The notes under the pieces were generated by a model that saw only the letters and a list, made by a program, of their open reading frames with translations, was not told the DNA's origin and did no database searches. Positions 1 through 64,000 of a stretch of 64,000 nucleotides of DNA are shown in pieces. A program made the position numbers and the translations under genes. How positions within the stretch are numbered: the stretch's first letter is position 1; each line of letters begins with the position of its first letter. Location: assembly GCA_016208765.1 (NCBI GenBank), contig JACQXK010000085.1, positions 4,814 through 68,813 of the forward strand, read 5' to 3'. The stretch comes from Candidatus Omnitrophota bacterium (GTDB taxonomy: Bacteria > Omnitrophota > Gorgyraeia > Gygaellales > Profunditerraquicolaceae).

Positions 1-2
1 GT

Positions 3-3000
3 TTAATAATTAATTTAATCTCTGCGTTAGAACAAATCACCGGTGTTGATGAAGCGGCAAATTTAGCAAGGAGTCATCTTGCCTCAGCTTTAAGCCAAGC
101 TTTATCCAATGATACCAATATCCACCTTGCCGTGGATCAAATAGACGGCTTGATTAGCATATTAAAACAAATTAATAATACTGATGAGACGGCAAATTTA
201 GCAAGGAGTAATCTTGCTTCAGCTTTAACACGAGCCTTATCCAATAATGCGAATATCCAGCTTACCGTGGATCAGATAGACGACTTGATTAGCATGTTAA
301 AACAAATTAATAATACTGATGAGGCGGCAAGAAAAGCAAGAAGTAATCTTGCTTCTTGCTTAGGGTGTGTTTTTATAAACAACAGGCAACTATTGAATAA
401 TGGGTTTTTATTAATAGGCTTCGATGCTTTATCGCAGTTTATCCAAACGAGGGATGATATAGAAAAAATAGGTAATGACCTGCTATGGGTTACTGACAGA
501 TGCCGGGGTGTTGAGAATCAAACAATGAATAGTTTAAAATCACTTTCTGCCATAATGAAAGAATATCCCCTTTTATTTAAAAGATTTATCAAGCCCGTTG
601 TGGCTAATCAAACTGTTGGCGCCTTTCTTTGTTTTCAAGAAGTAGTCAGGCTCTGGAGCAAAGATGCGATAAAGTCAGAAAGTGATCTGGATTTCTTAAG
701 AGAATTTATCCAGCAGAATCGGGTAAGAGCTTATGATTTGCTGAAAAATTTCATTGTGGAAGGCGTTAATAATGGGGTTATCCAGAAGCCGGTATCTGTG
801 GAAAAAGAAAAAATTAATGAATTCTTAAAAGACAACTCTTATGCCATTGTTGAGCTGTATAAAGCTTATAAAGATAATCCCCAAAATTTAAAAGCATTGG
901 TTAGTCGGTATGAAACTATTCATCAGGCAATCCTTAATGAAGATGCAGGTAAAGTTGAAAATGACCCATTCTTTTATGCTGTTTTAACGCATGTTTTTCC
1001 TCCCGAAACCACTGTTTCCAGGAACATGTATGGTGGAATTTATTCAAGTCGGCCTGACAGGCCTCAAGATACAGCAGGAATTCCTGATGATTTAACCAAA
1101 ACGCCTTTTTTTGCCGTCTCTACCGGACGATATATCTTAAAAGATCCCTCTAATCCATTAGATCAAACTCCCTGGATGACATTATTAGAAGTAATAAAGG
1201 AAGTTAATCCGCAGGAGAAAATTGTAGTTAATGAAAATGAGCTGGTGGAGATTGGCAGAAGGTTGCTTGAATATTGGCAAACAGGTGATCCAAATAGAGG
1301 GAGAAAGGAGCTGTTAAGGGAGCTCTATCGCTATTTCATTGCCAGCCGCGATATAAAGCTTCCAGATGCGCTTACCTCAATTAGAGAGATAATGGCTTTA
1401 AAAGAATTTGTTGGAGATACCTTGATGGATCTGATTGGCGACTGTACTGCCAAATACAGAGAGCAAAATCCGCAGCAATACCAAGCTTTGGTCAATAAGA
1501 TGTTTAAGGCAAGGTTAAATAATCCCAGAGGTAGTGCCAAGGCAATCCTTGGAGCAAGAAAAGCTCTTGCCAATAATCCAAATGAATTAAGAAATAGAGT
1601 TAAGAGTAATATCTTAAGAATAGAAGATGAATCAACCTTTGATATGCTCTGGGCTAAAATAGAGAACTTAACCGCTGAGAAAGAAATCACCAGAATCTTG
1701 GAAGAAATTACCTTTCAGGTCCAGCCAGGCAAAGAAGCGCTTATTATCTCCCAGCGCCTGCAGGGCTCTGAATATCAGGCAATGCAGAAAGAAGTATCAA
1801 CTAAATATGAATTCCAGGAAGGAAATAAGAAGGTTAGCTTGAGGATCTTACTCTCCAAGAGAAAAGCCCATGGTGTAGCTGGGTTAAATATGGGTGTTTG
1901 TGTGGCTCCTGATAAGGAATTATGGGGTAATCCTAACTTCTATAATGCCATTCTTTTTGATGAAAATGGTATTGCCCGTGGTGGTATGCATATACTGATA
2001 ATTGAAGATAGCGGAAAAAAATACCTTACTCTACCCGGGATTAACCCGCATACAACTCTTTTAATGAGAGTAGCAGCAGATGAAATTTACAGCAAGTTCG
2101 TATCCTATGCGCAGGCATTGGCAAAGCAGTTGGGTTGTGCAGGGGTCCTTATTCCGGAGAATCCCTCCATTCATTCCAATCGTTCGGAGATAAGGAGGGT
2201 AATTTCCGCGCGTAACTATGGAAAACAAACATTAAGTAAAATTCATCAATTTAGTTATTCACCCCATGGTTATCATTTTCAAACCTGTTTTTTTGTCCCG
2301 ATGTCCTCTGCGAGTTCTGCGGTTGAAAATGGAGTATTGACAGGCCCCAAGGTAGGAAAGTGGCATAGGGCAAATAGCAAATTGCAAAATCCAGATTCTT
2401 TGCTATCAGCCGAGGACTACGTTCCAGGCAGGGCCTCTTCGGCGGTGGAGAAAAAAACAGAAGCGAATACTAATTCTGCTAGGGGATTAGGGGACGGAGT
2501 AATTTTACGAAGCCAGGTGAAATATTATTTGTTGTCTTCCTTATCGCTTGCACTTCTTGGATTGGTAGTTTATCTAAATCCATTGAATTTATTTGGAACG
2601 GGATCGAGCTTTACGGCCGGAACTTACCCGCATTATATTAAACACCTTTTTAACCCTGCTGCGTCAACAGCTTTCTTCTGCTCAATAATATGGGGAATAG
2701 GTTTAGTCAAAGATTTTCTTAGGCCCGGTATCTTTATTAATAAAAGTAACGTGGACAGAGAATATGATGGCAGACGTTTTGTATTTAGAATAAGCTATCC
2801 CCTAATGACAATGTTTGAAATGGTGCGGGAGGTTGACAATGGAATAGATCTTATATTGACGTTAATTGGCGGTGCGTTAGGAATTGGTTGGGCCTATTAT
2901 ATTACATGGCGGATTGATAAAATATTGGGCTACACTCAAGATAAAGATAGCGCGTCTTCTACTTTGGGAAATCAATTGGATAATAATTCTGGTATTTCGA

Positions 3001-5093
3001 TTCCTCAACTAAATTTAGGGCAGGGCGAGGATGAAAATGGCGCGGAGGATGAAGTGGCGTCTTCGGCGGTAAAGAAAATTGTTCATGAGTCCCCATTGCT
3101 AAAACTCAGCGAAAAGGAAATCGCAGAAGCCAAGAAATTTATTGAGCAGCTTTCTGAAGGTAATCTATTTCTCCCGGATATTACCGAAGAATGGCGTTTA
3201 CAAGAAATTTCAGGAAGATATTTAAAGGCGCTTGAAGTTGAAAAACAAATTCTGCATGATAATTTAAATAAAGGAGGGGAAGGTACTTTCTCGCGGTATG
3301 GCGAACGTTACTTAGAAATTTCAAATTCAATATTTTTTCTACAATTATATTTTAGAGGAATTTTATTATCTTCTCGAGATCCTGCATATATAAGGGCATT
3401 AAAAATCTTACAGAAATTACTAGAAATAAATAGAATTGAAGGTAAGTATTATTTATTGGTTCCTAAGTCACTGCCACATCTGGGTTATCTATATACAATG
3501 GCGCAGAATACTTATCTTATGATTAGTGAGGATTTAATTTCTAGTTTAGATGATGATGGGCTTGCTTGGGTCATTGCTCATGAATTAGTACATTGCGAAA
3601 AGGGGCATTCAAGAAGCGGCCTACGTGCTATGGCATTATATGGAGATTATAGCCCTGACAATCTTGATTTTTGGTCAAATTTTCAACAATCACAAGAAAA
3701 AGAAGCGGATAGCATAGCTTTTGACTATGTCGTCAAGGCCGGATATAAAAGAGAATCTTGTATCAAGGCATTAGAAACGCTCGGAAGATTAGATATTGAA
3801 GCAGGTGCCTTTATTAAAAGTATCGTAGGCGAGAAAGCTGTTGAGCCTTCTGATAAGGTTCCCTTAAGGGCGCAGACTCATCCTCCGATACAAGAAAGAC
3901 TGGCTGTTTTAAGAAGAAAAATTTCCGCAGGCTCACCGATAACAGGCGACCGGGTACTGGCGACTGGTGGCGCGAGCGGCCCCTCGACTTCGGTCGGGGT
4001 AAACGCAGCCTCTTCGGCGGTTATAACACAGCAAGAGATAAAAGATGTAATTGAGGATATTAATAGGCTTTCAGGAAGAATTATATTTAAAGGTGAAGTA
4101 AGGGAACAGATTTCTAAAAAGATTTCCAGTATGGGTTTACTTAAAGGGAAAAGCTGTTTGGTGGTAGGGCCGGGTTTAAATGATTACTTGCCGGTAATGC
4201 TGTATAAGTTAGGATTGCAGTCTAGCATCATTGATACTAATGAATATGCAATACAGGAACAGAAGAAAATGTTTGCAAAATTTGGGATTGATGGAAGGAT
4301 TGATGTTTTTATTTCTTACGACGATGCTTGTTTGTTGGAGATGAGTAATAGTGTTTTTCCTATAGTCAGGCTTCTAAACTTTGATGGGGGGCGGATTTTT
4401 GTAAATCAGCACGCCCAAGTTTCGTTAGAGGATCAATATTCGCTAGAGGGCTCTGATTCTTTAAATTTCGCTAAGCTGATATATTATATAGATATGACGT
4501 TACAAGAATTTGGGGATATATATAAAGTAAAATTTTTTAAAGCTTCACAAGTGGATTTGGAGAATTTCCGTGTAGATGGCAGAGACTTGCGTGAACCAAG
4601 GCTTGGGGTAACTTTTGAGGCACATAAGAAATATTCCGCCGGCGCGGCGCCTGAGGCGGCCTCTTCGGCGGTGGAGATAAATAGCAAAGTTCAGGGACAG
4701 TCCCCTTTAAATGGCGCTGAAATAGCCCGGGCGGGGACAGTCCCTGTGAATACCGGTGGTATTGATTTTCGCGCGTTGCCTATCGTTACCCAAGCCATGA
4801 CTAATTTAGGCCTGCGAACTATTAGCTACGACTTAAGAGCTAAACTAAGTCATTTTGATGTGAATAAAGAATTAGCAGAAATTAACAGGCTTCTTGGCGC
4901 CGGCATTACGCCTTCCACTGACCGCCTCAAAGAATGCGCTCAGGCGGCATATTTATTTAATGGCCCTCCTGAAGAAAACGCTAAAATCCTCTCCTGCATT
5001 GCACAAGTGCTTAGGAAAGAGGAAGAGGCCTGTTGTAATACGGATCCTACCTTAAAAGATATTTTAGTAGTATTAGAGTCTGGAAGCGGTTAG
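3..5093 (+). CDS. Giant modular protein, 5'-truncated (frame is open from base 3; gene starts upstream of window). Has N-terminal 44-aa tandem repeats, central TM helices, an M48-type zinc metallopeptidase domain (HELVH ... EKEAD ... THPP), and 5 recurring ASSAV(E) linker motifs
   Basis: Same frame as the listed 132..5093 ORF has no stop back to base 3 and continues the repeat (..ANLARSHLASALSQALSNDTNIHLAVDQIDGLISILKQ). HExxH at 3579-3593, E-x-EAD about 3695-3710, THPP 3876-3887 match the M48 (HtpX/Ste24/BepA) signature. Hydrophobic helices about aa 790-900. Confidence 0.8.
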   Translation, partial: LIINLISALEQITGVDEAANLARSHLASALSQALSNDTNIHLAVDQIDGLISILKQINNTDETANLARSNLASALTRALSNNANIQLTVDQIDDLISMLKQINNTDEAARKARSNLASCLGCVFINNRQLLNNGFLLIGFDALSQFIQTRDDIEKIGNDLLWVTDRCRGVENQTMNSLKSLSAIMKEYPLLFKRFIKPVVANQTVGAFLCFQEVVRLWSKDAIKSESDLDFLREFIQQNRVRAYDLLKNFIVEGVNNGVIQKPVSVEKEKINEFLKDNSYAIVELYKAYKDNPQNLKALVSRYETIHQAILNEDAGKVENDPFFYAVLTHVFPPETTVSRNMYGGIYSSRPDRPQDTAGIPDDLTKTPFFAVSTGRYILKDPSNPLDQTPWMTLLEVIKEVNPQEKIVVNENELVEIGRRLLEYWQTGDPNRGRKELLRELYRYFIASRDIKLPDALTSIREIMALKEFVGDTLMDLIGDCTAKYREQNPQQYQALVNKMFKARLNNPRGSAKAILGARKALANNPNELRNRVKSNILRIEDESTFDMLWAKIENLTAEKEITRILEEITFQVQPGKEALIISQRLQGSEYQAMQKEVSTKYEFQEGNKKVSLRILLSKRKAHGVAGLNMGVCVAPDKELWGNPNFYNAILFDENGIARGGMHILIIEDSGKKYLTLPGINPHTTLLMRVAADEIYSKFVSYAQALAKQLGCAGVLIPENPSIHSNRSEIRRVISARNYGKQTLSKIHQFSYSPHGYHFQTCFFVPMSSASSAVENGVLTGPKVGKWHRANSKLQNPDSLLSAEDYVPGRASSAVEKKTEANTNSARGLGDGVILRSQVKYYLLSSLSLALLGLVVYLNPLNLFGTGSSFTAGTYPHYIKHLFNPAASTAFFCSIIWGIGLVKDFLRPGIFINKSNVDREYDGRRFVFRISYPLMTMFEMVREVDNGIDLILTLIGGALGIGWAYYITWRIDKILGYTQDKDSASSTLGNQLDNNSGISIPQLNLGQGEDENGAEDEVASSAVKKIVHESPLLKLSEKEIAEAKKFIEQLSEGNLFLPDITEEWRLQEISGRYLKALEVEKQILHDNLNKGGEGTFSRYGERYLEISNSIFFLQLYFRGILLSSRDPAYIRALKILQKLLEINRIEGKYYLLVPKSLPHLGYLYTMAQNTYLMISEDLISSLDDDGLAWVIAHELVHCEKGHSRSGLRAMALYGDYSPDNLDFWSNFQQSQEKEADSIAFDYVVKAGYKRESCIKALETLGRLDIEAGAFIKSIVGEKAVEPSDKVPLRAQTHPPIQERLAVLRRKISAGSPITGDRVLATGGASGPSTSVGVNAASSAVITQQEIKDVIEDINRLSGRIIFKGEVREQISKKISSMGLLKGKSCLVVGPGLNDYLPVMLYKLGLQSSIIDTNEYAIQEQKKMFAKFGIDGRIDVFISYDDACLLEMSNSVFPIVRLLNFDGGRIFVNQHAQVSLEDQYSLEGSDSLNFAKLIYYIDMTLQEFGDIYKVKFFKASQVDLENFRVDGRDLREPRLGVTFEAHKKYSAGAAPEAASSAVEINSKVQGQSPLNGAEIARAGTVPVNTGGIDFRALPIVTQAMTNLGLRTISYDLRAKLSHFDVNKELAEINRLLGAGITPSTDRLKECAQAAYLFNGPPEENAKILSCIAQVLRKEEEACCNTDPTLKDILVVLESGSG

Positions 5094-5243
5094 AGAGAAT
5101 TAGATTGCTTCGTCATCCTGCGTTGTGAAGCGACTCGCAATGACGAGACTGATGTTCCGCGCTCTTTAAAAACAAAAATAGGACATTTTAAAATTGTTAA
5201 AATAGTAAATTTTAATCTTGCTAGTACAAATTTTGAAAACTTC

Positions 5244-5272
5244 TTTACAAATTAAAATAACACCGCTATAAT
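5244..5272 (+). promoter_or_regulatory. sigma70-like promoter TTTACA-17-TATAAT upstream of hisG
   Basis: tttaca at 5244-5249, 17-nt spacer, tataat at 5267-5272; 47 nt upstream of hisG ATG. Confidence 0.5.
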
Positions 5273-5318
5273 ATTGCCTCGCAGAAGATTTTTCCATAAA
5301 TTTAAAAGGGAATTTATA

Positions 5319-6203
5319 ATGAATAAGAAAATACTTAAATTAGGTCTTCCTAAAGGAAGCCTGCAGGAATCCACCTTTAAGATGTTTAAAAAGGCCGGAT
5401 TTAATGTAAATTTATCCAACTCGCGTTCGTATTTTCCGTCGGTAGATGACACAGAGATTCAGGCGGTGCTGTTGCGCGCACAGGAAATGTCAAGATACGT
5501 GCAAGATGGTGCGCTTGACTGCGGGATCACCGGAAATGACTGGGTCCTGGAAAATAAATCAGATGTAGTTCGGGTAACCGACCTTGCTTATGCAAAACAG
5601 AGTTTGAATAAGGTGCGCTGGGTTTTGGCTGTGCCGCAGGATTCCGGAATTAAGTCAGTTAAGGACTTGCAGGGAAAACGCATTGCCACTGAATTAGTTA
5701 ATGTTACAAAAGAGTATTTTCAGAAAAATAAAGTTAAGGTTGAGGTAGAATTTAGCTGGGGCGCGACGGAAGTCAAGGTAAGCGGCGGCCTGGTGGATGC
5801 TATTGTAGAATTAACTGAAACCGGCTCAAGCCTGCGTGCAAATAAGCTGGTTGAAATTGCCACTCTCTGTGAATCCACAACACAATTTATTGCAAATAAA
5901 AATTCCTATAAAGACGCATGGAAAAAAGACAAGATGTCGCAGATCGCATTGCTTTTAAAAGGGGCGATTTCCGCCGAGGAGAAAGTCGGCCTGAAAATGA
6001 ATGTAAAAAAGCAGGATTTAAAAAAAGTGATTGCAGCCCTGCCTGCCTTAAGAAAGCCTACTATTTCCGGGCTATCTGACGACGGGTGGTGCGCTATTGA
6101 AACTATAATTGATGAAAAGATTGTGCGCGTGTTGATCCCTGAACTAAAGAAGCGCGGCGCACAGGGGATCATTGAGTATCCGTTGAATAAAGTGATTTAT
6201 TAA
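5319..6203 (+). CDS. hisG: ATP phosphoribosyltransferase, long form with C-terminal regulatory domain
   Basis: [15 protein letters not shown]... N-terminus typical of HisG; length about 295 aa; start chosen at internal Met 5319 rather than ORF-track 5274. Confidence 0.75.
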
Positions 6204-6225
6204 GGAGAAGTAAGCATGCCTTGTG

Positions 6226-6327
6226 GCCGTAAAAGAAAAAGACAAAAAATCAGGACCCATAAGAGGAAAAAGATGCGCCGCCGTCTGCGCCATCTGAAGA
6301 AGAGAGCTTGGGGTTAAACAGCAGGCG
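6226..6327 (+). CDS. 33-aa extremely basic mini-protein, bS22-like small ribosomal protein (MPCGRKRKRQKIRTHKRKKMRRRLRHLKKRAWG)
   Basis: ATG 6226 preceded by aaggag RBS; 33 codons to TAA 6325-6327; composition and pattern resemble bacterial bS22 (KKRRKRMSKKKHRKLLRR...). Below the 60-aa cutoff of the ORF track. Confidence 0.5.
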
Positions 6328-6341
6328 GGGTTAATTAAATT

Positions 6342-7319
6342 ATGCCTTCTTGCGGCAAGATATTCTTGACAAGGGTGTTTTTGTGCCTGCTTTTATCATG
6401 GGTCACAACAAGCGCCCTTGCTTTGGATAAAAAAGCTTCCTCCGGACTCACTCATTATATTATGGGTGTTGTTTATGAGGATCTTGGGGATATTGACGCA
6501 GCTATTGAAGAATATAAATCGGCCCTAAGGGCTGATTCTCAAAGCCCTTTAATCCACCTTAATCTCGCTGCAAGTTTAATCAAGAAGAATAATTTTGAGC
6601 AGGCGATTGATGAATTAAAAACAGCAGGCAAGCTTGATCCTGAGGCAGTTGAGCCGCATGCGATACTGGCTATTTTGTATACTTCGCAGGATAAATTGGA
6701 TTTAGCAGCAGCTGAATACGAGCTCGCTCTGAAAAACGCCTCTAAGCTGCAGCCTAAAAATATTGATATTTATAAAAGTCTTGCTTCAATTTATCTGCAG
6801 CAGGGAAAATATAAAGACGCAGAAGCAACTTACCGTCTGGTAATTGAGATCGCCCCAAAAGATGCCGAGGCTCATTTTTATCTGGGCAGCGTCTATTATG
6901 ATTTAAAGGATAAAGAAGCTGCCGAGAAAGAATTAAAGAAGGCAATTGAGTTAAAGCCGGATTATCATGAGGCGCTTAATTTCTTAGGCTATTTTTATGT
7001 AGAAGAAAACCGCAATCTGGCGCAGGCAGAAACAATGATCCGCAAGGCGATCGCGCTTGACCCTGAAAATGGAGCTTATGCAGACAGTTTGGGCTGGCTC
7101 TATTTCAAGAAAGGCAAGGTAAAAGAAGCGCTCAAGGAATTAGAGCGTGCTGGTTCGCTTTTGGCTGATCCGGTGATTTATGATCATTTAGGAGACGTGT
7201 ATTTAAAAACCGGCGATAAAGAAAACGCAAAGTTAAATTGGCAGAAATCCCTGCAGATGGACGCAAAGCAGGATAAGGTTAAAGAAAAATTAGAGAAGCT
7301 GGACAAGCTGGTTAAATAA
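6342..7319 (+). CDS. TPR-repeat protein with N-terminal signal peptide
   Basis: Hydrophobic N-terminus followed by multiple 34-aa TPR-like units (AIEEYKSALRADSQSP..., AEAHFYLGSVYYDLKD...). Confidence 0.7.
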   Translation: MPSCGKIFLTRVFLCLLLSWVTTSALALDKKASSGLTHYIMGVVYEDLGDIDAAIEEYKSALRADSQSPLIHLNLAASLIKKNNFEQAIDELKTAGKLDPEAVEPHAILAILYTSQDKLDLAAAEYELALKNASKLQPKNIDIYKSLASIYLQQGKYKDAEATYRLVIEIAPKDAEAHFYLGSVYYDLKDKEAAEKELKKAIELKPDYHEALNFLGYFYVEENRNLAQAETMIRKAIALDPENGAYADSLGWLYFKKGKVKEALKELERAGSLLADPVIYDHLGDVYLKTGDKENAKLNWQKSLQMDAKQDKVKEKLEKLDKLVK

Positions 7320-7322
7320 TAA

Positions 7323-8147
7323 ATGGCTGATTATTCTGTTGATAAAATAAAAGCATTAGAAGATAAAGCAAAACAAATCCGCAGGCTCATTGTATCAATG
7401 TTAGTCAAGGCCGGATCAGGCCATCCCGGAGGAAGCCTTTCCTCAACTGATTTAATTACTGTTTTATTTTATTCTGTGTTGCGGCATAATCCCAAGAACC
7501 CATCGTGGCCGGAACGCGACCGTTTTCATATGTCTAAAGGGCATTGCTGCCCGTTGTGGTATGCTGTGCTTGCTGATTCCGGATATTTTCCGCAGGAGAA
7601 ACTCTGGACATTGAGGCAATTAGGGTCAATGTTGCAGGGGCATCCTGACAGGCGCACCCCGGGAGTAGAGGTTTCAAGCGGGTCTCTTGGCCAGGGGCTC
7701 TCGGTGAGCCTTGGAATGAGCCTGGCTGCCCGGCTTGATAAACGCGATTCCCGGATATATGTCCTGATGGGAGACGGAGAAACTCAGGAGGGAAATATCT
7801 GGGAAGCAGCTATGGCTTGCAGCCATTATAAGTGCGATAATATTTGCGGTATCCTTGATTATAATGGTTTTCAGATTGATGGCAAAATTTGCCAGGTGAT
7901 GGCGCTTGAACCTTTGGCAGCAAAGTGGCAGGCATTTGGTTGGCATACGATTGAGATTAACGGGCATAATGTTAAAGAAATACTTTCTGCTTATGCTGAA
8001 GCGAAGATGGTCAAGGGAAAACCGACGATAATTATCGCCCATACAGTAAAAGGCAAGGGCGTTTCTTTTATGGAGAATGTCTGTGATTTTCATGGCCGCG
8101 CTCCGACAAAGGAAGAGGCGGAAAAGGCGTTAAAGGAACTGGAATAA
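7323..8147 (+). CDS. Transketolase, N-terminal (TPP-binding) subunit of split transketolase
   Basis: GHPGGSLS and GDGE(TQ)EG motifs; about 274 aa, typical split-tkt A subunit. Confidence 0.85.
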   Translation: MADYSVDKIKALEDKAKQIRRLIVSMLVKAGSGHPGGSLSSTDLITVLFYSVLRHNPKNPSWPERDRFHMSKGHCCPLWYAVLADSGYFPQEKLWTLRQLGSMLQGHPDRRTPGVEVSSGSLGQGLSVSLGMSLAARLDKRDSRIYVLMGDGETQEGNIWEAAMACSHYKCDNICGILDYNGFQIDGKICQVMALEPLAAKWQAFGWHTIEINGHNVKEILSAYAEAKMVKGKPTIIIAHTVKGKGVSFMENVCDFHGRAPTKEEAEKALKELE

Positions 8148-8150
8148 ATA

Positions 8151-8189
8151 TTGATTAATTGGTGAGTGGTGAGTAGGCCAATTAATCAA
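8151..8189. other. Perfect 12-bp inverted repeat (TTGATTAATTGG / CCAATTAATCAA) hairpin between the two transketolase subunit genes
   Basis: Left arm 8151-8162, right arm 8178-8189, 15-nt loop; no downstream T-run. Confidence 0.6.
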
Positions 8190-8206
8190 TTAACTAATTA
8201 ACCAAA

Positions 8207-9133
8207 ATGGAACAATTATATCAAAGAGATGTTTATGGCCAGTCACTTGTGGAATTAGGCAAGTTGAATAAGGATATTGTGGTTTTAGACGCGGATCTGT
8301 CCAGCTCTACCCGCACCGGATTATTTGCCAAGGAATTTCCTGAGCGTTTTTTTAATTTTGGTGTTGCTGAGCAGAACATGATTGCTTCTGCTGCAGGTTT
8401 TGCTGCAAGCGGAAAAATAGTTTTTGCTTCAACTTTTGCGATATTTGCCACCGGCCGCGCCTGGGATCAGGTAAGAAATTCAGTTTGTTACAGTAACCTT
8501 GATGTTAAAATTGTAGCCACGCATGCCGGAGTTTCCGTCGGGCCGGACGGAGCAAGCCATCAGGCGTTAGAAGATATTGCTTTGATGCGGGTGATCCCAA
8601 ATATCAAAATTATTGTGCCTTGCGACGGGCCGCAGGCGCGCGATGCGGTTATTGCCGCGGCAAACAATAAGGGCCCATTTTATGTGCGCTTGGGCAGGCC
8701 GAAAATCCCTACTATAGAAAATAAAGGCGAGTTTAAGTTGGGTAAAGCGCAGGTGTTAATTGACGGAACCGATGTTACTGTTGTTGCTTGCGGGATTATG
8801 GTGGCAGAGGCATTGGCAGCAGTTAATGAACTGGCAAAAAAAGGTATTAAAGCCCGCCTGATCAATGTGCATACTATACGGCCGTTAGATGCTGAGGTAA
8901 TTTTAAAAGCTGCAAAGGAAACCAAAGCAATAGTGGTTTGCGAGGAGCATTCAGTTATCGGTGGTTTAGCCTCCAGTATTGATGAAGTAGTGGCGGAAAA
9001 CTATCCGGTTAAGGTTGTGCGCGTGGGTGTGAGAAATAAATTCGGCCAGTCAGGCGATCCTTTAAGCCTTTTAAAAGAATATAACTTGACCAGCTCAGAT
9101 ATTGAAAAAGCGGTAATGTCCAGTATTGCTTGA
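8207..9133 (+). CDS. Transketolase, C-terminal (pyrimidine-binding) subunit
   Basis: FNFGVAEQNM, ATHAGVSVGPDGASHQ motifs typical of transketolase central/C-terminal domains. Confidence 0.85.
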   Translation: MEQLYQRDVYGQSLVELGKLNKDIVVLDADLSSSTRTGLFAKEFPERFFNFGVAEQNMIASAAGFAASGKIVFASTFAIFATGRAWDQVRNSVCYSNLDVKIVATHAGVSVGPDGASHQALEDIALMRVIPNIKIIVPCDGPQARDAVIAAANNKGPFYVRLGRPKIPTIENKGEFKLGKAQVLIDGTDVTVVACGIMVAEALAAVNELAKKGIKARLINVHTIRPLDAEVILKAAKETKAIVVCEEHSVIGGLASSIDEVVAENYPVKVVRVGVRNKFGQSGDPLSLLKEYNLTSSDIEKAVMSSIA

Positions 9134-9148
9134 GATTTTAATATAGTA

Positions 9149-10060
9149 ATGAATAAATCCCTTCCTCAAGAATCCTGCCCCAAGAATAAAATTATTTCAA
9201 TAAAAGCTTACGCTAAAGTTAATCTGTTTTTAGCGGTATTGAATAAACGTAAAGATAATTTCCATAATCTAAACACGCTCTTTGGGCGCATTGACCTTGC
9301 AGACAGGATTATTTTAAGATCGCTGCCTGCTAATGAAATCAAGGTTGTTTGCGCGCATGGTTCTGTGCCGGAGGATGAATCAAATCTTTGTTTTAAGGCA
9401 GCCAAGCTTTTGCAGCAGAGATGTAAGTGCAATTGCGGCGTTGAGATAAAGATTGATAAACGCATCCCTGTCGGCGCTGGTTTAGGAGGGGGCTCAAGTG
9501 ATGCTGCAGCAACCCTTATTGGCCTAAATAAGCTTTGGAGGTTAAACCTTAACCAAAAGAAATTAGCAAATTTGGCCAAGAAAATCGGCTCTGATGTGGC
9601 TTTTTTTATGTACGGCCTCTCTTTTGCCCAAGGCCTCTCCAGAGGAGAAAAAATCCGCAAGCTCCCTCAACTTGTTAAATTGCGCCTTTGGTTTATTCTG
9701 GTTGTGCCTGAAATACACGTTTCTACGCCTTTAATTTATCGTAAATTTGATGAACTTCTTGGGTTGACAAAGCCAGTTTGTAATGTTAAAATATTAAATT
9801 CAGCGTTAAGAAAAGACGGGCCTTTTGCTGTCAAAAGCCTTTTGTTTAATAGCCTGGAAGCGGTGACCACCCGGATCTATCCAGAAGTTAAACTTGTGAA
9901 AAAAATGCTCTCTGATTTGGGCTTGGAATCTATTCTTATGTCCGGAAGCGGTCCGGCGGTGTTTGGTTTGGTTTCTTCAAGAAAGGAGGCCGTAACCTTA
10001 GGCGAAAAGCTTAGGGGGCAGAAAATGCCGTGGCAGATTTTTGTCACGCGGACAATTTAA
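9149..10060 (+). CDS. ispE: 4-diphosphocytidyl-2-C-methyl-D-erythritol kinase
   Basis: KAYAKVNLFL ... PVGAGLGGGSSDAAA GHMP-kinase motifs. Confidence 0.8.
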   Translation: MNKSLPQESCPKNKIISIKAYAKVNLFLAVLNKRKDNFHNLNTLFGRIDLADRIILRSLPANEIKVVCAHGSVPEDESNLCFKAAKLLQQRCKCNCGVEIKIDKRIPVGAGLGGGSSDAAATLIGLNKLWRLNLNQKKLANLAKKIGSDVAFFMYGLSFAQGLSRGEKIRKLPQLVKLRLWFILVVPEIHVSTPLIYRKFDELLGLTKPVCNVKILNSALRKDGPFAVKSLLFNSLEAVTTRIYPEVKLVKKMLSDLGLESILMSGSGPAVFGLVSSRKEAVTLGEKLRGQKMPWQIFVTRTI

Positions 10061-10128
10061 CCCGGATCAATTTGTGTTTTTAATGAAAGAACGGGTTTAA
10101 CGCTGATGCATTTTAAGGAGGTAGCAAC

Positions 10129-10539
10129 ATGGAGATAACCGAGGTTAGGGTGGTCCTGAAAGATTCTCCTGATAAGAAATTAAAGGCATACGCTACTGTA
10201 ACTTTTGAAAACGCTTTTGTGGTAAGGAACATTAAAGTAATTGAGGGCGCAACCGGGTTGTTTATAGCAATGCCGTCAAGGAAAATAAAACAAGGTTGCC
10301 CTAAATGTAATTTTAAGAATGAATTGCGCAGTAGATATTGCAATCAATGCGGTTCGCAGCTTCCGGTGAACATACGCGCGCCTTCTGCTGAACCAAGCGG
10401 CGCAACTCAGTTAGAGCATAAAGATATTGCCCATCCGATAACGCAGTCTTTCAGGGAATATCTGCAAAAAAGGGTATTAGACGCATACGAAGAAGAGAAG
10501 AAAAAGGGTGTTTCTTCCGGTTCTTCATTTGATGAATAA
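10129..10539 (+). CDS. spoVG: SpoVG-family protein carrying a zinc-ribbon insertion of about 45 aa (CPKC...CNQC)
   Basis: MEITEVRVVLKDSPDKKLKAYATVTFENAFVVRNIKVIEGATGLFIAMPSRK ... DIAHPI SpoVG core with CxxC-x13-CxxC inserted in the loop that is short in canonical SpoVG. Confidence 0.75.
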   Translation: MEITEVRVVLKDSPDKKLKAYATVTFENAFVVRNIKVIEGATGLFIAMPSRKIKQGCPKCNFKNELRSRYCNQCGSQLPVNIRAPSAEPSGATQLEHKDIAHPITQSFREYLQKRVLDAYEEEKKKGVSSGSSFDE

Positions 10540-10554
10540 GTGAAATAAATATAC

Positions 10555-10628
10555 TGGGATGTCGTCCAATGGTAGGACACGAGAATTTGGGTCTCGCTAT
10601 TATGGTTCGAATCCATACGTCCCAACCA
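10555..10628 (+). tRNA. tRNA-Gln (anticodon UUG), CCA encoded
   Basis: Hand-folded cloverleaf: U1:A72 acceptor, 4-bp D stem gtcc/ggac, anticodon stem cgaga/tctcg with loop aTTTGgg (34-36 TTG), T arm tatgg-ttcgaat-ccata, 3' CCA. Confidence 0.85.
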
Positions 10629-10638
10629 ATAAAATCTT

Positions 10639-11898
10639 ATGAAAAATAATCTTGCTTGTATTATTCTGGCTGCTGGTAAGGGAGAGAGGATGAAATCTGA
10701 AACTCCCAAGGTATTGCATCGGGTTTGCGGCAGGCCGATGATTAATTATGTTTTAGACCTTTCAAAAGAACTTAAAATAAAAAGCAGCGTGGTAGTGCTG
10801 GGGCACAAGGCCGAGGAAGTAAAAAAAGTAATCCCCGAAGGTTTTAAAATTGCCATCCAGAAAAAATTAGCAGGCACTGCTGATGCGGTTAAAGAGGCTT
10901 TGCCCAAGTTAACAGGTTTTTCCGGTAGCATTCTAATTCTTTACGGCGATATACCTCTGCTTAAAAAAGAAACGCTGAAGAATTTATTAGAGCAGCACTC
11001 AAAGAGCGGTGCAGACCTGACTATTTTAACCGCTGTATTGGACAAGCCCTCTGGATATGGCAGGATTCTAAGGGATAAATATACTGCTATCTGCGGTATT
11101 GTAGAAGAAAAAGACGCTGATGACTTTGAGAAGGATATCAAGGAAATTAATACCGGGATTTTTTGTGTTAAAAAAGATAAATTAGAAAAAGCGATCAAGC
11201 TTATCCGTCCGAATAACCGCAAAAATGAATATTATCTTACTGATATTTTGAAGATTATTTATAAAAATGGCGGGGTTATTGAAGGTATGAAGATCCCTGA
11301 TATAGATGAAGCCCTGGGGATCAATTCGCGCGTTGAGCTTGCCAAGGCAACAGGAATAATGCAAAAAAGGATAAATGAAAAATTAATGCAGCAGGGCGTA
11401 ACTATTATTGACTCGGATTCTGCATTTATAAATTTTGGGGTAAAAATCGGCTCAGAGAGTGTGATTTATCCCTTTACAGTTATTGAAAATGGTGTTAAAA
11501 TTGGAAAACGTTGTTCTGTAGGGCCTTTTGCCCATTTGCGCGAAGGCACTGAGTTAAAAGATGAAGTGTTGGCCGGAAATTTCATTGAGTTTGTGCGTTC
11601 TCATATCGGAAGCAAAACTTTCCTGAAGCATTTCTGCTATATCGGAGATACCCGCATCGGCAGTAAAGCCAATATTGGAGCAGGGACGGTCACTGCAAAT
11701 TTTGACGGAACTAATAAAAATCTTACGGTAATCAAGGATTCTGCTTTTGTCGGCTGCGATACTGTTATTGTTGCCCCGGCAAAAATCGGCAAGTCTGCTG
11801 TAACCGGAGCAGGCAGCGTGATTTTAAGGCATCAAAATATAAAAGACGGCCAAACTGTTGCTGGTGTGCCGGCTAAAATTATTAAACGAAAGAGGTAA
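10639..11898 (+). CDS. glmU: Bifunctional GlcNAc-1-P uridyltransferase / GlcN-1-P acetyltransferase
   Basis: LAAGKGERMKS..PKVLH nucleotidyltransferase N-terminus plus C-terminal left-handed beta-helix hexapeptide repeats. Confidence 0.8.
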   Translation: MKNNLACIILAAGKGERMKSETPKVLHRVCGRPMINYVLDLSKELKIKSSVVVLGHKAEEVKKVIPEGFKIAIQKKLAGTADAVKEALPKLTGFSGSILILYGDIPLLKKETLKNLLEQHSKSGADLTILTAVLDKPSGYGRILRDKYTAICGIVEEKDADDFEKDIKEINTGIFCVKKDKLEKAIKLIRPNNRKNEYYLTDILKIIYKNGGVIEGMKIPDIDEALGINSRVELAKATGIMQKRINEKLMQQGVTIIDSDSAFINFGVKIGSESVIYPFTVIENGVKIGKRCSVGPFAHLREGTELKDEVLAGNFIEFVRSHIGSKTFLKHFCYIGDTRIGSKANIGAGTVTANFDGTNKNLTVIKDSAFVGCDTVIVAPAKIGKSAVTGAGSVILRHQNIKDGQTVAGVPAKIIKRKR

Positions 11899-11900
11899 TT

Positions 11901-12839
11901 ATGGATAAATTATCAGTAATTAGCGGCAATGCCCATCCTAAGCTGGCTAAAGAAATCTGCGACTACCTTAAAATTGAGCTTTCCGAAGCCTTGGTTACTC
12001 GTTTTAGCGAGGGAGAGATACGGGTCAAGATTGTGGATAATGTCAGGGGCAAGGATGTATTTGTGATCCAGCCGACCTGCCCTCCGCCGAATGAGAATTT
12101 AATGGAACTCCTGGTTATGCTGGATGCTTTAAGAAGGGCCTCTGCGGCGAGGATTACCGCGGTGATGCCTTATTTTGGATATGCCCGGCAGGATAGAAAA
12201 GACCAGCCTCGCGTTCCGATTACCGCAAAACTTGTGGCCAATCTTTTAACGGTCGCCGGAGCAAATCGTATCCTGACCATGGATCTGCATGCCGGGCAAA
12301 TCCAGGGATTTTTTGATATACCCGTGGATCATCTTTTTGCAGTAGGTGTTTTTATTGAATTTATAGAAAAATTAAAATTAAAAAATCCGGTTGCGGTTTC
12401 TCCGGATGTGGGAAGCATTAAAATGGCCCGCGCATACGCAAAAAGGCTTTCCGCCGGGCTTGCCATTATTGATAAAAGGCGCATTTCTCCGGACAAAGCC
12501 GAGGCCATGCACATACTCGGCGAGGTCAAGGATAAGGATGCGATTATTGTTGATGACTTGATTGCAACCGGAAGTTCGTTGGTAGAAGCAGTTGAGGCTC
12601 TAAAAAGAGCAGGGGCAAGGAGTATCCGCGCTGCAATTACCCACGGAGTTTTATCCGGCCCTGCAATAGAGCGTATTGAACAGTGCAAGGAACTGCAGGC
12701 ATTGTTAATCAGCGACAGTATTCCGTTGGAAGATCATAAGAAACACCCGCGGATTGAGGTTTTGCCTTTAGCCGGGCTTTTTGGCGAGGCGATTAAACGG
12801 ATTCATAACGAAGAGTCAATCAGTTGTTTATTTGATTAA
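11901..12839 (+). CDS. prs: Ribose-phosphate pyrophosphokinase
   Basis: Classic PRPP synthetase sequence (PYFGYARQDRK, DLHAGQIQGFF, VDDLIATGSS). Confidence 0.9.
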   Translation: MDKLSVISGNAHPKLAKEICDYLKIELSEALVTRFSEGEIRVKIVDNVRGKDVFVIQPTCPPPNENLMELLVMLDALRRASAARITAVMPYFGYARQDRKDQPRVPITAKLVANLLTVAGANRILTMDLHAGQIQGFFDIPVDHLFAVGVFIEFIEKLKLKNPVAVSPDVGSIKMARAYAKRLSAGLAIIDKRRISPDKAEAMHILGEVKDKDAIIVDDLIATGSSLVEAVEALKRAGARSIRAAITHGVLSGPAIERIEQCKELQALLISDSIPLEDHKKHPRIEVLPLAGLFGEAIKRIHNEESISCLFD

Positions 12840-12874
12840 TCAAACTAAAAAAAGAGAACGGAGCGTGAAGCAAA

Positions 12875-13564
12875 ATGGAAGAGATATTACTTGATGCAGA
12901 ACAAAGACAGGAAATAGGAAAAGGCAAGGTTAAACATCTCAGGGATGCAGGTTTTCTTCCTGCAGTTGTTTATTTTGGCGGTAAGAATTCGCTTGCTTTA
13001 AAGATCTCCCGCAGCCAATTGATAAAGTTGGTTCATCAGTACCACATTGAAACTGCGGTTATTAACCTGAAGGTAAAAGACGATACAACAAAGAAATCCC
13101 GTCCATGCCTGATCAAGGAAATTCAGTATGATCCGGTGAGGGGCGATATTGTGCATGTGGATTTTAACGAGATTTCTTTGACCAAGGCAATTAAGGTCAA
13201 TGTCCCTGTGGTGGCAAAAGGGGATTCAATAGGCGTTAAACAGGAGGGTGGTTCTCTTGAACATATTCTTTGGGAGGTTGAAGTTGAGTGTTTGCCGACA
13301 AGCATTCCTAAAGAGATTGAGATTGACATTACGCAGTTAAAACTTGGCGATTCAATTCATGTTAAAGATATAGTTGCTCCTTCCGGAGTTAAAATTTTAA
13401 CTGAACCTGAAGGGATCGTCCTGACTATAGCTGCTCCGATGAAGGAAGAAGTTGCAGCGCCGGTTGAAGGAGAAGAGGTAAAAGAGCCGGAAGTAATTAA
13501 GGAAAAGAAAGAAGTCCCTGCTGCTGAGGGTGCAGAAGAAGGCAAAGAAAAAGAAAAGAAATAG
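12875..13564 (+). CDS. rplY: 50S ribosomal protein bL25 / general stress protein Ctc with acidic/lysine-rich tail
   Basis: RxxxGKGxxxxLRxxGxxPAVVY N-terminus typical of L25/Ctc. Confidence 0.8.
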   Translation: MEEILLDAEQRQEIGKGKVKHLRDAGFLPAVVYFGGKNSLALKISRSQLIKLVHQYHIETAVINLKVKDDTTKKSRPCLIKEIQYDPVRGDIVHVDFNEISLTKAIKVNVPVVAKGDSIGVKQEGGSLEHILWEVEVECLPTSIPKEIEIDITQLKLGDSIHVKDIVAPSGVKILTEPEGIVLTIAAPMKEEVAAPVEGEEVKEPEVIKEKKEVPAAEGAEEGKEKEKK

Positions 13565-13568
13565 TGTA

Positions 13569-14150
13569 ATGAAGCTAATTATAGGCCTTGGTAACCCCGG
13601 AGATATTTATCAGGATTCAAGGCACAATATCGGTTTTTCAATCATAAGAAGTTTGTGTAAAGATTGCAAAGTCTCTTTGAAAAAAGAAAGTGGCATAAAT
13701 GCGGTATCGGCAAAAATAAAACTTGCCAATGATTTATGCGTGCTCGCCCTGCCGCTTACCTATATGAATCTCTCGGGCAACGCCGTAAAAGGGCTTTTAA
13801 AGAGGCATGAGATAGAAACGAATGATCTTCTGGTGGTTTGCGACGATTTGGATTTGGAGCTGGGCAGGCTAAAAATAAAACCTTCCGGTTCTTCAGGCGG
13901 CCACCGGGGAGTTGAGTCTGTTATAAAAAGCATAGATACACAACAATTCTCAAGGCTTCGCATCGGGATTGGAAGGCCGAAGGCAGGGGCTGAAGTTTCC
14001 GAGTATGTCCTTAAGCAATTTAGCCGCAAAGAAAAAGCGACCGTGCATGAAGCGATTGAGCAAGCAAAGGAATGTATTTTAATTTGGATAGAAAAAGGCG
14101 CAACCGAGGCAATGAACCGGTTCAACAAGAGGAGCGAAGAAAATGAATAA
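13569..14150 (+). CDS. pth: Peptidyl-tRNA hydrolase
   Basis: MKLIIGLGNPG...HNIGF motif; start taken at internal Met after rplY stop. Confidence 0.85.
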   Translation: MKLIIGLGNPGDIYQDSRHNIGFSIIRSLCKDCKVSLKKESGINAVSAKIKLANDLCVLALPLTYMNLSGNAVKGLLKRHEIETNDLLVVCDDLDLELGRLKIKPSGSSGGHRGVESVIKSIDTQQFSRLRIGIGRPKAGAEVSEYVLKQFSRKEKATVHEAIEQAKECILIWIEKGATEAMNRFNKRSEENE

Positions 14151-14430
14151 ATACGAAGCAATGTTTATTATCAAACCTGATCTTTCTGAAGAGGAAAGAA
14201 AAACGTTATTCAGCCAGATCAGCGATGCTGTAATAAAACATAACGGGACAGTGGAACAGGCAGCTGTTTGGGGGGAAAGGAGAAAATTATTTTTTCCTTT
14301 AAAGAAACAGCATGAGGGGCTTTATTATCTTATGAATTTTACCTCGCCGCCTTTGGCAGTAAAAGATATTCGTCACGCCTACAGGCTTAACGAATTTATC
14401 TTGCGGGTTTTGATTACAAATCAGCAATAA
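14143..14430 (+). CDS. rpsF: 30S ribosomal protein bS6
   Basis: YEAMFIIKPDLSEEE N-terminus; conserved rpsF-ssb-rpsR-rplI order. Confidence 0.85.
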   Translation: MNKYEAMFIIKPDLSEEERKTLFSQISDAVIKHNGTVEQAAVWGERRKLFFPLKKQHEGLYYLMNFTSPPLAVKDIRHAYRLNEFILRVLITNQQ

Positions 14431-14441
14431 GGGGGTAATTT

Positions 14442-14903
14442 ATGGCAAGTTTAAACAAAGTCTTATTGATGGGTAACCTTACCAAGGACCCGGAATTGCG
14501 TTATACTCCGCAAGGCACAGCCGTGGCGAATTTACGCATGGCGGTAAACCGTAAGTATAGAGATAAAAACCAGGAATTAAAAGAAGAAGTGTGTTTTATA
14601 ACTGCTGTGGTCTGGAATAAACAGGCAGAAACCTGCAATCAGTATTTACATAAAGGAAGCAGTGTTTTTGTTGAAGGCAGGCTGCAGTTTCGTTCATGGG
14701 AAGATACCGCCGGGCAGAAACGCAGCGTAATTGAAGTCAGGGCTGAACGCGTGCAGTTTATGGGCACACCAGGCCCGGGAGCAGGCGCCAGGGCCCAGGC
14801 GCAGGTACAAGCGCAACAGCCGGCAAATGAATTATCACAGGATACTACCACTACGGAATCAGCATGGTTACAAGAAAGCGAGGAAGAAATAAATGAAGGC
14901 TAA
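14442..14903 (+). CDS. ssb: Single-stranded DNA-binding protein
   Basis: LNKVLLMGNLTKDPELRYTPQGTAVANLRMAVNRKY OB-fold; acidic C-terminal tail. Confidence 0.85.
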   Translation: MASLNKVLLMGNLTKDPELRYTPQGTAVANLRMAVNRKYRDKNQELKEEVCFITAVVWNKQAETCNQYLHKGSSVFVEGRLQFRSWEDTAGQKRSVIEVRAERVQFMGTPGPGAGARAQAQVQAQQPANELSQDTTTTESAWLQESEEEINEG

Positions 14904-15174
14904 GACTAAAACAAAGACATTCGGAAAATCAAAGTTTCCTCCAAGAAAGAAGAGAGAAAGCTTATTGGGGGCACGAAAGAAATTCTGCCGTTTTTGCGTG
15001 GATAAAGTTAAAACTTTGGATTACAAGGACACCAAAAGGTTAGAATATTTTATTAATGACAGGGGTAAGATGACATCCAGCCGTTTGTCGGGAAATTGCT
15101 CCAAGCATCAGAGAGTGCTTTCCGAGGCAATTAAAAAGGCAAGATTTGTGTCGCTTCTTCCCTACACGCGCTAA
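14893..15174 (+). CDS. rpsR: 30S ribosomal protein bS18
   Basis: CRFC...DYKD..LL..FI...GKI motif. Confidence 0.85.
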   Translation: MKAKTKTKTFGKSKFPPRKKRESLLGARKKFCRFCVDKVKTLDYKDTKRLEYFINDRGKMTSSRLSGNCSKHQRVLSEAIKKARFVSLLPYTR

Positions 15175-15188
15175 AAAAGGAATTTACT

Positions 15189-15635
15189 ATGATGGAAGTA
15201 ATTTTAAACCAGGATATTGATAAGATAGGCAAGGCCGGTTCGGTTGTAAAGGTGAAGGATGGTTATGGCCGTAATTTTCTCATCCCAAATCGTTTGGCAA
15301 TGCCGGTAACTCCCGGTAATTTGAAAAAGCTTGAACAGGAAAAACAAAAAAAGGCTTTAATGCTTGAGAGTTTAAAGAAAGACGCCGAGGCGTTAAAAAC
15401 AAAACTTTCAGCGGTTTCTCTTACTTTGTCAAGCTTGGCAAAAGAAGACGAAAAACTTTTTGGAAGCATCAGCGCACATGATATTGCCCTTGCTTTAAAA
15501 GAAGAGGGCATTGAGATTGATAAAAGCCTGATCGCCTTAAGTGAGCCGATAAAGGCTTTAGGGATTTATGAAGTCCCTGTTAATTTGCACCCCGAGGTTA
15601 TCGCGAAACTAAAAGTCTGGGTAGTGAAAAAATAA
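15189..15635 (+). CDS. rplI: 50S ribosomal protein bL9
   Basis: MEVILNQDIDKIGKAGSVVKVKDGYGRNFLIP typical L9 N-domain. Confidence 0.85.
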   Translation: MMEVILNQDIDKIGKAGSVVKVKDGYGRNFLIPNRLAMPVTPGNLKKLEQEKQKKALMLESLKKDAEALKTKLSAVSLTLSSLAKEDEKLFGSISAHDIALALKEEGIEIDKSLIALSEPIKALGIYEVPVNLHPEVIAKLKVWVVKK

Positions 15636-15638
15636 ACC

Positions 15639-16973
15639 ATGGCTAATGAACTCTTAGAAAAAGTCCCTCCGCAGAATCTGGAAGCAGAAATGGCGGTGTT
15701 GGGGTCTATGCTCTTGGATGATGAAGCTATTTCTGTGGCCCTGGAGCATTTGGATAAGAATTCATTTTATAAAGACTCCCACAAGAAGATCTTTGAAACC
15801 ACCCTTGAATTATTCAACAACAATAAGGCCGTTGACTTAATTACGCTTACCGAGGCGTTGAAAAAAAGCGCTATCCTTGACGAGGTCGGAGGCGCAGGTT
15901 ACCTTGCTTCTTTGGTAAATGTGGTTCCTACCGCAGCCAATATCAATCATTACGTAAAAATTGTCAAAGAAAAAAGCATTTTAAGGTCGTTGATCAATAA
16001 CGCCACGCGCATTGTTTCTCTTTGCTATGATAGCGAGGGGAATATTGATGAGGTTGTGGATTCGGCTGAGAAATTTATTTTTGAAGTTAGCGACAGAAGA
16101 ACTCAGGGGACGTATTTTTCCTTAAAGGACATTATTAAGGATAGCATTGAGACAATTGACAAACTTTATCAGAAGAAGGCGCATGTTACAGGCATTCCTA
16201 CCGGCTACATTGATTTTGACATTAAGACCGCAGGGCTGCAACCTTCAGATTTAATTATTGTTGCCGGAAGGCCGTCAATGGGAAAGAGCGCTTTGGCTCT
16301 TGGCATTGCCGAATATGCAGGGGTGATAGAAAAGATACCGGTTGCGCTTTTTAGCCTTGAAATGTCAAAAGAGCAGTTGTGCCAGAGGCTTCTTTGTTCA
16401 CATGCCCGTGTTGACGCGCATAAAGTAAGGACCGGATATCTGGCAACTTCCGACTGGCCGCGCCTGACTGCGGCAGCAGGAAAGCTTTCTGAAGCGCCGA
16501 TTTTTATTGATGATACTCCGGGGATCTCAGTAATGGAATTACGCGCAAAGGCGCGCAGGCTCAAGGCGCATCAGGACATAAAATTAATTATCCTGGATTA
16601 TTTGCAATTGATGCGCGGTTCAAATAATATTGAAAGCCGCCAGCAGGAAATTTCCGAGATTTCGCGTTCCTTAAAGGCGCTGGCAAGAGAGTTGAATGTG
16701 CCGGTTATTGCCATAAGCCAGTTGTCTCGCGCAGTTGAATCGCGTAACGACCACAGGCCTCAGCTTTCTGATTTGAGAGAATCCGGAGCTATTGAACAGG
16801 ACGCCGATGTGGTGGTATTAATCTTGCGTGAAGAATATTATATGCCTACTCCTGATAATCAGGGGATTGCCGAGGCAATTATCGCCAAACAACGCAACGG
16901 CCCGGTTGGCTCGGTAAAATTGTCATTTATTAAAGAATATACCCGTTTTGAGAATATCGCAAAAATAGAATAA
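15639..16973 (+). CDS. dnaB: Replicative DNA helicase DnaB
   Basis: PPQNLEAEMAVLGSML N-terminus; Walker A GRPSMGKSA; about 444 aa. Confidence 0.9.
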   Translation: MANELLEKVPPQNLEAEMAVLGSMLLDDEAISVALEHLDKNSFYKDSHKKIFETTLELFNNNKAVDLITLTEALKKSAILDEVGGAGYLASLVNVVPTAANINHYVKIVKEKSILRSLINNATRIVSLCYDSEGNIDEVVDSAEKFIFEVSDRRTQGTYFSLKDIIKDSIETIDKLYQKKAHVTGIPTGYIDFDIKTAGLQPSDLIIVAGRPSMGKSALALGIAEYAGVIEKIPVALFSLEMSKEQLCQRLLCSHARVDAHKVRTGYLATSDWPRLTAAAGKLSEAPIFIDDTPGISVMELRAKARRLKAHQDIKLIILDYLQLMRGSNNIESRQQEISEISRSLKALARELNVPVIAISQLSRAVESRNDHRPQLSDLRESGAIEQDADVVVLILREEYYMPTPDNQGIAEAIIAKQRNGPVGSVKLSFIKEYTRFENIAKIE

Positions 16974-17026
16974 GTATTAGTAAAAAAATATTGATTTCCT
17001 TCAGGCCTTCTTATATAATACCAATA

Positions 17027-19381
17027 ATGCGATACCTAAAAGTTTTCTTTTTTGCATTTTCATTAATACTTACCGCTAACCTTTTTGCTTTTGCCCAGGA
17101 TAGCTCGCAAAGCCTTCCATTACAAGAAGCTTCTGCTGCGGATCTTCCCGCAAAAACAGTTACCGCTATTGAAATAATAGGTAACAAATCCACCAGCACC
17201 AATATAATCCTTTCTAAAATGAAGACTCACATTGGAAGCCCTTATCAGGAAAATGTGATTAGCGATGACCTGAAGCGTTTATTTTTGCTGGGGTTTTTTA
17301 GCGACATAAAGATTGATACCCAGGATTATAAGGATGGAGTAAAAGTCATTGTGCGCGTTACAGAAAGGCCGATTATTGAAACAATAAATTTTGCCGGTAT
17401 TACTCGCATTCGCATGAAGGATGAAAAATTAAAAGAGGAGTTGAAGTCTAAAGAAAAACAATATCTTGATTATCCCAGCCTTGCCGAGGATGTGCAAAAA
17501 CTAAGAAAGATGTATGAGAAAATCGGTTTTTCTCAGGTGCAGATTAATTATCAGGTGGATGTGGACAAGCAGACCAATAAAGCTAAAGTTCAATTTAATG
17601 TAGTTGAGGGGCAGAAGATCAGGATTAAACATATTGATTTTGAAGGCAACTCCGCATTTAGCGATAAGAAACTTTTGAGATTAATTAAAACCCGCTGGGC
17701 ATGGTTGTTCAACGCGGGCGTGCTTAAAGATGAGGTTTTAAAAGAAGATGTTGAGCGTGTTAAGTCGTTTTATCGCAGGCAAGGATATGCTGATGTAGCG
17801 GTTGATTCCGAGGTTAAACAGGATCCCAAAAAGCCGTATTTGCTGTATGTGATTATTCGTATTCAGGAAGGGAAGAAGTATTTAGTGGGTAATGTTTCTA
17901 TTCAGGGGAACAAGGAAATTCCTGAAAAGCTGATTATTAGCAAGCTTAGCGAAGCTATACCCGGCAAGGTTTACAGTGAAGATGCAATGAAATTTGATGT
18001 GGCAGGTATTCAGAGTTTATATTTTGACCGTGGCTATATTTCCTGCCAGGTGCAGGAAGCAACTTCTTTGAATTCATCAAGCGGCAGGGTTGATATTACC
18101 TATACAATTGCTGAAAATGAAATTGCTTATGTGGACAAAATAAAAATCCGCGGCAACATTAAAACAAAAGATATTGTTATCCGCCGGGAATTAAGGATCG
18201 CTCCCGGAGACAAATTTGACGGGGATAAGCTGCGCCGTAGCAAAGAGAGGCTGGCTAATTTAGGGTTTTTTGACGAGATCAGCTATGATACTGAGGATAC
18301 AAAAGAGCCGGACAAAAAAGACCTGATCGTTGATGTTAAAGAATCTAAGACAGGCGCCTTTAGCTTCGGCGGCGGATATAGCACAGTGGATCAATTTGTC
18401 GGGTTTGTGGAAATTGAACAAAAGAATTTTGACTGGCGCAATTGGCCTTATTTTACCGGAGGAGGGCAGGATATTAAGCTGCGCGCTTCTTTTGGCAGCA
18501 TTACCCAGTATTTTGATTTAAGTTTTACTAACCCGTGGATCTTTGATTATCCGGTTTCTTTTGGTTTTGACACATATAAGCGTGAACATAAAAGAGATAC
18601 CGATGTTGGTTATGGATATGACGAGAGCGTCTTGGGTGGAGATTTGCGCCTGGGCTACCAGCTAACCGATTTTATAAATACAGATTTAACTTATCGCTGC
18701 GATCAGATTAAAATTTCTAATATTTCATCAGATGCTACTATTGATTTACAGCAGGAACAAGGGAAGAATACAATAAGCAGTGTTACGCCAGCAGCAAGCT
18801 ATGATACAAGAGATAATGTTTTTGATCCTCATAAAGGAGATTTGCTTACGGGCTCAGTTGAGTTTGCCGGCGGCCCTTTAAGCGGGAATAAAGATTATTG
18901 GAAATTTTATGGTTCTGCATCACACTATATCCCATTACCATGGAATTCTGTTTTTGAAATAAAAGGCCGGGCAGGGGTCGGAGCTCCTTATGATGATACC
19001 GCGCGCATACCTATCTATGAAAGATTCTTCGCCGGCGGCGCCTACACTATCAGAGGTTATGAGGAAAGAAAAGTCGGCCCAATTGACCCTGTTTCAAGGG
19101 ACCCCCTGGGTGGCGACGCTATGCTTATCGGTAATCTTGAATACACGTATCCTTTGTTCAGTTTCTTAAAATTGGCGGCATTTTACGATGTTGGTAATGT
19201 TTGGGAGAGTAAAAAAGATTTCGGGAAAAACGGTTACAAATCGGGTATTGGTTTTGGTGTCAGGATCAAGACGCCTCTTGGCCCGATAAGGCTTGATTAT
19301 GGTTTCCCGATGAACAAAGAGCCGGGAGATGATGAAATAAAAGGCGGCCGTCTGCACTTTAGCGCAAGCCACGGTTTCTAA
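17027..19381 (+). CDS. bamA: Outer membrane protein assembly factor BamA (POTRA repeats plus C-terminal beta-barrel)
   Basis: Signal peptide, repeated POTRA-like segments, C-terminal aromatic-rich barrel ending ...HFSASHGF; followed by skp-lpxD as in many diderms. Confidence 0.8.
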   Translation: MRYLKVFFFAFSLILTANLFAFAQDSSQSLPLQEASAADLPAKTVTAIEIIGNKSTSTNIILSKMKTHIGSPYQENVISDDLKRLFLLGFFSDIKIDTQDYKDGVKVIVRVTERPIIETINFAGITRIRMKDEKLKEELKSKEKQYLDYPSLAEDVQKLRKMYEKIGFSQVQINYQVDVDKQTNKAKVQFNVVEGQKIRIKHIDFEGNSAFSDKKLLRLIKTRWAWLFNAGVLKDEVLKEDVERVKSFYRRQGYADVAVDSEVKQDPKKPYLLYVIIRIQEGKKYLVGNVSIQGNKEIPEKLIISKLSEAIPGKVYSEDAMKFDVAGIQSLYFDRGYISCQVQEATSLNSSSGRVDITYTIAENEIAYVDKIKIRGNIKTKDIVIRRELRIAPGDKFDGDKLRRSKERLANLGFFDEISYDTEDTKEPDKKDLIVDVKESKTGAFSFGGGYSTVDQFVGFVEIEQKNFDWRNWPYFTGGGQDIKLRASFGSITQYFDLSFTNPWIFDYPVSFGFDTYKREHKRDTDVGYGYDESVLGGDLRLGYQLTDFINTDLTYRCDQIKISNISSDATIDLQQEQGKNTISSVTPAASYDTRDNVFDPHKGDLLTGSVEFAGGPLSGNKDYWKFYGSASHYIPLPWNSVFEIKGRAGVGAPYDDTARIPIYERFFAGGAYTIRGYEERKVGPIDPVSRDPLGGDAMLIGNLEYTYPLFSFLKLAAFYDVGNVWESKKDFGKNGYKSGIGFGVRIKTPLGPIRLDYGFPMNKEPGDDEIKGGRLHFSASHGF

Positions 19382-19457
19382 TCGCGTAGATTTTCGCGAT
19401 AAACCCGCCTCATAGATGGTAAAAATTAGATAATGAACATAAAGGAGGAGTAGCAAA

Positions 19458-19964
19458 ATGAAAAGGATAGCTGTAGTTTTTGCAGGGTTGTTTTTTTGTT
19501 TAATAGTATTAACCGGCGTTGCCCATGCCGCGGATAAATTTGCTTACGTTGACCTGAGCCGCTTGTTTGGAGAATACTCAAAGACTAAAGATTTTGATAA
19601 GGTTCTCGGAGACAAAGAGGAACTTTATACCAAAGAAAGAGATAAAAAAGTAAACGAGATCAAAAGTTTTCAGGACAAGTATAATTTATTAAGCGAGAAG
19701 GAAAAAAATGCCAAGAAGACCGAGTTGGAAAACAAGGTAAAGGTCCTTCAGGAATACGACAGGCAAAAACAGACTGACCTGCGTAAAGAGCAGGATGATA
19801 AAATGAAGGAGATCCTTAAGGACATTGAAGATGCAGTAAAGAAATATGCCGAGAAGGAAGGTTATACTATGGTTTTTAATGACCGTGTCCTGGTATATCA
19901 GACAAAGAATTATGATATCACAGATAAAGTTGTTGAGATTTTAAACAGCGGGTATAAGAAATAA
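19458..19964 (+). CDS. skp: Periplasmic chaperone Skp/OmpH
   Basis: Signal peptide then lysine/glutamate-rich coiled-coil of about 150 aa, between bamA and lpxD. Confidence 0.75.
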   Translation: MKRIAVVFAGLFFCLIVLTGVAHAADKFAYVDLSRLFGEYSKTKDFDKVLGDKEELYTKERDKKVNEIKSFQDKYNLLSEKEKNAKKTELENKVKVLQEYDRQKQTDLRKEQDDKMKEILKDIEDAVKKYAEKEGYTMVFNDRVLVYQTKNYDITDKVVEILNSGYKK

Positions 19965-19972
19965 CTTTTTTT

Positions 19973-21013
19973 ATGCAAAAAACCCTGAGAGAAATAGCTA
20001 AATTTCTAGGCGGGGAAGTTGTCGGGGATGAAAATACAGTAATAAAGGGCGTAGCCGGTATAAAAGAAGCGCATAACGGCGATATAACATTTCTTGCGAA
20101 CCCTAAGTATTACCCACTAATAGATAAAACCCAGGCCTCTGCAATTATTACAGCGCGTGAGCCGGTAGCATCAAGCAAACCGATTATCCGTACTGATGAT
20201 GCCTCTTTGGCATTTGCCAAGGTTATTTCTTTGTTAGCACCAAGCGACATTTCGCATCCTGCCGGGATACATAAAACCGCGATTATCGGGAAGAATGTTT
20301 CTCTGGGGAAGAACGTTTGCCTTGGCCCTTATGTTGTTGTAGAAGATAATGCGCAAATAGGGGAAAATTCTATAATTTATTCCGGAACTTATATCGGTAG
20401 CTATGTAAAAATAGGACAAGCTGTTGTTATTTATCCGAATGTTTCTGTGCGTGAGCGAGTCAGCATAGGCAACAGGGTGATTATTCATAGCGGAACAGTA
20501 ATTGGTTCGGATGGTTTTGGTTTTGTTAATGTAAAGGGCTTGCATCAAAAAATACCTCAGATTGGAACAGTAGAGATCGGGGACGATGTTGAAATTGGGG
20601 CAAATGTCGCCATTGACCGCGCCCGTTTTGATAAGACAATTATTTCTAAAGGCACAAAGATTGATAATTTGGTGCACATTGCCCATAATGTTGTCGTAGG
20701 AGAAAACTCAATTATTGTCGCCCAGGCAGGGATTTCCGGCTCAACGGTTATCGGGAAAAATGTTACCCTTGCAGGGCAAGCAGGGTTAGTCGGGCATATT
20801 ACAATCGGAGATGGGGCAGTGGTAGCAGCACAGGCAGGCGTAACAAAATCAGTTCCTGAAAATACCATTGTATCCGGTTATCCTGCAAGAGAGCATAATG
20901 CCGCAAGAAAAATTAATGCCTTCGTGCAGAACCTTCCGCGTATGCATGAAGAGCTCAAGGAGCTTAAGAAGAGAATCGCAGAATTAGAAATCAAGCTAAA
21001 AGAAAAAGAGTAA
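19973..21013 (+). CDS. lpxD: UDP-3-O-acylglucosamine N-acyltransferase
   Basis: Left-handed beta-helix hexapeptide repeats, about 346 aa, position in lpx cluster. Confidence 0.8.
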   Translation: MQKTLREIAKFLGGEVVGDENTVIKGVAGIKEAHNGDITFLANPKYYPLIDKTQASAIITAREPVASSKPIIRTDDASLAFAKVISLLAPSDISHPAGIHKTAIIGKNVSLGKNVCLGPYVVVEDNAQIGENSIIYSGTYIGSYVKIGQAVVIYPNVSVRERVSIGNRVIIHSGTVIGSDGFGFVNVKGLHQKIPQIGTVEIGDDVEIGANVAIDRARFDKTIISKGTKIDNLVHIAHNVVVGENSIIVAQAGISGSTVIGKNVTLAGQAGLVGHITIGDGAVVAAQAGVTKSVPENTIVSGYPAREHNAARKINAFVQNLPRMHEELKELKKRIAELEIKLKEKE

Positions 21014-21020
21014 ACTCATT

Positions 21021-22337
21021 ATGAATAAACAAACAACTATTGCAACAGAGTTAAGTTTAAAGGGGATCGGGTTACATACCGCAAAAAAAGTAAGTATTAC
21101 CCTTAAGCCGGCTGGGGCAGATGCAGGAATAAATTTTATACGTATTGATTTGCCGCAAAGGCCGGTAATAAAGGCGGCAGTGGAGAATTTAGTTTCTCCT
21201 GAGCGTTCTCCCCGCAGGACAACCATATCCGCAGGCAACGCCGAGGTGCAGACAGTTGAACATCTTATGGCCTGCTTATTTGGTTTGGGGATTGATAATC
21301 TTTATATTGAGATTGATAATGAAGAAGTCCCCGGGTTAGACGGCAGCGGCAAGAGTTTTCTTGAGGCATTAACAAAGGCGGGGATAAAAGAGCTTGAGAA
21401 GGAAAAGCATGTTTTTTCTGTAAAAGAGCCGATGTATGTGGAAGAGGAGGGCGGTTCTATTATTGTATTGCCGTCTAATAATTTTAAGATTTCATATACC
21501 TTAAGCTATAACCAGCCGGTTGAGCGGACAGAATTTCTTGAATTGTCCTTAGATTCCGAAGTATTTATCAGAGAGATTGCCTCGGCACGTACATTTTGCC
21601 TTGAAAGCGAAGCTAATGAATTACAGCAAAGAGGCTTGGGGCTGGGGGCGAATTATGATAATACGCTTGTCTTGGGCAAGAACGGGGTGATCAAAAATAC
21701 CCTGCGTTATGACAACGAATTTATCAGGCACAAGATCCTTGATTTAATGGGTGATCTTTATTTGGTGGGATGTCCTTTAAAGGCCCATGTGATTGCCATA
21801 AAAAGCGGCCATTCGCAGAATATAAAAATCGCAAAGAAAATCAATGAGCAAAAATTGAAATCTCTTACCGGCGGGATTGGCGCAGGTTTTCATGTTCAGC
21901 AAGACGGACAGCTTGATGTAACAACGATTATGAAGATCCTTCCGCACCGCGAGCCGTTTTTGTTTGTGGACAGGATCGTGCATTTGGAAAAAGGAAAACG
22001 CGCTGTTGGGATAAAGAATGTTACTATTAACGATTATTTCTTTAAGGGCCATTTTCCCGGAAGGCCGGTAATGCCGGGTGTGATCATTGTTGAGGCTATG
22101 GCGCAGGTGGGTGGCGTGATGATGCTTGCTCCCGAGGAGAATCGGGGGAAGCTTGCGTTTTTTATGGCAGCGAATAATATTAAATTCAGAAAAACAGTTG
22201 TACCAGGGGATCAGCTTGTAATGGAAGTTGTCGCCGGTAAGATCAAGTCTAAGACAGGGCAGGTGCATGCCAAGGCAACAGTTGATGGCAAGGTTGTTAC
22301 TGAAGCGGACTTAATGTTTGCGCTTGTTGAGAATTAA
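21021..22337 (+). CDS. lpxC-fabZ: Fused UDP-3-O-acyl-GlcNAc deacetylase / 3-hydroxyacyl-ACP dehydratase (LpxC-FabZ bifunctional)
   Basis: N-terminal about 280 aa LpxC-like (HTAKK..., EHLMA, HKILDLMGDL), C-terminal about 150 aa FabZ hot-dog (LPHREPFLFVDRI...GHFPGRPVMPGV). Confidence 0.8.
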   Translation: MNKQTTIATELSLKGIGLHTAKKVSITLKPAGADAGINFIRIDLPQRPVIKAAVENLVSPERSPRRTTISAGNAEVQTVEHLMACLFGLGIDNLYIEIDNEEVPGLDGSGKSFLEALTKAGIKELEKEKHVFSVKEPMYVEEEGGSIIVLPSNNFKISYTLSYNQPVERTEFLELSLDSEVFIREIASARTFCLESEANELQQRGLGLGANYDNTLVLGKNGVIKNTLRYDNEFIRHKILDLMGDLYLVGCPLKAHVIAIKSGHSQNIKIAKKINEQKLKSLTGGIGAGFHVQQDGQLDVTTIMKILPHREPFLFVDRIVHLEKGKRAVGIKNVTINDYFFKGHFPGRPVMPGVIIVEAMAQVGGVMMLAPEENRGKLAFFMAANNIKFRKTVVPGDQLVMEVVAGKIKSKTGQVHAKATVDGKVVTEADLMFALVEN

Positions 22338-22339
22338 TT

Positions 22340-23128
22340 ATGCAAATACATCCTACTGCGATTGTTTCAAAGAAGGCAAAACTTGGGCAAGGTGTTTGCG
22401 TCGGGCCGTTTTCTTCAATTAGTGATAATGCGGTTATAGGGGATAATACTGTAATCGGTAGCCACTGCGTGGTTGAAGGAAATACTGCCATCGGAAGCAA
22501 TTGCCGAATTTTTACCGGGGCAGTTGTAGGCAGCCAGCCGCAGGACTTAAAGTTTAAAGGTGAAAAAGTATTTCTTGAAATTGGCGACAATAATATTATC
22601 CGCGAATATTGCACCTTAAATCCCGGCACAGAAGAAGGCGGGAAGACGACTGTCGGAAGCAATAATCTTTTTATGGCATATTCGCATATTGCCCACGACT
22701 GCTGCGTAGGTAATTACTGTGTTCTTGCTAATAGCGGCACCCTTGCAGGACATGTAACCATTGAAGACAGGGCAGTAGTGGGGGGATTAGTGGCAATTCA
22801 TCAGTTTGTGCGCGTTGGCAAACTTTCTATTATAGGCGGTTGTTCAAAGGTTGTGCATGATATTCCTCCTTATTCAACTTGCGACGGGCATCCGGCTGCA
22901 GTTTTCGGGTTAAACCTCGTCGGCTTAAGGCGCAATAGCATTCCCAAGGATTCCCTGCAGGCGCTTGATAAAGCATACAGATTACTTTTTAATTCCGGTT
23001 TCTTGATCAAGAATGCTTTAGAAAAAGTCTTAAAAGAAGTCAAACTTACTCCAGAGGTATCTCACCTTATTGATTTTGTTAAAAAATCAGAGCGGGGCAT
23101 TGCGCGCTCTTGCCGTAAAGCAAATTAA
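22340..23128 (+). CDS. lpxA: Acyl-ACP--UDP-GlcNAc O-acyltransferase
   Basis: MQIHPTAIVSKKAKLG hexapeptide beta-helix, about 262 aa. Confidence 0.85.
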   Translation: MQIHPTAIVSKKAKLGQGVCVGPFSSISDNAVIGDNTVIGSHCVVEGNTAIGSNCRIFTGAVVGSQPQDLKFKGEKVFLEIGDNNIIREYCTLNPGTEEGGKTTVGSNNLFMAYSHIAHDCCVGNYCVLANSGTLAGHVTIEDRAVVGGLVAIHQFVRVGKLSIIGGCSKVVHDIPPYSTCDGHPAAVFGLNLVGLRRNSIPKDSLQALDKAYRLLFNSGFLIKNALEKVLKEVKLTPEVSHLIDFVKKSERGIARSCRKAN

Positions 23129-23132
23129 AATC

Positions 23133-23936
23133 ATGGAAAAGATCGGCCTGATTGCTGGTAACCGCAAATTCCCTTTGCTTTTTGCAAAAGAGGCAAAGAA
23201 GAAAAACTATTCTATTGTGGCTGTTGCCATTAAAGGGGACACGTCGGGGAAGCTTAAGAAACTTGTAGATAAGATTTATTGGCTTGGGCTTAGCGAGTAT
23301 AGCCGGTTGTTTAAGATATTTAAAGACGAGGGAATTACAAAGGTGGTAATGGCAGGGCAGATCAGCCCGCGCAGGCTTTTTAGCAAAGAGATTAATAAGG
23401 ATCCCGAGTTAAGGGATTTGCTTTCTTCCATAAAAGACAAAAGAGCGGATACGATCTTTGGAAAGATCGCCGAAAAATTAAAAGAGCACGGCCTTGAGCT
23501 TTTGGATTCAACGATTTTTATCACAGATTATCTTCCTAAAAAAGGTGTGTTAACTAAGAAAAAACCGGATGAATTGCTTTCTGAAGATATTGATTTTGGG
23601 CTGCATTTAGCAAAGGCTGTAGGGGAGTTGGATATCGGACAGACTGTGGCAGTAAAGTCAAAGGCAATCATTGCAGTTGAAGCATTGGAAGGGACGGATA
23701 ATTTAATTAAAAGATCCGGTAAGATCAGCCGTGGAGGGATTACTATTGTTAAGGTTAGTAAACCCAAACAGGATATGCGTTTTGATGTTCCGGTAGTGGG
23801 GCTTAATACAATTAAGAACCTTATTCGTATAGGAGCGCAATGCCTTGCTATTGAAGCAGATAAAACACTTTTTATAGATAAAAAAGAAAGCCTGGCCTTG
23901 GCAGACAAAAAGGGCCTTATAATAGTGGCAGTCTAA
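23133..23936 (+). CDS. lpxI: UDP-2,3-diacylglucosamine hydrolase, LpxI (DUF1009) family
   Basis: MEKIGLIAGNRKFPLLFAKEAKKKNYSIVAVAIKG N-terminus typical of LpxI; directly follows lpxA. Confidence 0.6.
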   Translation: MEKIGLIAGNRKFPLLFAKEAKKKNYSIVAVAIKGDTSGKLKKLVDKIYWLGLSEYSRLFKIFKDEGITKVVMAGQISPRRLFSKEINKDPELRDLLSSIKDKRADTIFGKIAEKLKEHGLELLDSTIFITDYLPKKGVLTKKKPDELLSEDIDFGLHLAKAVGELDIGQTVAVKSKAIIAVEALEGTDNLIKRSGKISRGGITIVKVSKPKQDMRFDVPVVGLNTIKNLIRIGAQCLAIEADKTLFIDKKESLALADKKGLIIVAV

Positions 23937-23942
23937 AAATTC

Positions 23943-23971
23943 TTGACATAAGTTCAGTTGTTGTGTATAAA
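23943..23971 (+). promoter_or_regulatory. sigma70-like promoter TTGACA-17-TATAAA
   Basis: ttgaca 23943-23948, tataaa 23966-23971, upstream of the CBM48 gene. Confidence 0.45.
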
Positions 23972-24003
23972 TAAGTTGTCTGTTCATTAAAAGGAGGTTA
24001 GTC

Positions 24004-24279
24004 ATGGCTATGGTAACAAGGAATAAGGCAATGGAATTTAAGTTATATTCTCCTCAAGCAAGGAAAGTAAGCCTTGCAGGAAGTTTTAACAATTGGGATG
24101 TTAAGGCAAATTCCGCTAAGAAAGATACTAAGGGAAATTGGGTGGTAAAAGCCAGTCTTAAACCAGGAAGATATGAATACAAGTTCTTTGTTGACGGAGC
24201 ATGGACTAATGATCCTCGTTGCACAAGTTGTGTTACAAATAATTTTGGGACGCAGAATTGCGTGGTTGAAATAAAGTAG
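24004..24279 (+). CDS. Small CBM48 / AMPK-beta-like glycogen-binding-domain protein
   Basis: FKLYSPQARKVSLAGSFNNWD...GRYEYKFFVDGAWTNDP matches the carbohydrate-binding module 48 signature. Confidence 0.6.
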   Translation: MAMVTRNKAMEFKLYSPQARKVSLAGSFNNWDVKANSAKKDTKGNWVVKASLKPGRYEYKFFVDGAWTNDPRCTSCVTNNFGTQNCVVEIK

Positions 24280-24294
24280 GTTTAAATATAGCTG

Positions 24295-24355
24295 CCCCAC
24301 ACCAGTTGAAGATAACTTAAGCTAAATTTCTAATTGGTGTGGGGATTTTCTTTTT
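24295..24355 (+). terminator. Putative intrinsic terminator (10-bp stem ccccacacca/tggtgtgggg, long loop, T-run)
   Basis: Inverted repeat 24295-24304 / 24335-24344 followed by ttttcttttt. Confidence 0.4.
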
Positions 24356-24358
24356 ACG

Positions 24359-25078
24359 ATGAAATACATTTACGGCCCGGTAAAATCCAGGCGTTTAGGC
24401 ATGTCTTTGGGCATAAGCTTAACCCCTCATAAAATCTGCAGCCTGGATTGTGTTTATTGCCAGCTGGGGAAAACCAGTGTTTTAACCTCAAGGCGCAAAG
24501 AATATATTAAGATTGTTGATATTCTTGAAGAGATAAAGCTGTGGCTTGAGAATAATTGCGGCGATGCCAGGAAGCTGCAATTTGTTACCCTTTCCGGGGC
24601 AGGGGAACCTTCATTAAATATCGGGATCGGGAAACTGATTTCAGGGATTAAGAAACTGACAGGTTTGAGTGTGGCAGTAATTACTAATGCCTCGTTACTT
24701 TCTAATGAGAGACTCAGGAAAGATTTATTAGCGGCTGATTTAATTGTGCCTTCTTTGGATGCGGTTAGCCAGGGAATTTTTGAAAAGATTGACCGTCCGG
24801 TAAAAGGCATCAGGGCCAAAGATATTGTTAATGGTTTAATTAAACTCAGGAAAGAATTCCCTGGGAAAATTTGGCTTGAGGTAATGATTGTTAAGGGGAT
24901 TAATGACAGTTTAGAGGAAATCAGGAAAATTAAAGCAGCAGCAGATAAAATTGGCCCTGATTTAATCCAGATTAATTCTCCTGTGCGCACAACTACTGAA
25001 AAGAATGTATTTTCAGTTTCTAAAGAGACGCTAAAAAAAATTAAAGAGATTTTTGGCGATAAGGCCAAGATTATTTGA
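24359..25078 (+). CDS. Radical SAM protein (CxxxCxYC at CSLDCVYC; YGPVKSRRLGMSLGI N-terminus)
   Basis: Canonical radical-SAM cysteine triad near N-terminus; about 239 aa. Confidence 0.65.
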   Translation: MKYIYGPVKSRRLGMSLGISLTPHKICSLDCVYCQLGKTSVLTSRRKEYIKIVDILEEIKLWLENNCGDARKLQFVTLSGAGEPSLNIGIGKLISGIKKLTGLSVAVITNASLLSNERLRKDLLAADLIVPSLDAVSQGIFEKIDRPVKGIRAKDIVNGLIKLRKEFPGKIWLEVMIVKGINDSLEEIRKIKAAADKIGPDLIQINSPVRTTTEKNVFSVSKETLKKIKEIFGDKAKII

Positions 25079-25079
25079 C

Positions 25080-25122
25080 GCGCCCATGGCCCAATGGATA
25101 GGGCACCAGTCTTCGGAACTGG
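25080..25122 (+). tRNA. Truncated tRNA-Arg (anticodon UCG): acceptor 5' strand, D arm and anticodon arm present, no T arm / 3' acceptor
   Basis: gcgccca-tg-gccc-aatggata-gggc-a-ccagt-cTTCGga-actgg folds as tRNA positions 1-43; downstream sequence has no T-stem/loop. Abuts the integrase gene. Confidence 0.55.
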
Positions 25123-25193
25123 GGACTATCTATACTAACTTGTTGATAATGTTATAGTTAAGTTTCTATGTGTGAATAAAACTGTGAATGAAA

Positions 25194-26207
25194 TCAAAAT
25201 CTCAATTTATTTACTGCTACTTTTATATGTTCTTTACTAAGGTGGCTATAAATCATCGTGGTTGTAATTGAAGAGTGCCCTAAAAGATCTTTCACGGTGT
25301 TTAAATCTACTCCATTCATAACTAAATGAGAAGCGAAGGTGTGTCTTAGTGTATGCCAACCAATACCCATTAATTTCCCTATTTTCAGGATCCTTTTGAA
25401 TACCCGTCTTTGATTGGTGGTGTCAAAACAAGGCCCTTTTTCCTTGCGTAGAGGAACCAAGATAGATCTAAGCTTATCATGTAAGGGTATTACCCTGAAT
25501 TTCTTTGATTTAGTGGTAAAACCCTCTTTATTCTTTACGGTGATCTGTTTTCGTGTGAAATCTACATCTGACCATTCCAAGCTGAATAGTTCCGCTTGGC
25601 GCATACCGGTATATATAGCAGTGGCAATAACTGGATATAAGACAGTATCCCTGTCTGTATAAATATCAGGGTTCTGCGCAGCAGTAAGTAATTCTTCTAT
25701 TTCTTCTCTGCTTAAAAATCTTTTTGGGTTTAATGGTATCTTATACTTTTTTACATTTCGTAGTGGATTATCAGTGACGTATTGCATTTTAACGGCCCAG
25801 TTAAGCCAAGCCTTAAGATTTATGATTGTGTTGTTTGCTTCATAAAGGCTGATTTTGTCGTTATTTATCCTATGGTTTAGATATTCCTGCAATTTGTTTT
25901 CAGAAATTCTATTAACAGTGAGAGTTGCCGCCCAAGACAAGAATCTTTTTATACGAGATTCTGTGCCAAGATTAACATCTCTTACACGGCGATGTTCATT
26001 GAATTGTTGATATTCTTCAAGAAGAGAAGAACAGTTTCTTTGATTATCTGGGGCAATGTTATTGCCTTCAATTAACGATTGATCTTGTTTATTCTTGAGA
26101 TATATAGCTTGTGAGCGGTCTTTAGTTTTTAAACTCCTGCGATAAAGCTTTCCATTCTTATAAAAAGCAAGCCAGTATATTTGATCGCGACGATATAAAT
26201 GTGACAT
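25194..26207 (-). CDS. int: Tyrosine site-specific integrase
   Basis: C-terminal catalytic motifs HTLRHTFASHLV...LLGHSSITTTMIYSHL (R..HxxR..Y). Confidence 0.9.
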   Translation of the reverse strand: MSHLYRRDQIYWLAFYKNGKLYRRSLKTKDRSQAIYLKNKQDQSLIEGNNIAPDNQRNCSSLLEEYQQFNEHRRVRDVNLGTESRIKRFLSWAATLTVNRISENKLQEYLNHRINNDKISLYEANNTIINLKAWLNWAVKMQYVTDNPLRNVKKYKIPLNPKRFLSREEIEELLTAAQNPDIYTDRDTVLYPVIATAIYTGMRQAELFSLEWSDVDFTRKQITVKNKEGFTTKSKKFRVIPLHDKLRSILVPLRKEKGPCFDTTNQRRVFKRILKIGKLMGIGWHTLRHTFASHLVMNGVDLNTVKDLLGHSSITTTMIYSHLSKEHIKVAVNKLRF

Positions 26208-26208
26208 A

Positions 26209-26907
26209 TTAACAAAGTTTGTCTATAATCTTATCAAAGATATTTTTTGCTGCATTAGGCGACGATGGTATTACTCCTATTGGCAGAGTTTCTTTTTCTT
26301 GGCCAATAGAAACCCCGATTATAAGGTGGCGGTCTATCGTCTTTACATATTTCCAGTTTGAATCAACCCGGGGATTAACTGTTTCAGGGAATAGATCTAA
26401 TACTTTTAATATGACAATAGTGTTAAATGCCGGACAAAAGCGGAATTTATGTGTATTGGCCAGAAGGTAGTGTTTTATACGTTCCTTGTCAAAGATAAAT
26501 GTGCCGTCAAGGTCAAAGTGGCCATAGCAAAGCCATTCTGTGTCACTTGATAGTGGCATCATCGTCTGTATGCAGCGCCAAGGGTTAAATGCTGGGTATT
26601 GCCGCGCATCTCCGTGGCAGTATTGAACAGGATCGTGTGATAATTTGCGCAGAGCATAGCAGTTACAATAATGAAACACTTCATCCCAAGGCATTTCTTT
26701 TCCATCAATAAATACATACTTGTTGCGGAAACCTTTAAGAAATTGAGACATGCGGTAAGATTGGTCTGATTCTTCCCGGGTAAAAGTAACTGAATAGATA
26801 TCTTTTGAATGATTAAAAGTTTTATGTTTTTGTGCCTCAAGAAGAATAAATCTGAAGCGCGGAGAAGTAGATTGATAGAACTCTATAGTTAAGGTACGGT
26901 AGGGCAT
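26209..26907 (-). CDS. Cys/His-rich hypothetical protein (int-proximal cargo)
   Basis: 232 aa; no recognisable family; translationally coupled to upstream lipoprotein gene. Confidence 0.5.
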   Translation of the reverse strand: MPYRTLTIEFYQSTSPRFRFILLEAQKHKTFNHSKDIYSVTFTREESDQSYRMSQFLKGFRNKYVFIDGKEMPWDEVFHYCNCYALRKLSHDPVQYCHGDARQYPAFNPWRCIQTMMPLSSDTEWLCYGHFDLDGTFIFDKERIKHYLLANTHKFRFCPAFNTIVILKVLDLFPETVNPRVDSNWKYVKTIDRHLIIGVSIGQEKETLPIGVIPSSPNAAKNIFDKIIDKLC

Positions 26908-27389
26908 TTTACTTCTGTGAATTTGATTTCTTCTATCCAGATGTTTTTTATTCCATTAGATTCTAATGTAAAATATAGCTTTCCGGATTTTTCTAAATTT
27001 GACGGTTTAGGAGGAATCATCCAAGCAGTATTGTCTGCAATTCTCTCTGGAATCAAAACTTCTGCGAATTTTGATTTAGGGGGAATTGGCATAAAGGGCT
27101 GCTGCATATCTGAATGTATCTTTTTTGCCTGTCCTCTTATTAACCTTTGAGTGATACCTTCAGTTGTGACATAACTGGATTCATCTAATAAAAATTTAAC
27201 CATATTGTCAGTATTGTTTTGTATAATTACAGTCCATGCTGATCCAATTGGCACTAAGGTTATGCTTATGCCATTTATTTTCTGTAAAGTGGTAAAATTC
27301 TCATTATAAATAGGGCCTTGATATCCCCTGTATTGAGGAGTAACACATCCGGACAATATAAGCATAAGTAGCAAAACTGTTTTTTTCAT
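26889..27389 (-). CDS. Lipoprotein (lipobox LILSGC), int-proximal cargo
   Basis: MKKTVLLLMLILSGC signal/lipobox; start at Met preceded by aaaggaagg RBS. Confidence 0.55.
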   Translation of the reverse strand: MKKTVLLLMLILSGCVTPQYRGYQGPIYNENFTTLQKINGISITLVPIGSAWTVIIQNNTDNMVKFLLDESSYVTTEGITQRLIRGQAKKIHSDMQQPFMPIPPKSKFAEVLIPERIADNTAWMIPPKPSNLEKSGKLYFTLESNGIKNIWIEEIKFTEVKCPTVP

Positions 27390-28015
27390 ACCTTCCTTTT
27401 TATTTCTGTTATTTTGAAACAACGGCATTCGTTCTTGCCTGATAAAGTTATTATATCATGTTTATCGTTTAACGGGACAAGATGAATGTTATTGTTAGAG
27501 TGCTTGATTTTTTTAACTGTAACGCCTTTACCGTCTTTACGGCAGAAAATCAAATCCCCGTCATTTATTTGCTTAGAGGGTTCTACAAGCAGCAAATCCC
27601 CATCAAATATTGTGCGTCTATCATCAGCCCGGCCAGTCATGCTATCGCCATGCGCACGGACATAAAAAGCATTAGCGTCTTTACTGTTTGTTGGTTCGTT
27701 TTCCGGGTAGTGTCCTACAGGATAGCTACCGTCACTCCAGTCAATAAACTTACCGCATGAGGCGTCAAATACAGGAATTAAGCGTTGATCAGGTTTTACA
27801 TAAACAGGTGGGGTTATACCATAAAGTTCATTTAAAGATATCCCAAAGATATCACAGAGCTTTTGACGCTGGGTAGGATTGGGGCCGTTTAATTCGGTTT
27901 CCCATGCAGATATGGCAGAAGGTCTTTTAAGACCCAATTTTAAAGCCAATTCTTTTTGGCTCCAGTTCTTTTCTTCACGCAACTGTTTTATACGTTGTCC
28001 TATGGTCATAAGCAT
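27386..28015 (-). CDS. cI: CI-like repressor: XRE HTH + S24 (LexA-like) self-cleaving peptidase domain
   Basis: N-terminal HTH (QKELALKLGLKRPSAISAWE), C-terminal GDSM ... K S24 motifs. Confidence 0.8.
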   Translation of the reverse strand: MLMTIGQRIKQLREEKNWSQKELALKLGLKRPSAISAWETELNGPNPTQRQKLCDIFGISLNELYGITPPVYVKPDQRLIPVFDASCGKFIDWSDGSYPVGHYPENEPTNSKDANAFYVRAHGDSMTGRADDRRTIFDGDLLLVEPSKQINDGDLIFCRKDGKGVTVKKIKHSNNNIHLVPLNDKHDIITLSGKNECRCFKITEIKRKV

Positions 28016-28020
28016 TTTAT

Positions 28021-28239
28021 ATCACAAAATCTGTCAACCACCAAAGAAAATAATCACAGTAAATCTGTCTTTGAATAATATATTTCTCGTCGGTGTGATA
28101 AAATATGATAACTTAGTAAATAAAATCTGTGAGAAAAATACTTGACAAATACAGGAAATCTGTCATACTTTGACTAAGGTTGAAAGGAGCTATTTTTTTA
28201 AACTCAAATGTCAGAAAATCTGTCAAAGGAGAATAATCC
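28021..28239. promoter_or_regulatory. Immunity-region operator/promoter cluster: 5 copies of AAATCTGT(C/G)A between divergent cI and cro; TTGACA-16-CATACT promoter
   Basis: Repeats at 28027, 28071, 28123, 28155, 28216; -35 ttgaca 28142-28147; aaggag RBS 28226-28231. Confidence 0.6.
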
Positions 28240-28482
28240 ATGGGAATGATTAGGTTAAAGGAAGAAGTGATAAAAAACTGGCTGAAAAACAAAACCACGC
28301 CACCGCGCACCATTGAGGAGCTTGCTGAGTTAATGAAAATTGAGCCGAGTTTATTGTACATGATTTTTAGCGATGACCGCCAAGTTACTCCTAATGTTTT
28401 GCGCCGATTATGTGAAGTCACTGGTTACGATGTCGGTGACCTTTGTTTTTACGATCGCAATAAAGAGGAGAAAGATTCTTAA
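28240..28482 (+). CDS. cro: Cro-like small HTH regulator
   Basis: 80 aa, divergent from cI, HTH-like segment TIEELAELMKIEPSLLYMIF. Confidence 0.55.
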   Translation: MGMIRLKEEVIKNWLKNKTTPPRTIEELAELMKIEPSLLYMIFSDDRQVTPNVLRRLCEVTGYDVGDLCFYDRNKEEKDS

Positions 28483-28531
28483 TTACATTATAACAGTTTT
28501 ATTTGTTTTTGTGCGGAATGGAGGGGGATAG

Positions 28532-28927
28532 ATGTCGGGAAAGCAAAGTTTAAGAAACGAACTCATAGAAGAAATTATGGAAGCGGTTTCAATTCAGGAT
28601 AACTTCTCGGCTGATGTAGAAAAAATTATTAATGATATTGATTTAAACGAACAGCTTGATCACGAAAACGACAAAATCCGCAACGATGCAATGCGTTTTT
28701 TTCTTAACGCATTGGAAGCATACAACGCCAAAGACTATGAAGGTATGCAAAAGTTTACCCACGCCGGAGTGCAAAAGCTCCATGAACAGGCAGAGGTTGA
28801 TTTTAAGGATGACAAACCAAGAGTCAATCTGCGCATAAAATTATCGGAGCTTAGTTTTAAAACCATAGAAAACAAAAAACAACTAACTCGTTTAATTGCA
28901 AGCATGAGGGGAGGCAAAAAGAGATGA
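28532..28927 (+). CDS. Hypothetical phage early protein
   Basis: ORF with RBS (ggaggggga) upstream; no family recognised. Confidence 0.5.
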   Translation: MSGKQSLRNELIEEIMEAVSIQDNFSADVEKIINDIDLNEQLDHENDKIRNDAMRFFLNALEAYNAKDYEGMQKFTHAGVQKLHEQAEVDFKDDKPRVNLRIKLSELSFKTIENKKQLTRLIASMRGGKKR

Positions 28928-29106
28928 CTCCCGAAATAGTTACTTTGCATGAAGCAGCAGAAATCCTAAGAATCAGCAAACATACAGCCTATAGAAGGTG
29001 GCACGAGTGGCGTGATTATGGCGTCCGGGTGCTTAAGATGCGGGCAAATGCCACTCCAAGGTTCTATCTTTCAGACCTGCTTAAGATGATGGAGGTGCAA
29101 AAATGA
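28924..29106 (+). CDS. Small HTH DNA-binding protein (excisionase/AlpA-like)
   Basis: LHEAAEILRISKHTAYRRW helix-turn-helix. Confidence 0.45.
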   Translation: MTPEIVTLHEAAEILRISKHTAYRRWHEWRDYGVRVLKMRANATPRFYLSDLLKMMEVQK

Positions 29107-29564
29107 GTTACGAACATTTGCAGAATTTAAGCCAATGGAGAAAAACACAACACGAAGAACATAACTTGGTAATTACACTTGTTTTGGCCATAAGTATCTT
29201 GGCAATTTTGATGGTTATATTTTTGGATTTAGCACATGCGCAGACATTAACTGCGTCTTGGTATAGCGTTGCATCGTGTAAGAGGGAGGGAACTTGGCAG
29301 AAATACGGAGGGAGGATGGCAAATGGGCAAATATTTAATGATAACGCTCTTACCTGTGCTTCTTGGGATTACAAGTTTGGTACTCGTCTTTTGGTTAAGA
29401 ATATTGACAATGGCAAAAAAGTTGTTGTCATTGTCACAGATAGGGGGCCGAGCAAAAAACTTGCCAAAAAAGGAAGAATCATTGATTTATCCAAAGGGGC
29501 ATTTAGTAAGATTTCTAATCTTAAATCGGGCATTATATCAATTGAAATAGAGGTATTAAGCTGA
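29103..29564 (+). CDS. Membrane-anchored RlpA-like double-psi beta-barrel (DPBB) protein
   Basis: TASWYSVASCKREGTWQKYGGRMANGQIFNDNALTCA...VVVIVTDRGPSKK...GRIIDLSKGAF closely follows the RlpA/3D DPBB signature; N-terminal TM helix. Confidence 0.6.
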   Translation: MSYEHLQNLSQWRKTQHEEHNLVITLVLAISILAILMVIFLDLAHAQTLTASWYSVASCKREGTWQKYGGRMANGQIFNDNALTCASWDYKFGTRLLVKNIDNGKKVVVIVTDRGPSKKLAKKGRIIDLSKGAFSKISNLKSGIISIEIEVLS

Positions 29565-29800
29565 TGAATTTTTGGGTTCCGCGGCATAGATATGAGTTAT
29601 TAAACTGGATATTGGGAGTATATCCGCAAGAAAAAAGCAAATTTAAGTGCATGAAAACAAATCAACTTTACGCAATCTATTACAAGTTAAGAAAGGACAA
29701 TATCTCGCTTGTTGGCGGCCATAACGAGGCTGGTGAGCCGGACGCATGGTGCGGCGGTAGGTCTAACGACACGACGCCGCAGATATCTAAATTTATATGA
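29564..29800 (+). CDS. Hypothetical protein
   Basis: ORF only. Confidence 0.35.
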   Translation: MNFWVPRHRYELLNWILGVYPQEKSKFKCMKTNQLYAIYYKLRKDNISLVGGHNEAGEPDAWCGGRSNDTTPQISKFI

Positions 29801-31218
29801 AACCGTTATTTAAGCATCAAAAAGAAGCTTTAGATTTTATCGTTTCAAATAATGGATTTGGGGCATTGTTTCATGAAGTGGGATGCGGGAAAACAAGGAC
29901 TGCTCTTGAGATATTTAGTCATTACAAAAGATTAGATCCTGAGCTTAAACTTTTTGTTATTTGTCCATTGTCCCTTATTAACTCTGCATGGGGAGAGGAC
30001 ATAAAGCAGTTTACCTGTTTTAATTATCGCAATTGTCATGACGAAACGATTGAGCTGCGCAAAGATACTGATATTTATATTATAAACTTTGAATCATTGA
30101 TAAGCGAAAACAAAATCAAACAACTTCATAAGATGATTAATTTCTCGAAAGTAATGTGTGTTATTGACGAATCTTCAAAGATGAAAAACCATAAAGCAAG
30201 GACGACAAAAACCCTGTTGTCACTTAGGAATTACTTCAATTTTCGCATAATTATGTCAGGAACTCCGGCGCCTAACTGCGAGACAGAATACTGGGCCCAG
30301 ATTAATTTTATTAAGCCCGGAATCGTGCATGAGAAGTTTTATCCATTTAGATATTTTTACTTTCATCTTGAGAGAGAGCGTAATGGCAAGCAAGAATTTA
30401 CTTCCGGCCAAATTTACAGCAAGCTTGCGGCGCAACAGATCTTTCAGCGCGGTTGGCATTACGATATAACTACGCAGAAAAGACAGTTGCTTATGGATAA
30501 AATCTCGCCATATTGCCATTATGCGCGCAAGGCTGAGTGTTTGGATTTACCGGAGCAAATGGATGAAGTCAGATTAGTTGATATGGGTAAAAAACAAGCA
30601 TCTGTTTATAACTCCATGAAACGTGACTTAATTGCTGAGATTCAAAATTCTTTTGTAGTGGCGCAAGTAGCTTTGGCAAAAATTATGAAATTGCGGCAGA
30701 TAACTTCCGGGTTTGCGATAGACGAATCCGGAGAAACTATAATTATTGGAGAAAATCCTAAATTACAGGAGCTAAAAGATGTATTGGAGGAGGCAGGAAA
30801 ACAGCAGGTCATTATATGGTGCCAGTTTCAACACGAGATTAGACAGATTAAAGATTTATTGGGAGATAAGGCTGTTACTCTTTACGGTGAAACTAAAGAT
30901 AAAGATGATTCAATTACGGCGTTTAAGAATGGAAGCGCGCAGTACCTTATTGCGCATCCTAAAAGCGCCGGGCACGGATTGACATTTGTGAATTGCAGTT
31001 TACAGGTGTTTTATAGCCTTGATTATTCATGGGAGTTATATGAACAGGCGCGCGGCCGGATCCACAGAGCCGGGCAGGTCAACAAATGCACTTATGTTCA
31101 CTTGCTTTGTAAGGGGACTATTGACGAAGAGATTCTTAATGTCTTGCGTAATAAAAAAGACGCAACGGAGATATTGTATAGGATGGTGCAAGGAAATTTA
31201 GCGGAGGTAGGGAAGTGA
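29797..31218 (+). CDS. SNF2/DEAD-like helicase
   Basis: Walker A EVGCGKT, DExx VIDESSKMKN, C-terminal helicase motifs (HPKSAGHGLTF, ARGRIHRAGQ). Confidence 0.8.
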   Translation: MKPLFKHQKEALDFIVSNNGFGALFHEVGCGKTRTALEIFSHYKRLDPELKLFVICPLSLINSAWGEDIKQFTCFNYRNCHDETIELRKDTDIYIINFESLISENKIKQLHKMINFSKVMCVIDESSKMKNHKARTTKTLLSLRNYFNFRIIMSGTPAPNCETEYWAQINFIKPGIVHEKFYPFRYFYFHLERERNGKQEFTSGQIYSKLAAQQIFQRGWHYDITTQKRQLLMDKISPYCHYARKAECLDLPEQMDEVRLVDMGKKQASVYNSMKRDLIAEIQNSFVVAQVALAKIMKLRQITSGFAIDESGETIIIGENPKLQELKDVLEEAGKQQVIIWCQFQHEIRQIKDLLGDKAVTLYGETKDKDDSITAFKNGSAQYLIAHPKSAGHGLTFVNCSLQVFYSLDYSWELYEQARGRIHRAGQVNKCTYVHLLCKGTIDEEILNVLRNKKDATEILYRMVQGNLAEVGK

Positions 31219-32057
31219 AGGCAGAAAAAGATATAAACACTTTAATTAAATCCACTCAAAACGAAGACGATAATTTTATTTCTTCTCTAGACGAGCATGT
31301 TGAAACAATTTTTAAGGTAGAACCTCCACTTATGCAAATCAAAGAAGGAAAGGGCTTTGGATTTATGGGTGTTATGCTACGCAATACAGTGGAAGATAAA
31401 CTTCAATGCCATATTTGCGGTGTATGGAGAAAAGGTTTAAGTACTCATACTAATCAAGCACATCAGATATCGGCTGATGAATATAGGAAAAAATTTCAAT
31501 TACCATTAACTTTTCCTTTGGTGTCTTTATCTACATCACAAAAACACTCTGATAGGGCAAATACTAAGAAAAACTTAGATCATCTCAATAAAGTGCGGAA
31601 TATTGAAAAACTTAATAATGTTTCCAGAAAAAAAAGACAGCGTTTTATGAGATATGCAAGAAATAATCTCGCTTTTCAAAATCAAAGAGCACTTTGTGAA
31701 GAACAGTTAGAGAGAAGATTTCTAATCGTTGCGGACATAGTCGGGAAAGAACCATCACAAATAGATTTAATTAAATATGATTGTAGTTTATGGGGGGCTA
31801 TCCGAAGACGATTTGGAACAATTAATGAATTTAGAAGAAAAAATAATTATGAAATCAAAAAAAGAGCAAAGGTGTTTAGCGATGAAAAGTTACTTTCTTG
31901 CATAATTAAATTTTACCATCAACATAAAATTATTCCGCGGCCAAGTCATTTTAAAGGCACTAAACCCAATATTGAAACTTTTCGTAATCACTTCGGCTCA
32001 TGGAACCGTGCTTTAAGTCTATGCGGATTTGACAAAATCGCGGAGGTGAAAAGATGA
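31215..32057 (+). CDS. Protein with MucR/Ros-type zinc-finger DNA-binding motif
   Basis: LQCHICGVWRKGLSTHTNQAHQISADEYRKKFQLPLTFPLV resembles the Ros/MucR C2H2 consensus (C.ICG..K.L..H....H.....EYR.K..LP). Confidence 0.45.
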   Translation: MKAEKDINTLIKSTQNEDDNFISSLDEHVETIFKVEPPLMQIKEGKGFGFMGVMLRNTVEDKLQCHICGVWRKGLSTHTNQAHQISADEYRKKFQLPLTFPLVSLSTSQKHSDRANTKKNLDHLNKVRNIEKLNNVSRKKRQRFMRYARNNLAFQNQRALCEEQLERRFLIVADIVGKEPSQIDLIKYDCSLWGAIRRRFGTINEFRRKNNYEIKKRAKVFSDEKLLSCIIKFYHQHKIIPRPSHFKGTKPNIETFRNHFGSWNRALSLCGFDKIAEVKR

Positions 32058-32211
32058 AGTTGTTTTGTTGGTTTGGGATTCATTTTTATAGATTAGAACA
32101 TAATTTTGGAGGGAATCATTATTGCGAATGCAAATTTTGCCATAAACGCATTGTTGAATCTTCACCCGAAGGAAATCAACATATAAATCATAGATGGATG
32201 AGAGGAGATAG

Positions 32212-32523
32212 TTGGGTATGACCGAGACATCACTTAAAAACAATGTCTTAAAGATGATCCGTGATGAATTTCCGGACATTTGGTTCTACAAAACACACGA
32301 TTTATGCACAAGTGGCATTCCAGATATTTTAATGTGTCAAGATGGTCATTTGTGCGCGGTAGAGTTAAAACGCCCCGGATACGACTACACAAAATCTAAG
32401 GGTTGGAAATTACAAAAACACATTATTGATAGGATTAACGCTTGCGGAGGAAAAGCCACAGTATGCACAAGCGTTGATGAAGTAAGAAAATTCTTAAAAA
32501 AGGAGGTGAGGCGCAATGGATGA
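32212..32523 (+). CDS. VRR-NUC domain nuclease
   Basis: GIPDILMCQDGHLCAVELKRPGY...LQKHII matches the VRR-NUC PD-(D/E)xK pattern. Confidence 0.65.
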   Translation: MGMTETSLKNNVLKMIRDEFPDIWFYKTHDLCTSGIPDILMCQDGHLCAVELKRPGYDYTKSKGWKLQKHIIDRINACGGKATVCTSVDEVRKFLKKEVRRNG

Positions 32524-32911
32524 ACGGGAAATGCTCGTCAAATATATTGATGCGCGAGATAAACTAAACAAGTTAAAAGAAGAGCTTACAGAGGCACAGA
32601 AAATATTTGATGAAGAGGAAAGCCGTTTAGTTACCATGCTCATAGACAAAGAGGCTACTTCTACCGCCCGATATGAAGGCGTAGGGTTTGCCACTCTTAC
32701 AAAGCCGAGATTGTTCGCCTCGTATTCTAAGGAATACGAACAAGATGTTTTTCAGTTTGTAGAGAAATCAGGAGAAAGAGAGCTGATGAAAATTTCAATA
32801 CATCCTTCTTTTTTGTCGGGATTTGTGAGCAGGTTAATTGAGGACGGCAAAGTAGTGCCCGAGTTTGTTCGGTATTACATGAAACAGGGCGTAAGATTTT
32901 ACGATAAATAG
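32516..32911 (+). CDS. Hypothetical coiled-coil protein
   Basis: ORF only. Confidence 0.4.
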   Translation: MDEREMLVKYIDARDKLNKLKEELTEAQKIFDEEESRLVTMLIDKEATSTARYEGVGFATLTKPRLFASYSKEYEQDVFQFVEKSGERELMKISIHPSFLSGFVSRLIEDGKVVPEFVRYYMKQGVRFYDK

Positions 32912-32944
32912 AGGCCTTGGAGGCCTAAACAAGGAGGAATACAA

Positions 32945-33658
32945 ATGAAACACAAAAAAGAAATAGTAACAAAAAAAGAAAGTGTATTAATGGCCGCAGC
33001 ACCGGGACGCGGGTTTGAAGAGCCAACGGAAAAAGAGGATTTGTTAATTCCGCGCGCGAAGCTTTTGCAGGCATTATCTCCTGAAGTTGTGGAGAGTCCA
33101 AAGGATTTCCAACCGGGGTTGATTATTAATTCTCTTACAAAAGAAGTGCTTCCGGAGGAAATCGTTCCTATTTTCAAGTTCACAAATTGGATTCGCTTTA
33201 ACCCGCGTAAAAAAGATGATCCAAATTTTGACCCTGCATTTGACCCGGGTGCGATTATTTGGAGAAGCTCAGATCCTTTGGATTCTAAGGTTATCAAGGA
33301 AAGTGAATTTGGCCCGAACGGAGAACGTCCAATCGCTACCAAGTTTATGAATTTCTTTTGTTTATTTCCCGGGCATCCGATACCTGTGATATTGAGTTTC
33401 TCGTCTACTTCGTTTAAGGCAGGGAAAAAGCTTATTACGCTGGCCAAGTTCGCAGGTGGAGACATGTTCAGCCGTAAATATAAGCTAATAGCCAAGCACG
33501 TTAAAAATGATATGGGAGCTTATTACGTTCTTGATGTTGATCCTGCTGGCATGACAGATGAGAGTTACTATAAGGCCGCAGAATCGCTGTATAGCCAGTT
33601 TAAAGAAAAAGCAAAAGACATACAGGTTCACGAAGAAATACAGGAAACAGAAGAGTAA
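32945..33658 (+). CDS. Hypothetical replication-module protein
   Basis: ORF with strong RBS (aaggagga); family not recognised. Confidence 0.45.
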   Translation: MKHKKEIVTKKESVLMAAAPGRGFEEPTEKEDLLIPRAKLLQALSPEVVESPKDFQPGLIINSLTKEVLPEEIVPIFKFTNWIRFNPRKKDDPNFDPAFDPGAIIWRSSDPLDSKVIKESEFGPNGERPIATKFMNFFCLFPGHPIPVILSFSSTSFKAGKKLITLAKFAGGDMFSRKYKLIAKHVKNDMGAYYVLDVDPAGMTDESYYKAAESLYSQFKEKAKDIQVHEEIQETEE

Positions 33659-33767
33659 TCTCTCCACGCGAAGGATCCCCCTTCAAGAGAGCAGTCAAGG
33701 CGTTCCTGTAAAGAGCCGCCACTTAAACAATTAACCGTAACGTTTTTATATAGATTAAGGAAGAAAC

Positions 33768-36248
33768 ATGAATACTATCTACGAATTTATTACCACGCGC
33801 GGCAAACTTACCGATTTACACAGACAAGAGTTAAAGACAAAAAGAGGTTTCACAGACGAAACGATTGATAAATTCAGGTTTTTCTCTGGCGGTAAATACT
33901 TAATTGATTTGGAGCAGGAGATTATCAATAATTTTGACAAAGAATCACTTGTTTCAATGGGTGTATGTATTGATTCAGGGAAAAGCTTAACTATTACGCC
34001 GATACTTTTAGAAGAGCGCATCATAATTCCCTACCTGAACTCCACAAGAAAAGCTTATTTATTAAGGCCGCATAAGTTAGGATTGTCAGGTGTGCCTGTT
34101 GAAATTTATTGTCCGGATTGGAATATAGCAAACAATATTGTCATGACCGAAGGAGAGTTCAAGGCTGTAGCAAGCGCACAGCTGGGGATCCCGGCTATTG
34201 CCATTCCGGGAATCGGTTCATTTTCAAAAGAGCATTTCCAAAGATTAGTCAAATTTCTTAATGATGCGAAAGTAAGAGATGTTTGTATTGTCTTTGATAA
34301 TGAGATTAAAGATGATCCGCGATTAAGTAATTATAAGGAAAATCCCTCAGATCGCTACGATACGCAGTTTTATGCTCATCTTATGGCACGACAGCTCGAC
34401 AGTGAGGGTTTCCGGGCCCAAGTGGGGACATTGCCTGACTCTTGGCGCGTCCACGGTAAAGCTGATATTGACGGGGCGTTGGCGCAGGGGAAAACCCGGG
34501 ATGATTTAGGAATGGTGATTACTTCTTCTCTCCCGGCAAAAAAATATGTTGAGGGATTGCCAAAAGAAGCGCAGACAGTCATCCGCCGCAAAATGAGCTT
34601 GAAGTATTTTCGCTCACATATACGTAAAGAGTTCGGGAAATATGTGGCCACAAGGCGCAAGGGCAAGACAGAGTGGGATGAAGAGATCTCTAACTTCACC
34701 ATGAAGATAATTGCGACACACGACACATTTGAGGGATTAGTCCGTGAGATACAATTCACTAATGAATTTGGGGATCATTCATCCTTTTATGCAATCAAGC
34801 CCGAGGATATGGGGGGAGCAGAAGGGTTCACAAAGTTTTGTTTTACTCATGGTAGTTTTGTTTGGCGCGGATACAAAGATGACCTGCTTAATATTTGGGA
34901 AGGATTGTTTTTAGAGGACGATGGCAGGCATATCATTGAGCCGGATCATATCGGATGGATTGAGTCAGAGAGTATGTGGGTATTTGGGAATATGGCAATT
35001 GATAAGGACGGAAAAGAGTTGCGGCCTGATAGGAATCACATCTTTTGGCTTGAGAAGAAAGGTATTAAGCCGGTGGCTTTGGGAGTTACATCAGGCAAGA
35101 TGCAGATTTCAGAGGGGATCCCTTATGTATCGTTTTCGCCTTGTGATATTAAAGAAATCCGGACAAAGTTAGCGGATACTATCGGTGACATAGAGGCTGT
35201 GAAATGCCTCGGGTGGGCTTCGGCCATACCTTACTTGGAGGATATATTTGATGCGTACGGTTGCTATCCATTTTTATTTATCACCGGCAGAACTGGCTCA
35301 GGCAAATCAACAATTGCGGAGTGGATCACCTGTTTATTTGGTATTGAAGATGCTGGAAAAAGCATCTCACAAACGACAGTTGTCGCGATCCAAAGGTCGC
35401 TGGGTTATTATTCGAGCTTGCCCGTATTCCTTGATGAGTTTAGGAACACTTCGGATATCACCTACAAAACAGGTTTCCTGCGCAATGTTTACAATCGCCA
35501 ATCTTCCGGCAAGGGGATCAAAGCAAACTTTGGCATTCGGGAGGCGAAAGTTCGCGGTACGATCATTATCGCGGGGGAAGAAACGCCTAACGACAACGCG
35601 ATCCTGAATCGCAGTATATTGGTTGAAATAGTTAAGAAGAACCGTAAGACCAACCACTATGACTGGTTTACCCGTAACAAAGCTAAATTCTCGCATCATA
35701 TACTGGAAATCATTAAGAACAAATCCCGGGACAAAGAACTCTTTATGCGCGTGCTTAGTGAAGCAAAAGATTATCTCACAAAACATGCCGGTGTAGATGA
35801 CCGGACAGCGGTTAATCATGCGGTGTTGTGTGCCGGGCATGCAATTACCTTTGGAGAGAAAGACCTTGATTTCGCGGATATGATTATCCAGGAGGCCCAA
35901 AAGACTAATACCGAGTACCAGAAGGATAACATGATGCATACATTCTTTTCTGATCTACAAGTTATGGCGCATAAGGGGGAGCTTAAAGATAACTATTGGG
36001 CAATTGAGGAAGGTAAGATTTATCTATATTTTGAGGCACTCTATAATGTCTGGTCAGCTGATGCCAGAAAACGCGGGATTGAGCCTTTTAAGCCTTCTTC
36101 GGTGCGCGGATATTTTAAAGAGGAGCCAGGGTTCATAGACATGTCCGCAAGGATGCGTATTAACGGTTACCAGCGCAGATGTATTGTTTTAGATTATGAG
36201 CTTTGCGGTGATCATGTTAAAGAGTTGGTGGAGGTAAAAATTGGATAG
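33768..36248 (+). CDS. DnaG-like (TOPRIM) primase fused to D5/SF3-type helicase (P-loop GRTGSGKST)
   Basis: TOPRIM-like EGEFKA...DNEIKDD; Walker A FITGRTGSGKSTIAEW; 826 aa. Confidence 0.75.
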   Translation: MNTIYEFITTRGKLTDLHRQELKTKRGFTDETIDKFRFFSGGKYLIDLEQEIINNFDKESLVSMGVCIDSGKSLTITPILLEERIIIPYLNSTRKAYLLRPHKLGLSGVPVEIYCPDWNIANNIVMTEGEFKAVASAQLGIPAIAIPGIGSFSKEHFQRLVKFLNDAKVRDVCIVFDNEIKDDPRLSNYKENPSDRYDTQFYAHLMARQLDSEGFRAQVGTLPDSWRVHGKADIDGALAQGKTRDDLGMVITSSLPAKKYVEGLPKEAQTVIRRKMSLKYFRSHIRKEFGKYVATRRKGKTEWDEEISNFTMKIIATHDTFEGLVREIQFTNEFGDHSSFYAIKPEDMGGAEGFTKFCFTHGSFVWRGYKDDLLNIWEGLFLEDDGRHIIEPDHIGWIESESMWVFGNMAIDKDGKELRPDRNHIFWLEKKGIKPVALGVTSGKMQISEGIPYVSFSPCDIKEIRTKLADTIGDIEAVKCLGWASAIPYLEDIFDAYGCYPFLFITGRTGSGKSTIAEWITCLFGIEDAGKSISQTTVVAIQRSLGYYSSLPVFLDEFRNTSDITYKTGFLRNVYNRQSSGKGIKANFGIREAKVRGTIIIAGEETPNDNAILNRSILVEIVKKNRKTNHYDWFTRNKAKFSHHILEIIKNKSRDKELFMRVLSEAKDYLTKHAGVDDRTAVNHAVLCAGHAITFGEKDLDFADMIIQEAQKTNTEYQKDNMMHTFFSDLQVMAHKGELKDNYWAIEEGKIYLYFEALYNVWSADARKRGIEPFKPSSVRGYFKEEPGFIDMSARMRINGYQRRCIVLDYELCGDHVKELVEVKIG

Positions 36249-36249
36249 A

Positions 36250-36535
36250 TTTTGTGACAGTGTGACAGTTTGTGACAGTGCTCTTTTTTTGAAGTGTCAC
36301 AGCGTAAGTTGTTTAAAGACATATAGTTATGAGGTTTTGTGACAGTGTGACAGCATTTTTGCATTTTTTTACGTACAGGTTATTTTTTGCAGGTTTGAAG
36401 AAACAAGAATTAAACACGTACGTAAACATATAGTTTTGGAAAACACTGTCACAGGTGTCACAAATGACGTAAGTCCTTTATTTTCTAAGTGACAGTGAGG
36501 TGTCACAGTTGTGACAGTGTGACAGTTTAAAACAA
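36250..36535. repeat. Iteron-type origin: 12 or more copies of GTGACAG / CTGTCAC heptamers in four clusters, AT-rich spacers, ACGTACGT palindromes
   Basis: Heptamers at 36254, 36262, 36272, 36295, 36339, 36347, 36446, 36456, 36489, 36500, 36510, 36518; immediately downstream of primase-helicase. Confidence 0.7.
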
Positions 36536-36544
36536 GGAGGAAGC

Positions 36545-36850
36545 ATGTTTGAGCATAAAGTAGCGGAAAAGGCAACACAGGACACTCAGTTGTCAGATTT
36601 CGTGGACTTATACAGCAGGTTCACACAAGACGCGCTTAAGGTGTCTGAGATTATTAATCAAAATAGGGCCACAAAACAGGATCGCTTTCGCATGCGGCAA
36701 TTTGAGGCTAAAATAGATGCAGAGTGGCGCAAAATCCCGGAAGTTAAGCGTAGTATGTTGGTAGAGCTTCTTTTGGTCAAGAAACTGCTCCCTGAGGCAG
36801 TAAAGCGGGCAATTCAGGTGTTTGAGGGAAAGGTGGTGAAGGTGGTATGA
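36545..36850 (+). CDS. Hypothetical protein
   Basis: ORF with aaggagg RBS. Confidence 0.5.
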   Translation: MFEHKVAEKATQDTQLSDFVDLYSRFTQDALKVSEIINQNRATKQDRFRMRQFEAKIDAEWRKIPEVKRSMLVELLLVKKLLPEAVKRAIQVFEGKVVKVV

Positions 36851-37074
36851 ATATTAATGAGATTATTGCTGATTCATTGTCTATAAATCCAGAAAAGGTA
36901 ACATGCGAATCAAGATTTATAGAAGATCTTGGAGCAGATTCTTTGGACTTAATAGTATTAACCATGAGATTAGAGGAAGAGTTTAACATTAGGATATCTG
37001 ATGAAGAAGCGAGGGATATTCTAAGTGTAAACCAGTTGATAAAGTTTATTGAGGATAAAACAAATGTTCATTGA
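36847..37074 (+). CDS. Acyl carrier protein-like (phosphopantetheine site DLGADSLD)
   Basis: 75 aa, EDLGADSLDLIVLTMRLEEEFNIRISDEEA matches the ACP helix II and serine attachment motif. Confidence 0.65.
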   Translation: MNINEIIADSLSINPEKVTCESRFIEDLGADSLDLIVLTMRLEEEFNIRISDEEARDILSVNQLIKFIEDKTNVH

Positions 37075-37179
37075 TTCAATGATCCGCGGTATCGGATTTG
37101 GCATAGGATTAATAATTGTTATGGTTCTGTTGGCGGTTTTAGTATATGGAATTGAATTTTTGTTTAGAAAGGAGGCTTT

Positions 37180-37464
37180 GTGAAAGAAATATTGTTAATT
37201 ATATGCTTGCTTATTGGTGGTTGCCAAACAACCCCATTGGTCAATAAAGAATCACCAGTTAAAGAAAAAAAACCCGCAAGAATAGAAACTATCAGAAACG
37301 TTAAACATGAAAAATTTGACGCACAGGAAGACTTTGAAAAAGGATGGAATAAAGGATATCAAGAGGCCCTTAATGACATGGGAGATTTTGATTTAATAAT
37401 GTGGGAAGGACAGGAATATATTACAGTTAAAGCCTTAAAGGTTAAATATGAAAAACTCCAATGA
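37180..37464 (+). CDS. Small lipoprotein (lipobox LIGGC)
   Basis: MKEILLIICLLIGGCQT. Confidence 0.5.
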   Translation: MKEILLIICLLIGGCQTTPLVNKESPVKEKKPARIETIRNVKHEKFDAQEDFEKGWNKGYQEALNDMGDFDLIMWEGQEYITVKALKVKYEKLQ

Positions 37465-37572
37465 TTTATTATTAATAATTTTGCTGTTAATTTGGTTTGC
37501 AATGGGTTTTATCAGTGCAATAGTTTTGTTACCTTGTGAATCTAAGCAATCAAAATGTGAGGCTTGTAATCC

Positions 37573-37842
37573 ATGAGTTGGATTTTAGTTGCTTTGTCCT
37601 TATTCGGCGTAGTGCTTAATATATATAAAAGAAAGGAGTGTTTCTATATTTGGGGCATAACAAATGCCGGATGGGCCATATATGACTTTATGATAGGCGC
37701 CGTGGCTCAAGGAGCGCTGTTTAGTGTTTACTTTGTGTTGGCTATCTGGGGGATCTGGAAATGGGGTAATGGTAAAGGGTGGATTGAGAAGCTCTGGAAA
37801 CGACATATTTGTGACAAGTATCCTTATGAGGAGGAGATGTGA
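37573..37842 (+). CDS. Small membrane protein (2 TM)
   Basis: Hydrophobic segments; ORF only. Confidence 0.4.
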   Translation: MSWILVALSLFGVVLNIYKRKECFYIWGITNAGWAIYDFMIGAVAQGALFSVYFVLAIWGIWKWGNGKGWIEKLWKRHICDKYPYEEEM

Positions 37843-38230
37843 TGATTTACTTTTTGATTCTAACATTGATTCAACCCGGGCTTAAGATTGTTGGAAATAA
37901 TGATATAAGAATTTTTTTTAGTAAAAACTCCTGAGGACGCTTCTGTTATCGCATGGCAGAATGTCAGAGGATTGCCGGTAGGATTTGATTTGGACGCGAG
38001 ACTATATAAAGTGGATATCAAGGAGATGAAGGTTGTAGAGGAACAGCTTAAAAAAGTTGAGTTTAGGGGGCAGGTATAATGCGCCAGAAAATCATTAAAC
38101 AGCTGCGCAAAGAGATACGCAAGGACTTAGCAAAAGAGCAGGACAGGTTTGAAGAATACCTATGGGGCCTAAATTTCCTCACGCGGGTAAAAATTTTGAT
38201 TAAGATGATGATAAGGCCAAGGAGTGAAAA

Positions 38231-38782
38231 ATGACAATAACTAAAGAATGGCTCAAAGAGAAGTTAGCTTGTAAAGAAGGGGTGGATTGGTTTGTAAATC
38301 AACAAGAAACAGAAGGTATTAAAATTGTTGAAAAGCTTGTTCAGGAGGATAGATTACAATGGGCTAATTGGCTTATTGTAAGGATTATGACTAAAAAGCA
38401 ATATGTTTCTTATGCTGTTTATTCTGCGGAACAAGTAATTGATATTTATGAAAAGAAATACCCAGAGGATAAAAGGCCACGAAACGCTATTGAAGCAGCG
38501 AAGAAATGTATAGAAAACCCAAGCGAAGAAAATAAGAAGGCTGCTGCTTCTGCTGCTACTTCTGCTCATGCTGCTGCTGCTGCTCATGCTGCTTATTCTG
38601 CTTCTGCTGCTTCTGCTGCTTATTCTGCTGCTGCTTCTGCTGCTTCTGCTGCTTATTCTGCTTCTGCTGCTTCTGCTGCTTATTCTGCTGCTGCTGCTTC
38701 TGCTGCTTATTCTGCTGCTGCTTATGTTGCAAGAAAAAACATTTTAGAATATGGGTTAGAATTACTAAGGAGTGTGGAATGA
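38231..38782 (+). CDS. Protein with Ala/Ser/Tyr-rich low-complexity repeat region
   Basis: Structured N-terminal about 95 aa, then AAASAATSAHAAAAAHAAYSASAASAAYS... encoded by GCT-rich repeats. Confidence 0.55.
   Translation: MTITKEWLKEKLACKEGVDWFVNQQETEGIKIVEKLVQEDRLQWANWLIVRIMTKKQYVSYAVYSAEQVIDIYEKKYPEDKRPRNAIEAAKKCIENPSEENKKAAASAATSAHAAAAAHAAYSASAASAAYSAAASAASAAYSASAASAAYSAAAASAAYSAAAYVARKNILEYGLELLRSVE
38527..38730 (+). repeat. GCT-rich imperfect tandem repeat (gctgcttctgctgcttattctgct units)
   Basis: Visible direct repeats within the CDS. Confidence 0.7.
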
Positions 38783-38867
38783 ATAATAAAATAATTGATT
38801 TAACTGAAAATGATCGGTTTGAAAAACTTCCCGACGGTTGGATAAGGGATTACAAGGAAGGTAAAGA

Positions 38868-39116
38868 ATGGGGGCCAAGCTCGGAGGAGAAGAACCAACC
38901 GCTGCCGAAGCCGCAGCAATTATTAACTTTGAAGGCGATCCATGTTTATTCCCGATATTTTCCGATACCAAAACGGATGATTACTACGCAACCAAGACTG
39001 AGGTTGCCTGGAATAGGAGCCACGTCCGGGTAGTGAGGTATGGCAACGGCAGCGTGGACTACAGCAATAAGGTCAGCAAGTATTATGTGCGGCCAGTCCG
39101 TCTTTCAAAAGATTAA
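38868..39116 (+). CDS. DUF1566 / Lcl C-terminal-like domain protein
   Basis: DDYYATKTEVAWNRSHVRVVRYGNGSVDYSNKVSKYYVRPVR matches Y[WY]..T...AW.V.F.NG.V.Y..K....YVR.VR; overlaps alternative-frame ORF 38779..39033. Confidence 0.45.
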   Translation: MGAKLGGEEPTAAEAAAIINFEGDPCLFPIFSDTKTDDYYATKTEVAWNRSHVRVVRYGNGSVDYSNKVSKYYVRPVRLSKD

Positions 39117-39425
39117 AATGGATTTGCGAACACGATAATCAGCCAATAAAATATACAGTCGGGTAATCACTGTTCCCGAATGAACTGTGGAAAGATGATG
39201 CGGGCAACCCACAGAGAGATTGACAAAAAGCCCGCACAAATTTCAAGGGAGAATAAACCAACATTATGATTTACATTTTAACTTTAATCTGGTTAATGGT
39301 GATATTGAGGGTGATAATATTATGAGATATTCCCTCGCGCGGGTGGGAAAATTCCTTAAGGGAGTTATATATTAAAGATTATTCAATTTATCAAAACGTG
39401 TGTGTGGTTTCGGAGGAGGGAGGAG

Positions 39426-39629
39426 ATGCCATTTAAAGAAAGGTATTGTCAGATCAGGGTAAAAGGATGTAAGAGGAGGTTTATCCCTACAAGGTGGTGG
39501 CAAAGAGTCTGCGAGAATCAGGAATGTAAGAAAGCAAACAAGCGCAGGATATCAAGGTTGTGGCGAAAAAGGAATCCAGAGTATCATAAGGAGTATAATA
39601 GGGAGTATGCGGGGATATATTCAAAATAA
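39426..39629 (+). CDS. Small basic Cys-rich zinc-ribbon protein
   Basis: CQIRVKGCKRR...CENQECKK; start taken at internal Met. Confidence 0.4.
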   Translation: MPFKERYCQIRVKGCKRRFIPTRWWQRVCENQECKKANKRRISRLWRKRNPEYHKEYNREYAGIYSK

Positions 39630-40008
39630 GAAAAGGAAATTATATTATGACAATGGACATATTGGAGATCCATATGTTGTTTGTTCAAACTGTGGGAAGG
39701 AATTTTATATAAAAGTATGTTGGAAGAAATTTTCATGTCCATATTGTCAAAGAAAATCTATTTTATGGAAAAAGATTAATTCAGTATCTATTCAAATAAA
39801 ATTATTTAATGAACCGTTACCATTAGAAGTTGAAGAAATCATACTTTTATGTTGTTGTTCAGAGAGAGAATTCAAAATAATGTATTATTATCTTTTTGGA
39901 TTTACTTTGTCAGAGATTGCACCTGTTGTAGGAGTAAGTAGAGAAAGAATTAGGCAAATATTGTATTATTTATTTAGAAGATTAAGACACAAAAAACAAG
40001 GGTATTAA
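39607..40008 (+). CDS. Zinc-ribbon + sigma-70 region-4-like HTH protein (putative late-gene regulator)
   Basis: CSNCGK...CPYCQ then FGFTLSEIAPVVGVSRERIRQILYYLFRRLR (region 4.2-like). Confidence 0.5.
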   Translation: MRGYIQNKKRKLYYDNGHIGDPYVVCSNCGKEFYIKVCWKKFSCPYCQRKSILWKKINSVSIQIKLFNEPLPLEVEEIILLCCCSEREFKIMYYYLFGFTLSEIAPVVGVSRERIRQILYYLFRRLRHKKQGY

Positions 40009-40090
40009 ATATATCGTTATTTTAATGACAACAACAGATTTTCTGTTATAAACTTAAATTGAGGGCGACGGCTCTCATAAGTTCCATTAA

Positions 40091-40125
40091 GCCTGTTTCG
40101 TGCGCACACGAGGCGGGCTTTTTTT
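40091..40125 (+). terminator. Intrinsic terminator (short stem-loop, GC-rich, then T7 run)
   Basis: tcgtg-cgca-cacga hairpin 40098-40111, ggcgggc, ttttttt 40119-40125. Confidence 0.5.
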
Positions 40126-40139
40126 ATTAAAATCATTAT

Positions 40140-40583
40140 ATGAAAGACCCTAATAAACATAAACTTACCCACGAAGAACAATATTATGTAAAACTTTGGC
40201 TCGCAGAAGATTGTGGATATTCAGAAGTGCTTTCCCGCCTCAAAGAACAATTTAATAAAGAAGTTATTCCTTGTGCCCTTACATATTACACACATCATTA
40301 CAAAGAAGAAATTCAAAAAATTCGCCATGAAATAAATTCTAATATTCTTAATATTCCAATTGCCAATAAAGAAGTACGATTGCGTAGACGAGAAGAAATT
40401 TATAAAATTTATAAATCAAAGGGTGAATTAGAAAAAGCACGTGCTGTTTTAGATGAAGCCAAGGAAGAAATGGAACCTAAGCAAACAGGTGTCCACGTAG
40501 GAGTGAGGGTTGATAATAGTGATAGACCAAGACGTTCAGAAGAGTGTCTCAATAGAGTTATTGAAGTTCTCGAAAGAAGATAA
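40140..40583 (+). CDS. Putative terminase small subunit
   Basis: 147 aa, directly upstream of large terminase; not recognised by motif. Confidence 0.35.
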   Translation: MKDPNKHKLTHEEQYYVKLWLAEDCGYSEVLSRLKEQFNKEVIPCALTYYTHHYKEEIQKIRHEINSNILNIPIANKEVRLRRREEIYKIYKSKGELEKARAVLDEAKEEMEPKQTGVHVGVRVDNSDRPRRSEECLNRVIEVLERR

Positions 40584-42078
40584 AGAAGAGGCGCTTTGTA
40601 AAGCTAAGGCTGAGCGCGCTGCTTTAAACTCTAATCATTTCTGCGAATTCGTCCTTAAGGATGAAAAAGGTCAGCATATCAATCAGGCTGATATACATCG
40701 GGAAATAAATTGGCACATAGATGAATGCCGCAAAAGAAAACTTAATTGTGGGATATTGGCACCTTTCAGGCATGGAAAGACTGAGCAGGTTGTTATCGCA
40801 CGCACATTGCAATTCTTGGGCGAGAATCAGAATAATAGAGTGTTTATAGTCTGTAACGCCGATGATAATGCCGCGGCTCGCGTTGAATCAATAGGCAAGT
40901 ATATTGACCATGACGAGGATTATCATTCTGTGTTCCCAAATGTCCGGGCCGGTGACAAAACACAATGGGGAAGGCATAAATTAGTTGTTAAAAGAGAGAG
41001 CTTGTCTAAGGATGGTTCTGTTGAGGCTTGGGGTATTACGTCATCAGGAACAGGTGCTGGTTGCGATTTTATGATAATTGATGACCCTGTTGACCTGCGT
41101 AACGCGATACTTAACCCTGCAATGCGGCAACAGGTAAAAGAAGCGTTTAAGAATGTCTGGAGCACGCGTTTAGCTCCTAATGGATTTAAGATTTATATTG
41201 CAACATCGTGGCATGATGACGATTTGACATCTGAGCTTCGTAAGAATTCAGAGTGGTGTTTCTTGGTGATAAAGGTATCTGATGACTTCTCAAAATTTGA
41301 TTGTGAGTCGTCGCTAAAAGGTAAATTCAGCATTCCCTTGTGGGATCAATGGCCAAAAGAGAAACTTATCGCTCGTTGCCGAGAAATAGGCACGCGCGCT
41401 TTTAATAGAGGATATCGGCAGTGCGCTTTGTCTGATGAGGATAGGACATTGCCGCATTATTTGCAGGTGTTTAAGCATGGAGTAAGGGTGAGTGATTTAG
41501 TTAGCCCTACTTGGCCGCGTGTCTGCGGCATGGATCCATTTGGTAAATTTGTTGTCATATTTACTCTTGCTTTGGGCCCTGATGGGAAACGATACCCTGT
41601 TGAGATACGCCGAGGTAAGTGGAATTCTACGGAAGCTGTGATGCAGTTAATAGATGCATATCAAACACATCATCATCAGTTAATTGTGGTGGAGAATAAC
41701 GCATCACAGGATGCGATAATCCAATGGGCTATGGAAAAAGGACAGCAACTTCCAATATGGCCATTTACCACAGGCAAACAGAAAGCGGATCCGGAGAATG
41801 GATTGCCAAGTTTAGATGTTGAGTTTGCAAATAATTCTTGGGTCTGTGCCATGGGAAGTGAACATCAGCCGGATTGCGGATGTGGTTTTTGTGTTTGGAA
41901 AAGAGAGATGTCAGAGCATCCAATAGGAGAGGCAGCTGATACTGTTATGGCTTCGTGGTTTGCGCGTGAGGCGGCAAGGGCATTGACTTTTAGAATAACT
42001 GAGCAACCGATGATTAATGAAGACATTGTAACTATGGAAGATGTTGGCCTTGAGCGCGTGGCCATAGGTGACTATTAA
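40510..42078 (+). CDS. terL: Terminase large subunit (ATPase + nuclease)
   Basis: Walker A-like ILAPFRHGKTE, Walker B MIIDDP; 522 aa; true start uncertain (74-nt overlap with upstream ORF). Confidence 0.75.
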   Translation: MIIVIDQDVQKSVSIELLKFSKEDKEEALCKAKAERAALNSNHFCEFVLKDEKGQHINQADIHREINWHIDECRKRKLNCGILAPFRHGKTEQVVIARTLQFLGENQNNRVFIVCNADDNAAARVESIGKYIDHDEDYHSVFPNVRAGDKTQWGRHKLVVKRESLSKDGSVEAWGITSSGTGAGCDFMIIDDPVDLRNAILNPAMRQQVKEAFKNVWSTRLAPNGFKIYIATSWHDDDLTSELRKNSEWCFLVIKVSDDFSKFDCESSLKGKFSIPLWDQWPKEKLIARCREIGTRAFNRGYRQCALSDEDRTLPHYLQVFKHGVRVSDLVSPTWPRVCGMDPFGKFVVIFTLALGPDGKRYPVEIRRGKWNSTEAVMQLIDAYQTHHHQLIVVENNASQDAIIQWAMEKGQQLPIWPFTTGKQKADPENGLPSLDVEFANNSWVCAMGSEHQPDCGCGFCVWKREMSEHPIGEAADTVMASWFAREAARALTFRITEQPMINEDIVTMEDVGLERVAIGDY

Positions 42079-42089
42079 GAGAGGATAGC

Positions 42090-44342
42090 ATGTTTGGATT
42101 AAGCATAGTAAGCAAAAAAGAAATTCAGCAATTAAAGGAAACAGTTACAACATATTCCCGGACACTTGAGGATATTGGCTGGATTAATCTTAGCCTTGAA
42201 AGCAATTCTCAAAATCAATTATTCTCTGAAGGCTTTAAGAAGATGCTTAAGACATGCAAAATTTACTATTACAAGAATCCTCTTGCAGGTCACTGGGTGC
42301 ATTTGACCACTGAGTTTGTGTTTGGTGAAGGTGTTTCGGTTCCAAAGGCTAAGGACAAAAAGATTCAGGAGATAGTAGATAAGTTTTGGAAGGATTCTGA
42401 TAATCAAAGGGCATTAACATCTTTTTCAGCGCAGCATTTGCTTAATAATAAGTTGCAGTATGAGGGCAATTTGTTTTTTGCATTGTTTACCGACGATGAA
42501 GGTAATGTTAGGGTGAGGATATTTAATACTGAGGAAATAGCTGACGTTATAAATGATGCCGATGACAGGATGCGGCCGCGCTTTTATAAGGTTGGAGTAA
42601 GAGACAAGAGATATAATTTTATGTCTGATAGTTATGACATCAGCTTTCAGAAATATATTTATTATCCTGACAAGGATAATTTTAACGTGGAGGATTATAA
42701 CATTCCTGAGGAGAAGATCGGGAAAGGAGCTGTTATATTTCATGTAAAGATAAATTGCGACATAAATGATAAATTTGGGATACCTGAGTTGTATCGCGGA
42801 ATTGACTGGATACGTGCGCATAGGGATATGGCTGGTGATTTAGCAACATTAATAAAATCACTTTCTACATTAGCATGGAAGAAAAAGGTCAAAGGCACTC
42901 CGGCGCAAGTCACCGCATTAAAATCAGCGCTTAATTCTAAGATTGACATGACTAATAGGACGGTGGCCGCAGGATCTGTTCAGTATGAAAACGAGGGTAT
43001 AGATACAGAGCCGATTAATACACCGACAGGCGGCGTTAAGATTGGCACTGATGGGCTTAGGCAAATGAAGCTGATGGTTTGTTCTGCTTCGGGTATATTT
43101 GAGCATTACTTTGGCGATCCTTCTACAGGTAACCTTGCGACAGCAACAAGCATGGAGTTGCCCATGCTTAAAAAGTTTATCATATATCAGAAGTTGTGGG
43201 AGGCAATTATCAATGAGATTCTGCAGTATCAGATAAATCAAAAAATTGACGCGGGATTATTAGAGGGTAGCGTTGATTATGATGAGAAAACAAGCCGAAA
43301 GATTTATGAGACGAGTTTGGATAGGTTAATTGACATAGATTTCCCGCCGATATTAGAGAAAGATTTAAAGGCAATAGGCGAGGCTTTGGATGTGGCAAGA
43401 AGGAATAATTTGATTTCTGATGAGTCAGCGTCACGGATGTTCTTGTTGGCAGCGAATCTTAACAATATTGATGAGGAAATAAAGAAAATAGATTTTACAA
43501 GGCAATTATCTTTTCAAAGCGCAGGGATATTTGGGCAACAGTTACCTAATGGTCAGGATAAGCCAAAAGAGGGGATTCCTAAAAAAGAAGATGCTCCGAT
43601 TAAGGAGGCAATTTATACCCCTAAGCATGAGCCGGGATTAAGATTTGCAAGAAAGACTAATTATGTATTGCAACGCATGAATGGATATCGTAAGGCATTA
43701 GCGACAAGCTTTACTGATTTTAAGAAGAATATAAAGGAATCAACAAAGAGCGCAGGGCCTAAGGGAGTTGTGGTAGGTAATATAGTTGATCTTGATGAAC
43801 ATTTGGCTGGGCTTAAGAAAAGTATGATTAAAGCAGCGGAGAGTTATTTTCCTGTTGCGATTGATATTGGAAAGAAATTTCTGCAGTCACATCTTAAAGA
43901 GCAGAAAGTCAAAGAATCTCTTTTTGAGGCAGCAAATAAGGAAATATCTTTATTGGATGAGAAATTGTCATGGAATGATGAATATGTTTCTACTTCTTTA
44001 ATACCTGATATTAAGAATAAAGTTATGCAAGTTGTTCGCACATCTTATGATAGCGAAGAAGAATTTAATAAGGCAGTTAATGCTGCGATAAATAGTTTTG
44101 AGAGTAGAGTAGAGCAGTACGCCGGGGCATTTTGGCATGTAGAAGAATCGGCGGTAAAGGAAGCTGGTGTTGGCACAGGGTTAAGGGTTAATTTTGTTGG
44201 TGCTGATGATGAGTCAACTTGTGATGGATGTAATAAATCAATGGAAGGAAATCCATATTTAATAGATGAGGCCCCGGAGCCGGGAAGTCATGAGTGTGAT
44301 GGTAGGTGCCGTCACGCATTACAAATTATAGAGGAGGGTTAA
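42090..44342 (+). CDS. Portal protein, probably fused to a minor-head (Mu F-like) domain with C-terminal Cys cluster
   Basis: 750 aa immediately after terL; size and position; CDGCN...HECDGRCRH at C-terminus. Confidence 0.6.
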   Translation: MFGLSIVSKKEIQQLKETVTTYSRTLEDIGWINLSLESNSQNQLFSEGFKKMLKTCKIYYYKNPLAGHWVHLTTEFVFGEGVSVPKAKDKKIQEIVDKFWKDSDNQRALTSFSAQHLLNNKLQYEGNLFFALFTDDEGNVRVRIFNTEEIADVINDADDRMRPRFYKVGVRDKRYNFMSDSYDISFQKYIYYPDKDNFNVEDYNIPEEKIGKGAVIFHVKINCDINDKFGIPELYRGIDWIRAHRDMAGDLATLIKSLSTLAWKKKVKGTPAQVTALKSALNSKIDMTNRTVAAGSVQYENEGIDTEPINTPTGGVKIGTDGLRQMKLMVCSASGIFEHYFGDPSTGNLATATSMELPMLKKFIIYQKLWEAIINEILQYQINQKIDAGLLEGSVDYDEKTSRKIYETSLDRLIDIDFPPILEKDLKAIGEALDVARRNNLISDESASRMFLLAANLNNIDEEIKKIDFTRQLSFQSAGIFGQQLPNGQDKPKEGIPKKEDAPIKEAIYTPKHEPGLRFARKTNYVLQRMNGYRKALATSFTDFKKNIKESTKSAGPKGVVVGNIVDLDEHLAGLKKSMIKAAESYFPVAIDIGKKFLQSHLKEQKVKESLFEAANKEISLLDEKLSWNDEYVSTSLIPDIKNKVMQVVRTSYDSEEEFNKAVNAAINSFESRVEQYAGAFWHVEESAVKEAGVGTGLRVNFVGADDESTCDGCNKSMEGNPYLIDEAPEPGSHECDGRCRHALQIIEEG

Positions 44343-44343
44343 G

Positions 44344-44814
44344 ATGAAGAAGTTATTTCTTTTAGTATTAATGATTTTAGGATTATTCGGGGTCGCATTA
44401 GCCGCAGATAATGCAAGGAATATTGGAAGTAACAAGAACATAGATCATGCGGTTATTGTTGCTGATTTAAGTAATGGATATACCCAAAAGGTAAATGCTA
44501 ATGGAACAGCTGTGGCGGCTGAGGATTTAAAGACAATTGCCTTTGTGAATAGCCAATCTGGAGGAGCTGAGTTGGTGTTAACGGGTGGGGCGACAGTTTA
44601 CGGAATTGTAGTTACAGGCACAACGAACAGTGATTGGGTAGCGGTATATGATGCGACATCTGCGACAGGAACGCCTGTTTTAGATGTGGTTACATCGGCT
44701 AATAACCCAACAGCTACGATTCCGATTCCCGGAGGAAGAAAGTTTTCTAATGGTATCTTTGTTGATTTAGGTACATCAACAACACATGCGGAGATTATGT
44801 ATATTCCGGATTAA
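44344..44814 (+). CDS. Secreted Thr/Gly-rich beta-type protein (Sec signal peptide)
   Basis: MKKLFLLVLMILGLFGVALAADN signal peptide. Confidence 0.55.
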   Translation: MKKLFLLVLMILGLFGVALAADNARNIGSNKNIDHAVIVADLSNGYTQKVNANGTAVAAEDLKTIAFVNSQSGGAELVLTGGATVYGIVVTGTTNSDWVAVYDATSATGTPVLDVVTSANNPTATIPIPGGRKFSNGIFVDLGTSTTHAEIMYIPD

Positions 44815-44815
44815 T

Positions 44816-45859
44816 ATGGTTGATAAAGTTATAAAAGCAATACTTTTATTATCACCGATAGTCTATATCAGAAGCGTCGCTATGAATAATTTTGACTTGG
44901 TTATTCTACATATTTCAGCGATGGTTTTATTTGTGGCTACGTTCTTTGATAAGCCTAAGAGGGATTTTGTAGGACAAAAATATATAGTTTATTTGTTGGG
45001 AATTGGATTGTTTAGCGCGGCGATGCATGGGTTTAATTTATTCATCATGGATTACTTAGTCAATGTGTTCCTTGCGGTTGTATGTCTTTATGTCGTTATC
45101 AGGTATTGTCGGGACATTGAAGGGTGTTTTAAATTTATCGTATATGCGGGAATAATTAATATCTTGGTATGGGTGGTTCAGGTGATGGGATTTTCTCCGG
45201 TGATCCCCAATTATAAATACATGGAAACAAATGGAGGAATAATTGGCAACGCGCCAAGACTTTCTATGTATTTAAGCATTATATCACCATTTTTTATCGC
45301 CATGAATAAGATTTGGTGGGTGTTATTAATTCCTATCCCTCTAATTATGCGTGAGGCAAACATCTTAATGGCTTTGTTGTTGTTATTCTTATTAAGTGAT
45401 TTTAGACTTAATTACAAATTATGGGTAATAGCTTTTTTTGCAGGAGCAATGTTTTTATTTCACGATAAGTTAATTAATTCTATTGCGTCAAGAATAACTA
45501 CATACAAAGAGGTTTTGACCGGATTTTTTAATCATCCTGTGAGTGGATATGGATTAGGTATATATCCTTATGGTCAGGAGATGGTTAATACAAAAATAGA
45601 TTATGCAGTTTATAGTAGTTTATTGCAGTTTATTGTTGGAGCGGGGATGTTAAGTATTCCTTTAGTATATGAAACTATTAAACGTTATATTAAGAATTTC
45701 AGCAGGTTTCCAGAAAGCTTATCTTTGGCAATTCTTTTAATGCTTTGTATCGGAGAATATCCTTTAGAGATCAAGAGGCTTTGGATAACTATAATTATGA
45801 TAACTGGATTTTTTGTTATTAGGAGAATTGATGTCGCAAAGCAAAATTGTAACAGTTAA
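44816..45859 (+). CDS. Polytopic membrane protein, Wzy/WaaL (O-antigen polymerase/ligase)-like
   Basis: About 10 hydrophobic helices with a larger loop; family assignment by architecture only. Confidence 0.4.
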   Translation: MVDKVIKAILLLSPIVYIRSVAMNNFDLVILHISAMVLFVATFFDKPKRDFVGQKYIVYLLGIGLFSAAMHGFNLFIMDYLVNVFLAVVCLYVVIRYCRDIEGCFKFIVYAGIINILVWVVQVMGFSPVIPNYKYMETNGGIIGNAPRLSMYLSIISPFFIAMNKIWWVLLIPIPLIMREANILMALLLLFLLSDFRLNYKLWVIAFFAGAMFLFHDKLINSIASRITTYKEVLTGFFNHPVSGYGLGIYPYGQEMVNTKIDYAVYSSLLQFIVGAGMLSIPLVYETIKRYIKNFSRFPESLSLAILLMLCIGEYPLEIKRLWITIIMITGFFVIRRIDVAKQNCNS

Positions 45860-46640
45860 TTTTGGATTAAGCAAGGCTGGTTTATCTACTGTCGGATATA
45901 CGCTTAAGAATTATGACGGAACTACAAAACAGAATAGAAGTACTTCCGGAGTAACGGAAATTGTTGCAAGTACGGGAATATATAGCGCTTCTATTAGTTT
46001 TGACGATGATTGGACGGGTATTGTTGTGTGGGATACTGGAGAGGCAAGTCCGCGATATGCTACAGAAACTTATAATATTAATGATTTAGGCGGCGGTGGA
46101 TATGCGGTTATTGCTTCTGATGTCTGGACACAGAAGGAAAAAGAAGATTTGATTGATAAGGTTAATAAGATTTACGAAGGACAGAAAAAGAAAACAAAAT
46201 CTATGCAAGAGGCGTTAGAAGAAAGTAATCGCAAGATAGCTGATGTTAATAATGCTGTATCTTTGTTAAACGAAGTTATAAGAGGTAAAGACGCGAAGTT
46301 TCAAGACATTAAGGAATGCGTGAGTAAGTTAGATAAGCAGTTTAGTGGTGCAATTGAAGCATTAAACAAATCAAGCCTTTTGTCTAATGTCAAGTTGACT
46401 AAAGAGGTTAAAGATAAATTTGAGGCATTAAAAGAGACAGTGTCGTCGGTAAAAAATAGCGTGGACACTCAGGGCATAATTAAGTTAGTTGGTTTGTTAA
46501 GTGAGTCAGTAAATAATATTTCCGATGAAATAGATTTGACAGTAAGGATAGCAACAAAGCTTATAACGACGGAAGATTTGGAGCAGGTTTTAAAGGAGGG
46601 TGGAATCAATGTCCCATCAGGTATTAATAAAAGAGCTTGA
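45831..46640 (+). CDS. Hypothetical head-module protein (coiled-coil C-terminus)
   Basis: ORF, aggaga RBS. Confidence 0.45.
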   Translation: MSQSKIVTVNFGLSKAGLSTVGYTLKNYDGTTKQNRSTSGVTEIVASTGIYSASISFDDDWTGIVVWDTGEASPRYATETYNINDLGGGGYAVIASDVWTQKEKEDLIDKVNKIYEGQKKKTKSMQEALEESNRKIADVNNAVSLLNEVIRGKDAKFQDIKECVSKLDKQFSGAIEALNKSSLLSNVKLTKEVKDKFEALKETVSSVKNSVDTQGIIKLVGLLSESVNNISDEIDLTVRIATKLITTEDLEQVLKEGGINVPSGINKRA

Positions 46641-48255
46641 GAATAGGATTAAGAATAAAGCTGAGAGTTTGCAGAAACAGCTTCGTGAAGCAGCAAAAGA
46701 AGCTGAGATTTATGTAGATAGCAAAGAATCAGCAACAAATAATTCTTTTTCTAAGACACTACTTACTGAGCTATCAAACGACATAGATTTAATATTAACC
46801 AAAGCAAGGGAAGGGCTTAAAGGCCGCAATGGTTCTCCGGCTGTCAGGCATTTCCTTCGGGAGGTAAAAGACAAAGTGAAGAAAATGATTGCAGGTATCA
46901 AGGAGGTAGAAGTCAAAACAATTGCTGAGTCAATTGTAAATAAGATTGAAGAAGCGGAGAAAACAGGAAGTTTTAGCGATATTGAATCACAGGTGCGCGC
47001 GGCAATAAAAAGTAATCCATTGTTTCCTGAGAAAATTGGCGAACGATATGCTGACGGGCCGTATGTCAGAGATATGTACCCGGATAGAGTTGTTATCAGT
47101 TACGAAGGGAAACTTTTTGAGATGGAGTATTCAATAATGAAAGAGGCGGTTATATTAGGCACGCCAAAAGAGGTAATTGAAAAATATGTTCCAGTTACTG
47201 AGGCCTCAAAAGATAAAGTTGAGGTAAAAGAGACGGCAAGAATTGAAGTGTTAAGGGAATCGCAGACACAGGATTTTGAGGTTTCTGGATTCGTTAGCCT
47301 TAAGGAGGCCAAATTTAATTCAGATTTTAGTGAGGTTGAAGTTGTGCTTATAGAGGCAGGATGTAATGAGCAGAAAAAGAGATATTATCCGGATAAAACT
47401 ATTAAAGAAGCCGCATCTATTTTTACAGGATGGAAGATGTATATAAATCATCCTACGGCTACAGAGGAGAAAGAAAGGCCGGAGAGAAATCTCAAGGATT
47501 GGGCATCTACGATTGTTGAGTCAAGGTATGACAACGGCATGGCTATCGGTAAGGTTGCCATACATGATTCTTGGCTTCGTGAGAGGCTTGCGGATCCGGT
47601 TGCAAGGCAGCATATAGGTTTGTCAATAAACACAGGAGGGAAAATATCCGTCGGACGCGTTAACGGCAAAGACGGTTATCAAATAGTTGAAGCGATTATA
47701 CCTGCACGGAAAAACGGCCCGCCATCGGTGGATTGGGTGACAGAAGCCGGAGCAAGGGGACGCGTAAACAAATTACTGGAGAGTAGAAGAGGAGGAGTAA
47801 AAATGGAATTAGAAATGGCAACAATGAAAGATTTAAAGGAAACAAGGTCTGATTTGGTTGAGGCTGTTACCAAAGAAATTCAGGCTGGCAACAGTGAGAA
47901 AGTGACAAAGCTTGAAAAAGACCTTAAGGAAGCACAGGATAAAATTGCGTCTTTTGATAAGACAGACAAGATTAATAAACAGGTTGAGTTGGTTGAGTCT
48001 ATCTTAAAGGACAAAAAGATTCCTGCTGTTTCCAAAGAGAGAATAATTGGGCAGGTAAAAGCTGCGGTTATTGATGGTGATATCAAAGAATCTATTACCA
48101 AATTGATTGAAGCAGAGCTTGAGTATGTGAACAAGCTCAGCCCAAAAGGAAAAATCAAGTTGTCAGAATCAAAGGATACCGATATCAAAGAATCGCTTCA
48201 AAACCAACTTGATAAACGAGCTGGAGTTGAAGAAAAGAAAGAAGAAAAGGAATAA
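46609..48255 (+). CDS. Putative scaffolding/head maturation protein (coiled-coil rich)
   Basis: 551 aa, K/E-rich coiled coils, positioned before decoration/capsid genes; aaggaggg RBS before ATG 46609. Confidence 0.45.
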   Translation: MSHQVLIKELENRIKNKAESLQKQLREAAKEAEIYVDSKESATNNSFSKTLLTELSNDIDLILTKAREGLKGRNGSPAVRHFLREVKDKVKKMIAGIKEVEVKTIAESIVNKIEEAEKTGSFSDIESQVRAAIKSNPLFPEKIGERYADGPYVRDMYPDRVVISYEGKLFEMEYSIMKEAVILGTPKEVIEKYVPVTEASKDKVEVKETARIEVLRESQTQDFEVSGFVSLKEAKFNSDFSEVEVVLIEAGCNEQKKRYYPDKTIKEAASIFTGWKMYINHPTATEEKERPERNLKDWASTIVESRYDNGMAIGKVAIHDSWLRERLADPVARQHIGLSINTGGKISVGRVNGKDGYQIVEAIIPARKNGPPSVDWVTEAGARGRVNKLLESRRGGVKMELEMATMKDLKETRSDLVEAVTKEIQAGNSEKVTKLEKDLKEAQDKIASFDKTDKINKQVELVESILKDKKIPAVSKERIIGQVKAAVIDGDIKESITKLIEAELEYVNKLSPKGKIKLSESKDTDIKESLQNQLDKRAGVEEKKEEKE

Positions 48256-48302
48256 AATTCCGCTTGGTGAATAACCAAGAAATATAAAAGGAGAGTTTAG
48301 AG

Positions 48303-48665
48303 ATGGCAAACAATTTTAAGTATTCAGGAAAAAGAATTACTTTAGCTCCTGCGGCACCTGTTGCAAGTGGTGCATTATGCAGAGTTAAAGGTTTTGTTGG
48401 CATTCCAATGACCAACAGAGTGGCTGGCGAGTCGGTTGCTTTTGCATTAGAAGGCGTGTGGGGAATGACTGTTGCAGTGCAAGGAGTAGTTCCTTCAATC
48501 GGTACTATTTTGTACTGGGATACAACTACAGGAGCATTGTCAATCGGTGCTGCTAATGATGATTATCCAGCAGTCAAGGTTGTTACAACTCCAAGTTCCT
48601 CAACCGGTGCATTTGATGGACTGCTCTTGCCGCAAGGAAGGCCTTACGGGCAGGAACAGAGCTAA
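48303..48665 (+). CDS. Small head protein (DUF2190-like decoration/stabilisation protein)
   Basis: 120 aa Gly/Val-rich, directly upstream of capsid gene. Confidence 0.4.
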   Translation: MANNFKYSGKRITLAPAAPVASGALCRVKGFVGIPMTNRVAGESVAFALEGVWGMTVAVQGVVPSIGTILYWDTTTGALSIGAANDDYPAVKVVTTPSSSTGAFDGLLLPQGRPYGQEQS

Positions 48666-48698
48666 AAAATTTTAGTTCAAATAATAGGAGGTTTTACA

Positions 48699-49688
48699 AT
48701 GCGTAAGAGTTTATTAGGGATGTATCACGATTTAAAGGAATCCGCAAGCACAAGCGATTTTCCTTATCTCTTGGGTAATACCATGTATAAGAAATTGCTT
48801 GGGCGCTTTAACGGGTTTCCGTCTCCTTGGAGACAATATACAATGCTCGGCGATCTGGCTGATTTCAAGGCTCACGACAGAATTATTTTGTCTGAGGCTC
48901 CTGATCTGGATGAGATTGAGGAGAATGGTAATTACAAAGAGGCAAAATTTTCAGATGCAAAATATTCCATTCAGGCAAAAACCTTCGGGAAAACTTTTTC
49001 CGTTGGCCGCACCGCGATAATCAATGACGACCTGCATGGAATTATGCAAATGCCTCAGATGTTTGGCCGCGCAACAGTAAGGACAATGGTTAAGAGGATT
49101 CTTGGTTTATTGTCCGGTAATGCGAATGCCTACGACGGCAGTGCAATTTTTGCTTTACGTACAGCAACGACTCGCAACTATACTGCGAATGTTTCTTTAG
49201 CGAATACAGCTGCCGGCATGGCCGCGATTTCTGCTTGTATGCAGAGAATTCGTTCTCAGGTAGAGCCAAGCTCAGGAGAGTTAATGGGATTAACCCCTAA
49301 GTATTTGTTAACTGGTACAACGCTTGCTCCAGTTGCACAGCAGTTAATCAAATCGGCACAGATATTGCCGGTGAGCACAAATGGTGGTGGTACTTACAAT
49401 GTCATCGGGACGCTTACTCCTATTGAGGATCCGTTAATTGACATTGTTTTAAGTTCTTCTTGGTGGGCTGTTTTAGCAGATCCACAGGATTGTCCGGTTA
49501 TTGAGGTAGGGTTCTTAAATGGCAAGGCTGAGCCCGATTTACTGGTTTCCAAGGCTGAAATGGTCAGCATGGCCGGTGGTTCTGAAGATCCTTATGGATA
49601 TGAGTTTGATGATATTCACTACAAAGTGCGTCACGATTGGGCAGCACAGTTAGGATATTATCAAGGTATCTGCAGGGGTAGTTCGTAA
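48699..49688 (+). CDS. Putative major capsid protein
   Basis: 329 aa, strong RBS aggagg, position in head module. Confidence 0.5.
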   Translation: MRKSLLGMYHDLKESASTSDFPYLLGNTMYKKLLGRFNGFPSPWRQYTMLGDLADFKAHDRIILSEAPDLDEIEENGNYKEAKFSDAKYSIQAKTFGKTFSVGRTAIINDDLHGIMQMPQMFGRATVRTMVKRILGLLSGNANAYDGSAIFALRTATTRNYTANVSLANTAAGMAAISACMQRIRSQVEPSSGELMGLTPKYLLTGTTLAPVAQQLIKSAQILPVSTNGGGTYNVIGTLTPIEDPLIDIVLSSSWWAVLADPQDCPVIEVGFLNGKAEPDLLVSKAEMVSMAGGSEDPYGYEFDDIHYKVRHDWAAQLGYYQGICRGSS

Positions 49689-49742
49689 TTTAACAAACCG
49701 ACATGGGGAGGGCTTTCGGGCCTTCCCCATTAAGGGGGATAT

Positions 49743-50120
49743 ATGGCATTTACATTTGACCCGACGACTAATTTAGGAAAAGTAAGATTTCTAATAGGTG
49801 ATATGACGGATTCCGGGCATGTTTTTGAGGACGCCACGATAAATGCGGCCATATCGTTTACATCAAGCGATTTATATGCAGCAGCAGCATTATGTCTTTA
49901 TAGTTTATCTGCATCAAAGGCATTACTTGCTAAGAGAAAAGCAGCGGGGAAGTATTCAGAAGATTTGACAGCGATAGCAAAGGAATGCAGGGAGACAGCA
50001 AAGGCTTACGAAGAGAAATCAAGAAGTATTCCATCAGAAGCACAGGCAGAGCAGTTCCTTACCGATTTTAATTATAACCAGATTTTACAAAATAAAGCAT
50101 TAAGAGATGAGTCCGATTAA
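49743..50120 (+). CDS. Head-tail connector (gp6-like) candidate
   Basis: MAFTFDPTTNLGKVRFLIGDMTD N-terminus reminiscent of head-tail adaptor proteins. Confidence 0.35.
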   Translation: MAFTFDPTTNLGKVRFLIGDMTDSGHVFEDATINAAISFTSSDLYAAAALCLYSLSASKALLAKRKAAGKYSEDLTAIAKECRETAKAYEEKSRSIPSEAQAEQFLTDFNYNQILQNKALRDESD

Positions 50121-50613
50121 ATGGAAGCAGCATTATTGGCATACAGTTTCTTGTGCGCGTGAGCGTATCAACGAGATTGTGCGTAGGGCCCAAGGCGCAA
50201 AGAACGTGCTTGATGCAGGATGCAATGAGGGGTTCTTATCTCAGGCCTTAAAGGAATCAGGATTAAAAGTTACCAGTATTGATATAGAAGATAAAGAGAT
50301 ATTAAAAGCAAAAGAAATATTTGGTATTGATGCAGTAAAGGCGGATATAAATAAGTTACCTTTTTCCGACGGAGAGTTTGACTTGGTTATAGGCGGGGAA
50401 GTGTTAGAGCATTTAGTTAATCCGGGGAAAGGATTATCTGAGTTGTTTAGGGTATCAAGTGACAGAGTAATAATATCGCTTCCTATTGGTGAATATTGGC
50501 TCGGGTGTTCTGAGCATTTGTGGCAAATAGATACTACGGTTATAGAGCATGATCAGGGAATAAAAGAAGAGCTGATTAAAAAAATACTTGTTATGGAGTT
50601 TAAGAAAAGATGA
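50107..50613 (+). CDS. Class I SAM-dependent methyltransferase
   Basis: Motif I VLDAGCNEG, motif II FDLVIGGEVLEHL. Confidence 0.7.
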   Translation: MSPIKWKQHYWHTVSCARERINEIVRRAQGAKNVLDAGCNEGFLSQALKESGLKVTSIDIEDKEILKAKEIFGIDAVKADINKLPFSDGEFDLVIGGEVLEHLVNPGKGLSELFRVSSDRVIISLPIGEYWLGCSEHLWQIDTTVIEHDQGIKEELIKKILVMEFKKR

Positions 50614-51521
50614 AGATAGCAATTTTATCTTGCGCACATACCGGTAATTTTGGAGATGACATTATTTTTGAGGGAGTGCTTAGAATATTATCAGCAATGT
50701 TTCCTAAGGGTGGAAAAGTTAGTCATTTCTTGAGAATTAACAAGGGAAATATTGACGAGATAAATAAGCACGATTTGCTGGTTATTGGCGGAGGAGAATT
50801 ATTATCTAATTCAGATATTCTTGAACAGATAACAAGCAATGAAATAAATATACCATATATGTTTTTGTGTGTAGGCATAGGAAGAGAAGAGGATATAAAA
50901 CCATATCTTCATAAGATTAAGCCGTTGTTTTGGTCTGTTAGGTCTTATGAAGGAGTGAATATTGTTAAAAGGCTTGGCATAGAAAACGTATGTTTTCAAG
51001 ATGATCCGATATTCTGGTGTTTGACTGATAAAAAAGAAAAAAATAATTCAATAGCTGTTTGCTTAAAAGCGATACATAAAAATAATGAGTGGATAAATGA
51101 ATTTGTAATAGAGTTAGATAAAATAATCTCAGACGGAGTTAAGGTTTCATTAGTAGCTTTAGGTAATAAAGAAAGGAATAAAATAAATTACTGTGGAGAG
51201 GAAATATTTATCTCAGATTGCAACGATTATACTTTGGCGCACCAGATAAATATATTACTTAAGAATAGCATCCCAGTTATTTGCTACAAAGATAATCCTA
51301 TTGAGTTTTTAAATATATTAGCTTCTTTTAAAGGGATTGTTTCTGAAAGGCTGCATGGGGCATTAGCAGCATATCATGCCGGGATTGATTTTAAGTCTAT
51401 TCCCTATCACAACAAAGTAAATAAATTTTTGAACACATATTCAATTCAAGATAAGGCCATTGGAGATAATCCTAAAGATATCTGTTACGCGATAAAAAGT
51501 TTATGGAGAGAGGCCCGCTGA
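50610..51521 (+). CDS. Polysaccharide pyruvyl-transferase-like protein
   Basis: N-terminal AHTGNFGDDIIFEGVL motif characteristic of PS_pyruv_trans (CsaB/WcaK) family. Confidence 0.45.
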   Translation: MKIAILSCAHTGNFGDDIIFEGVLRILSAMFPKGGKVSHFLRINKGNIDEINKHDLLVIGGGELLSNSDILEQITSNEINIPYMFLCVGIGREEDIKPYLHKIKPLFWSVRSYEGVNIVKRLGIENVCFQDDPIFWCLTDKKEKNNSIAVCLKAIHKNNEWINEFVIELDKIISDGVKVSLVALGNKERNKINYCGEEIFISDCNDYTLAHQINILLKNSIPVICYKDNPIEFLNILASFKGIVSERLHGALAAYHAGIDFKSIPYHNKVNKFLNTYSIQDKAIGDNPKDICYAIKSLWREAR

Positions 51522-51539
51522 GGCCCAGAAAGGAATAGT

Positions 51540-52541
51540 ATGAATATAATTCATGAATTGAATCAGTTGAATTATGGTGGAGTTGAAAAAGTGATTAGAA
51601 ATATTATTAAATACGACAAAGAGAATAATCATCAAATTGTGGCATATAAAGACGGCCCGTTTAAAAAAGAATTTGAGAAAATAGGCGCGAGAGTGGTGTT
51701 TCTACCAAAAGAAGGAACGGTTGATTTTGATGCAGATGTGATACATGTTCATTCGGGTGGCGGTATAAGCGAAATGGCGAAAATATTAGGCAGGAATTTT
51801 CCTGTTGTAGAGACAATTCATTCTCCTGTTCGTTCACCAATGACAAATGAATTTATATCGCAGAGAGTAGGTGTTACTGAGGCTGTTTGTCGGATGAATT
51901 CAAATTGCATTACGATTTATAACGGACTTGATTTGGATACATTAGAGCCGGATAGATATCCTGAGGATGTAAAAAAAGAACTTGGGATTCCTGATGGCGT
52001 TCCTATTGTGGGGAGGCTTGGACGTATAGGTAAAGATAAATGTTTAGAAGAGTGGATTTTAGCTTGTTACTATTTGCAACAGCAGGGTGTAAATTTTATT
52101 CCTTTAATCGTAGGCGGTGAAGCAGCAGGGCTTGACGGCTATGTCGGAAAATTGAAGCTGATGGCGGCATCACTGCCGGTTAAAGGAATTATTTGGGCCG
52201 GTCATCGCGCGGACGTGGCAAATTATTTACAGATAATGGATGTTTTTCTTTATCCTTCTCCGACTGAGGGCTTTGGGCTTGTTTTTGCCGAGGCAATGTA
52301 TTCCGGTTCGGTCGTGGTTACATATAAAAACGATATCTCAATGGAAGTTGCAGGCGGATATTCGGTGCTTACCGAGAAGAGTATTAAAGGTTTAGTTGAT
52401 GGAGTTAAGAAAGCTTTAGATATCAACATAAGAGACAATATTGTTCCAATGGCTCATGACTTTGTAGCAGAGATGTTTAACGCTGAGAGAATGACAAGTG
52501 AATATCAGGAAGTTTATAAGAGGGTAGTTAGATTAAGATGA
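51540..52541 (+). CDS. Glycosyltransferase family 4
   Basis: GGVEKV N-terminus; C-terminal PSPTEGFGLVFAEAMYSGSVVV (E-x7-E) motif. Confidence 0.7.
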   Translation: MNIIHELNQLNYGGVEKVIRNIIKYDKENNHQIVAYKDGPFKKEFEKIGARVVFLPKEGTVDFDADVIHVHSGGGISEMAKILGRNFPVVETIHSPVRSPMTNEFISQRVGVTEAVCRMNSNCITIYNGLDLDTLEPDRYPEDVKKELGIPDGVPIVGRLGRIGKDKCLEEWILACYYLQQQGVNFIPLIVGGEAAGLDGYVGKLKLMAASLPVKGIIWAGHRADVANYLQIMDVFLYPSPTEGFGLVFAEAMYSGSVVVTYKNDISMEVAGGYSVLTEKSIKGLVDGVKKALDINIRDNIVPMAHDFVAEMFNAERMTSEYQEVYKRVVRLR

Positions 52542-53128
52542 GTGAGTTTACAGATATCTTAACCGCGGTTGTAAATATAAAAAGATTTACTCCTTATCTT
52601 TTAGACAATATAAATGTGGCAGCGTCTTTGTCAGCAAATAGGCAACCTGAGAAATCCTGCCGGCTTGCATTGGAAATTGACGGATGCACGGTGTCAACTG
52701 GATTGGTTACAGTTTCAGGAAACACGATTGAGACTTTCTCATTTACAAACAATGGTTTTAAGGTAGGGATAAAAGATTTTACAAGTGTATCGTCAATTCT
52801 TGTCTCGGGGATATCTAATGGTTTTATTCAGGTTAAGGCAGTCAGTAAAACAGGACAACCGGTGAATCAGGAGAAAGATATTTATAATTCTCTTGCGGTA
52901 AGATTTGAAGCATTAGAGGGAAGTATAAGAATGATGGCTCCGGGCGAGCAGAAAAAAGCAGAATATAAAATGTATGCGGCGCCTGACAAAATTTTACAAG
53001 AGAATGATTTGGTTTATGCTGTTTCCGGGATAGTAGGAATTACTGTTGGTTTAATATCTTTTGTGGATACACTTATGGATTTTGATGGCGCAACAGATCA
53101 TATAGAGTGTGAAATAATGACGCCTTAG
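52538..53128 (+). CDS. Hypothetical protein inside glycosylation island
   Basis: ORF only. Confidence 0.4.
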   Translation: MSEFTDILTAVVNIKRFTPYLLDNINVAASLSANRQPEKSCRLALEIDGCTVSTGLVTVSGNTIETFSFTNNGFKVGIKDFTSVSSILVSGISNGFIQVKAVSKTGQPVNQEKDIYNSLAVRFEALEGSIRMMAPGEQKKAEYKMYAAPDKILQENDLVYAVSGIVGITVGLISFVDTLMDFDGATDHIECEIMTP

Positions 53129-53148
53129 AGGCGCAAAAAGGAGAGGGA

Positions 53149-55545
53149 ATGAAATATTCTATAATCATTGCAACACATAACGGATTAGAGCATACATCAA
53201 GATGTTTAACAAGCATATTTAATTGTTCAAAAGATTTTGAGCTTATTGTTGTTGATAATGGCTCAACCGACGGGACTAAAGGTTATTTGCAGGAATTAAA
53301 AGCGCGTAATGAAAATGTCAAAGTGATTTCTAATCCTGAAAATACTACTTTTTCAATCGCTAATAATCAGGGATTAAAGATAGCTGAAGGTGAGTATATT
53401 GTTTTTTTAAATAACGATACCGTGGTTTGTAATGAATGGCTTGAAAGATTGAATGCTCATTTACATAAAATTCCATTAAAGAATCTGGGTATTGTTGGGC
53501 CGGTAACAAATAACTCTAATGGTAAACAATGTGTTGGAACGCAGGATCCGGAAGTATGGCATCAAGAAAATAAGGGTAGATGGGCGCATGCAGGCAGGCT
53601 TTATGGATGGTGCATGATGATGCGTAAGAGTTTACTTGATGAAATTGGTGGTTTTGATGAAAGATTTATCAACTCTCATGAGGATAATGATTTATGCCTC
53701 AGGGCGCAGTTAGCCGGATATAAGCTTGCTATTGCCTACGATACTTATATACATCATACCGGTCAAGGGACACTAAGGAAAGTGTTTGATAATCAGGGGT
53801 ATTTGGATAATGGGTATAAGAATCGTGAGCTTTATTATGATAAATGGTATAGCGATAAATTGAAAAAATTAGTTGCAGTTTACAGGACAAATGGTGGGAA
53901 GTGGTTAGAAGAATCGTTAAGACAGACTTCTAAGTTTGCTGATTCAATATTGATACATTTTTGCCGCGCGCCACAAGATTTTGAGATGGATGTTACGTTT
54001 ACTGGAAACTTTGAAGGGAAAGGAAAATACTATCCTAAACGCGATGAATATATAAAACTTCTTAAACAAAAATTTCCTAAAGTAATCTGGACAGAATTCT
54101 ATGACGGTATCTTTCAGGAAGATTACGAACGTGGCCGGCTGTTAGAATTAGCCCTGGAAATGCATGCAAAAGGTGAGGCTGATTGGTGTATTTCTGTTGA
54201 TGATGATGAAATATACGAAGATAAATTTATAGAGAAGGTTCAGAAAATGATGTCACCGCGTAATCCTGAGATATTCGGTTATTGGTGTAACTGGCGTACG
54301 ATATGGGATAGGCGCGGAAAAGATGAGTATTATAGGACTGATTCCACCTTTGGTCAGTTTAGTAATTATCGGTTCTTTAAACTCATGAAGAATCAGGAGA
54401 TTAATTCTCATGGACACCCGGAAGGGCATCATTGTGGATCTGCTCCTCTTATGGCTGAGGAGAATTTGGCATGGTCAAACATTAGGGTAAAACACATGGG
54501 TTATGATACTCATGAGCAGAGGCAAAGAAAATATGAATTTTACGAGGCAAACGATCATTTTAAAGATGCGCGCGACATCGGTAATAAAGATTATTCTCAT
54601 TTGATAGATGTGAATGTTTCTCTTGAGAAATATCGTCAGGATAATGGCATCAGTTTAATCATGATGGTTAAAAATGAAGAAAAGCATATTTTAACATGTC
54701 TTGAGTCAGTTGCTCCGGTTATAGATGAGTTTGTGATTGTGGATACAGGATCAACAGACAAAACAGTTGAAATTGTGGAAAAATTCTCTAAATATTCTGC
54801 AGCGCCGGTTAAGATCTTTCATTCTCCTTGGGTTGATAATTATTCTATTCCAAGGAATTACGGAAAATTTCATGCTACAAAGCAGTGGATTTTAATGTTA
54901 GACGCTGATGAGAGGTTTAGTTATGAAGATTTAAGAAAAATTCATCAAATGAGCGAAACAGAAGCAGATGCAGTGATATTCCATGTAATTAATTATTTAA
55001 AAGCTCCCCTTTTTGGTCAAAAGCCGGTTTATGCTTCTACAGAATCGGTGAGGATGTATAGAAATAAGCCTGAGTTGTTTTATTCGGGGGTAATTCACGA
55101 AACAATTGATGATGCTATTTGCGCGATGACTAATAAGCAAGGATTAAAGGTGGCGCGTTCTCCGGTTGTATTACATCACTATGGATATCTTAAAGAGAAG
55201 AGAAAAGTTAACGATAAGCTTAATTATTACGAGATGCTCAACAACAAGCAAATTGAAGTAACAGAGGGAAAGGATCCGCGGCCGTATTTTAATCTTGCGC
55301 TGCATTATCTTAATGATGATAAAAAGCAGGAAGCCTTGAGGTGTTTCCAGAAAGCATTGGAGATAAATCCTAATTTTTGGCACGCAAATCAGCAAATGGC
55401 GGCGTTAAATATTCAAAGCGCCAAGGAATTTTTGACGAGAACAATTGATTCAATACCTGAACAGCATCCATTTAAGAAACAAGCGGTGACATTACTTGAG
55501 TATTTGAACAGCAATTCTTTTGGATATACAAAGGTGGGGGTTTAG
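53149..55545 (+). CDS. Tandem double GT2 glycosyltransferase with C-terminal TPR
   Basis: Two GT-A cores: IIIATHNG...VVDNGSTDGT...NNDT and LIMMVKNEE...VDTGSTDKT; C-terminal TPR-like NLALHYLNDDKKQEALRCFQKALEINPN. Confidence 0.7.
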   Translation: MKYSIIIATHNGLEHTSRCLTSIFNCSKDFELIVVDNGSTDGTKGYLQELKARNENVKVISNPENTTFSIANNQGLKIAEGEYIVFLNNDTVVCNEWLERLNAHLHKIPLKNLGIVGPVTNNSNGKQCVGTQDPEVWHQENKGRWAHAGRLYGWCMMMRKSLLDEIGGFDERFINSHEDNDLCLRAQLAGYKLAIAYDTYIHHTGQGTLRKVFDNQGYLDNGYKNRELYYDKWYSDKLKKLVAVYRTNGGKWLEESLRQTSKFADSILIHFCRAPQDFEMDVTFTGNFEGKGKYYPKRDEYIKLLKQKFPKVIWTEFYDGIFQEDYERGRLLELALEMHAKGEADWCISVDDDEIYEDKFIEKVQKMMSPRNPEIFGYWCNWRTIWDRRGKDEYYRTDSTFGQFSNYRFFKLMKNQEINSHGHPEGHHCGSAPLMAEENLAWSNIRVKHMGYDTHEQRQRKYEFYEANDHFKDARDIGNKDYSHLIDVNVSLEKYRQDNGISLIMMVKNEEKHILTCLESVAPVIDEFVIVDTGSTDKTVEIVEKFSKYSAAPVKIFHSPWVDNYSIPRNYGKFHATKQWILMLDADERFSYEDLRKIHQMSETEADAVIFHVINYLKAPLFGQKPVYASTESVRMYRNKPELFYSGVIHETIDDAICAMTNKQGLKVARSPVVLHHYGYLKEKRKVNDKLNYYEMLNNKQIEVTEGKDPRPYFNLALHYLNDDKKQEALRCFQKALEINPNFWHANQQMAALNIQSAKEFLTRTIDSIPEQHPFKKQAVTLLEYLNSNSFGYTKVGV

Positions 55546-55547
55546 AC

Positions 55548-56045
55548 ATGCCGGTATTTGGTGGTGAAGCAGTTGCTAAAAACATTAAATCCTTTGGCGG
55601 TGGATTTCTTAAGCATGTCAATAAGACTATGGAAATAGTGAGAGAAAGGCTTGATGATCGCGTTACTCGGAATATGAGTTTAAGGGATCACAATCTTCCA
55701 TACTTACGTAAGATTGGGCATCCTTATGCCGCAAGACATGGCGGTCAAGGTATGTCAATACACGATCCTTATTGGCTTGTGCATACGCAGGGTGGGAGAT
55801 TGTTAGCAAGTAAATCAAGCGGGGTTATTGAGGCGAGTGTTACAGGATCAACGCTTAAGGCAGGGGCGTTTGTTAAGTTAGACGAGAGTCAAGCTAAGTA
55901 TGCGTTGTATCTTATATACGGCACAAGCAAGATGATTCCGAGGGATTTTATGACAGGAAGCCTAATGCAGGAAAAGAATAAATTACAGGATTATTTGCAG
56001 CAGAATTTAAAAGACATGGTATTTAACTTTAAGCCGGTGGCATAA
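55548..56045 (+). CDS. Head-tail joining/head completion protein candidate
   Basis: Position between head and tail genes. Confidence 0.3.
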   Translation: MPVFGGEAVAKNIKSFGGGFLKHVNKTMEIVRERLDDRVTRNMSLRDHNLPYLRKIGHPYAARHGGQGMSIHDPYWLVHTQGGRLLASKSSGVIEASVTGSTLKAGAFVKLDESQAKYALYLIYGTSKMIPRDFMTGSLMQEKNKLQDYLQQNLKDMVFNFKPVA

Positions 56046-56046
56046 A

Positions 56047-56460
56047 ATGGTTGAAGCTAAGGTATTTGAGAAGATTAGGCAGATATTAATAAATGATAAC
56101 ACGGTCGCAGGGTATGTGTCAGATAGGGTTTATACAGAGCATATAAGCTCAATCACGGATCCTGTGTATCCGGCAATATCATTACATCTTTTGCCCGGGA
56201 AAGCTAAGATAAATGTACCTACAATGGTGGAGATGGTTTTTCAGATAGACTTATGGTTTCCTTCCGGACAATGGACAGCTGATGATGTTTATGCTTGCTA
56301 TGGAAGAATAAGGACGTTATTGCATAGAGAAAATACTAAAGATACATCCATAGGAGTGACGATTATGAATATTTCTGAGGCGGGTGTTGGCCCAATGATG
56401 TATGACGAAGCAGTTGCCGGGTATCATTTACCAGTAAGATACAACGTGGTGGCGATATGA
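56047..56460 (+). CDS. Tail completion protein candidate
   Basis: Position. Confidence 0.3.
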   Translation: MVEAKVFEKIRQILINDNTVAGYVSDRVYTEHISSITDPVYPAISLHLLPGKAKINVPTMVEMVFQIDLWFPSGQWTADDVYACYGRIRTLLHRENTKDTSIGVTIMNISEAGVGPMMYDEAVAGYHLPVRYNVVAI

Positions 56461-56660
56461 CAGAGAAATGGATTTGCATAGCTTGTAAGTTTACGCTTGG
56501 TTTTATTGAAGATAAGAAGGTTATTAGGATTAAGCGTAAGGATTTATATGTTGAGACAGAAGGTGGAAAAGTCACAGAGATTTGTCCGCGATGTGGTAAA
56601 CCGAATACATTGACGGATGAAAAATACATAGAGAAAGGGGGTGAAAAATATGGCTTATAA
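56457..56660 (+). CDS. Small zinc-ribbon protein
   Basis: CIACKF...CPRCGKPN. Confidence 0.35.
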   Translation: MTEKWICIACKFTLGFIEDKKVIRIKRKDLYVETEGGKVTEICPRCGKPNTLTDEKYIEKGGEKYGL

Positions 56661-57201
56661 CGTACCTACGTATGATACGACAAGATTCTCATTTGGTCCC
56701 GGTGTGCTTTACATGGGCGCTCCTGGAACAACGCCATTGATTGAGGTTGGCGCGGTTAAGGGTAATCCTGAGTTTTCGATTGAAAGGACACTTTTGGAAG
56801 TGTTTCAGGGCAGCCCTAAATCTAAAGTAGCGCAGTATGCTACAAAAGAAGTAGCTATTTTGAAAGTATCCGGAATTGAATGGAATTTTGACAATCTTGC
56901 TTATGCCTTAGGTGCTGGCGTTACAGGCATAAATGGAACAGTTGAGACGTTTGAGTTTGGCGGCGATATGTCAGTTACTAATAGGGCATTGAGGTTTGTG
57001 CATCGGACTCCGGATGGTTCAACTATCGATCTGCATTTGTTTAAGGCAGAAGGATCGGGCAAAATAGCCGTTGCTTTCAATGAAGAGGATACGCATGAGT
57101 TTCCTTTTGAATTTCATACATTGGAGGGGACGACTGATTTTGCGGGTTCAGCTTTGGCGGCAAATAAGAAACATTTTAAAATCATTAGAACAAAAGCTTA
57201 A
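56650..57201 (+). CDS. Major tail (tube) protein
   Basis: About 184 aa, strong RBS agggggtg, immediately upstream of chaperone pair and tape measure. Confidence 0.55.
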   Translation: MAYNVPTYDTTRFSFGPGVLYMGAPGTTPLIEVGAVKGNPEFSIERTLLEVFQGSPKSKVAQYATKEVAILKVSGIEWNFDNLAYALGAGVTGINGTVETFEFGGDMSVTNRALRFVHRTPDGSTIDLHLFKAEGSGKIAVAFNEEDTHEFPFEFHTLEGTTDFAGSALAANKKHFKIIRTKA

Positions 57202-57221
57202 TAATAAGCGGAGGCATACAG

Positions 57222-57554
57222 ATGTCCGAACTTTTATACCCAGAAGCAAAGAAAATTAAAATAGCAGATAGGGAATTTGAAGTTAAGAAATTACCGTTTA
57301 AAAAGTTGATGAAAGCATTTTCTTACCTTAAGAAGATAAGATTGGATAAAGAAGGTAAGATTGTCTTTGATGCTCCAGAAGATTTTGAGAATAACTCCGA
57401 TAATTTGATAGATGCTTTAGCCGTGATATTAGATGTTGATAAGACATGGCTTGAGAATAATTTAGACTTATCAGATATCAATCCGGTTATGAATGCTATA
57501 AACGAGGTGATTATTCTCCCTTTCGGAAAGGCGCAGCAGGTGGCGCAAAAGTAA
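57222..57554 (+). CDS. Tail assembly chaperone (G-like)
   Basis: Acidic about 110 aa ORF between tail tube and tape-measure genes. Confidence 0.55.
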   Translation: MSELLYPEAKKIKIADREFEVKKLPFKKLMKAFSYLKKIRLDKEGKIVFDAPEDFENNSDNLIDALAVILDVDKTWLENNLDLSDINPVMNAINEVIILPFGKAQQVAQK

Positions 57555-57850
57555 GCCCTGCGGAAGCCATAGCGTTTTTGTGTTACAAGACTGGCTGGGA
57601 TAAGGATTATGTTGGGGATAATTTGACAATTGAACAAATTGTATTTTTCTATGAGGAATTCAGGAGAGAAGAATTAAGGCAGTTAAAAATGCAAGTTATC
57701 GGTAATCTTCATGCTATGTCTGCGGCATTAACCGGAGATAAAGACGGAAGGTTTAAGAAGTTTTTAAATATGTTAGAAGATACTCCGAAAAACATAAACA
57801 CAACCATAGATGAAATGAAGAAATCAGGATTACCAATAGAGGATAAGTAA
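57518..57850 (+). CDS. Tail assembly chaperone -1 frameshift extension (GT-like); candidate slippery site CCCTTTC at 57518-57524
   Basis: -1 frame is open from 57461 to 57850, overlapping the 3' end of the upstream ORF; X XXY YYZ heptamer in the zero frame. Confidence 0.45.
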   Translation, partial: PFRKGAAGGAKVSPAEAIAFLCYKTGWDKDYVGDNLTIEQIVFFYEEFRREELRQLKMQVIGNLHAMSAALTGDKDGRFKKFLNMLEDTPKNINTTIDEMKKSGLPIEDK

Positions 57851-60117
57851 TGGCTGGAAGCTTAGGTGAATTAGTTGTTTCAGTAACTACAAATTTAACT
57901 AACCTCAATGCCGGTCTAAAGAAGGCTGAGGAGTCAGTTAGGAATACCACCGGCAAGATTACCGATTATACTAACAAAATCGGCGTTGCTATGACTGCCG
58001 CTGGTGCCGTTATCACCGGCGCCTTTGCGTTGATGATTAAGTCAACTACTGACTATGCTGATCAGATTTACGATGTCAGCCAGCGCACCGGTCTTGCTGT
58101 TGAGGCCTTAAGCGAGCTTAAGTATGTGGCAGAGCAGACAGAATCTTCATTTGAGGCCGTTGCTAATGGTATTAAATTCTTAAGCAAGAATATATATGAG
58201 GCTACTAACGGTAACAAACAGGCAAACGATACTTTTAGAACGCTTGGCATATCTCTGAGAGACGAGGTTACGGGTAGTGTTCTTACTGCAGATCAGGCAT
58301 TTCTTAAGATTGCAGATAGGTTTAAGGATCTTAAAGACAATACAGCTAAAACAGCTCTTTCAATGGAGTTGTTTGGCAGGCAAGGATCAGCGCTTATTCC
58401 TGTCTTAAATCTCGGCTCAGAGGGAATCCAGAGATTATCTCAAGAGGCAAAGAAGCTCGGGTTAGTGTTAACTACCGAAAACGCTAAAGCGATAGATGAG
58501 TTTAGCGATAAGTCAAAATCGCTTCAAGGAGCGTTAAGTGGATTGTGGCTTAATATTAGTCTTTTGGTCATTCCTGCATTAGAGAAACTCATTAAGTTTG
58601 CAACAGATGTGGCTATAAAATTGCGCGAGTGGTCAGAGAAACATCCGGTGTTAAGCAAATTCCTTGCTGAGACAACGCTTGCAATTGGGGCGCTGTTTGT
58701 TGTTCTTGGGCCTTTGATACTGATATTTAATCAGGTATTTATAGCTGTTACAAATATAGCTGTTTTTCTTCCTATTCTAATAGCAGGAGTTAAGGCTTTG
58801 GCTGCAGCGTTTATGTTTCTTGTTACTACTCCGGTCGGGCTTACTATTACCGGAATAGCTCTGGCCATAGGATTGCTGGCTAAGGCATGGAGTGATAATT
58901 GGGGAAATATTAGAGAAGTAACAAAGAACGCTATTGATAGTATGATTGGGTGGCTTAAAGAGCTTATCAATGTTACAAATGAGGCGGTCAACATATTAAC
59001 TTTCGGACTTTTTAAGAATAAAGAGACATCCTTTGGCGGAGGAGCAACACAGGGAACAGGAGCCGGGGGGAGTTTTGCCGAGGAAACGCCAAGCGTAAAA
59101 GTAACTGAGCAAGATAAGTCAGCATTAGATGAGACTGTTAACAAGGTTGCTGATTTATCACAGAAGTTAAAAGAGGTTAATGAGGAATATCTTACTGGTA
59201 AGATTAATGTTGAGGAGTATTACAATTCTGTTATTGAGCTGCATAGTCAAGGATTAGATATCAAGCAACAGGAATTGGATTTGTTGCAACAGTTAATTGA
59301 TATGGAGTATCTTGCTACGGATGCAGAGTATCAAAAAATTTATGTGATGCAGCAGGGCATACAATCTGTGCGCGAGTATTATCAGGTCGAGGCAGAGCTT
59401 GCAAATCAGGATCTTGTCAACCAGCAAAGCAGATTAAACTCCGCCACAGGACTCCTTCAGACCATGCAGTCAATGCACAAGACTGTCTGGGGAAGTGTCT
59501 TTGATTTTATGAATATGGGTCTGCAGAAATTCTCATCTGGGTTCTCTACCGCTATTTCAAGCATAATATTAGGCACAAAATCAGCTTCTGAGGCGTTTAA
59601 GGAATTCGGCATGGCAATGGTTACGGCCATTGTTGAGTTCGTGGTGCAGTATGCTGTGCAGGCGGCACTTGCGTTGGTGCTGGGTAGTTTGATAGCGAAG
59701 TTTGTAGATGGGATTGCTGGTGAAATAGCTGCAGCATGGTTGCCGGGAGCTATATTAGCAAGTATCGCTACTTTTGGCGGCGCAGCTGCCGCTGGAACAG
59801 CTGCGGTTGCCAGTGGTTTAGGTACTGGTATTGGAATGCTGACAGCTATGAAGGGCGTAGGGGATGTGACTGGGGGTGGGGGTGGTGCCGTAACGCTGGG
59901 GGAAGGTGGAATTGTGACGCGTCCGACTTTTGCATTAGTAGGTGAGTCAGGCCCGGAGGCAGTCATTCCTTTGGATAGGGCCCAAGGAAGTACTGGGAAT
60001 AATGTCAGTATAACGATCAATAACCCCGTGGTTAGGGAAGAATCTGATATACAGAAAATAGCGGAAGCTGTAAGTGAGATATTTAGCGACGAAGCAGACA
60101 GGATAAGACATGGCTAA
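57850..60117 (+). CDS. Tail tape measure protein
   Basis: 755 aa, N-terminal coiled coils, central hydrophobic/Gly-rich segments, typical location. Confidence 0.8.
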   Translation: MAGSLGELVVSVTTNLTNLNAGLKKAEESVRNTTGKITDYTNKIGVAMTAAGAVITGAFALMIKSTTDYADQIYDVSQRTGLAVEALSELKYVAEQTESSFEAVANGIKFLSKNIYEATNGNKQANDTFRTLGISLRDEVTGSVLTADQAFLKIADRFKDLKDNTAKTALSMELFGRQGSALIPVLNLGSEGIQRLSQEAKKLGLVLTTENAKAIDEFSDKSKSLQGALSGLWLNISLLVIPALEKLIKFATDVAIKLREWSEKHPVLSKFLAETTLAIGALFVVLGPLILIFNQVFIAVTNIAVFLPILIAGVKALAAAFMFLVTTPVGLTITGIALAIGLLAKAWSDNWGNIREVTKNAIDSMIGWLKELINVTNEAVNILTFGLFKNKETSFGGGATQGTGAGGSFAEETPSVKVTEQDKSALDETVNKVADLSQKLKEVNEEYLTGKINVEEYYNSVIELHSQGLDIKQQELDLLQQLIDMEYLATDAEYQKIYVMQQGIQSVREYYQVEAELANQDLVNQQSRLNSATGLLQTMQSMHKTVWGSVFDFMNMGLQKFSSGFSTAISSIILGTKSASEAFKEFGMAMVTAIVEFVVQYAVQAALALVLGSLIAKFVDGIAGEIAAAWLPGAILASIATFGGAAAAGTAAVASGLGTGIGMLTAMKGVGDVTGGGGGAVTLGEGGIVTRPTFALVGESGPEAVIPLDRAQGSTGNNVSITINNPVVREESDIQKIAEAVSEIFSDEADRIRHG

Positions 60118-60868
60118 CGAAATACAAATAAGGTTTAATTCATTTGCTCTTGAAACAAATATGACTGTCGAGAGTATTTCAGAGAGCGAAGAAAAATCTG
60201 TAAAGATAACCGATATCCCAAAGACAGATGGTTCAGTTGCTGAAATAGGAAAAAGAAAAAGTCTTACTATAACTATAAAAGGTAAAGTTTATGCCAGTGA
60301 TTACGATGATTTACGTACTAATATTGATAATCTGAAGGCTGCGTTGCATGGTGGGATACAAAAATTTACAAAGGACGATGACCGCTTTGTAATGGCGCAG
60401 TTAAAAAGTTTTAAACCTGAGGTTGAGGACAGGGGCGAAATGAGGTGTGTGGGAAGATATAGTGCGTCTTTTATGGCTCATTATCCTTTTTGGCAGAGCG
60501 AGACGTTACATACGGATACGCAACAACCGACAAGTGGGGCAGGATATACAATCAGCAACTTAGGAAATGCTCCTGCTCGTTTGAAAGCCGAATTGTATGC
60601 CGGAGCGACAATAAGTGACAATCTGCAGATAGAAAATACAACAAGAGGAGAATTACTTAAATTCAGGGGCATAGTGGTTAAAGGTGCAACAATTGAAATA
60701 GATAATCGTTTTGATACGGATGAGTTTGAGGTTTTAAATAACGCGGTTGATGCGATGACACAGTTTGAGGGCGACTTTTTGAATTTATCCTCAGGGAATA
60801 ATCTCATTGAATATACGGGAGTTGCCGGGGCGACAGTGAAACTTTCTTGGCGTGATTGCTGGTATTAA
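60110..60868 (+). CDS. Distal tail protein (Dit-like) candidate
   Basis: Position right after tape measure. Confidence 0.4.
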   Translation: MANEIQIRFNSFALETNMTVESISESEEKSVKITDIPKTDGSVAEIGKRKSLTITIKGKVYASDYDDLRTNIDNLKAALHGGIQKFTKDDDRFVMAQLKSFKPEVEDRGEMRCVGRYSASFMAHYPFWQSETLHTDTQQPTSGAGYTISNLGNAPARLKAELYAGATISDNLQIENTTRGELLKFRGIVVKGATIEIDNRFDTDEFEVLNNAVDAMTQFEGDFLNLSSGNNLIEYTGVAGATVKLSWRDCWY

Positions 60869-62052
60869 TTATGGTAAACGCGAATTTTTACAATATTGAG
60901 CTTAGGGATAAAAACGGATTATTACAGAATTATATTACTCCTTGGTGTTCTGAGCCGAATTGGGAATGGAATAGGATAGGTGGTTGCGGAAATTGCCGGT
61001 TGAAAATTAGAAAGGATTATCGCAATATAAGATTTAATGCCAGAGACGATATTCAGATTCGGATAAGGAGCGGGTCAACGTCTAAATTAGTATATCGGGG
61101 TTGGGTATTAGCTCCAACTCATTCGTTAAAGATTCCAGAAGAAATGTCTATACAGATTAAAGGATATTTTGACCTGCTTGACTATAAAATAGTCCACGAT
61201 GCAGGAGATACCAAGACATATAGCAATATGAGTATATCCGCGATTGTCGAGGATATTATAGATAATTTTGTGGTGGGAAATACTCCTATTACTAAGGGGA
61301 CGATAGACGTTGCAAATTTCTCGGTTGATACAATAGATTTTGATAGGGATACAGTATCTGGAGCCCTTCGGACTTTAGCAGAACTTGAAGGAAACGTCGA
61401 GTATGGCGTGGATGAGAATTTGGTATTTTTTTGGCGTAAAGAAAGCACGACGTTAAAGCATAAATTTTTTGTGGGTTATGATGTAGCTTCCCTTGAACGA
61501 AAAATAGACTGGAGTAAATTAGTAAATAAAGTCTATTTTGAGGGCGGCAAAGTAAATGGCGCGACTTATCTTAAGAGTGCAGGGGCCGATGATAGCCAGA
61601 ATAGGTATTTTTTAGTTGAGGATGTTTTAGTGAATTCTGCTATTACAACCGATAGTGTGGCAAGTCAGTATATAAACTCTACCTTGAAGGAAAAATCAAA
61701 AATAAGTATTATCCTCAGGGCAAAAATACCCAATACATCCTTAAGGCTTGAGGATTCTATTCCTTTGGGCAGAATTGCTATTTATGACAAGGATTATGAT
61801 CAAAGCCTATATAAATGGGGCAAGACAGCCTCCGGTGGCGATAATCTCATTTGGGGAAGGGGTATTTATAGCGGATCAGATGCAATCTGGGGCGCGTTAT
61901 TTAAGGATCAGGTTGATAAGATTAGTTACAGTCTTTCGGAAACTGAAGACAAGTTCAATTTGGAATTAACCACCGGAGGAAGTTTGCTTAATACCGCAGC
62001 AAGAATAAAACAATTAGAGCTTATTACTAATAATTTGAGGCAAAGGAGTTAA
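60856..62052 (+). CDS. Tail/baseplate hub protein candidate
   Basis: Position. Confidence 0.35.
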   Translation: MLVLIMVNANFYNIELRDKNGLLQNYITPWCSEPNWEWNRIGGCGNCRLKIRKDYRNIRFNARDDIQIRIRSGSTSKLVYRGWVLAPTHSLKIPEEMSIQIKGYFDLLDYKIVHDAGDTKTYSNMSISAIVEDIIDNFVVGNTPITKGTIDVANFSVDTIDFDRDTVSGALRTLAELEGNVEYGVDENLVFFWRKESTTLKHKFFVGYDVASLERKIDWSKLVNKVYFEGGKVNGATYLKSAGADDSQNRYFLVEDVLVNSAITTDSVASQYINSTLKEKSKISIILRAKIPNTSLRLEDSIPLGRIAIYDKDYDQSLYKWGKTASGGDNLIWGRGIYSGSDAIWGALFKDQVDKISYSLSETEDKFNLELTTGGSLLNTAARIKQLELITNNLRQRS

Positions 62053-62053
62053 C

Positions 62054-62974
62054 ATGTCATATCCAAATGATAGCGGGATTATTTCTGATTTAACTGATGG
62101 CGTAGATTATATAGAGGCAGCCAATGTTAATACCGTCAAAGATGAACTCCAAAATGTAAAGATTTTATTGGGAACACCTGGCGCGGCGCAATCTCACCTT
62201 GCTTCTTTATTAGACATGATTGCGGACAATTATACTGGCTGGCGGGTTTACAAGAAAGATGATGATGAAATCTATGTTTCTGTTGGTGCAGGAATTATAT
62301 CTAATGCCGCAGGATCAGTAAGAAAGTTAAGGAAATCTACATCAGTTACAACTCTTTCGGCATCAAATTTGGACACAGGTTCTTTTGCCGATGATACATA
62401 TTATTATATTTATACCGTAGCTGATGCTGTTGGAACAGTCCCGGTATTTATTATATCAGCATCAGCATCGTCACCTACTGGATATACTCATTATCGTAAA
62501 ATAGGTTGGTTTTATAATGAAAGTGCTGCTGCACTCGATATCACAAGTGCACAGTTAGGTAATATTAAGGATATCGGAGAAAATCCAAACAGCGTTTCAA
62601 AAACCGGCACAGATGACATAACAACTACATCTGGAAGCTATGTTGATATGACTGATATGACAATTAAATTTGTATCAAATGGTAGACCGGTTAGGATAAC
62701 TTTCAATGCTCCGATATATTTTAATGCTTTATCCAGCAATCAAATTTACATAAATTTAGAAATAGATAGCACCAGCAAGATATCGAGGACTTATGAATTT
62801 GCTGTTGATAATAGTGAAGAATTTGGAAAAATGTCGGCACTTATTGATTGGCTGGAAAGCTTATCAGCAGGAGAGCATACAATAAAAATTCAATGGAAAG
62901 TTGATGCAGGAGTTACGGCTGCACAACAAGGTTCTACTGATGGAGCAAGGGTTTTAATTGTAGAGGAGGCATAG
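62054..62974 (+). CDS. Tail fibre/receptor-binding protein candidate
   Basis: Thr/Ser-rich beta-type sequence, position. Confidence 0.35.
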   Translation: MSYPNDSGIISDLTDGVDYIEAANVNTVKDELQNVKILLGTPGAAQSHLASLLDMIADNYTGWRVYKKDDDEIYVSVGAGIISNAAGSVRKLRKSTSVTTLSASNLDTGSFADDTYYYIYTVADAVGTVPVFIISASASSPTGYTHYRKIGWFYNESAAALDITSAQLGNIKDIGENPNSVSKTGTDDITTTSGSYVDMTDMTIKFVSNGRPVRITFNAPIYFNALSSNQIYINLEIDSTSKISRTYEFAVDNSEEFGKMSALIDWLESLSAGEHTIKIQWKVDAGVTAAQQGSTDGARVLIVEEA

Positions 62975-62976
62975 CT

Positions 62977-63258
62977 ATGAAGTTAACAAAAGAGCAGTTT
63001 AAAGATATAGGATTGATAGATGCAGGATTACGTAAAAAATATCCTGCCTTTCAAGGATTTAATGGTTCGGCAGATGATATGCAGGTTATTGGTGTTGATG
63101 AGAACATTATTTTAGAGGCAATTAGTAATATTGATATCAGTAAAATCAAGTATGAAAATAATGCACGCAAAGAATCAGCTGTTGCAAAGACTATAAATAA
63201 ATTAAAAAGCCTCGGATTAGATGATGAAGATATAAAATTATTGGGGATAAAAACATGA
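62977..63258 (+). CDS. Small tail-fibre-associated protein
   Basis: ORF only. Confidence 0.3.
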   Translation: MKLTKEQFKDIGLIDAGLRKKYPAFQGFNGSADDMQVIGVDENIILEAISNIDISKIKYENNARKESAVAKTINKLKSLGLDDEDIKLLGIKT

Positions 63259-64000
63259 AAATTTTTTACCTTAAAATAACAGTTTTTCTGTTGATGATGT
63301 TTTTAGCAACGAATCTTCTTGCTGATTCTACACCGGTTTATGACCAAGCCTCGGACATAGAAACTAATACATCAGGTTTTAGCGGCAATCTTTCTTCTGC
63401 CGACACAACGGTACAGAAAGCCCTTGACACAATAGATGATTTAACATTAACTTCATCGCTATCAGCATTAGCAGATGTTACTATCACTTCAATATCCAAT
63501 AATCAGTTAATCAAATATAATTCAACGTCTGGTAAATGGGAAAACTGGACGCCAAATTATTTAACTTCGTTCACTGAAACCGATCCGGTCTGGACAGCAG
63601 ATAAACCAAGTTATTCTACTACGGCAAATGCAGACCTTCGTTATCTCAAGCTTGATCAATCAGGCCCTCAAACCCTTACTGGCCTTTCTGATGGGTATCT
63701 AAAGTTAACAAGTGGTGTGCTGGGTTCTGAAGCTATTTTGTGGCAAAAAGTAGGTACAACTCTAAGCCCTACTACTGCTGGGGATAGTTTAGCAATAGAA
63801 GGTGGAATATTGTCCGCTATTTATTCTGATGTGGGTGGAATTGATTCATCTCTTTATGGCGTAGATAATTATGCTGAGAAATCTGAAAGTGGTTCGGTAG
63901 GAGAATTAGTAGGGTTCTTTAATTCTTCTAATATTGCAGCTCTTACAGGAAATACAGTTACTGGTGATACTGTGTATGGAAACCTCAATTATGTGCAAGC
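63255..64000 (+). CDS. Tail fibre protein with signal-peptide-like N-terminus, 3'-truncated by window end
   Basis: ATG 63255 overlapping previous stop (ATGA); open to window end; Thr/Ser/Gly-rich repetitive sequence (ADKPSYSTTANADLRYLKLDQSGPQTLTG) typical of fibres; absent from ORF track because no stop. Confidence 0.5.
   Translation, partial: MKIFYLKITVFLLMMFLATNLLADSTPVYDQASDIETNTSGFSGNLSSADTTVQKALDTIDDLTLTSSLSALADVTITSISNNQLIKYNSTSGKWENWTPNYLTSFTETDPVWTADKPSYSTTANADLRYLKLDQSGPQTLTGLSDGYLKLTSGVLGSEAILWQKVGTTLSPTTAGDSLAIEGGILSAIYSDVGGIDSSLYGVDNYAEKSESGSVGELVGFFNSSNIAALTGNTVTGDTVYGNLNYVQ

Follow-up and report, generated by a model that had tools for sequence, protein, structure and literature searches.

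The phylum Omnitrophota comprises ultra-small bacteria that are widespread, probably live as predators or episymbionts and are noted for very long multi-enzyme proteins. Such long and giant proteins ("Archaeovorins" and related) have been described by West-Roberts et al. (2023; bioRxiv 10.1101/2023.11.21.568195), Nielsen and Lui (2026; bioRxiv 10.64898/2026.06.07.730766) and Seymour et al. (2023; PMC10066038), and in these studies a role as effectors in predation or episymbiosis was proposed for them. Cleavage of the giant proteins is an open issue and the cleavage points are not known (West-Roberts et al., 2023, bioRxiv 10.1101/2023.11.21.568195). The protein analyzed here is encoded at the start of a 64-kb stretch of Omnitrophota DNA, which was analyzed as a whole and is called the window in the following. 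It shares with the described long proteins the phylum, the type of content (methyltransferases, kinases/ATPases, acetyltransferases and peptidases in one ORF) and signal peptides and/or TM helices. In contrast to the giants of 10–147 kaa, it is smaller (at least 3.3 kaa) and is built on a scaffold, a common head and a common C-terminal domain (CTD), that it shares with its family. This head/CTD family is not described in the three studies, nor in Pfam or NCBIfam, and the studies do not mention the motif xSS[A/P][V/I/L] or its codon conservation. Our literature searches found no paper pairing Omnitrophota with "polyprotein", while the strings ASSAV, ASSPV and GGIDF gave OCR noise only.

MARTX toxins combine RTX repeats and type I secretion with an inositol-hexakisphosphate-activated cysteine protease domain (CPD) that cuts after Leu. 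The window protein resembles them in carrying several independent effector modules and linkers in one chain, and in the concept of proteolytic release between modules. However, the MARTX-like architecture suggested in an earlier note on this DNA was not recovered: neither a CPD, nor RTX or glycine-rich repeats, nor a type I secretion signal was found at E ≤ 1 in Pfam or NCBIfam, using the 1,696-aa fragment encoded in the window and its longer database version P0004. Furthermore, the M48 peptidase module of the window protein is dispensable across the family. CdiA and Rhs systems have a single motif, followed by a variable C-terminal toxin and an immunity gene. As in these polymorphic toxins (VENN in CdiA, PxxxxDPxGL in Rhs), a short motif that is conserved at the nucleotide level, too, sits at the point where paralogues swap modules. 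Here, however, the variation lies in the middle of the protein, between two constant ends, the motif occurs up to ten times per protein and hisG lies downstream. The C-terminus is in fact the most conserved part of the window protein, contrary to what is seen in a CdiA/Rhs-type toxin.

Cellulosomal enzymes likewise join diverse catalytic modules to one small common C-terminal domain by Ser/Pro-type linkers, and by this analogy the CTD might serve in docking or sorting. It is, however, an all-helical bundle with a conserved Cys and not a Ca-binding dockerin, and it has no Pfam dockerin match; the linkers have a defined pentapeptide at their core and not a low-complexity PT run. Viral polyproteins are similar in that one long ORF contains several functional units with short conserved junction peptides between them. 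They differ in having a universal protease of their own and experimentally defined cleavage sites, whereas the present family has candidate cleavage sites only and no universal in-cis protease.

The reading frame is free of stop codons from base 3 of the window to the stop codon at 5091–5093 and encodes a 1,696-aa fragment, the 5' end lying beyond the window. The earlier note had described an ORF of more than 1,690 aa that continues upstream, and this was confirmed by P0004, a protein from an Omnitrophota bacterium that is 100% identical across all 1,696 aa. The protein is thus at least 3,301 aa long, and the window encodes its C-terminal portion. P0004 contains ten junction motifs. Of the head it has the final ~140 aa, 55–78% identical to other members; being incomplete at its N-terminus, it lacks the first ~210 aa as well as the leader. 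An independent Logan contig (SRR12113402) equals window positions 2818–10342 except for two SNPs, neither within the ORF. Together with the identical P0004, this contig rules out an assembly artefact. The features of the ORF are as follows.

3–401, + strand: 45-aa alpha-helical tandem repeats with a 135-nt period (TRF: period 135, 2.3 copies, 87% matches; direct repeat D1)
417–2303, + strand: module A, an orphan conserved domain and the only part of the ORF matched by P0001–P0003
2310–2324, + strand: junction motif copy 1 (SSASSAVE), encoded by GCGAGTTCTGCGGTT
2325–2432, + strand: 36-aa spacer between two motifs in tandem, without a recognisable domain or family match
2433–2447, + strand: junction motif copy 2 (GRASSAVE), encoded by GCCTCTTCGGCGGTG
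2448–3056, + strand: membrane module with three hydrophobic segments at 2529–2585, 2664–2720 and 2850–2906 (Kyte-Doolittle)
3057–3071, + strand: junction motif copy 3 (EVASSAVK), encoded by GCGTCTTCGGCGGTA
3072–4007, + strand: M48 zinc-metallopeptidase cargo module (Pfam PF01435), then the linker SAGSPITGDR...GVNA (from 3924)
4008–4022, + strand: junction motif copy 4 (NAASSAVI), encoded by GCCTCTTCGGCGGTT
4023–4658, + strand: module E, Rossmann-like, possibly methyltransferase- or aminopropyltransferase-like, with distant relatives; VVGPGLND at 4161–4184
4659–4673, + strand: junction motif copy 5 (EAASSAVE), encoded by GCCTCTTCGGCGGTG
4674–4748, + strand: flexible linker from the last motif to the CTD (pLDDT <50 for residues 1–27 of the AlphaFold model of 4674–5090)
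4749–5090, + strand: conserved CTD (phmmer, CTD HMM), with GGIDFRALPIVTQ at 4755–4793, then a helical bundle, a conserved Cys and the end ...LKDILVVLE

The modular nature claimed for this protein was borne out, and the ASSAV motifs fall at module boundaries. More copies of the 45-aa repeat lie upstream of the window, as seen in P0004. Sequence searches against Pfam, NCBIfam and PDB, with the whole fragment and with each module, recovered M48 alone; no curated family exists for the head, the CTD or any other module, and module A had no significant match in any of the three databases. A word-indexed homologue search with the full fragment returned three proteins only, all to module A (P0001, P0002 and P0003 with 52, 48 and 26% identity, query aa 139–767), and all further relatives came from an exhaustive search. 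The module A homology ends just upstream of the first ASSAV copy. Invariant motifs are KRKAHG (1857–1874), GVCVA (1893–1907), GGMH, PGINP and IHSN (2169–2180). In the genomic contexts of P0001 and P0002 the downstream modules were not found. The three segments of the membrane module gave hydropathy peaks of 1.85, 1.40 and 1.59 at aa 843–861, 888–906 and 950–968 (Kyte-Doolittle).

Module E of the window has no Pfam match at E ≤ 10. Its relatives (P0026, P0049, P0084, P0139 and others) are 27–35% identical, and the alignment starts 1–3 aa past motif 4 and ends just short of motif 5. These relatives gave matches to BpsA_C (E=1.4e-5) and Methyltransf_23 (E=1.3e-3), both weak and below the cut-off. 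The earlier assignment as Rossmann-like thus agrees with weak Rossmann/methyltransferase-type signals in the relatives, and VVGPGLND deviates from the canonical GxGxG-type motif I.

The assignment of an M48-type zinc metallopeptidase proved correct. Peptidase_M48 (PF01435) matched aa 1163–1305 with 53.0 bits, well above the gathering threshold of 20.3 (E=4.8e-14), and with 47.1 bits when the whole protein was scanned. HELVH at 3579–3593 (aa 1193–1197) and EKEAD at 3696–3710 (aa 1232–1236) are intact, and THPP lies at 3876–3887. The Glu of EKEAD is presumably the third zinc ligand. HExxH with the downstream E-x-x-A-D glutamate is shared with HtpX, Ste24 and BepA/LoiP. In contrast to these named subfamilies, the module is one part of a multi-kaa protein and is only distantly related; NCBIfam scores for HtpX, LoiP and Lit remained far under the cut-offs. 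Its relatives are a module of P0005 (85% identity) and the standalone P0006 (47%).

ASSAV occurs five times in the ORF, at aa 770, 811, 1019, 1336 and 1553, against a composition expectation of 0.003, in full agreement with the recurrence noticed before. Beyond these five there is no ASSAV in the six frames of the whole 64 kb. At the DNA level, GCCTCTTCGGCGGTGGAG is present at two positions (2433, 4659); GCCTCTTCGGCGGT has three copies and the core TCTTCGGCGGT has four, and none of these strings has a further copy on either strand of the window. The earlier note was therefore right about a shared GC-rich string, but its count of three copies has to be raised to four for the core. Copy 1 has the identical peptide with other codons (GCGAGTTCTGCGGTT; AGT/TCT and GCG/GTT), which argues for conservation at the peptide level. 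The surroundings of copies 3 and 5 are 78% identical over 40 nt (direct-repeat family D2). Of the five junctions, only 3–5 have linkers that are clearly GC-rich and rich in Gly, Ala and Pro. A 45-aa mini-module between copies 1 and 2 could not be upheld: the two motifs are separated by 36 aa (41 aa from start to start) with no recognisable domain. Intervals below 60 aa are a minor class in the family as a whole (26 of 163).

Judged by sequence comparison, the window protein is a member of a large, unannotated superfamily with many paralogues that is almost exclusive to Omnitrophota. Exhaustive phmmer searches retrieved 758 cluster representatives at E ≤ 1e-3 (338 at E ≤ 1e-10). Among the best 150 of the 758, nearly all match the CTD segment alone, i.e. 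the last ~110 aa, and do so at their own C-termini, while the M48 module is matched by only about four. Members start with an N-terminal hydrophobic leader, followed by a conserved head of ~340 aa, a variable string of enzyme cargo and a helical CTD of ~115 aa, which opens with GGIDFRxLPIVTQ and stands at the extreme C-terminus. An HMM built from 135 CTDs matched window aa 1583–1695 with E=3e-46. The AF2 model of the CTD has six helices (pLDDT 68) and structural matches to a generic helical bundle only. In the head, FRPLHLRY, FWVNLRPD, LTRPWIVP, LRQVYYSLILAQWFKAR and RSYFSGG occupy fixed positions; its AlphaFold model was unusable (pLDDT 46). Neither head nor CTD belongs to a Pfam or NCBIfam family. 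The leader has the form M..K..KILSFLLC..LIFQQTGFAQ and, judged by eye in family members, is a Sec-type signal peptide, and the head and CTD may have roles in export or targeting.

A total of 103 genome loci were confirmed, and among the 80 listed nearly all are from Candidatus Omnitrophota MAGs, the closest being 68% identical in the CTD. In this analysis the window was assigned to the phylum by its closest relatives. One MAG has at least seven family loci. Cargo types include methyltransferases, Metallophos, NDK, Fic, GNAT, HATPase, CN_hydrolase, M23, FHA and kinase domains. Across 79 loci we found no conserved adjacent protease, transporter, secretion or modifying gene, only housekeeping synteny.

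Across the members, ASSAV proved to be the variant used in this clade of a junction motif that is common to the family, x-S-S-[A/P]-[V/I/L]. Family ORFs contain 0.93 motifs per 1,000 aa and neighbouring genes 0.05, an enrichment of about 20-fold. The motif closes a flexible linker and stands directly ahead of the next module. In P0004 the head ends at ~138 with a motif at 142, the M48 block (2617–2920) has motifs at 2624 and 2941, and module E (2946/8–3145/52) lies between the motifs at 2941 and 3158, with the CTD from ~3150. HSP endpoints within 5 aa of a motif are enriched 2.5-fold, and the median inter-motif spacing of 302 aa is domain-sized. In P0005 the M48 block (85% identical) has different neighbour modules and again ASSAV/TSSAV on both flanks, and two further copies of the SAGSPITGDR...GVNA linker are present in P0004. 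The module shuffling at linkers suggested before fits with these homology edges, which lie at motifs; duplication and exchange of modules with their linkers between genes at the motif joints is supported by these alignments. ASSAV and ASSPV variants occur across genomes, with S-S invariant and [A/P]-[V/I/L] kept where CTDs are only 38–50% identical. The motif is also found in proteins of more than 5,000 aa without head or CTD, where the flanks are charged rather than low in complexity. However, the strict motif lies within 45 aa upstream of the CTD in only 37 of 128 members. Many members have relaxed forms near the CTD (SGSPI, SSSPA, SASPV), some have none, and several long members have zero copies, which is awkward for an obligatory processing site.

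The motif also shows a synonymous codon preference. TCT-TCG-[G/C]CG-GTG was preferred in 19 of 19 genomes tested. At position 3, TCG makes up 43% versus 9% in the background (p=8e-22). CCG reaches 68% versus 29% and GCG 48% versus 20%. No Ser codon is rarer in these ORFs than TCG (4–16% background), yet it makes up 17–100% of position 3 in each genome that has two or more motifs, while position 2 favours TCT, the commonest Ser codon. Identical 12–18-mers are shared between separate genes and between species. In 1.1 Mb the DNA core has 17 occurrences, each of them in frame and within a family ORF, and is therefore tied to the peptide. A search of metagenomes with the exact 18-mer gave 122 matches, almost all chance hits in GC-rich contigs, with one locus (L091) as the sole true family gene. 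Several candidate causes were rejected. A Ser-[A/P] codon-pair preference does not suffice, since the bias persists under this control (42% versus 16%). A broad GC-biased gene-conversion tract does not fit either, since GC3 is raised within the 15-nt motif only and not in the flanks. Local RNA secondary structure gave z-scores of -0.03 to -0.85. Internal translation starts past the motifs were dismissed as well: no suitably spaced start codon follows the SD-like GGTGGAG, and this string is present in only two of the five copies. We conclude that the phylum-wide codon preference is real; our best guess for its cause is an NCG-NCG translational pause at the boundary or short-patch gene conversion among linkers.

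We therefore favor, with a probability of roughly 0.55, the reading that ASSAV is a junction mark in a head-cargo-CTD superfamily that is read in trans, most likely by a protease that separates the modules. The pentapeptide would be a recognition mark on the exported polypeptide, and it likely acts at the protein level, because it is kept with different codons and across deep lineages (A or P at position 4). The reader would most likely be a processing protease acting after Sec export, which would make these proteins bacterial polyproteins; a linker-modifying enzyme would be a less likely reader, and the embedded M48 would not be the enzyme responsible. The three predicted TM segments complicate a simple export-then-cleave view, since they would set the C-terminal modules across the membrane from the head. 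A wider version of the proposal is rather unlikely in our view: xSS[A/P][V/I/L] might be a general segmentation signal at which a dedicated trans-acting protease cuts exported long and giant polyproteins of Omnitrophota, with the codons imposing a coupled pause.

Several other readings have to be weighed. The motif might be functionless, the best-preserved core of Ser/Ala/Pro-rich linkers that were copied along with their modules. Its degeneracy and its absence from many members would fit with such passive descent, as would the homology of whole linkers in this clade, e.g. G(D/E)xN(G/A)xA(D/P)E(A/V)ASSAV(K/G)K and SAGSPITGDR...GVNAASSAV, and the failure to find a partner enzyme among the neighbours. 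However, the persistence of the S-S-[A/P]-[V/I/L] pattern between such divergent genomes, the ~20-fold enrichment, the recoded copy 1 and the occurrence with charged flanks in very long proteins outside the head/CTD family all argue against it. Moreover, synonymous sites should saturate under neutral descent, yet the codon preference was seen in all 19 genomes. We regard passive descent as unlikely.

Alternatively, the DNA itself might be selected, with GCY TCT TCG SCG GTN serving as shared homology for in-frame exchange of cassettes. Conservation of codons beyond the peptide, the recurrence of the same 12–18-mer in different genes and species, block edges at motifs and several paralogues per genome are consistent with this. 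RecA-dependent exchange usually requires more than the 11–18 nt available. Against a recombination joint also speak the restriction of raised GC3 to 15 nt without a conversion tract in the flanks, the retention of the peptide despite different codons (copy 1; AGC- versus TCT-type coding of ASSPV) and the confinement of the core to the frame of family ORFs. We find a role at the DNA level quite unlikely. Similarly low is the probability that we assign to a translational pause as the function of the motif, in which two rare NCG codons in a row (TCG and next GCG or CCG) would slow the ribosome where each module begins, so that the module before it can fold or be exported during translation. The overrepresentation of the rarest Ser codon at position 3, the limitation of the bias to the motif and the failure of RNA structure to account for it point in this direction. 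However, with the commonest Ser codon at position 2 the motif is not a simple rare-codon cluster, and a pause does not need a conserved peptide. A pause is compatible with the other readings.

In other bacteria, general O-glycosylation systems modify Ser residues that lie in flexible, Ala/Pro-rich stretches of exported proteins, and glycosylation also occurs on the linkers of cellulosomal enzymes. By analogy, the Ser-Ser of the motif might be O-glycosylated or otherwise modified, which would stiffen or protect the linkers and not lead to cleavage. A modification sequon would suit the location of the motif, since the linkers are disordered and the proteins have Sec-type leaders. The same sequence features are expected of a protease site, though; no glycosyltransferase or oligosaccharyltransferase is linked to the family genes, and the codon bias is left unaccounted for, and we hold this alternative to be distinctly improbable. 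Autoproteolysis by an N-O acyl shift (SEA-type G/SVVV or pyruvoyl S/S) was set aside, as the motif is predicted to lie in a disordered linker and not in a strained fold. Finally, the self-processing polyprotein of the earlier note, in which the embedded M48 cuts the ASSAV sites in cis in a MARTX-like manner, has a genuine M48 domain with intact HExxH and ExxAD and motifs at module boundaries in its favor, but it is very improbable, since M48 is present in 0 of 32 full-length head+CTD members (M23 in 1 of 32) while the junction motif is present in 14 of 32, M48 is rare among the best representatives, the M48 block has itself been shuffled and has the motif on its flanks, CPD and RTX features were not found, and the three TM segments may place M48 across the membrane from most junctions. 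Because the motif occurs in many members that lack M48, the M48 domain is a cargo module, a predicted peptidase and most probably not the processing enzyme.

If the motif is merely a linker core, its value for domain parsing stays, and the biological interest would be modest. In either case, it offers candidate segmentation points for the long proteins of Omnitrophota, at module boundaries in hundreds of proteins. The newly defined superfamily with its head, CTD and swappable cargo makes dark-matter proteins divisible into domain-sized units for structure prediction, and it allows candidate effectors to be catalogued. The phylum-wide synonymous-codon conservation within a five-codon motif points to an extra constraint, be it translation, recombination or nucleic-acid recognition. 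Should the reading as a general segmentation signal be true, it would supply the cleavage points that West-Roberts et al. noted as missing, and the head and CTD would define a new scaffold for effector delivery.

The window ORF encodes part of a protein with head-cargo-CTD architecture, in which a conserved N-terminal head of about 340 aa and a conserved C-terminal domain (CTD) enclose variable enzyme modules, and a short junction peptide marks the joints between these independently evolving modules. The frame runs from base 3 to a stop codon at 5091-5093 and encodes a 1,696-aa fragment whose 5' end lies beyond the window. An independent assembly (Logan SRR12113402) matches window positions 2818-10342 with two SNPs, neither within the ORF, and the database protein P0004 is 100% identical across all 1,696 residues. 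We therefore conclude that the ORF sequence is not an assembly artefact and that the gene product comprises at least 3,301 aa. The surrounding genes (hisG, a TPR protein, a split transketolase, an ispE-like kinase, tRNA-Gln, a glmU-like gene, prs, L25, pth, dnaB and BamA) are those of an ordinary bacterial chromosome, and the BamA homologue indicates that the host of the modular protein has a diderm envelope. The window ORF is the only family member in the window.

Features of the ORF and its surroundings (window positions)
27-355, 135-nt tandem repeat, 2.3 copies of 82-87% identity, encoding 45-aa helical repeats
417-2303, module A, an orphan domain of ~630 aa with invariant KRKAHG, GVCVA, GGMH, PGINP and IHSN (conserved Cys, His and Ser)
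7323-8147 and 8207-9133, transketolase, separate N-terminal and C-terminal genes
16991-19381, BamA homologue, Omp85 barrel with five POTRA domains

The 45-aa helical repeats extend several hundred residues further upstream in P0004. Elsewhere in the window, the region ~24300-52000 is a prophage-like or integrated mobile element, with a lower GC content (0.35-0.38) across much of its length and a GC skew that climbs from ~36 kb. As a virus or mobile element with an Omnitrophota host, it would be interesting in its own right.

Features of the prophage-like region (window positions)
25194-26207, minus strand, tyrosine integrase
29797-31218, SNF2-family helicase
33768-36248, DUF3854 protein
40.5-48.3 kb, run of orphan ORFs
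48699-49688, phage major capsid protein

Within the ORF, the pentapeptide ASSAV occurs five times (aa 770, 811, 1019, 1336 and 1553, starting at nt 2310, 2433, 3057, 4008 and 4659), compared to 0.003 copies expected from composition, and none of the reading frames across the 64-kb window contains a further copy. Four of the five copies share the DNA core TCTTCGGCGGT and two the full 18-mer GCCTCTTCGGCGGTGGAG; neither string occurs elsewhere in the window. Copy 1 encodes the identical peptide with other codons (GCG AGT TCT GCG GTT), a choice that indicates selection on the peptide. Copies 1 and 2, with their 36-aa spacer, are enclosed by a 14-nt A/T-rich inverted repeat (2285-2298 / 2447-2460, 93% complementary), which is probably due to chance. 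No significant RNA structure was detected around the motif copies of the window, nor in the 100-nt windows flanking this repeat. A linker cassette, S[A/V]GSPITGDR-x-TG-x(10-14)-AASSAV, is present three times in the one protein and includes a GSPI element similar to the SSP[V/I/L] motif form of other lineages.

Copies of the linker cassette
window 3924-4022
P0004 aa ~170-204
P0004 aa ~830-864

A word-indexed search with the ORF returned only three relatives, each matching aa 139-767 alone. This homology stops just short of the first ASSAV, and two of the three proteins terminate 10-25 residues past its end. Consequently, all sequence after motif 1 is an addition relative to those proteins. Module A, which looks like an uncharacterised enzyme, is shared with P0001-P0003 only. 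In these large and otherwise unrelated proteins it is the C-terminal domain, and the Ala/Gly/Arg-rich sequence of one of them suggests a high-GC organism as its source. Further downstream, a profile search recovered Peptidase_M48 (E=4.8e-14, 53 bits against a cut-off of 20.3) with HELVH, EKEAD and THPP all in place. Between motifs 2 and 3, hydropathy analysis revealed three hydrophobic segments; these would put M48, the putative Rossmann-like module E and the CTD on the far side of the membrane relative to the head, a topological complication.

We used aa 770-1696 as query in an exhaustive HMMER search, which yielded 758 cluster representatives at E<=1e-3, of which 338 also passed E<=1e-10. 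Most of the best 150 align with the final ~110 residues of the ORF only, always at their own C-terminal end, in proteins ranging from 126 to several thousand aa. This CTD starts with GGIDFRxLPIVTQ and ends with ...CC.T.P.LKDILVVLE. The head is also present in 58 of the best 150 matches, with FRPLHLRY, FWVNLRPD, LTRPWIVP, YKATLKVMLE, LRQVYYSLILAQWFKAR and RSYFSGG at fixed positions, and P0004 contains its C-terminal portion. A leader of the form M..K..KILSFLLC..LIFQQTGFAQ stands before the head; on visual inspection, it resembles a Sec signal peptide. Head and CTD match no Pfam or NCBIfam model, and family members are publicly named 'hypothetical protein' throughout. Scanning genomes for the CTD pattern gave 103 confirmed loci; among the 80 listed, nearly all belong to Candidatus Omnitrophota MAGs. 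There are several loci per genome, with at least seven in MAG JACROS01, the closest relative among the loci listed (68% CTD identity). The cargo comprises methyltransferases, Metallophos, NDK, Fic, GNAT, HATPase_c and CheR as well as CN_hydrolase, M23 peptidase, FHA, HPr and protein kinase. That head and CTD serve in export, anchoring or docking is conjecture: the AlphaFold model of the CTD is a generic six-helix bundle without informative structural relatives, and the head gave no usable model. Downstream of a family member at about eight loci lies a CutA - DsbD - thioredoxin-like cluster (L019 8081-9589, L028 10860-11537 and about six more), probably a conserved synteny; the CTD does carry conserved cysteines. 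The string GGID itself behaves like a boundary motif, with 198 copies in the relatives against 3.3 expected. Some CTDs are preceded by additional GGID[S/G/P]S copies (P0014, P0031, P0032, P0178 and P0190 among the relatives concerned).

In the relatives, ASSAV-like peptides follow the head directly, separate cargo modules and lie 5-25 residues ahead of the CTD. The window's clade uses ASSAV/ASSAI/ASSAL and most other lineages ASSPV/SSSPL/GSSPI, giving the general form x-S-S-[A/P]-[V/I/L], preceded by small and followed by polar or charged residues. Motif density per 1,000 aa is 0.93 in family ORFs versus 0.05 in neighbouring genes on the same contigs. The homology blocks of P0004 begin and end where motifs lie.

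Block edges and motifs in P0004 (aa)
~138, head end; motif at 142
2617-2920, M48 block; motifs at 2624 and 2941
2946/8 to 3145/52, module E; motifs at 2941 and 3158
~3150, CTD start

Internal BLAST endpoints cluster near motifs across the family (2.5-fold enrichment within 5 aa). The M48 block recurs in P0005 with 85% identity between wholly different neighbours, with ASSAV and TSSAV on its flanks. These joints are where modules have moved from one paralogue to another, and the modular architecture described in the earlier note and the shuffling at linkers that it suggested are both borne out. M48 also stands alone in P0006 (446 aa), whose sequence closes with GGIDL and a different tail. Motifs lie a median of 302 aa apart (IQR 184-470), which is domain-sized; a minor class of tandem junctions (<60 aa) includes the 36-aa 'mini-module' of the window. 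AlphaFold models the 27 residues that follow motif 5 as disordered. A strict motif lies within 45 aa upstream of the CTD in only 37 of 128 members; many others have relaxed forms and some none, and several long members have zero copies. The motif, with charged flanks, also occurs in proteins of >5,000 aa that share cargo but have neither head nor CTD (six copies in P0023, four in P0140).

The DNA-level conservation noted before for the window extends to the family. In a survey of 115 motifs in 80 ORFs, preferred codons exceeded background at Ser 2 (TCT 52% vs 24%, p=4e-11), Ser 3 (TCG 43% vs 9%, p=8e-22), position 4 (Ala GCG 48% vs 20%; Pro CCG 68% vs 29%, p=2e-10) and Val 5 (GTG 43% vs 18%). 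This bias holds against Ser-[A/P] dipeptides outside motifs (42% vs 16%, p=9e-12), is limited to 15 nt (GC3 0.48 in the motif, 0.35-0.40 in the flanks) and is seen in each of the 19 genomes with two motifs or more (sign test, p=2e-6). The core TCTTCG[G/C]CGGT is present 17 times in the 1.1 Mb of family loci, against ~1 by an equal-base estimate, and encodes in-frame xSS[A/P]V in every occurrence. True junctions in the window, MAG JACROS01 and the loci L011 and L091 use GC[C/G]TCTTCGGCGGTG; chance occurrences of the peptide pattern within folded domains are encoded differently.

Since the peptide is kept with different codons and across deep lineages, we infer that the motif is read at the protein level. 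Given the flexible linkers, Sec-type leaders and plausibly independent enzymes, the most likely reader would be a putative trans-acting processing protease, which would make these proteins polyproteins. The main alternative is an enzyme that modifies the linkers. No protease, transporter or glycosyltransferase was found adjoining family genes. The embedded M48, a genuine domain that had been proposed to process the protein in cis, cannot be the general processing enzyme, because none of 32 full-length members carries M48 although 14 carry the motif, and because the M48 block is itself shuffled, motif-flanked cargo.

Very long Omnitrophota proteins combining methylases, kinases, peptidases and TM segments have been described and proposed as effectors for a predatory or episymbiotic way of life (bioRxiv 10.1101/2023.11.21.568195; bioRxiv 10.64898/2026.06.07.730766; PMC10066038). 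The examined literature on these proteins makes no mention of a common head, a common CTD or a junction motif, and string searches of the literature for the motifs returned nothing relevant. The window protein resembles MARTX toxins, to which it had been likened, only by functional analogy, and the same holds for polymorphic toxins with a VENN or Rhs demarcation motif, the dockerin enzymes of cellulosomes and viral polyproteins; the defining features of these systems were looked for and not found. The window protein belongs to a subfamily of the long modular proteins of Omnitrophota that is scaffolded and punctuated by the junction motif, within which synonymous codons are conserved across the phylum. 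This motif is not universal and its role is putative; it provides a concrete handle on the published question of whether long Omnitrophota proteins are cleaved.

What the first reader, a model, noticed from the sequence alone, without database searches (positions are those of the whole stretch)
25080..25200. tRNA-Arg(UCG) truncated after the anticodon arm, abutting the integrase: prophage attL junction
Positions 1-43 of a tRNA-Arg fold perfectly, but no T arm or 3' acceptor strand follows. The integrase stop lies 71 bp away. Either the 3' part lies at the distal prophage end beyond this window, or the tRNA is inactivated by the insertion; the element carries no replacement 3' half at this junction.
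Basis: seen in the sequence. Interest (0 to 1): 0.55.

Follow-up and report, generated by a model that had tools for sequence, protein, structure and literature searches.

The report
Prophage junction splitting a tRNA-Arg gene
The left end of a prophage sits inside a host tRNA-Arg gene, and relatives of its integrase carry the front (5') part of a tRNA in their attachment sites instead of the usual back (3') part, a rare reversed arrangement, although the far junction of this prophage could not be seen.

Summary
Window 25080-25122 is positions 1-43 of the host tRNA-Arg(UCG) gene. Similarity to intact orthologues stops exactly at the end of the anticodon stem. No T arm or acceptor 3' strand exists anywhere in the window. 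The integrase stop codon lies 71 nt away.

The host is a Candidatus Omnitrophota bacterium with conserved gene order: radical-SAM gene, tRNA-Arg(UCG), tRNA-Lys(CUU), archease, RtcB. From 25123 to beyond 64000 lies a siphovirus-like prophage, so this is its integrase-proximal junction (attL). Three independent assemblies show the same junction.

The polarity is reversed. Normally the phage supplies a tRNA 3' end and an intact gene sits next to int. Seven related integrases (36-65% identity) also sit next to a tRNA 5' portion that starts at position 1. Four of these are attP sites in phage genomes, flanked by arm-type repeats.

The best reading is a rare 5'-side attachment site. The host 5' half is orphaned here, and a gene is rebuilt at the unseen attR from a phage-borne 5' half. 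That last step is inferred. Assembly-graph hints suggest an identity block of 30 nt or less, so splitting without repair is not excluded. This is a new member of a known but rare kind.

The parts
24359..25078 (+). Host radical-SAM gene (239 aa). Its stop codon ends 1 nt before tRNA position 1.
   Evidence: Pfam PF04055. The order radical SAM then tRNA-Arg(TCG) is conserved in about 50 Omnitrophota genomes. The upstream LpxC/FabZ-LpxA-LpxI-CBM48 block is shared with L154 and L002.
25080..25122 (+). Orphan 5' part (positions 1-43) of the host tRNA-Arg(UCG) gene: acceptor 5' strand, D arm and anticodon arm.
   Evidence: It matches the L007 orthologue at 40 of 43 positions, and similarity ends at position 43.
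25107..25122 (+). Probable core or crossover region, CAGTCTTCGGAACTGG (tRNA positions 28-43, the anticodon stem-loop). Inferred, not shown.
   Evidence: In relatives the tRNA piece ends just after the anticodon loop. Logan contig L149 ends exactly at 25107, while L002 and L148 run through the fragment unbroken.
25123..25193 (.). Phage P' arm, 71 nt between the tRNA piece and the integrase stop codon.
   Evidence: The length is conserved in relatives: 71, 73, 74, 73 and 60 nt.
25171..25189 (+). Pair of TGTGAAT repeats with 12-nt spacing, abutting the int stop codon. Candidate arm-type integrase-binding sites.
   Evidence: The same pair sits at the same position in L154, L150 and L152, and in variant form in L003, L189 and L192. 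[quoted passage not shown]
25194..26207 (-). Tyrosine integrase (337 aa), transcribed towards the tRNA fragment.
   Evidence: Pfam PF00589 at 1.8e-30 plus SAM-like N-terminal domains. Catalytic R203, K233, HxxR, H311 and Y320 are invariant in 8 relatives. There are 1034 homologues at E<=1e-20.
26209..27428 (-). Two ORFs (232 and 179 aa) of unknown function upstream of int on the same strand.
   Evidence: No family hit in Pfam or NCBIfam. A 231-aa ORF occupies the same position in L154, and the identical gene is in L148.
27386..28015 (-). CI/LexA-like repressor (HTH plus S24 peptidase).
   Evidence: Pfam PF01381 and PF00717.
28016..64000 (+). Body of the prophage: SNF2 helicase 29797, primase 33768, large terminase 40510, portal 42090, capsid 48699, tape measure 57850, Dit 60110, Mtd-like fibre 62054, tail fibre 63255 onwards. 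It runs off the window.
   Evidence: A phage with the same late-gene order (L194) has about 5.2 kb more after the Mtd-like gene, so attR is expected roughly 3-5 kb beyond base 64000.

Best explanation
This is the integrase-proximal junction (attL, B-O-P') of a siphovirus-like prophage, more than 39 kb long, that inserted into the host tRNA-Arg(UCG) gene at its anticodon stem-loop. The tyrosine integrase belongs to a clade of Omnitrophota phage integrases whose attachment sites have reversed polarity: attP carries the 5' portion of a tRNA gene, not the 3' portion.

Integration leaves the host's own 5' half (positions 1-43) stranded behind the radical-SAM gene, 71 nt from the int stop codon. At the far junction (attR, beyond the window) a phage-borne 5' half is predicted to be fused to the host 3' half, giving a full-length gene that must be transcribed from phage DNA.

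Shown: the truncation, the host origin of the left flank, the prophage, an apparently active integrase, and tRNA 5' portions in the attP sites of relatives.

Inferred: that this particular phage carries a 5' half, that the rebuilt gene works, and that the TGTGAAT pairs are arm-type integrase-binding sites.
For: (1) Truncation at position 43, with no 3' half in the window.

(2) The left flank is host DNA. The order radical SAM then tRNA-Arg(TCG) then tRNA-Lys(CTT) is conserved in about 50 Omnitrophota genomes, and the tRNA often starts a few nt after the stop codon.

(3) The right flank is a prophage with an integrase, a CI-like repressor and replication, head and tail modules. The integrase has all catalytic residues.

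(4) The junction appears in three independent assemblies.

(5) Related attP sites in phage genomes, with tail genes on one side and int on the other:
- L152 (61% identity): tRNA-Arg(ACG) positions 1-40.
- L004: tRNA-Ser(GCT) positions 1-39.
- L003 (53%): positions 1-21.
- L005: tRNA-Gly(TCC) positions 1-42.
- L150 (65%): a whole chimeric tRNA-Arg(ACG).
Each starts at tRNA position 1 and is flanked on both sides by arm-type repeats.

(6) L154 (58%) is an integrated relative at the same host locus. It leaves tRNA-Lys(CTT) positions 1-41 73 nt from its int stop. L189 and L190 (63%) show tRNA-Arg(ACG) up to position 40, 74 nt from the stop.

(7) None of the 8 elements has a canonical 3'-only piece, whereas phage D3 (30% identity) has the canonical 3' piece 4 nt from its int stop.

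(8) Host lineage scars show the predicted end state. In L007 a 103-nt repeat (leader plus tRNA-Lys positions 1-38) occurs as an orphan 1.09 kb upstream of the intact gene. L014 has an equivalent repeat for tRNA-Arg positions 1-16.

(9) The literature describes 5'-side tRNA integration as real but rare (PMC6563490 section 7; PMC8371274 section 18).
Against: attR and attP of this phage were never seen.

Logan contigs L002 and L148 cross the 43-nt fragment without a break. In a k=31 graph (my knowledge of how Logan was built) this means no other sequence of similar coverage shares a 31-mer with it. L149 ends 16 nt into the fragment. Any phage-borne 5' half must therefore differ in sequence from the host's, or the shared core is only about 16 nt and nothing is rebuilt.

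No convincing sigma-70-like promoter was found upstream of the phage-borne tRNA piece in L152. The relatives are 36-65% identical, and their tRNA targets differ.
Confidence: 0.65

Rival explanations
1. The tRNA is split without repair. The phage shares only a short core (about 16-17 nt, the anticodon stem-loop) with the tRNA, so integration destroys tRNA-Arg(UCG). The loss is either tolerated because other tRNA-Arg species read CGA and CGG, or complemented by a phage-encoded tRNA in the unseen right end (tRNA-dependent lysogeny), or reversed only on excision.
For: L002 and L148 cross the fragment unbroken, and L149 stops exactly at tRNA position 28. This is compatible with an identity block of about 16 nt. 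tRNA-dependent lysogeny, with a core of about 10 bp, has been demonstrated in mycobacteriophages (PMC10865867). L150 shows that members of this clade can carry a whole tRNA gene at attP.
Against: All five attP sites recovered from relatives carry the full 5' part from position 1, not a bare core. No tRNA gene is present in the 39 kb of prophage that is visible. A single mismatch around position 27 in a phage-borne 5' half would explain the assembly-graph observations equally well. L149's end could also be a coverage gap, since its other end falls at an unremarkable place.
Confidence: 0.27
2. This is not an active integration junction. It is a decayed pseudo-tRNA left by an old deletion or rearrangement that happens to lie next to a prophage, or an assembly artefact.
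For: The tRNA-Arg/tRNA-Lys locus of related genomes is full of tRNA debris, including orphan 5' and 3' pieces and small palindromic inserts.
Against: The fragment is undecayed: 40 of 43 positions match orthologues and both stems are perfect. It starts at the ancestral position, 1 nt after the radical-SAM stop codon. Its boundary lies the conserved 71-74 nt from the int stop, as in four relatives. The integrase and prophage look intact. Three assemblies agree on the junction.
Confidence: 0.05
3. This is a split or intron-containing tRNA whose 3' half is supplied in trans or after a very long intervening sequence and joined at the RNA level. RtcB ligase and archease are encoded at this locus in relatives.
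For: RtcB and archease follow tRNA-Lys in all relatives. Some relatives have tRNA-Arg genes interrupted in the anticodon loop.
Against: The break is after position 43, not at a known intron position. The intervening DNA is a complete prophage with an integrase 71 nt away. No 3' half or complementary leader occurs in the window. No intron family was found in the related inserts.
Confidence: 0.02

Closest known systems
[quoted passage not shown] Known to me only by its title and through citing papers; the paper itself is not held.
   Same: A tyrosine-integrase element recombines with the 5' region of a tRNA gene rather than the 3' region. PMC6563490 section 7 cites this as 'considerably less frequent'.
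   Different: I could not read the paper, so its details cannot be compared. Here the pattern is seen across a whole clade of Omnitrophota phage integrases with at least five different tRNA targets, and with paired arm-type repeats on both arms.
pTN3-like / TKV4 integrases of Thermococcales (archaea)
   Same: attB is the 5' half of a tRNA gene. An uninterrupted gene is rebuilt and expressed from element DNA (PMC8371274 section 18). L005 and L006 have the matching geometry, with the tRNA piece co-directional with and downstream of int.
   Different: Those are SSV-type 'suicidal' integrases whose att site lies inside the int ORF, so int is split on integration. Here int is intact and att lies 71 nt downstream of it. 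In the window the tRNA piece converges on int, so the int promoter cannot drive the rebuilt gene.
Pseudomonas phage D3 integrase and attP (the closest integrase in deposited phage genomes, 30% identity)
   Same: The same protein family, and the same convergent arrangement of the tRNA-derived att sequence and the 3' end of int.
   Different: D3's annotated attP is the 3' end of a tRNA (T arm, acceptor and CCA) 4 nt from the int stop, which is the canonical polarity. The window's clade carries the 5' end about 72 nt from the stop.
tRNA-dependent lysogeny (mycobacteriophages Fionnbharth and Cluster L; PMC10865867)
   Same: Integration into a tRNA gene that is not rebuilt at the integrase-proximal junction.
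   Different: That system has a common core of about 10 bp and a separate phage tRNA gene of the same isotype. No tRNA gene is seen in the visible 39 kb, and relatives' attP sites carry long 5' tRNA portions.
Lambda-type heterobivalent integrase and att architecture
   Same: The int gene is next to attL. Repeated short motifs on both arms (TGTGAAT pairs) flank a core that coincides with a stem-loop-stem, as Campbell and Williams noted for anticodon-loop sites (PMC8371274 section 18).
   Different: Binding of the repeats by the integrase is inferred from position and conservation only. No arm-binding domain family was detected in the N-terminus.

Membership tests
Tyrosine recombinase / phage integrase family | Catalytic domain with the R-K-HxxR-H-Y residues | tested here: met
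   PF00589 at E=1.8e-30. R203, K233, R288/H289, H311 and Y320 are invariant in an 8-sequence alignment. The closest solved structures are XerC-like, HP1 integrase and XerA.
Tyrosine recombinase / phage integrase family | Core-binding SAM-like N-terminal domain | tested here: met
   PF13102 at 7e-05, above its cut-off, and PF13495 at 0.0026, below its cut-off.
Canonical tRNA-targeting prophage (3'-side att site) | attP carries the 3' part of the tRNA, so the junction next to the host 5' part holds an intact gene | tested here: not met
   No T arm or acceptor 3' strand follows position 43. The attP sites of relatives carry 5' parts. Phage D3, by contrast, meets this feature.
Reversed (5'-side) tRNA integration | An orphan host 5' tRNA fragment at one prophage junction | tested here: met
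   25080-25122, preceded by syntenic host genes and followed by phage DNA. L154 shows the same.
Reversed (5'-side) tRNA integration | attP contains the tRNA 5' portion from position 1 to the crossover | not testable with these tools
   The attP of this phage could not be retrieved. The feature is met in the relatives L152, L003, L004 and L005, and L150 carries a whole tRNA.
Reversed (5'-side) tRNA integration | A full-length tRNA gene rebuilt at the other junction | not testable with these tools
   attR lies beyond the window. Indirect support comes from scars in L007 and L014, where an orphan 5' copy lies upstream of an intact gene that shares the duplicated 5' block.
Reversed (5'-side) tRNA integration | A promoter for the rebuilt gene supplied by the element | tested here: inconclusive
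   The consensus scan found no site upstream of the L152 tRNA piece. TATAAT boxes follow the P-arm repeats in L003, L150 and L152, and the duplicated leader in L007 contains TGGTATAAA. None of this was tested statistically.
tRNA-dependent lysogeny | A short (about 10 bp) common core, so the tRNA is not rebuilt | tested here: inconclusive
   Contig-end patterns suggest an identity block of 30 nt or less, possibly 16 nt. They cannot separate a bare core from a divergent 5' half.
tRNA-dependent lysogeny | A phage-encoded tRNA of the same isotype | tested here: inconclusive
   None is present in prophage bases 25123-64000. The last roughly 3-5 kb of the prophage is unseen.
SSV / pTN3-type 'suicidal' integrases | The att site lies inside the integrase ORF, which is split by integration | tested here: not met
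   The int ORF is complete at 337 aa, colinear with relatives, and the att site lies 71 nt downstream of it.

The most novel reading that the evidence does not exclude
The prophage splits tRNA-Arg(UCG) using only a core of about 16 nt (the anticodon stem-loop) and does not rebuild it. The lysogen would then live without this tRNA, or depend on a phage-supplied copy, and would regain the gene only on excision. That would be a tRNA-level 'regulated gene integrity' switch, or tRNA-dependent lysogency outside the actinobacteriophages. In the same process the insertion would cut tRNA-Lys, archease and RtcB off from any upstream host transcription.
Probability: 0.25. Interest if true: 0.6.

Novelty: new member of a known kind. 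Interest (0 to 1): 0.4.

Why it matters
Prophage-finding and att-site-mapping tools, and the textbook rule, assume that a phage brings the 3' end of its target tRNA and that an intact tRNA marks the integrase end. Phage_Finder's method is written that way (PMC1635311).

Here a clade of phage integrases from an uncultured phylum, with more than 1000 homologues in public data, appears to use the opposite half of the tRNA. Eight of the eight elements examined fit this pattern. Such prophages would be mis-delimited, or their truncated tRNAs read as pseudogenes.

Reversed polarity also means the phage, not the host, must supply the promoter of the rebuilt tRNA. That gives the prophage control over a host tRNA. 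In this locus it may also affect the downstream tRNA-Lys, archease and RtcB genes. The clade offers a set of natural integrases with different tRNA targets and a shared arm-site architecture, which could be useful for studying how att polarity and specificity evolve.

Tried and rejected
1. A hidden complete tRNA (non-canonical T arm, or an intron) was rejected. ARAGORN, Rfam and an explicit search of both strands for acceptor plus T arm found nothing.

2. A second copy of the junction or core inside the window: none.

3. Recovering the far junction failed by every route:
- Exact-protein look-ups gave only short Logan contigs.
- The metagenome scan with the truncated tail-fibre protein gave only partial domain hits.
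- The junction sequence and the tRNA 5' sequence are absent from viral contigs, apart from an unrelated intact tRNA array in L147.
- The tail-fibre protein is not in the protein database.
- The Mtd-like homologues on long contigs (L187, L188, L194) belong to phages with no integrase or different integrases.

4. A scan for the P-arm repeat signature TGTGAATAAANTGTGAAT in viral contigs returned 31 hits. Only one was real (L003's own contig); the rest were chance matches in AT-rich DNA.

5. I first took the orphan 5' tRNA-Arg pieces in L013, L040, L048 and L034 for scars of this phage type. I rejected that. They end at positions 36/37, are followed by conserved complementary arms and a fresh tRNA, and their 3' halves lie downstream. 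They are a different kind of insertion. None of the 80 host loci contains an integrase of this family.

6. Promoter scans upstream of the phage-borne tRNA pieces were inconclusive.

7. A diversity-generating retroelement linked to the Mtd-like protein: no reverse transcriptase was found among the large prophage ORFs.

8. Zhao & Williams 2002 and Williams 2002 are not held in the library.
Full report
**Observation.**
Window 25080-25122 (+) reads GCGCCCATGGCCCAATGGATAGGGCACCAGTCTTCGGAACTGG. It contains a 7-nt acceptor 5' strand, a D arm (GCCC/GGGC) and a complete anticodon arm (CCAGT-CTTCGGA-ACTGG) with anticodon TCG. ARAGORN finds no tRNA here; the only tRNA gene in the window is tRNA-Gln at 10555-10628. 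Rfam's tRNA model aligns only its positions 10-42, at 21.4 bits, below the family threshold of 29.

Pattern searches for a T loop plus the complementary acceptor strand gave nothing credible on either strand. This included an exhaustive scan for TGGGCGC (up to 1 mismatch) preceded by any 5-7-5 hairpin. No second copy of the junction sequence occurs in the window. The integrase ORF occupies 25194-26207 (-), so exactly 71 nt separate its stop codon from the fragment.

**Is the fragment a real tRNA?**
The gene to the left (24359-25078) is a radical-SAM enzyme. A scan of reference genomes with it returned 80 loci, mostly Candidatus Omnitrophota MAGs at 43-64% identity. In almost all of the 54 loci scanned, the gene is followed by an intact tRNA-Arg(TCG), often within 3-10 nt of the stop codon, and then by tRNA-Lys(CTT).

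The window's 43 nt match the orthologues L007, L008, L020 and L028; against L007 the match is 40 of 43 positions. Similarity stops precisely after ...GGAACTGG. Relatives continue with the variable loop, T arm and acceptor strand (CTATTGGTGGTTCGACTCCACTCGGGCGCG). The window continues GGACTATCTATAC.... Joining the window's 5' part to that 3' part, with the acceptor strand adjusted to pair, folds into a clean cloverleaf. The fragment is therefore the undecayed 5' part of the host's own gene, at its ancestral position.

**What lies to the right.**
From 25123 to the end of the window the genes are those of a temperate siphovirus-like phage:
- integrase
- two unknown ORFs
- a CI/LexA-like HTH-S24 repressor
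- a DPBB lytic transglycosylase-like protein
- an SNF2 helicase
- a MucR/HNH protein
- Pam3 gp34-like protein
- primase
- large terminase
- portal
- capsid
- a glycosylation cassette
- tape measure
- Dit
- an Mtd-like fibre
- a tail fibre that runs off the window

The integrase has the full tyrosine-recombinase catalytic set. The identical junction is present in Logan assemblies of three different runs: L002 from SRR12113402, L148 from SRR12113406 and L149 from SRR12113405. That excludes a chimeric assembly. The protein database places the window in an NCBI Candidatus Omnitrophica MAG, on a 71,507-nt contig with locus tags HY761_. The feature is therefore the int-proximal prophage junction, attL in lambda nomenclature.

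**The unusual point: polarity.**
The rule for tRNA-targeting elements is that attP carries the 3' part of the gene. The junction holding the host 5' part then shows an intact tRNA, and an orphan 3' piece lies at the other end (PMC1635311 section 7; PMC8371274 section 18). The closest integrases in deposited phage genomes, the Pseudomonas phage D3 group at 30% identity, follow that rule. D3's annotated attP, 4 nt after the int stop, is the reverse complement of GAGAGTTCGAGTCTCTCCGTCCGCACCA, which is a T arm, acceptor strand and CCA. The window has the same convergent tRNA-int geometry but the wrong half of the tRNA.

**Relatives show this is a property of the integrase clade.**
I recovered the region downstream of int for seven further elements. 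Distances are from the int stop to the 3' boundary of the tRNA piece; for the window itself the distance is 71 nt.

| Locus | Integrase identity | tRNA piece | Distance from int stop | State |
|---|---|---|---|---|
| L152 | 61% | tRNA-Arg(ACG) positions 1-40, then unrelated sequence | 752 nt (an extra NYN gene intervenes) | attP in a 39-kb phage contig; TGTGAAT pairs on both sides |
| L003 | 53% | positions 1-21 | 73 nt | attP |
| L004 | 36% | tRNA-Ser(GCT) positions 1-39 | 60 nt | attP |
| L005 | 39% | tRNA-Gly(TCC) positions 1-42, co-directional with int | 112 nt | attP-like (repeats on both sides) |
| L150/L151 | 65% | a whole tRNA-Arg(ACG), with two mismatches at the base of the acceptor stem (a chimera) | 97 nt | attP |
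| L154 | 58% | tRNA-Lys(CTT) positions 1-41; tRNA-Arg left intact | 73 nt | integrated, at the same host locus, in a 280-kb Omnitrophota contig |
| L189/L190 | 63% | tRNA-Arg(ACG), up to position 40 | 74 nt | not known (contigs end within the tRNA piece) |

In L003 and L004 the far side of the fragment encodes tape-measure, Dit, Mtd-like and LamG fibre proteins, so these are attP sites in phage genomes and not host junctions. Every one of these pieces starts at tRNA position 1, and none is a 3'-only piece. Four of the five measured spacings are within 3 nt of the window's 71 nt.

A pair of TGTGAAT motifs with 12-nt spacing abuts the int stop in the window (25171-25189), L150, L152 and L154, with variants in L003, L189 and L192. 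A second pair with 11-nt spacing lies about 100 nt upstream of the tRNA piece in the three attP sites of this subgroup. That is the layout of arm-type integrase sites on P' and P arms. Binding itself is inferred.

**Mechanism proposed.**
The attP is: P arm, tRNA 5' portion, core in the anticodon stem-loop, P' arm, then int. Recombination with the host tRNA gives two junctions. attL is the host upstream region, the host 5' half and the P' arm with int, which is what the window shows. attR is the P arm, the phage 5' half, the host 3' half and then tRNA-Lys.

The rebuilt gene is separated from the host promoter. That promoter must lie in or before the radical-SAM gene, because the tRNA starts 1 nt after its stop codon. 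The rebuilt gene therefore needs a promoter in the P arm.

Two scars in host relatives show the predicted end state:
- In L007 a 103-nt direct repeat (a 65-nt leader containing TGGTATAAA, plus tRNA-Lys positions 1-38) occurs twice, 1.09 kb apart. The left copy stops in the anticodon loop and has a D-stem mutation. The right copy continues as the intact gene.
- In L014, ATAATTATC plus tRNA-Arg positions 1-16 is duplicated about 150 nt upstream of the intact gene.

These scars cannot be tied to this integrase family, because no int remains.

**What remains uncertain.**
I never saw the attR or attP of this phage. A phage with the same late-gene order (L194) has about 5.2 kb after the Mtd-like gene, so attR should lie only 3-5 kb beyond the window.

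The Logan contigs give an indirect hint. This reasoning rests on my knowledge that Logan uses k=31.
- For L189 and L190 (two samples) and for L155, the contigs stop exactly 30 nt into the tRNA block. That is expected if another copy sharing at least 31 nt exists.
- For the window's phage, L002 and L148 cross the whole fragment unbroken, and L149 stops 16 nt in, at tRNA position 28.

The sequence shared between attL and any other junction is therefore 30 nt or less, perhaps only CAGTCTTCGGAACTGG. Either the phage's 5' half differs from the host's (one mismatch near position 27 would suffice, and L150 shows such chimeras exist), or there is no 5' half and the tRNA is simply split. The second case would resemble tRNA-dependent lysogeny (PMC10865867), but no phage tRNA gene is visible in 39 kb. 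I put about 0.65 on rebuilding and about 0.27 on splitting without repair.

**Comparison with known systems.**
Integration into the 5' region of tRNA genes is documented but rare. PMC6563490 section 7 calls it 'considerably less frequent', citing Zhao & Williams 2002 and several archaeal cases. PMC8371274 section 18 describes pTN3-like integrases whose attB is the 5' half, with the rebuilt gene expressed from the integrase promoter, and says this is seldom encountered in bacteria.

The window's integrase is not of the pTN3/SSV type, because its ORF is not split and att lies outside it. It also fails the defining feature of canonical 3'-side sites. It fits the reversed class on the one feature testable in the window (an orphan 5' fragment at a junction) and, through its relatives, on the attP feature. 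I therefore file it as a new member of a known, rare kind. The added observation is that a sizeable clade of Omnitrophota phage integrases appears to share the reversed polarity while targeting different tRNAs (Arg-UCG, Arg-ACG, Lys-CUU, Ser-GCU, Gly-UCC).

**Verdict.**
The feature is a genuine prophage attL with reversed tRNA polarity. Interest is moderate at 0.4. It is a useful correction to the 3'-end rule and to prophage-boundary tools, and a good test case for how att polarity evolves, but it is not a new kind of system. The decisive missing datum is a few kilobases of sequence beyond the window.

Noticed in passing
L040 10724-11237; also L013 10760-11270, L048 10726-10977, L034 10722-10882, L021, L024 (host relatives, not the window): tRNA-Arg(TCG) genes are interrupted between anticodon-loop positions 36 and 37. 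The insert consists of a left arm (AGTCCCTCGTTAAATT..GACTCGATCCCGAG), a complete and different tRNA-Arg(TCG), and a right arm (AATTTAACTCGGGATCCGCC..GGCGAGGGGC). The two arms are complementary to each other. In L040 the structure is nested two deep, and the matching acceptor strands of the outer halves (GCGCCTG/CAGGCGC and GTGCCTG/CAGGCAC) show that each event split one gene. It looks like a small mobile cassette that destroys the resident tRNA and brings its own. There is no Rfam group I intron hit. The arms were found in 6 of 80 loci and not in the window.
   Followed up: partly
L007 4614-4716 and 5805-5943: A 103-nt direct repeat (a 65-nt leader with TGGTATAAA, plus tRNA-Lys(CTT) positions 1-38) flanks 1.09 kb that holds only a 120-aa ORF. 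The left copy is an orphan with a D-stem mutation, and the right copy is the intact gene. This is a scar of a 5'-side integration whose element has decayed.
   Followed up: partly
L021, L026, L058, L007 (D loops); L013 11075-11140 and 11213-11245, L040 11100-11145 (T loops); L042 9672-9745 (anticodon loop): Small GC-rich palindromic inserts sit inside the loops of orphaned tRNA copies. Examples are CCTGCCTGCC..GGCAGGCAGG, TCCCGCC..GGCGGGA, CCCTTCGC..GCGAAGGG and TCCCGA..TCGGGA. They look like REP- or MITE-type elements with a preference for tRNA loops.
   Followed up: no
L007, L010, L014, L018, L020, L022, L028, L043, L045 downstream of tRNA-Lys: The tRNA-Arg(UCG) and tRNA-Lys(CUU) pair is followed in all relatives by archease and RtcB (the RNA 3'-phosphate ligase), then two more genes and a run of tRNA-Ser genes. 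A tRNA repair and ligation module sits next to a tRNA locus that is a hot spot for insertions. In the window's genome this block should lie just beyond attR.
   Followed up: partly
L150 1519-1592 (and L151 1468-1542): The attP of the closest relative with a visible attP (65% identical integrase) holds a whole tRNA-Arg(ACG). Its acceptor strands do not fully pair (5' GCGCCCA against 3' CAGGCGC, two mismatches). It appears to be a chimera of a phage 5' part and a captured 3' part.
   Followed up: partly
window 50610-55545: A glycosylation cassette lies between the capsid gene and the tail genes of the prophage: a polysaccharide pyruvyl transferase, a GT4/GT1 glycosyltransferase, a 196-aa ORF and a 798-aa protein with two GT2 domains. 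A distantly related phage (L188) has an 811-aa double-GT2 protein and a GT1 protein at the same place.
   Followed up: no
window 62054-62974 and 63255-64000: The tail protein has an Mtd second domain, the fold of the Bordetella phage tropism determinant. It is followed by a fibre gene at which the Logan contig L001 ends and which is absent from the protein database. No reverse transcriptase was found among the prophage ORFs scanned, so a diversity-generating retroelement is not supported.
   Followed up: partly
L024 11026-11065, L021 11178-11201, L055 4088-4145, L046, L051, L053, L054: Orphan 3' pieces of tRNA-Arg or tRNA-Lys lie just downstream of the intact genes. These are canonical 3'-side integration scars, so the same locus is used by elements of both polarities.
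   Followed up: no
L154 4191-4265; L152 11041-11592: The related prophage L154 carries a tRNA-Met(CAT) gene inside its replication module. L152 has a NYN-domain (RNase-like) gene inserted between int and attP.
   Followed up: no
window 38231-38782: The prophage encodes an Imm5-like putative immunity protein (PF21805, 1.6e-08) in the region between the primase and terminase genes.
   Followed up: no

Follow-up and report, generated by a model that had tools for sequence, protein, structure and literature searches.

A probable iteron-type replication origin downstream of a primase-helicase gene in a temperate prophage of Candidatus Omnitrophica

The intergenic gap of 296 nt at positions 36249-36544 of the window (the whole stretch of 64,000 nucleotides analysed, which belongs to a Candidatus Omnitrophica MAG contig) is very probably a replication origin served by the primase-helicase encoded immediately upstream. 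The best reading of the repeat array contained in this gap is, by analogy, an iteron origin of the SaPI/Cch type, which would be read through the C-terminal winged helix of a self-loading primase-helicase. An iteron origin used by the upstream primase-helicase was already proposed in the preliminary description of this region, and the proposal is supported by the conserved place and layout of the array, by the covariation of its repeats with the C-terminal domain of the protein, by the predicted structure of this protein and by GC skew; from these we infer the origin activity of the gap. The assignment does not overturn current understanding and is a fairly ordinary but well-supported annotation. 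With it, a phage lineage known only from metagenomes obtains a candidate initiator and an origin annotated with confidence.

The array lies in a temperate prophage that starts at about 25.1 kb and continues through the last position of the window. The phage has a size of about 46 kb, with 39 kb inside the window and about 7 kb beyond it, and its close relatives are found on contigs of about 46.5 kb. An identity as a SaPI/PICI satellite was rejected, since the element encodes a terminase large subunit, a portal and a major capsid protein. On the minus strand, the prophage shows a gene encoding a tyrosine integrase (25194-26207) and a gene encoding a CI-like HTH/S24 repressor (27386-28015). Between the repressor gene and a rightward Cro-like ORF starting at 28241, the region 28016-28240 contains five copies of AAATCTGTC(A), which are probably the operators of the immunity switch. 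The rightward block contains genes encoding an SNF2 helicase, a MucR/HNH-repeat protein, a VRR-NUC protein, a Pam3 gp33-like protein (DUF7307), a gp34-like protein and the 826-aa ORF proposed as initiator (33768..36248, plus strand). The ORF for the ROS/MucR plus HNH-repeat protein (31215-32057), located within the replication module, has a counterpart in none of 12 closely related loci and may therefore be a mobile insertion. The 826-aa ORF is followed by small ORFs, one of which, two genes past the array, encodes an acyl carrier protein (PP-binding; 36847-37074) with counterparts in the related loci L190 and L168, and by a gene encoding a sigma-70 region-4 protein. Further downstream are a DUF2280 small-terminase candidate (40140-40583) and the terminase large subunit gene (40510-42078). 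In the replication module, no gene encoding a DNA polymerase of the phage was seen, and no partition genes were found among the neighbours scanned.

The gap is non-coding, as had been stated, and extends from the stop codon of ORF 33768-36248 to the ATG at 36545; the array begins 5 nt past this stop codon (36248). At least 12 GTGACAG heptamers had been claimed. The number 12 holds for the hexamer core GTGACA/TGTCAC, which is present 12 times within 271 nt (36254-36524), but exact copies of GTGACAG or its complement are only nine (36254-36525), against 3.1 expected in total in the 64-kb window. Outside the array, the window contains two exact heptamers, as singletons at 47737 and 50459, and 15 GTGACA cores. 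These 15 cores are at chance level (14.1 expected per 64 kb), so that about 0.06 cores would be expected in 271 nt. The array is thus not part of a repeat dispersed through the 64-kb window. The idea of a dispersed host repeat family, or of a functionless repeat due to chance or slippage, has a nearly negligible probability: no support for it was found in the window, which includes 25 kb of host flank, the frequency of the core outside the array speaks against it, and the position and layout of the array are conserved, with lineage-specific sequences, in phages of many phyla.

The cores are found in both orientations: eight are on the plus strand (36254, 36262, 36272, 36339, 36347, 36489, 36511 and 36519) and four on the minus strand (36295, 36447, 36456 and 36501). 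They form four clusters, in agreement with the preliminary description: three direct cores plus an inverted one, two direct, two inverted, and a mixed cluster of four. The layout is therefore one of 6 + 6 cores, with inner tandem pairs that face each other over a central spacer. The left half shows the outer iterons 1-3 (GTGACAG, direct, plus strand, 36254..36277), iteron 4 in inverted orientation (TGTCAC on the plus strand; 36295..36300) and the inner tandem pair GTGACAGTGTGACAG, with a period of 8 nt and directed toward the spacer (36339..36353, plus strand). In alignments, this left inner pair matches in position the inner pairs of relatives, which have a different sequence. The right half shows the inverted inner pair CTGTCACAGGTGTCAC (36447..36461, minus strand), opposite the left one across the spacer, and the outer cluster of four cores in mixed orientation (36489..36524). 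Over the whole array, the core measures 6-8 nt and the tandem pairs have a period of 8-9 nt.

The central spacer (36353..36446, 94 nt between cores) shows 70% A+T and is, from its A+T content and alignment, the proposed melting region. Its A+T content of 0.70-0.72 is at the 95th percentile of 92-nt windows, against 60% in the whole window; this A+T-richness is moderate, and the spacer is outside the least stable 40-mers of the prophage. T-runs are present in the gap, as had been noted. The palindromes described as separating the clusters are reduced to a single ACGTAC (36371-36376) and a single ACGTACGT (36416-36423), both in the spacer and both parts of an imperfect inverted repeat. The spacer also contains the box AAACATATAGTTTTGG (36424-36439), which is kept in relatives regardless of their iteron type. 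A scan of all 300-nt windows of the 64 kb found only two repeat-dense sites: the array and a coding repeat of trinucleotide type at about 38.3-38.7 kb. The latter includes a 9-nt tandem repeat, CTGCTGCTT, present in 20.6 copies at 38541-38722 inside ORF 38231-38782, where it encodes an Ala/Ser/Tyr-rich tail (AASAAYSA...) of a protein with an Imm5-like N-terminal domain. No second iteron cluster was found in the 39 kb of the prophage within the window. A structured RNA in 35900-36900 was also considered and rejected, since Rfam gave only sub-threshold snoRNA noise.

According to its predicted structure, the 826-aa protein is a fusion of a primase of the DnaG type with a helicase resembling Cch and SaPI Rep, and has a winged helix at its C-terminus. 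The predicted order of domains is an N-terminal DnaG/Toprim-like primase, a central P-loop helicase, with the Walker A motif GRTGSGKST at about residue 507, and the winged helix. A database protein 100% identical to it, encoded on a 71.5-kb contig, is annotated only as 'DUF3854 domain-containing protein', and DUF3854, a Toprim-like domain, is the only Pfam match. The PHROGs matches are to DNA primase and primase/helicase families; an NCBIfam search of the protein gave nothing meaningful, and searches of PDB chains by sequence, with the single protein and with a profile, gave only P-loop noise. Among cultured phages, the nucleotide search with the gene plus the gap found no match, and the protein search yielded homologues along part of the protein only, with identities of 25% or less. 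The full-length AlphaFold (AF2) model, built from an alignment of 27 sequences, has a pLDDT of 79. With this model, Foldseek matches the SCCmec Cch 'active helicase' (5dgk_A, E 7e-8, 598 columns), the SaPIbov1 Rep initiator (8tch_B, E 2.6e-7, 607 columns) and the RNA-polymerase domains or catalytic cores of DnaG (E about 2e-7). DUF927, which is the domain of Cch and SaPIbov1 Rep (PMC7581432), matches 13 of the 27 family members weakly, and DNAG_N matches two. The gene had been named TOPRIM-D5 in the preliminary description. The first part of this name stands, in that the product is a DnaG/Toprim-like primase-helicase; the second does not, because the helicase matches the DUF927/Cch/SaPIbov1-Rep class, not D5. 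The D5/SF3 label was rejected, since Pfam shows no D5-type match and no D5 or SF3 structure is among the top 50 fold matches; DUF5906 matches four of the 27 homologues weakly (E 0.06).

The C-terminal domain, residues 701-826 (35868..36245, plus strand), is a predicted winged helix according to the AF2 model and Foldseek. Modelled alone (residues 683-826), it has a pLDDT of 87 and shows two helices, a hairpin, two further helices, a long wing hairpin and a final helix. The predicted wing hairpin comprises residues 789-809, with the tip N799-G800-Y801-Q802-R803-R804. The Foldseek matches of this domain alone are weak (E about 6e-3 and above); they are DNA-binding proteins of the winged-helix type, among them TcpK (on oriT) and Orc1/Cdc6 (on origin DNA).

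Homologues of the protein were gathered from viral contigs, from one genome per species, from metagenomes and by exact-protein look-ups. An array was scored when a 7-mer was repeated at least six times within 400 nt after the stop codon. By this measure 29 of the 40 homologous loci contain an array; the background has a median of 2-3 copies, with a maximum that is usually 3-6. In three loci (L149, L153 and L155) the array is 100-300 nt further on, and in L127 it consists of two interleaved motifs. The hosts of the homologous loci include Planctomycetota, Omnitrophota, Treponemataceae, Patescibacteria, Verrucomicrobiota and many Bacillota (Neomoorella, Desulfotomaculum and Pelotomaculum). The four most distant homologues, with at most 31% identity, show no gap after the gene. 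In L183 (3911-4213; protein P0046, wing tip VQRR, 54% identity) there is no array between the gene and the end of the contig, 260 nt later; a stretch of about 34 nt over the stop codon and the next start codon is duplicated there.

In the relatives, the array begins right after the stop codon or overlaps the last codons of the gene, and in several loci these last codons are themselves iterons. Close relatives (74-88% identity) share the orientation string (e.g. +++-++|--+-++) despite having different iterons. Across 13 close relatives the central gap measures 72-116 nt, and most of them show opposed inner pairs, the exceptions as scored being L160, L186 and L191. Some relatives have a spacer A+T content near the average of the locus (0.47 vs 0.46 in L190; 0.60 vs 0.59 in L126). 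Two boxes of the spacer are independent of the iteron in close relatives: ACGTAC, about 15-20 nt to the right of the left inner pair, and ACGTAA-CATATA-TTTTGG, to the left of the right inner pair. The iteron itself changes from locus to locus: GTGACA is found in the window, L162 and L167; GTTACA in L160; TAACAG in L185; CTGACAG together with CTGGCAG in L001 and L186; GTATCGG in L002 and L188; GTTCAGG in L126 and L168; GTTCCGG in L190 and GTTCCAG in L191. Mixed variants are present in L001 (6476-6783) and L186 (3977-4240), with CTGACAG and CTGGCAG, and in L127 (7510-7770), with TCCGACA and TGTAGG; such origins may represent an intermediate stage of a change of specificity or two modes of recognition. 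In L002 (3735-4170), a gene encoding an HNH endonuclease separates the first iteron, still present at the 3' end of the primase gene, from the remaining array, in what resembles a homing-type insertion within the putative origin.

The identity of each domain to the window protein was compared with the mismatch of the iteron by Spearman correlation in 12 close relatives, which are phylogenetically non-independent. The C-terminal domain (residues 701-826) follows the iteron most closely (rho -0.86, p = 3e-4, n=12), the middle region shows a rho of -0.69 (n=12), and the N-terminal 270 residues (rho -0.18, n=12) and the gp34-like neighbour (rho +0.08, n=12) show values near zero. Locus L162, which keeps the iteron of the window, shows the highest identity in the C-terminal domain (87%) and the lowest in the N-terminal domain (64%) and in the gp34-like protein (44%), and has another downstream gene; as judged from its sequence, it is a natural recombinant control. 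These values bear on the idea that the array is an origin whose iterons are read by another protein, such as a host factor or the product of the neighbouring gp34-like or DUF7307 gene, that brings in the primase-helicase. The genes for the DUF7307, Pam3_Gp34-like and primase proteins keep their synteny in nearly all loci; the gp33/gp34-like proteins, strongly divergent between phages (35-68% identity), could carry the specificity, and the isolated C-terminal domain matches known winged helices weakly. Such a reader is nevertheless unlikely, given the rho of the gp34-like protein against that of the primase C-terminal domain and the same iteron beside the most diverged gp34-like protein in L162; furthermore, the structural homologues SaPI Rep and Cch use their own C-terminal domain (PMC9371898, PMC7581432).

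Several tips of the wing are paired with a given iteron in distant proteins. The tip QRR is found with GTGACA in the window and L145 (39% identity), LRR with GTTACA in L160 and L184 (50% identity), PRH with GTATCGG in L002 and L188, and HPRR with ATGTAAC in L129 and L189. There is no clean wing code: MRR is found with both GTGACAG and TAACAG, and iterons of the GGTAAC type are found with several tips. Only two alignment columns, T270 and P776, separate the GTGACA group perfectly, and hence no single specificity residue can be named. A matched specificity of initiator and origin is supported by this comparison of gene and repeat sequences. A wider proposal is possible but doubtful, namely that these proteins form a large undescribed family of fused DnaG-primase/Cch-like self-loading initiators in temperate phages of many mostly uncultured phyla, in which replication genes otherwise 75-90% identical would exchange the wing and the 6-8 nt iteron jointly. 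If this were true, the family would offer a natural series for a code of wing-to-DNA recognition, and the switching of origin specificity is suggested as a barrier of replicon compatibility between co-circulating phages.

The array is also located directly upstream of a ribosome-binding site (AAGGAGG, 36534-36540) and an ORF of 101 aa (36545-36850, plus strand) without family match in Pfam or PHROGs. It could consequently be viewed as an operator or regulatory array of the downstream operon, or as an autoregulatory or handcuffing site, and not as the start of replication; operator regions also hold repeated protein sites in both orientations, and the same prophage has the five AAATCTGTC repeats at its immunity region. 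This view is very unlikely. The promoter and terminator scan found neither a sigma-70-like promoter on the plus strand nor a terminator in the gap, and the array adjoins the primase gene at its 3' end, or overlaps it there, instead of adjoining a promoter. Structural homologues of the helicase domain with which the array covaries are initiators, and the iterons persist where the downstream gene differs (L162 and L185). The 101-aa ORF lies next to the array in many loci, with exceptions, and probably does not belong to the origin; as an iteron binder it was set aside, since it is missing after the array in these same two loci.

The exact 16-mer TGTGACAGTGTGACAG has more than 120 matches in viral contigs, mostly single and apparently due to chance, with the exception of L041 (IMGVR_UViG_3300038696_000046). 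This P22-like viral contig (portal, terminase and gp3 small terminase) has an array of its own at 7937-8226, next to gp3 in a gap between divergent genes: about 12 GTGACA cores, present in both orientations, surround a centre very rich in A+T. No primase homologue is encoded in the 13-kb locus. The location of this array beside a small terminase gene means that the GTGACA motif alone is not diagnostic. This array of an unrelated contig also gives some weight to a reading of the window array as a packaging (pac/cos) or partition (centromere-like) site, and the P1 pac site and plasmid centromeres are likewise clusters of short repeats that flank a central region. For the array of the window, such a function is extremely improbable: the terminase large subunit gene and the DUF2280 candidate are 3.6-4 kb away, the neighbours scanned include no partition genes, and the iterons covary with the primase C-terminal domain.

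Replication from the gap is also consistent with GC skew, the check that had been suggested for the prophage. The skew is positive throughout and never changes sign because all genes are on the plus strand. In the co-oriented block of 28.5-64 kb, the minimum of the detrended cumulative skew is at 35,958, and a single change point is best placed at 35,960, where the skew passes from 0.153 to 0.249; the array follows about 290 nt later. A rise of skew across the array is found in 21 of 24 related loci (mean +0.064, Wilcoxon p = 1e-4). The direction of the step fits rightward leading-strand synthesis from the array. The change point, at about 35.96 kb, is beside the array; since the step coincides with a boundary of gene modules, composition could explain it, and the skew is taken as supportive only.

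Under the reading as an origin of the SaPI/Cch type, the following sequence of events can be proposed. After induction, the rightward early operon would give the 826-aa primase-helicase, whose C-terminal winged-helix domain would bind and read the iterons. Two rings would assemble on the opposed half-sites of 6 + 6 iterons, melt the spacer and, in the manner of SaPI Rep, carry out their own loading. Primers would then be made by the N-terminal DnaG-type domain for the host polymerase, which is included in the model because no polymerase gene of the phage was seen in the module. The design of the SaPI Rep/Cch origin would in this way be extended from staphylococcal islands to complete temperate phages in several phyla. 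Origins that are near-identical but have different iterons lend themselves to examining how a winged helix recognises a site of 6-8 bp, and a set of origins with swapped specificity could serve for orthogonal replicons.

Classical iteron plasmids (pPS10, RK2, F and P1) contain repeated initiator sites beside an A+T-rich region, and their iterons set specificity and incompatibility. These iterons are direct repeats of 17-22 bp on one side of the A+T-rich region, and the Rep protein, small and of the winged-helix type, has neither helicase nor primase activity; DnaA boxes and loading of the host DnaB are needed. The array of the window resembles them in having repeated initiator sites next to an A+T-rich region, and differs in having short two-sided iterons and a primase-helicase instead of long one-sided direct iterons and a small Rep.

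The alpha protein of satellite phage P4 contains primase, helicase and a C-terminal winged-helix origin-binding domain in one polypeptide; its helicase belongs to SF3, the P4 iterons are of octamer size (type I, TGTTCACC), and P4 replication needs a second cis site, crr, several kb from ori. The window shares with P4 the single primase-helicase polypeptide with a C-terminal winged helix and the octamer-size iterons. Unlike P4, it shows no second, crr-like iteron cluster in the 39 kb of prophage within the window, with about 7 kb of prophage outside it, and the best structural matches are Cch and SaPIbov1 Rep, with no P4 structure among the fold matches.

CyRepA1 and CyRepA2 (DUF3854 plus helicase) are initiators of cyanobacterial plasmids for which autonomous replication was shown (PMC10079941). 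Like the window protein, they carry a DUF3854/Toprim-like domain at the N-terminus and a helicase domain after it, the homology considered being that of DUF3854. They differ in being plasmid proteins, in that the region required in cis by CyRepA2 is upstream of the gene, and in that no iteron array is described for them (PMC10079941). The origin of pRN1 likewise requires sequence located downstream of the primase-helicase gene (PMC4234260).

SaPI origins contain 6-12 iterons immediately downstream of rep around an AT-rich centre, with at least two iterons per side in opposite directions (PMC9371898; PMC7581432). SaPI Rep is a self-loading helicase whose C-terminal winged helix binds the iterons without ATP, and in SaPI5 pri and rep are fused (PMC9371898; PMC7581432). 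Compared with the SaPI (SaPIbov1, SaPI1 and SaPI5) and SCCmec Cch/Cch2 systems, the window protein shows no detectable sequence similarity to any PDB chain, and half of its family matches DUF927 weakly. The element is a complete temperate phage and not a satellite or cassette, the hosts are uncultured Omnitrophota, Planctomycetota, Bacillota and others, not staphylococci, and the window array shows a core of 6-8 nt with tandem pairs of 8-9 nt period. The systems are alike in six features: a site immediately 3' of the initiator-helicase gene (here 5 nt); 6-12 iterons in two sets, here 6 + 6 around a 94-nt, modestly A+T-enriched spacer; opposed inner iterons, here 36339/36347 (plus strand) and 36447/36456 (minus strand); a Rep/Cch-like AAA+ helicase with a C-terminal winged helix, here by predicted structure; a matched specificity of Rep and ori, here by comparison only; and a primase adjacent or fused to the helicase, which is here fused and of the DnaG/Toprim type (DUF3854).
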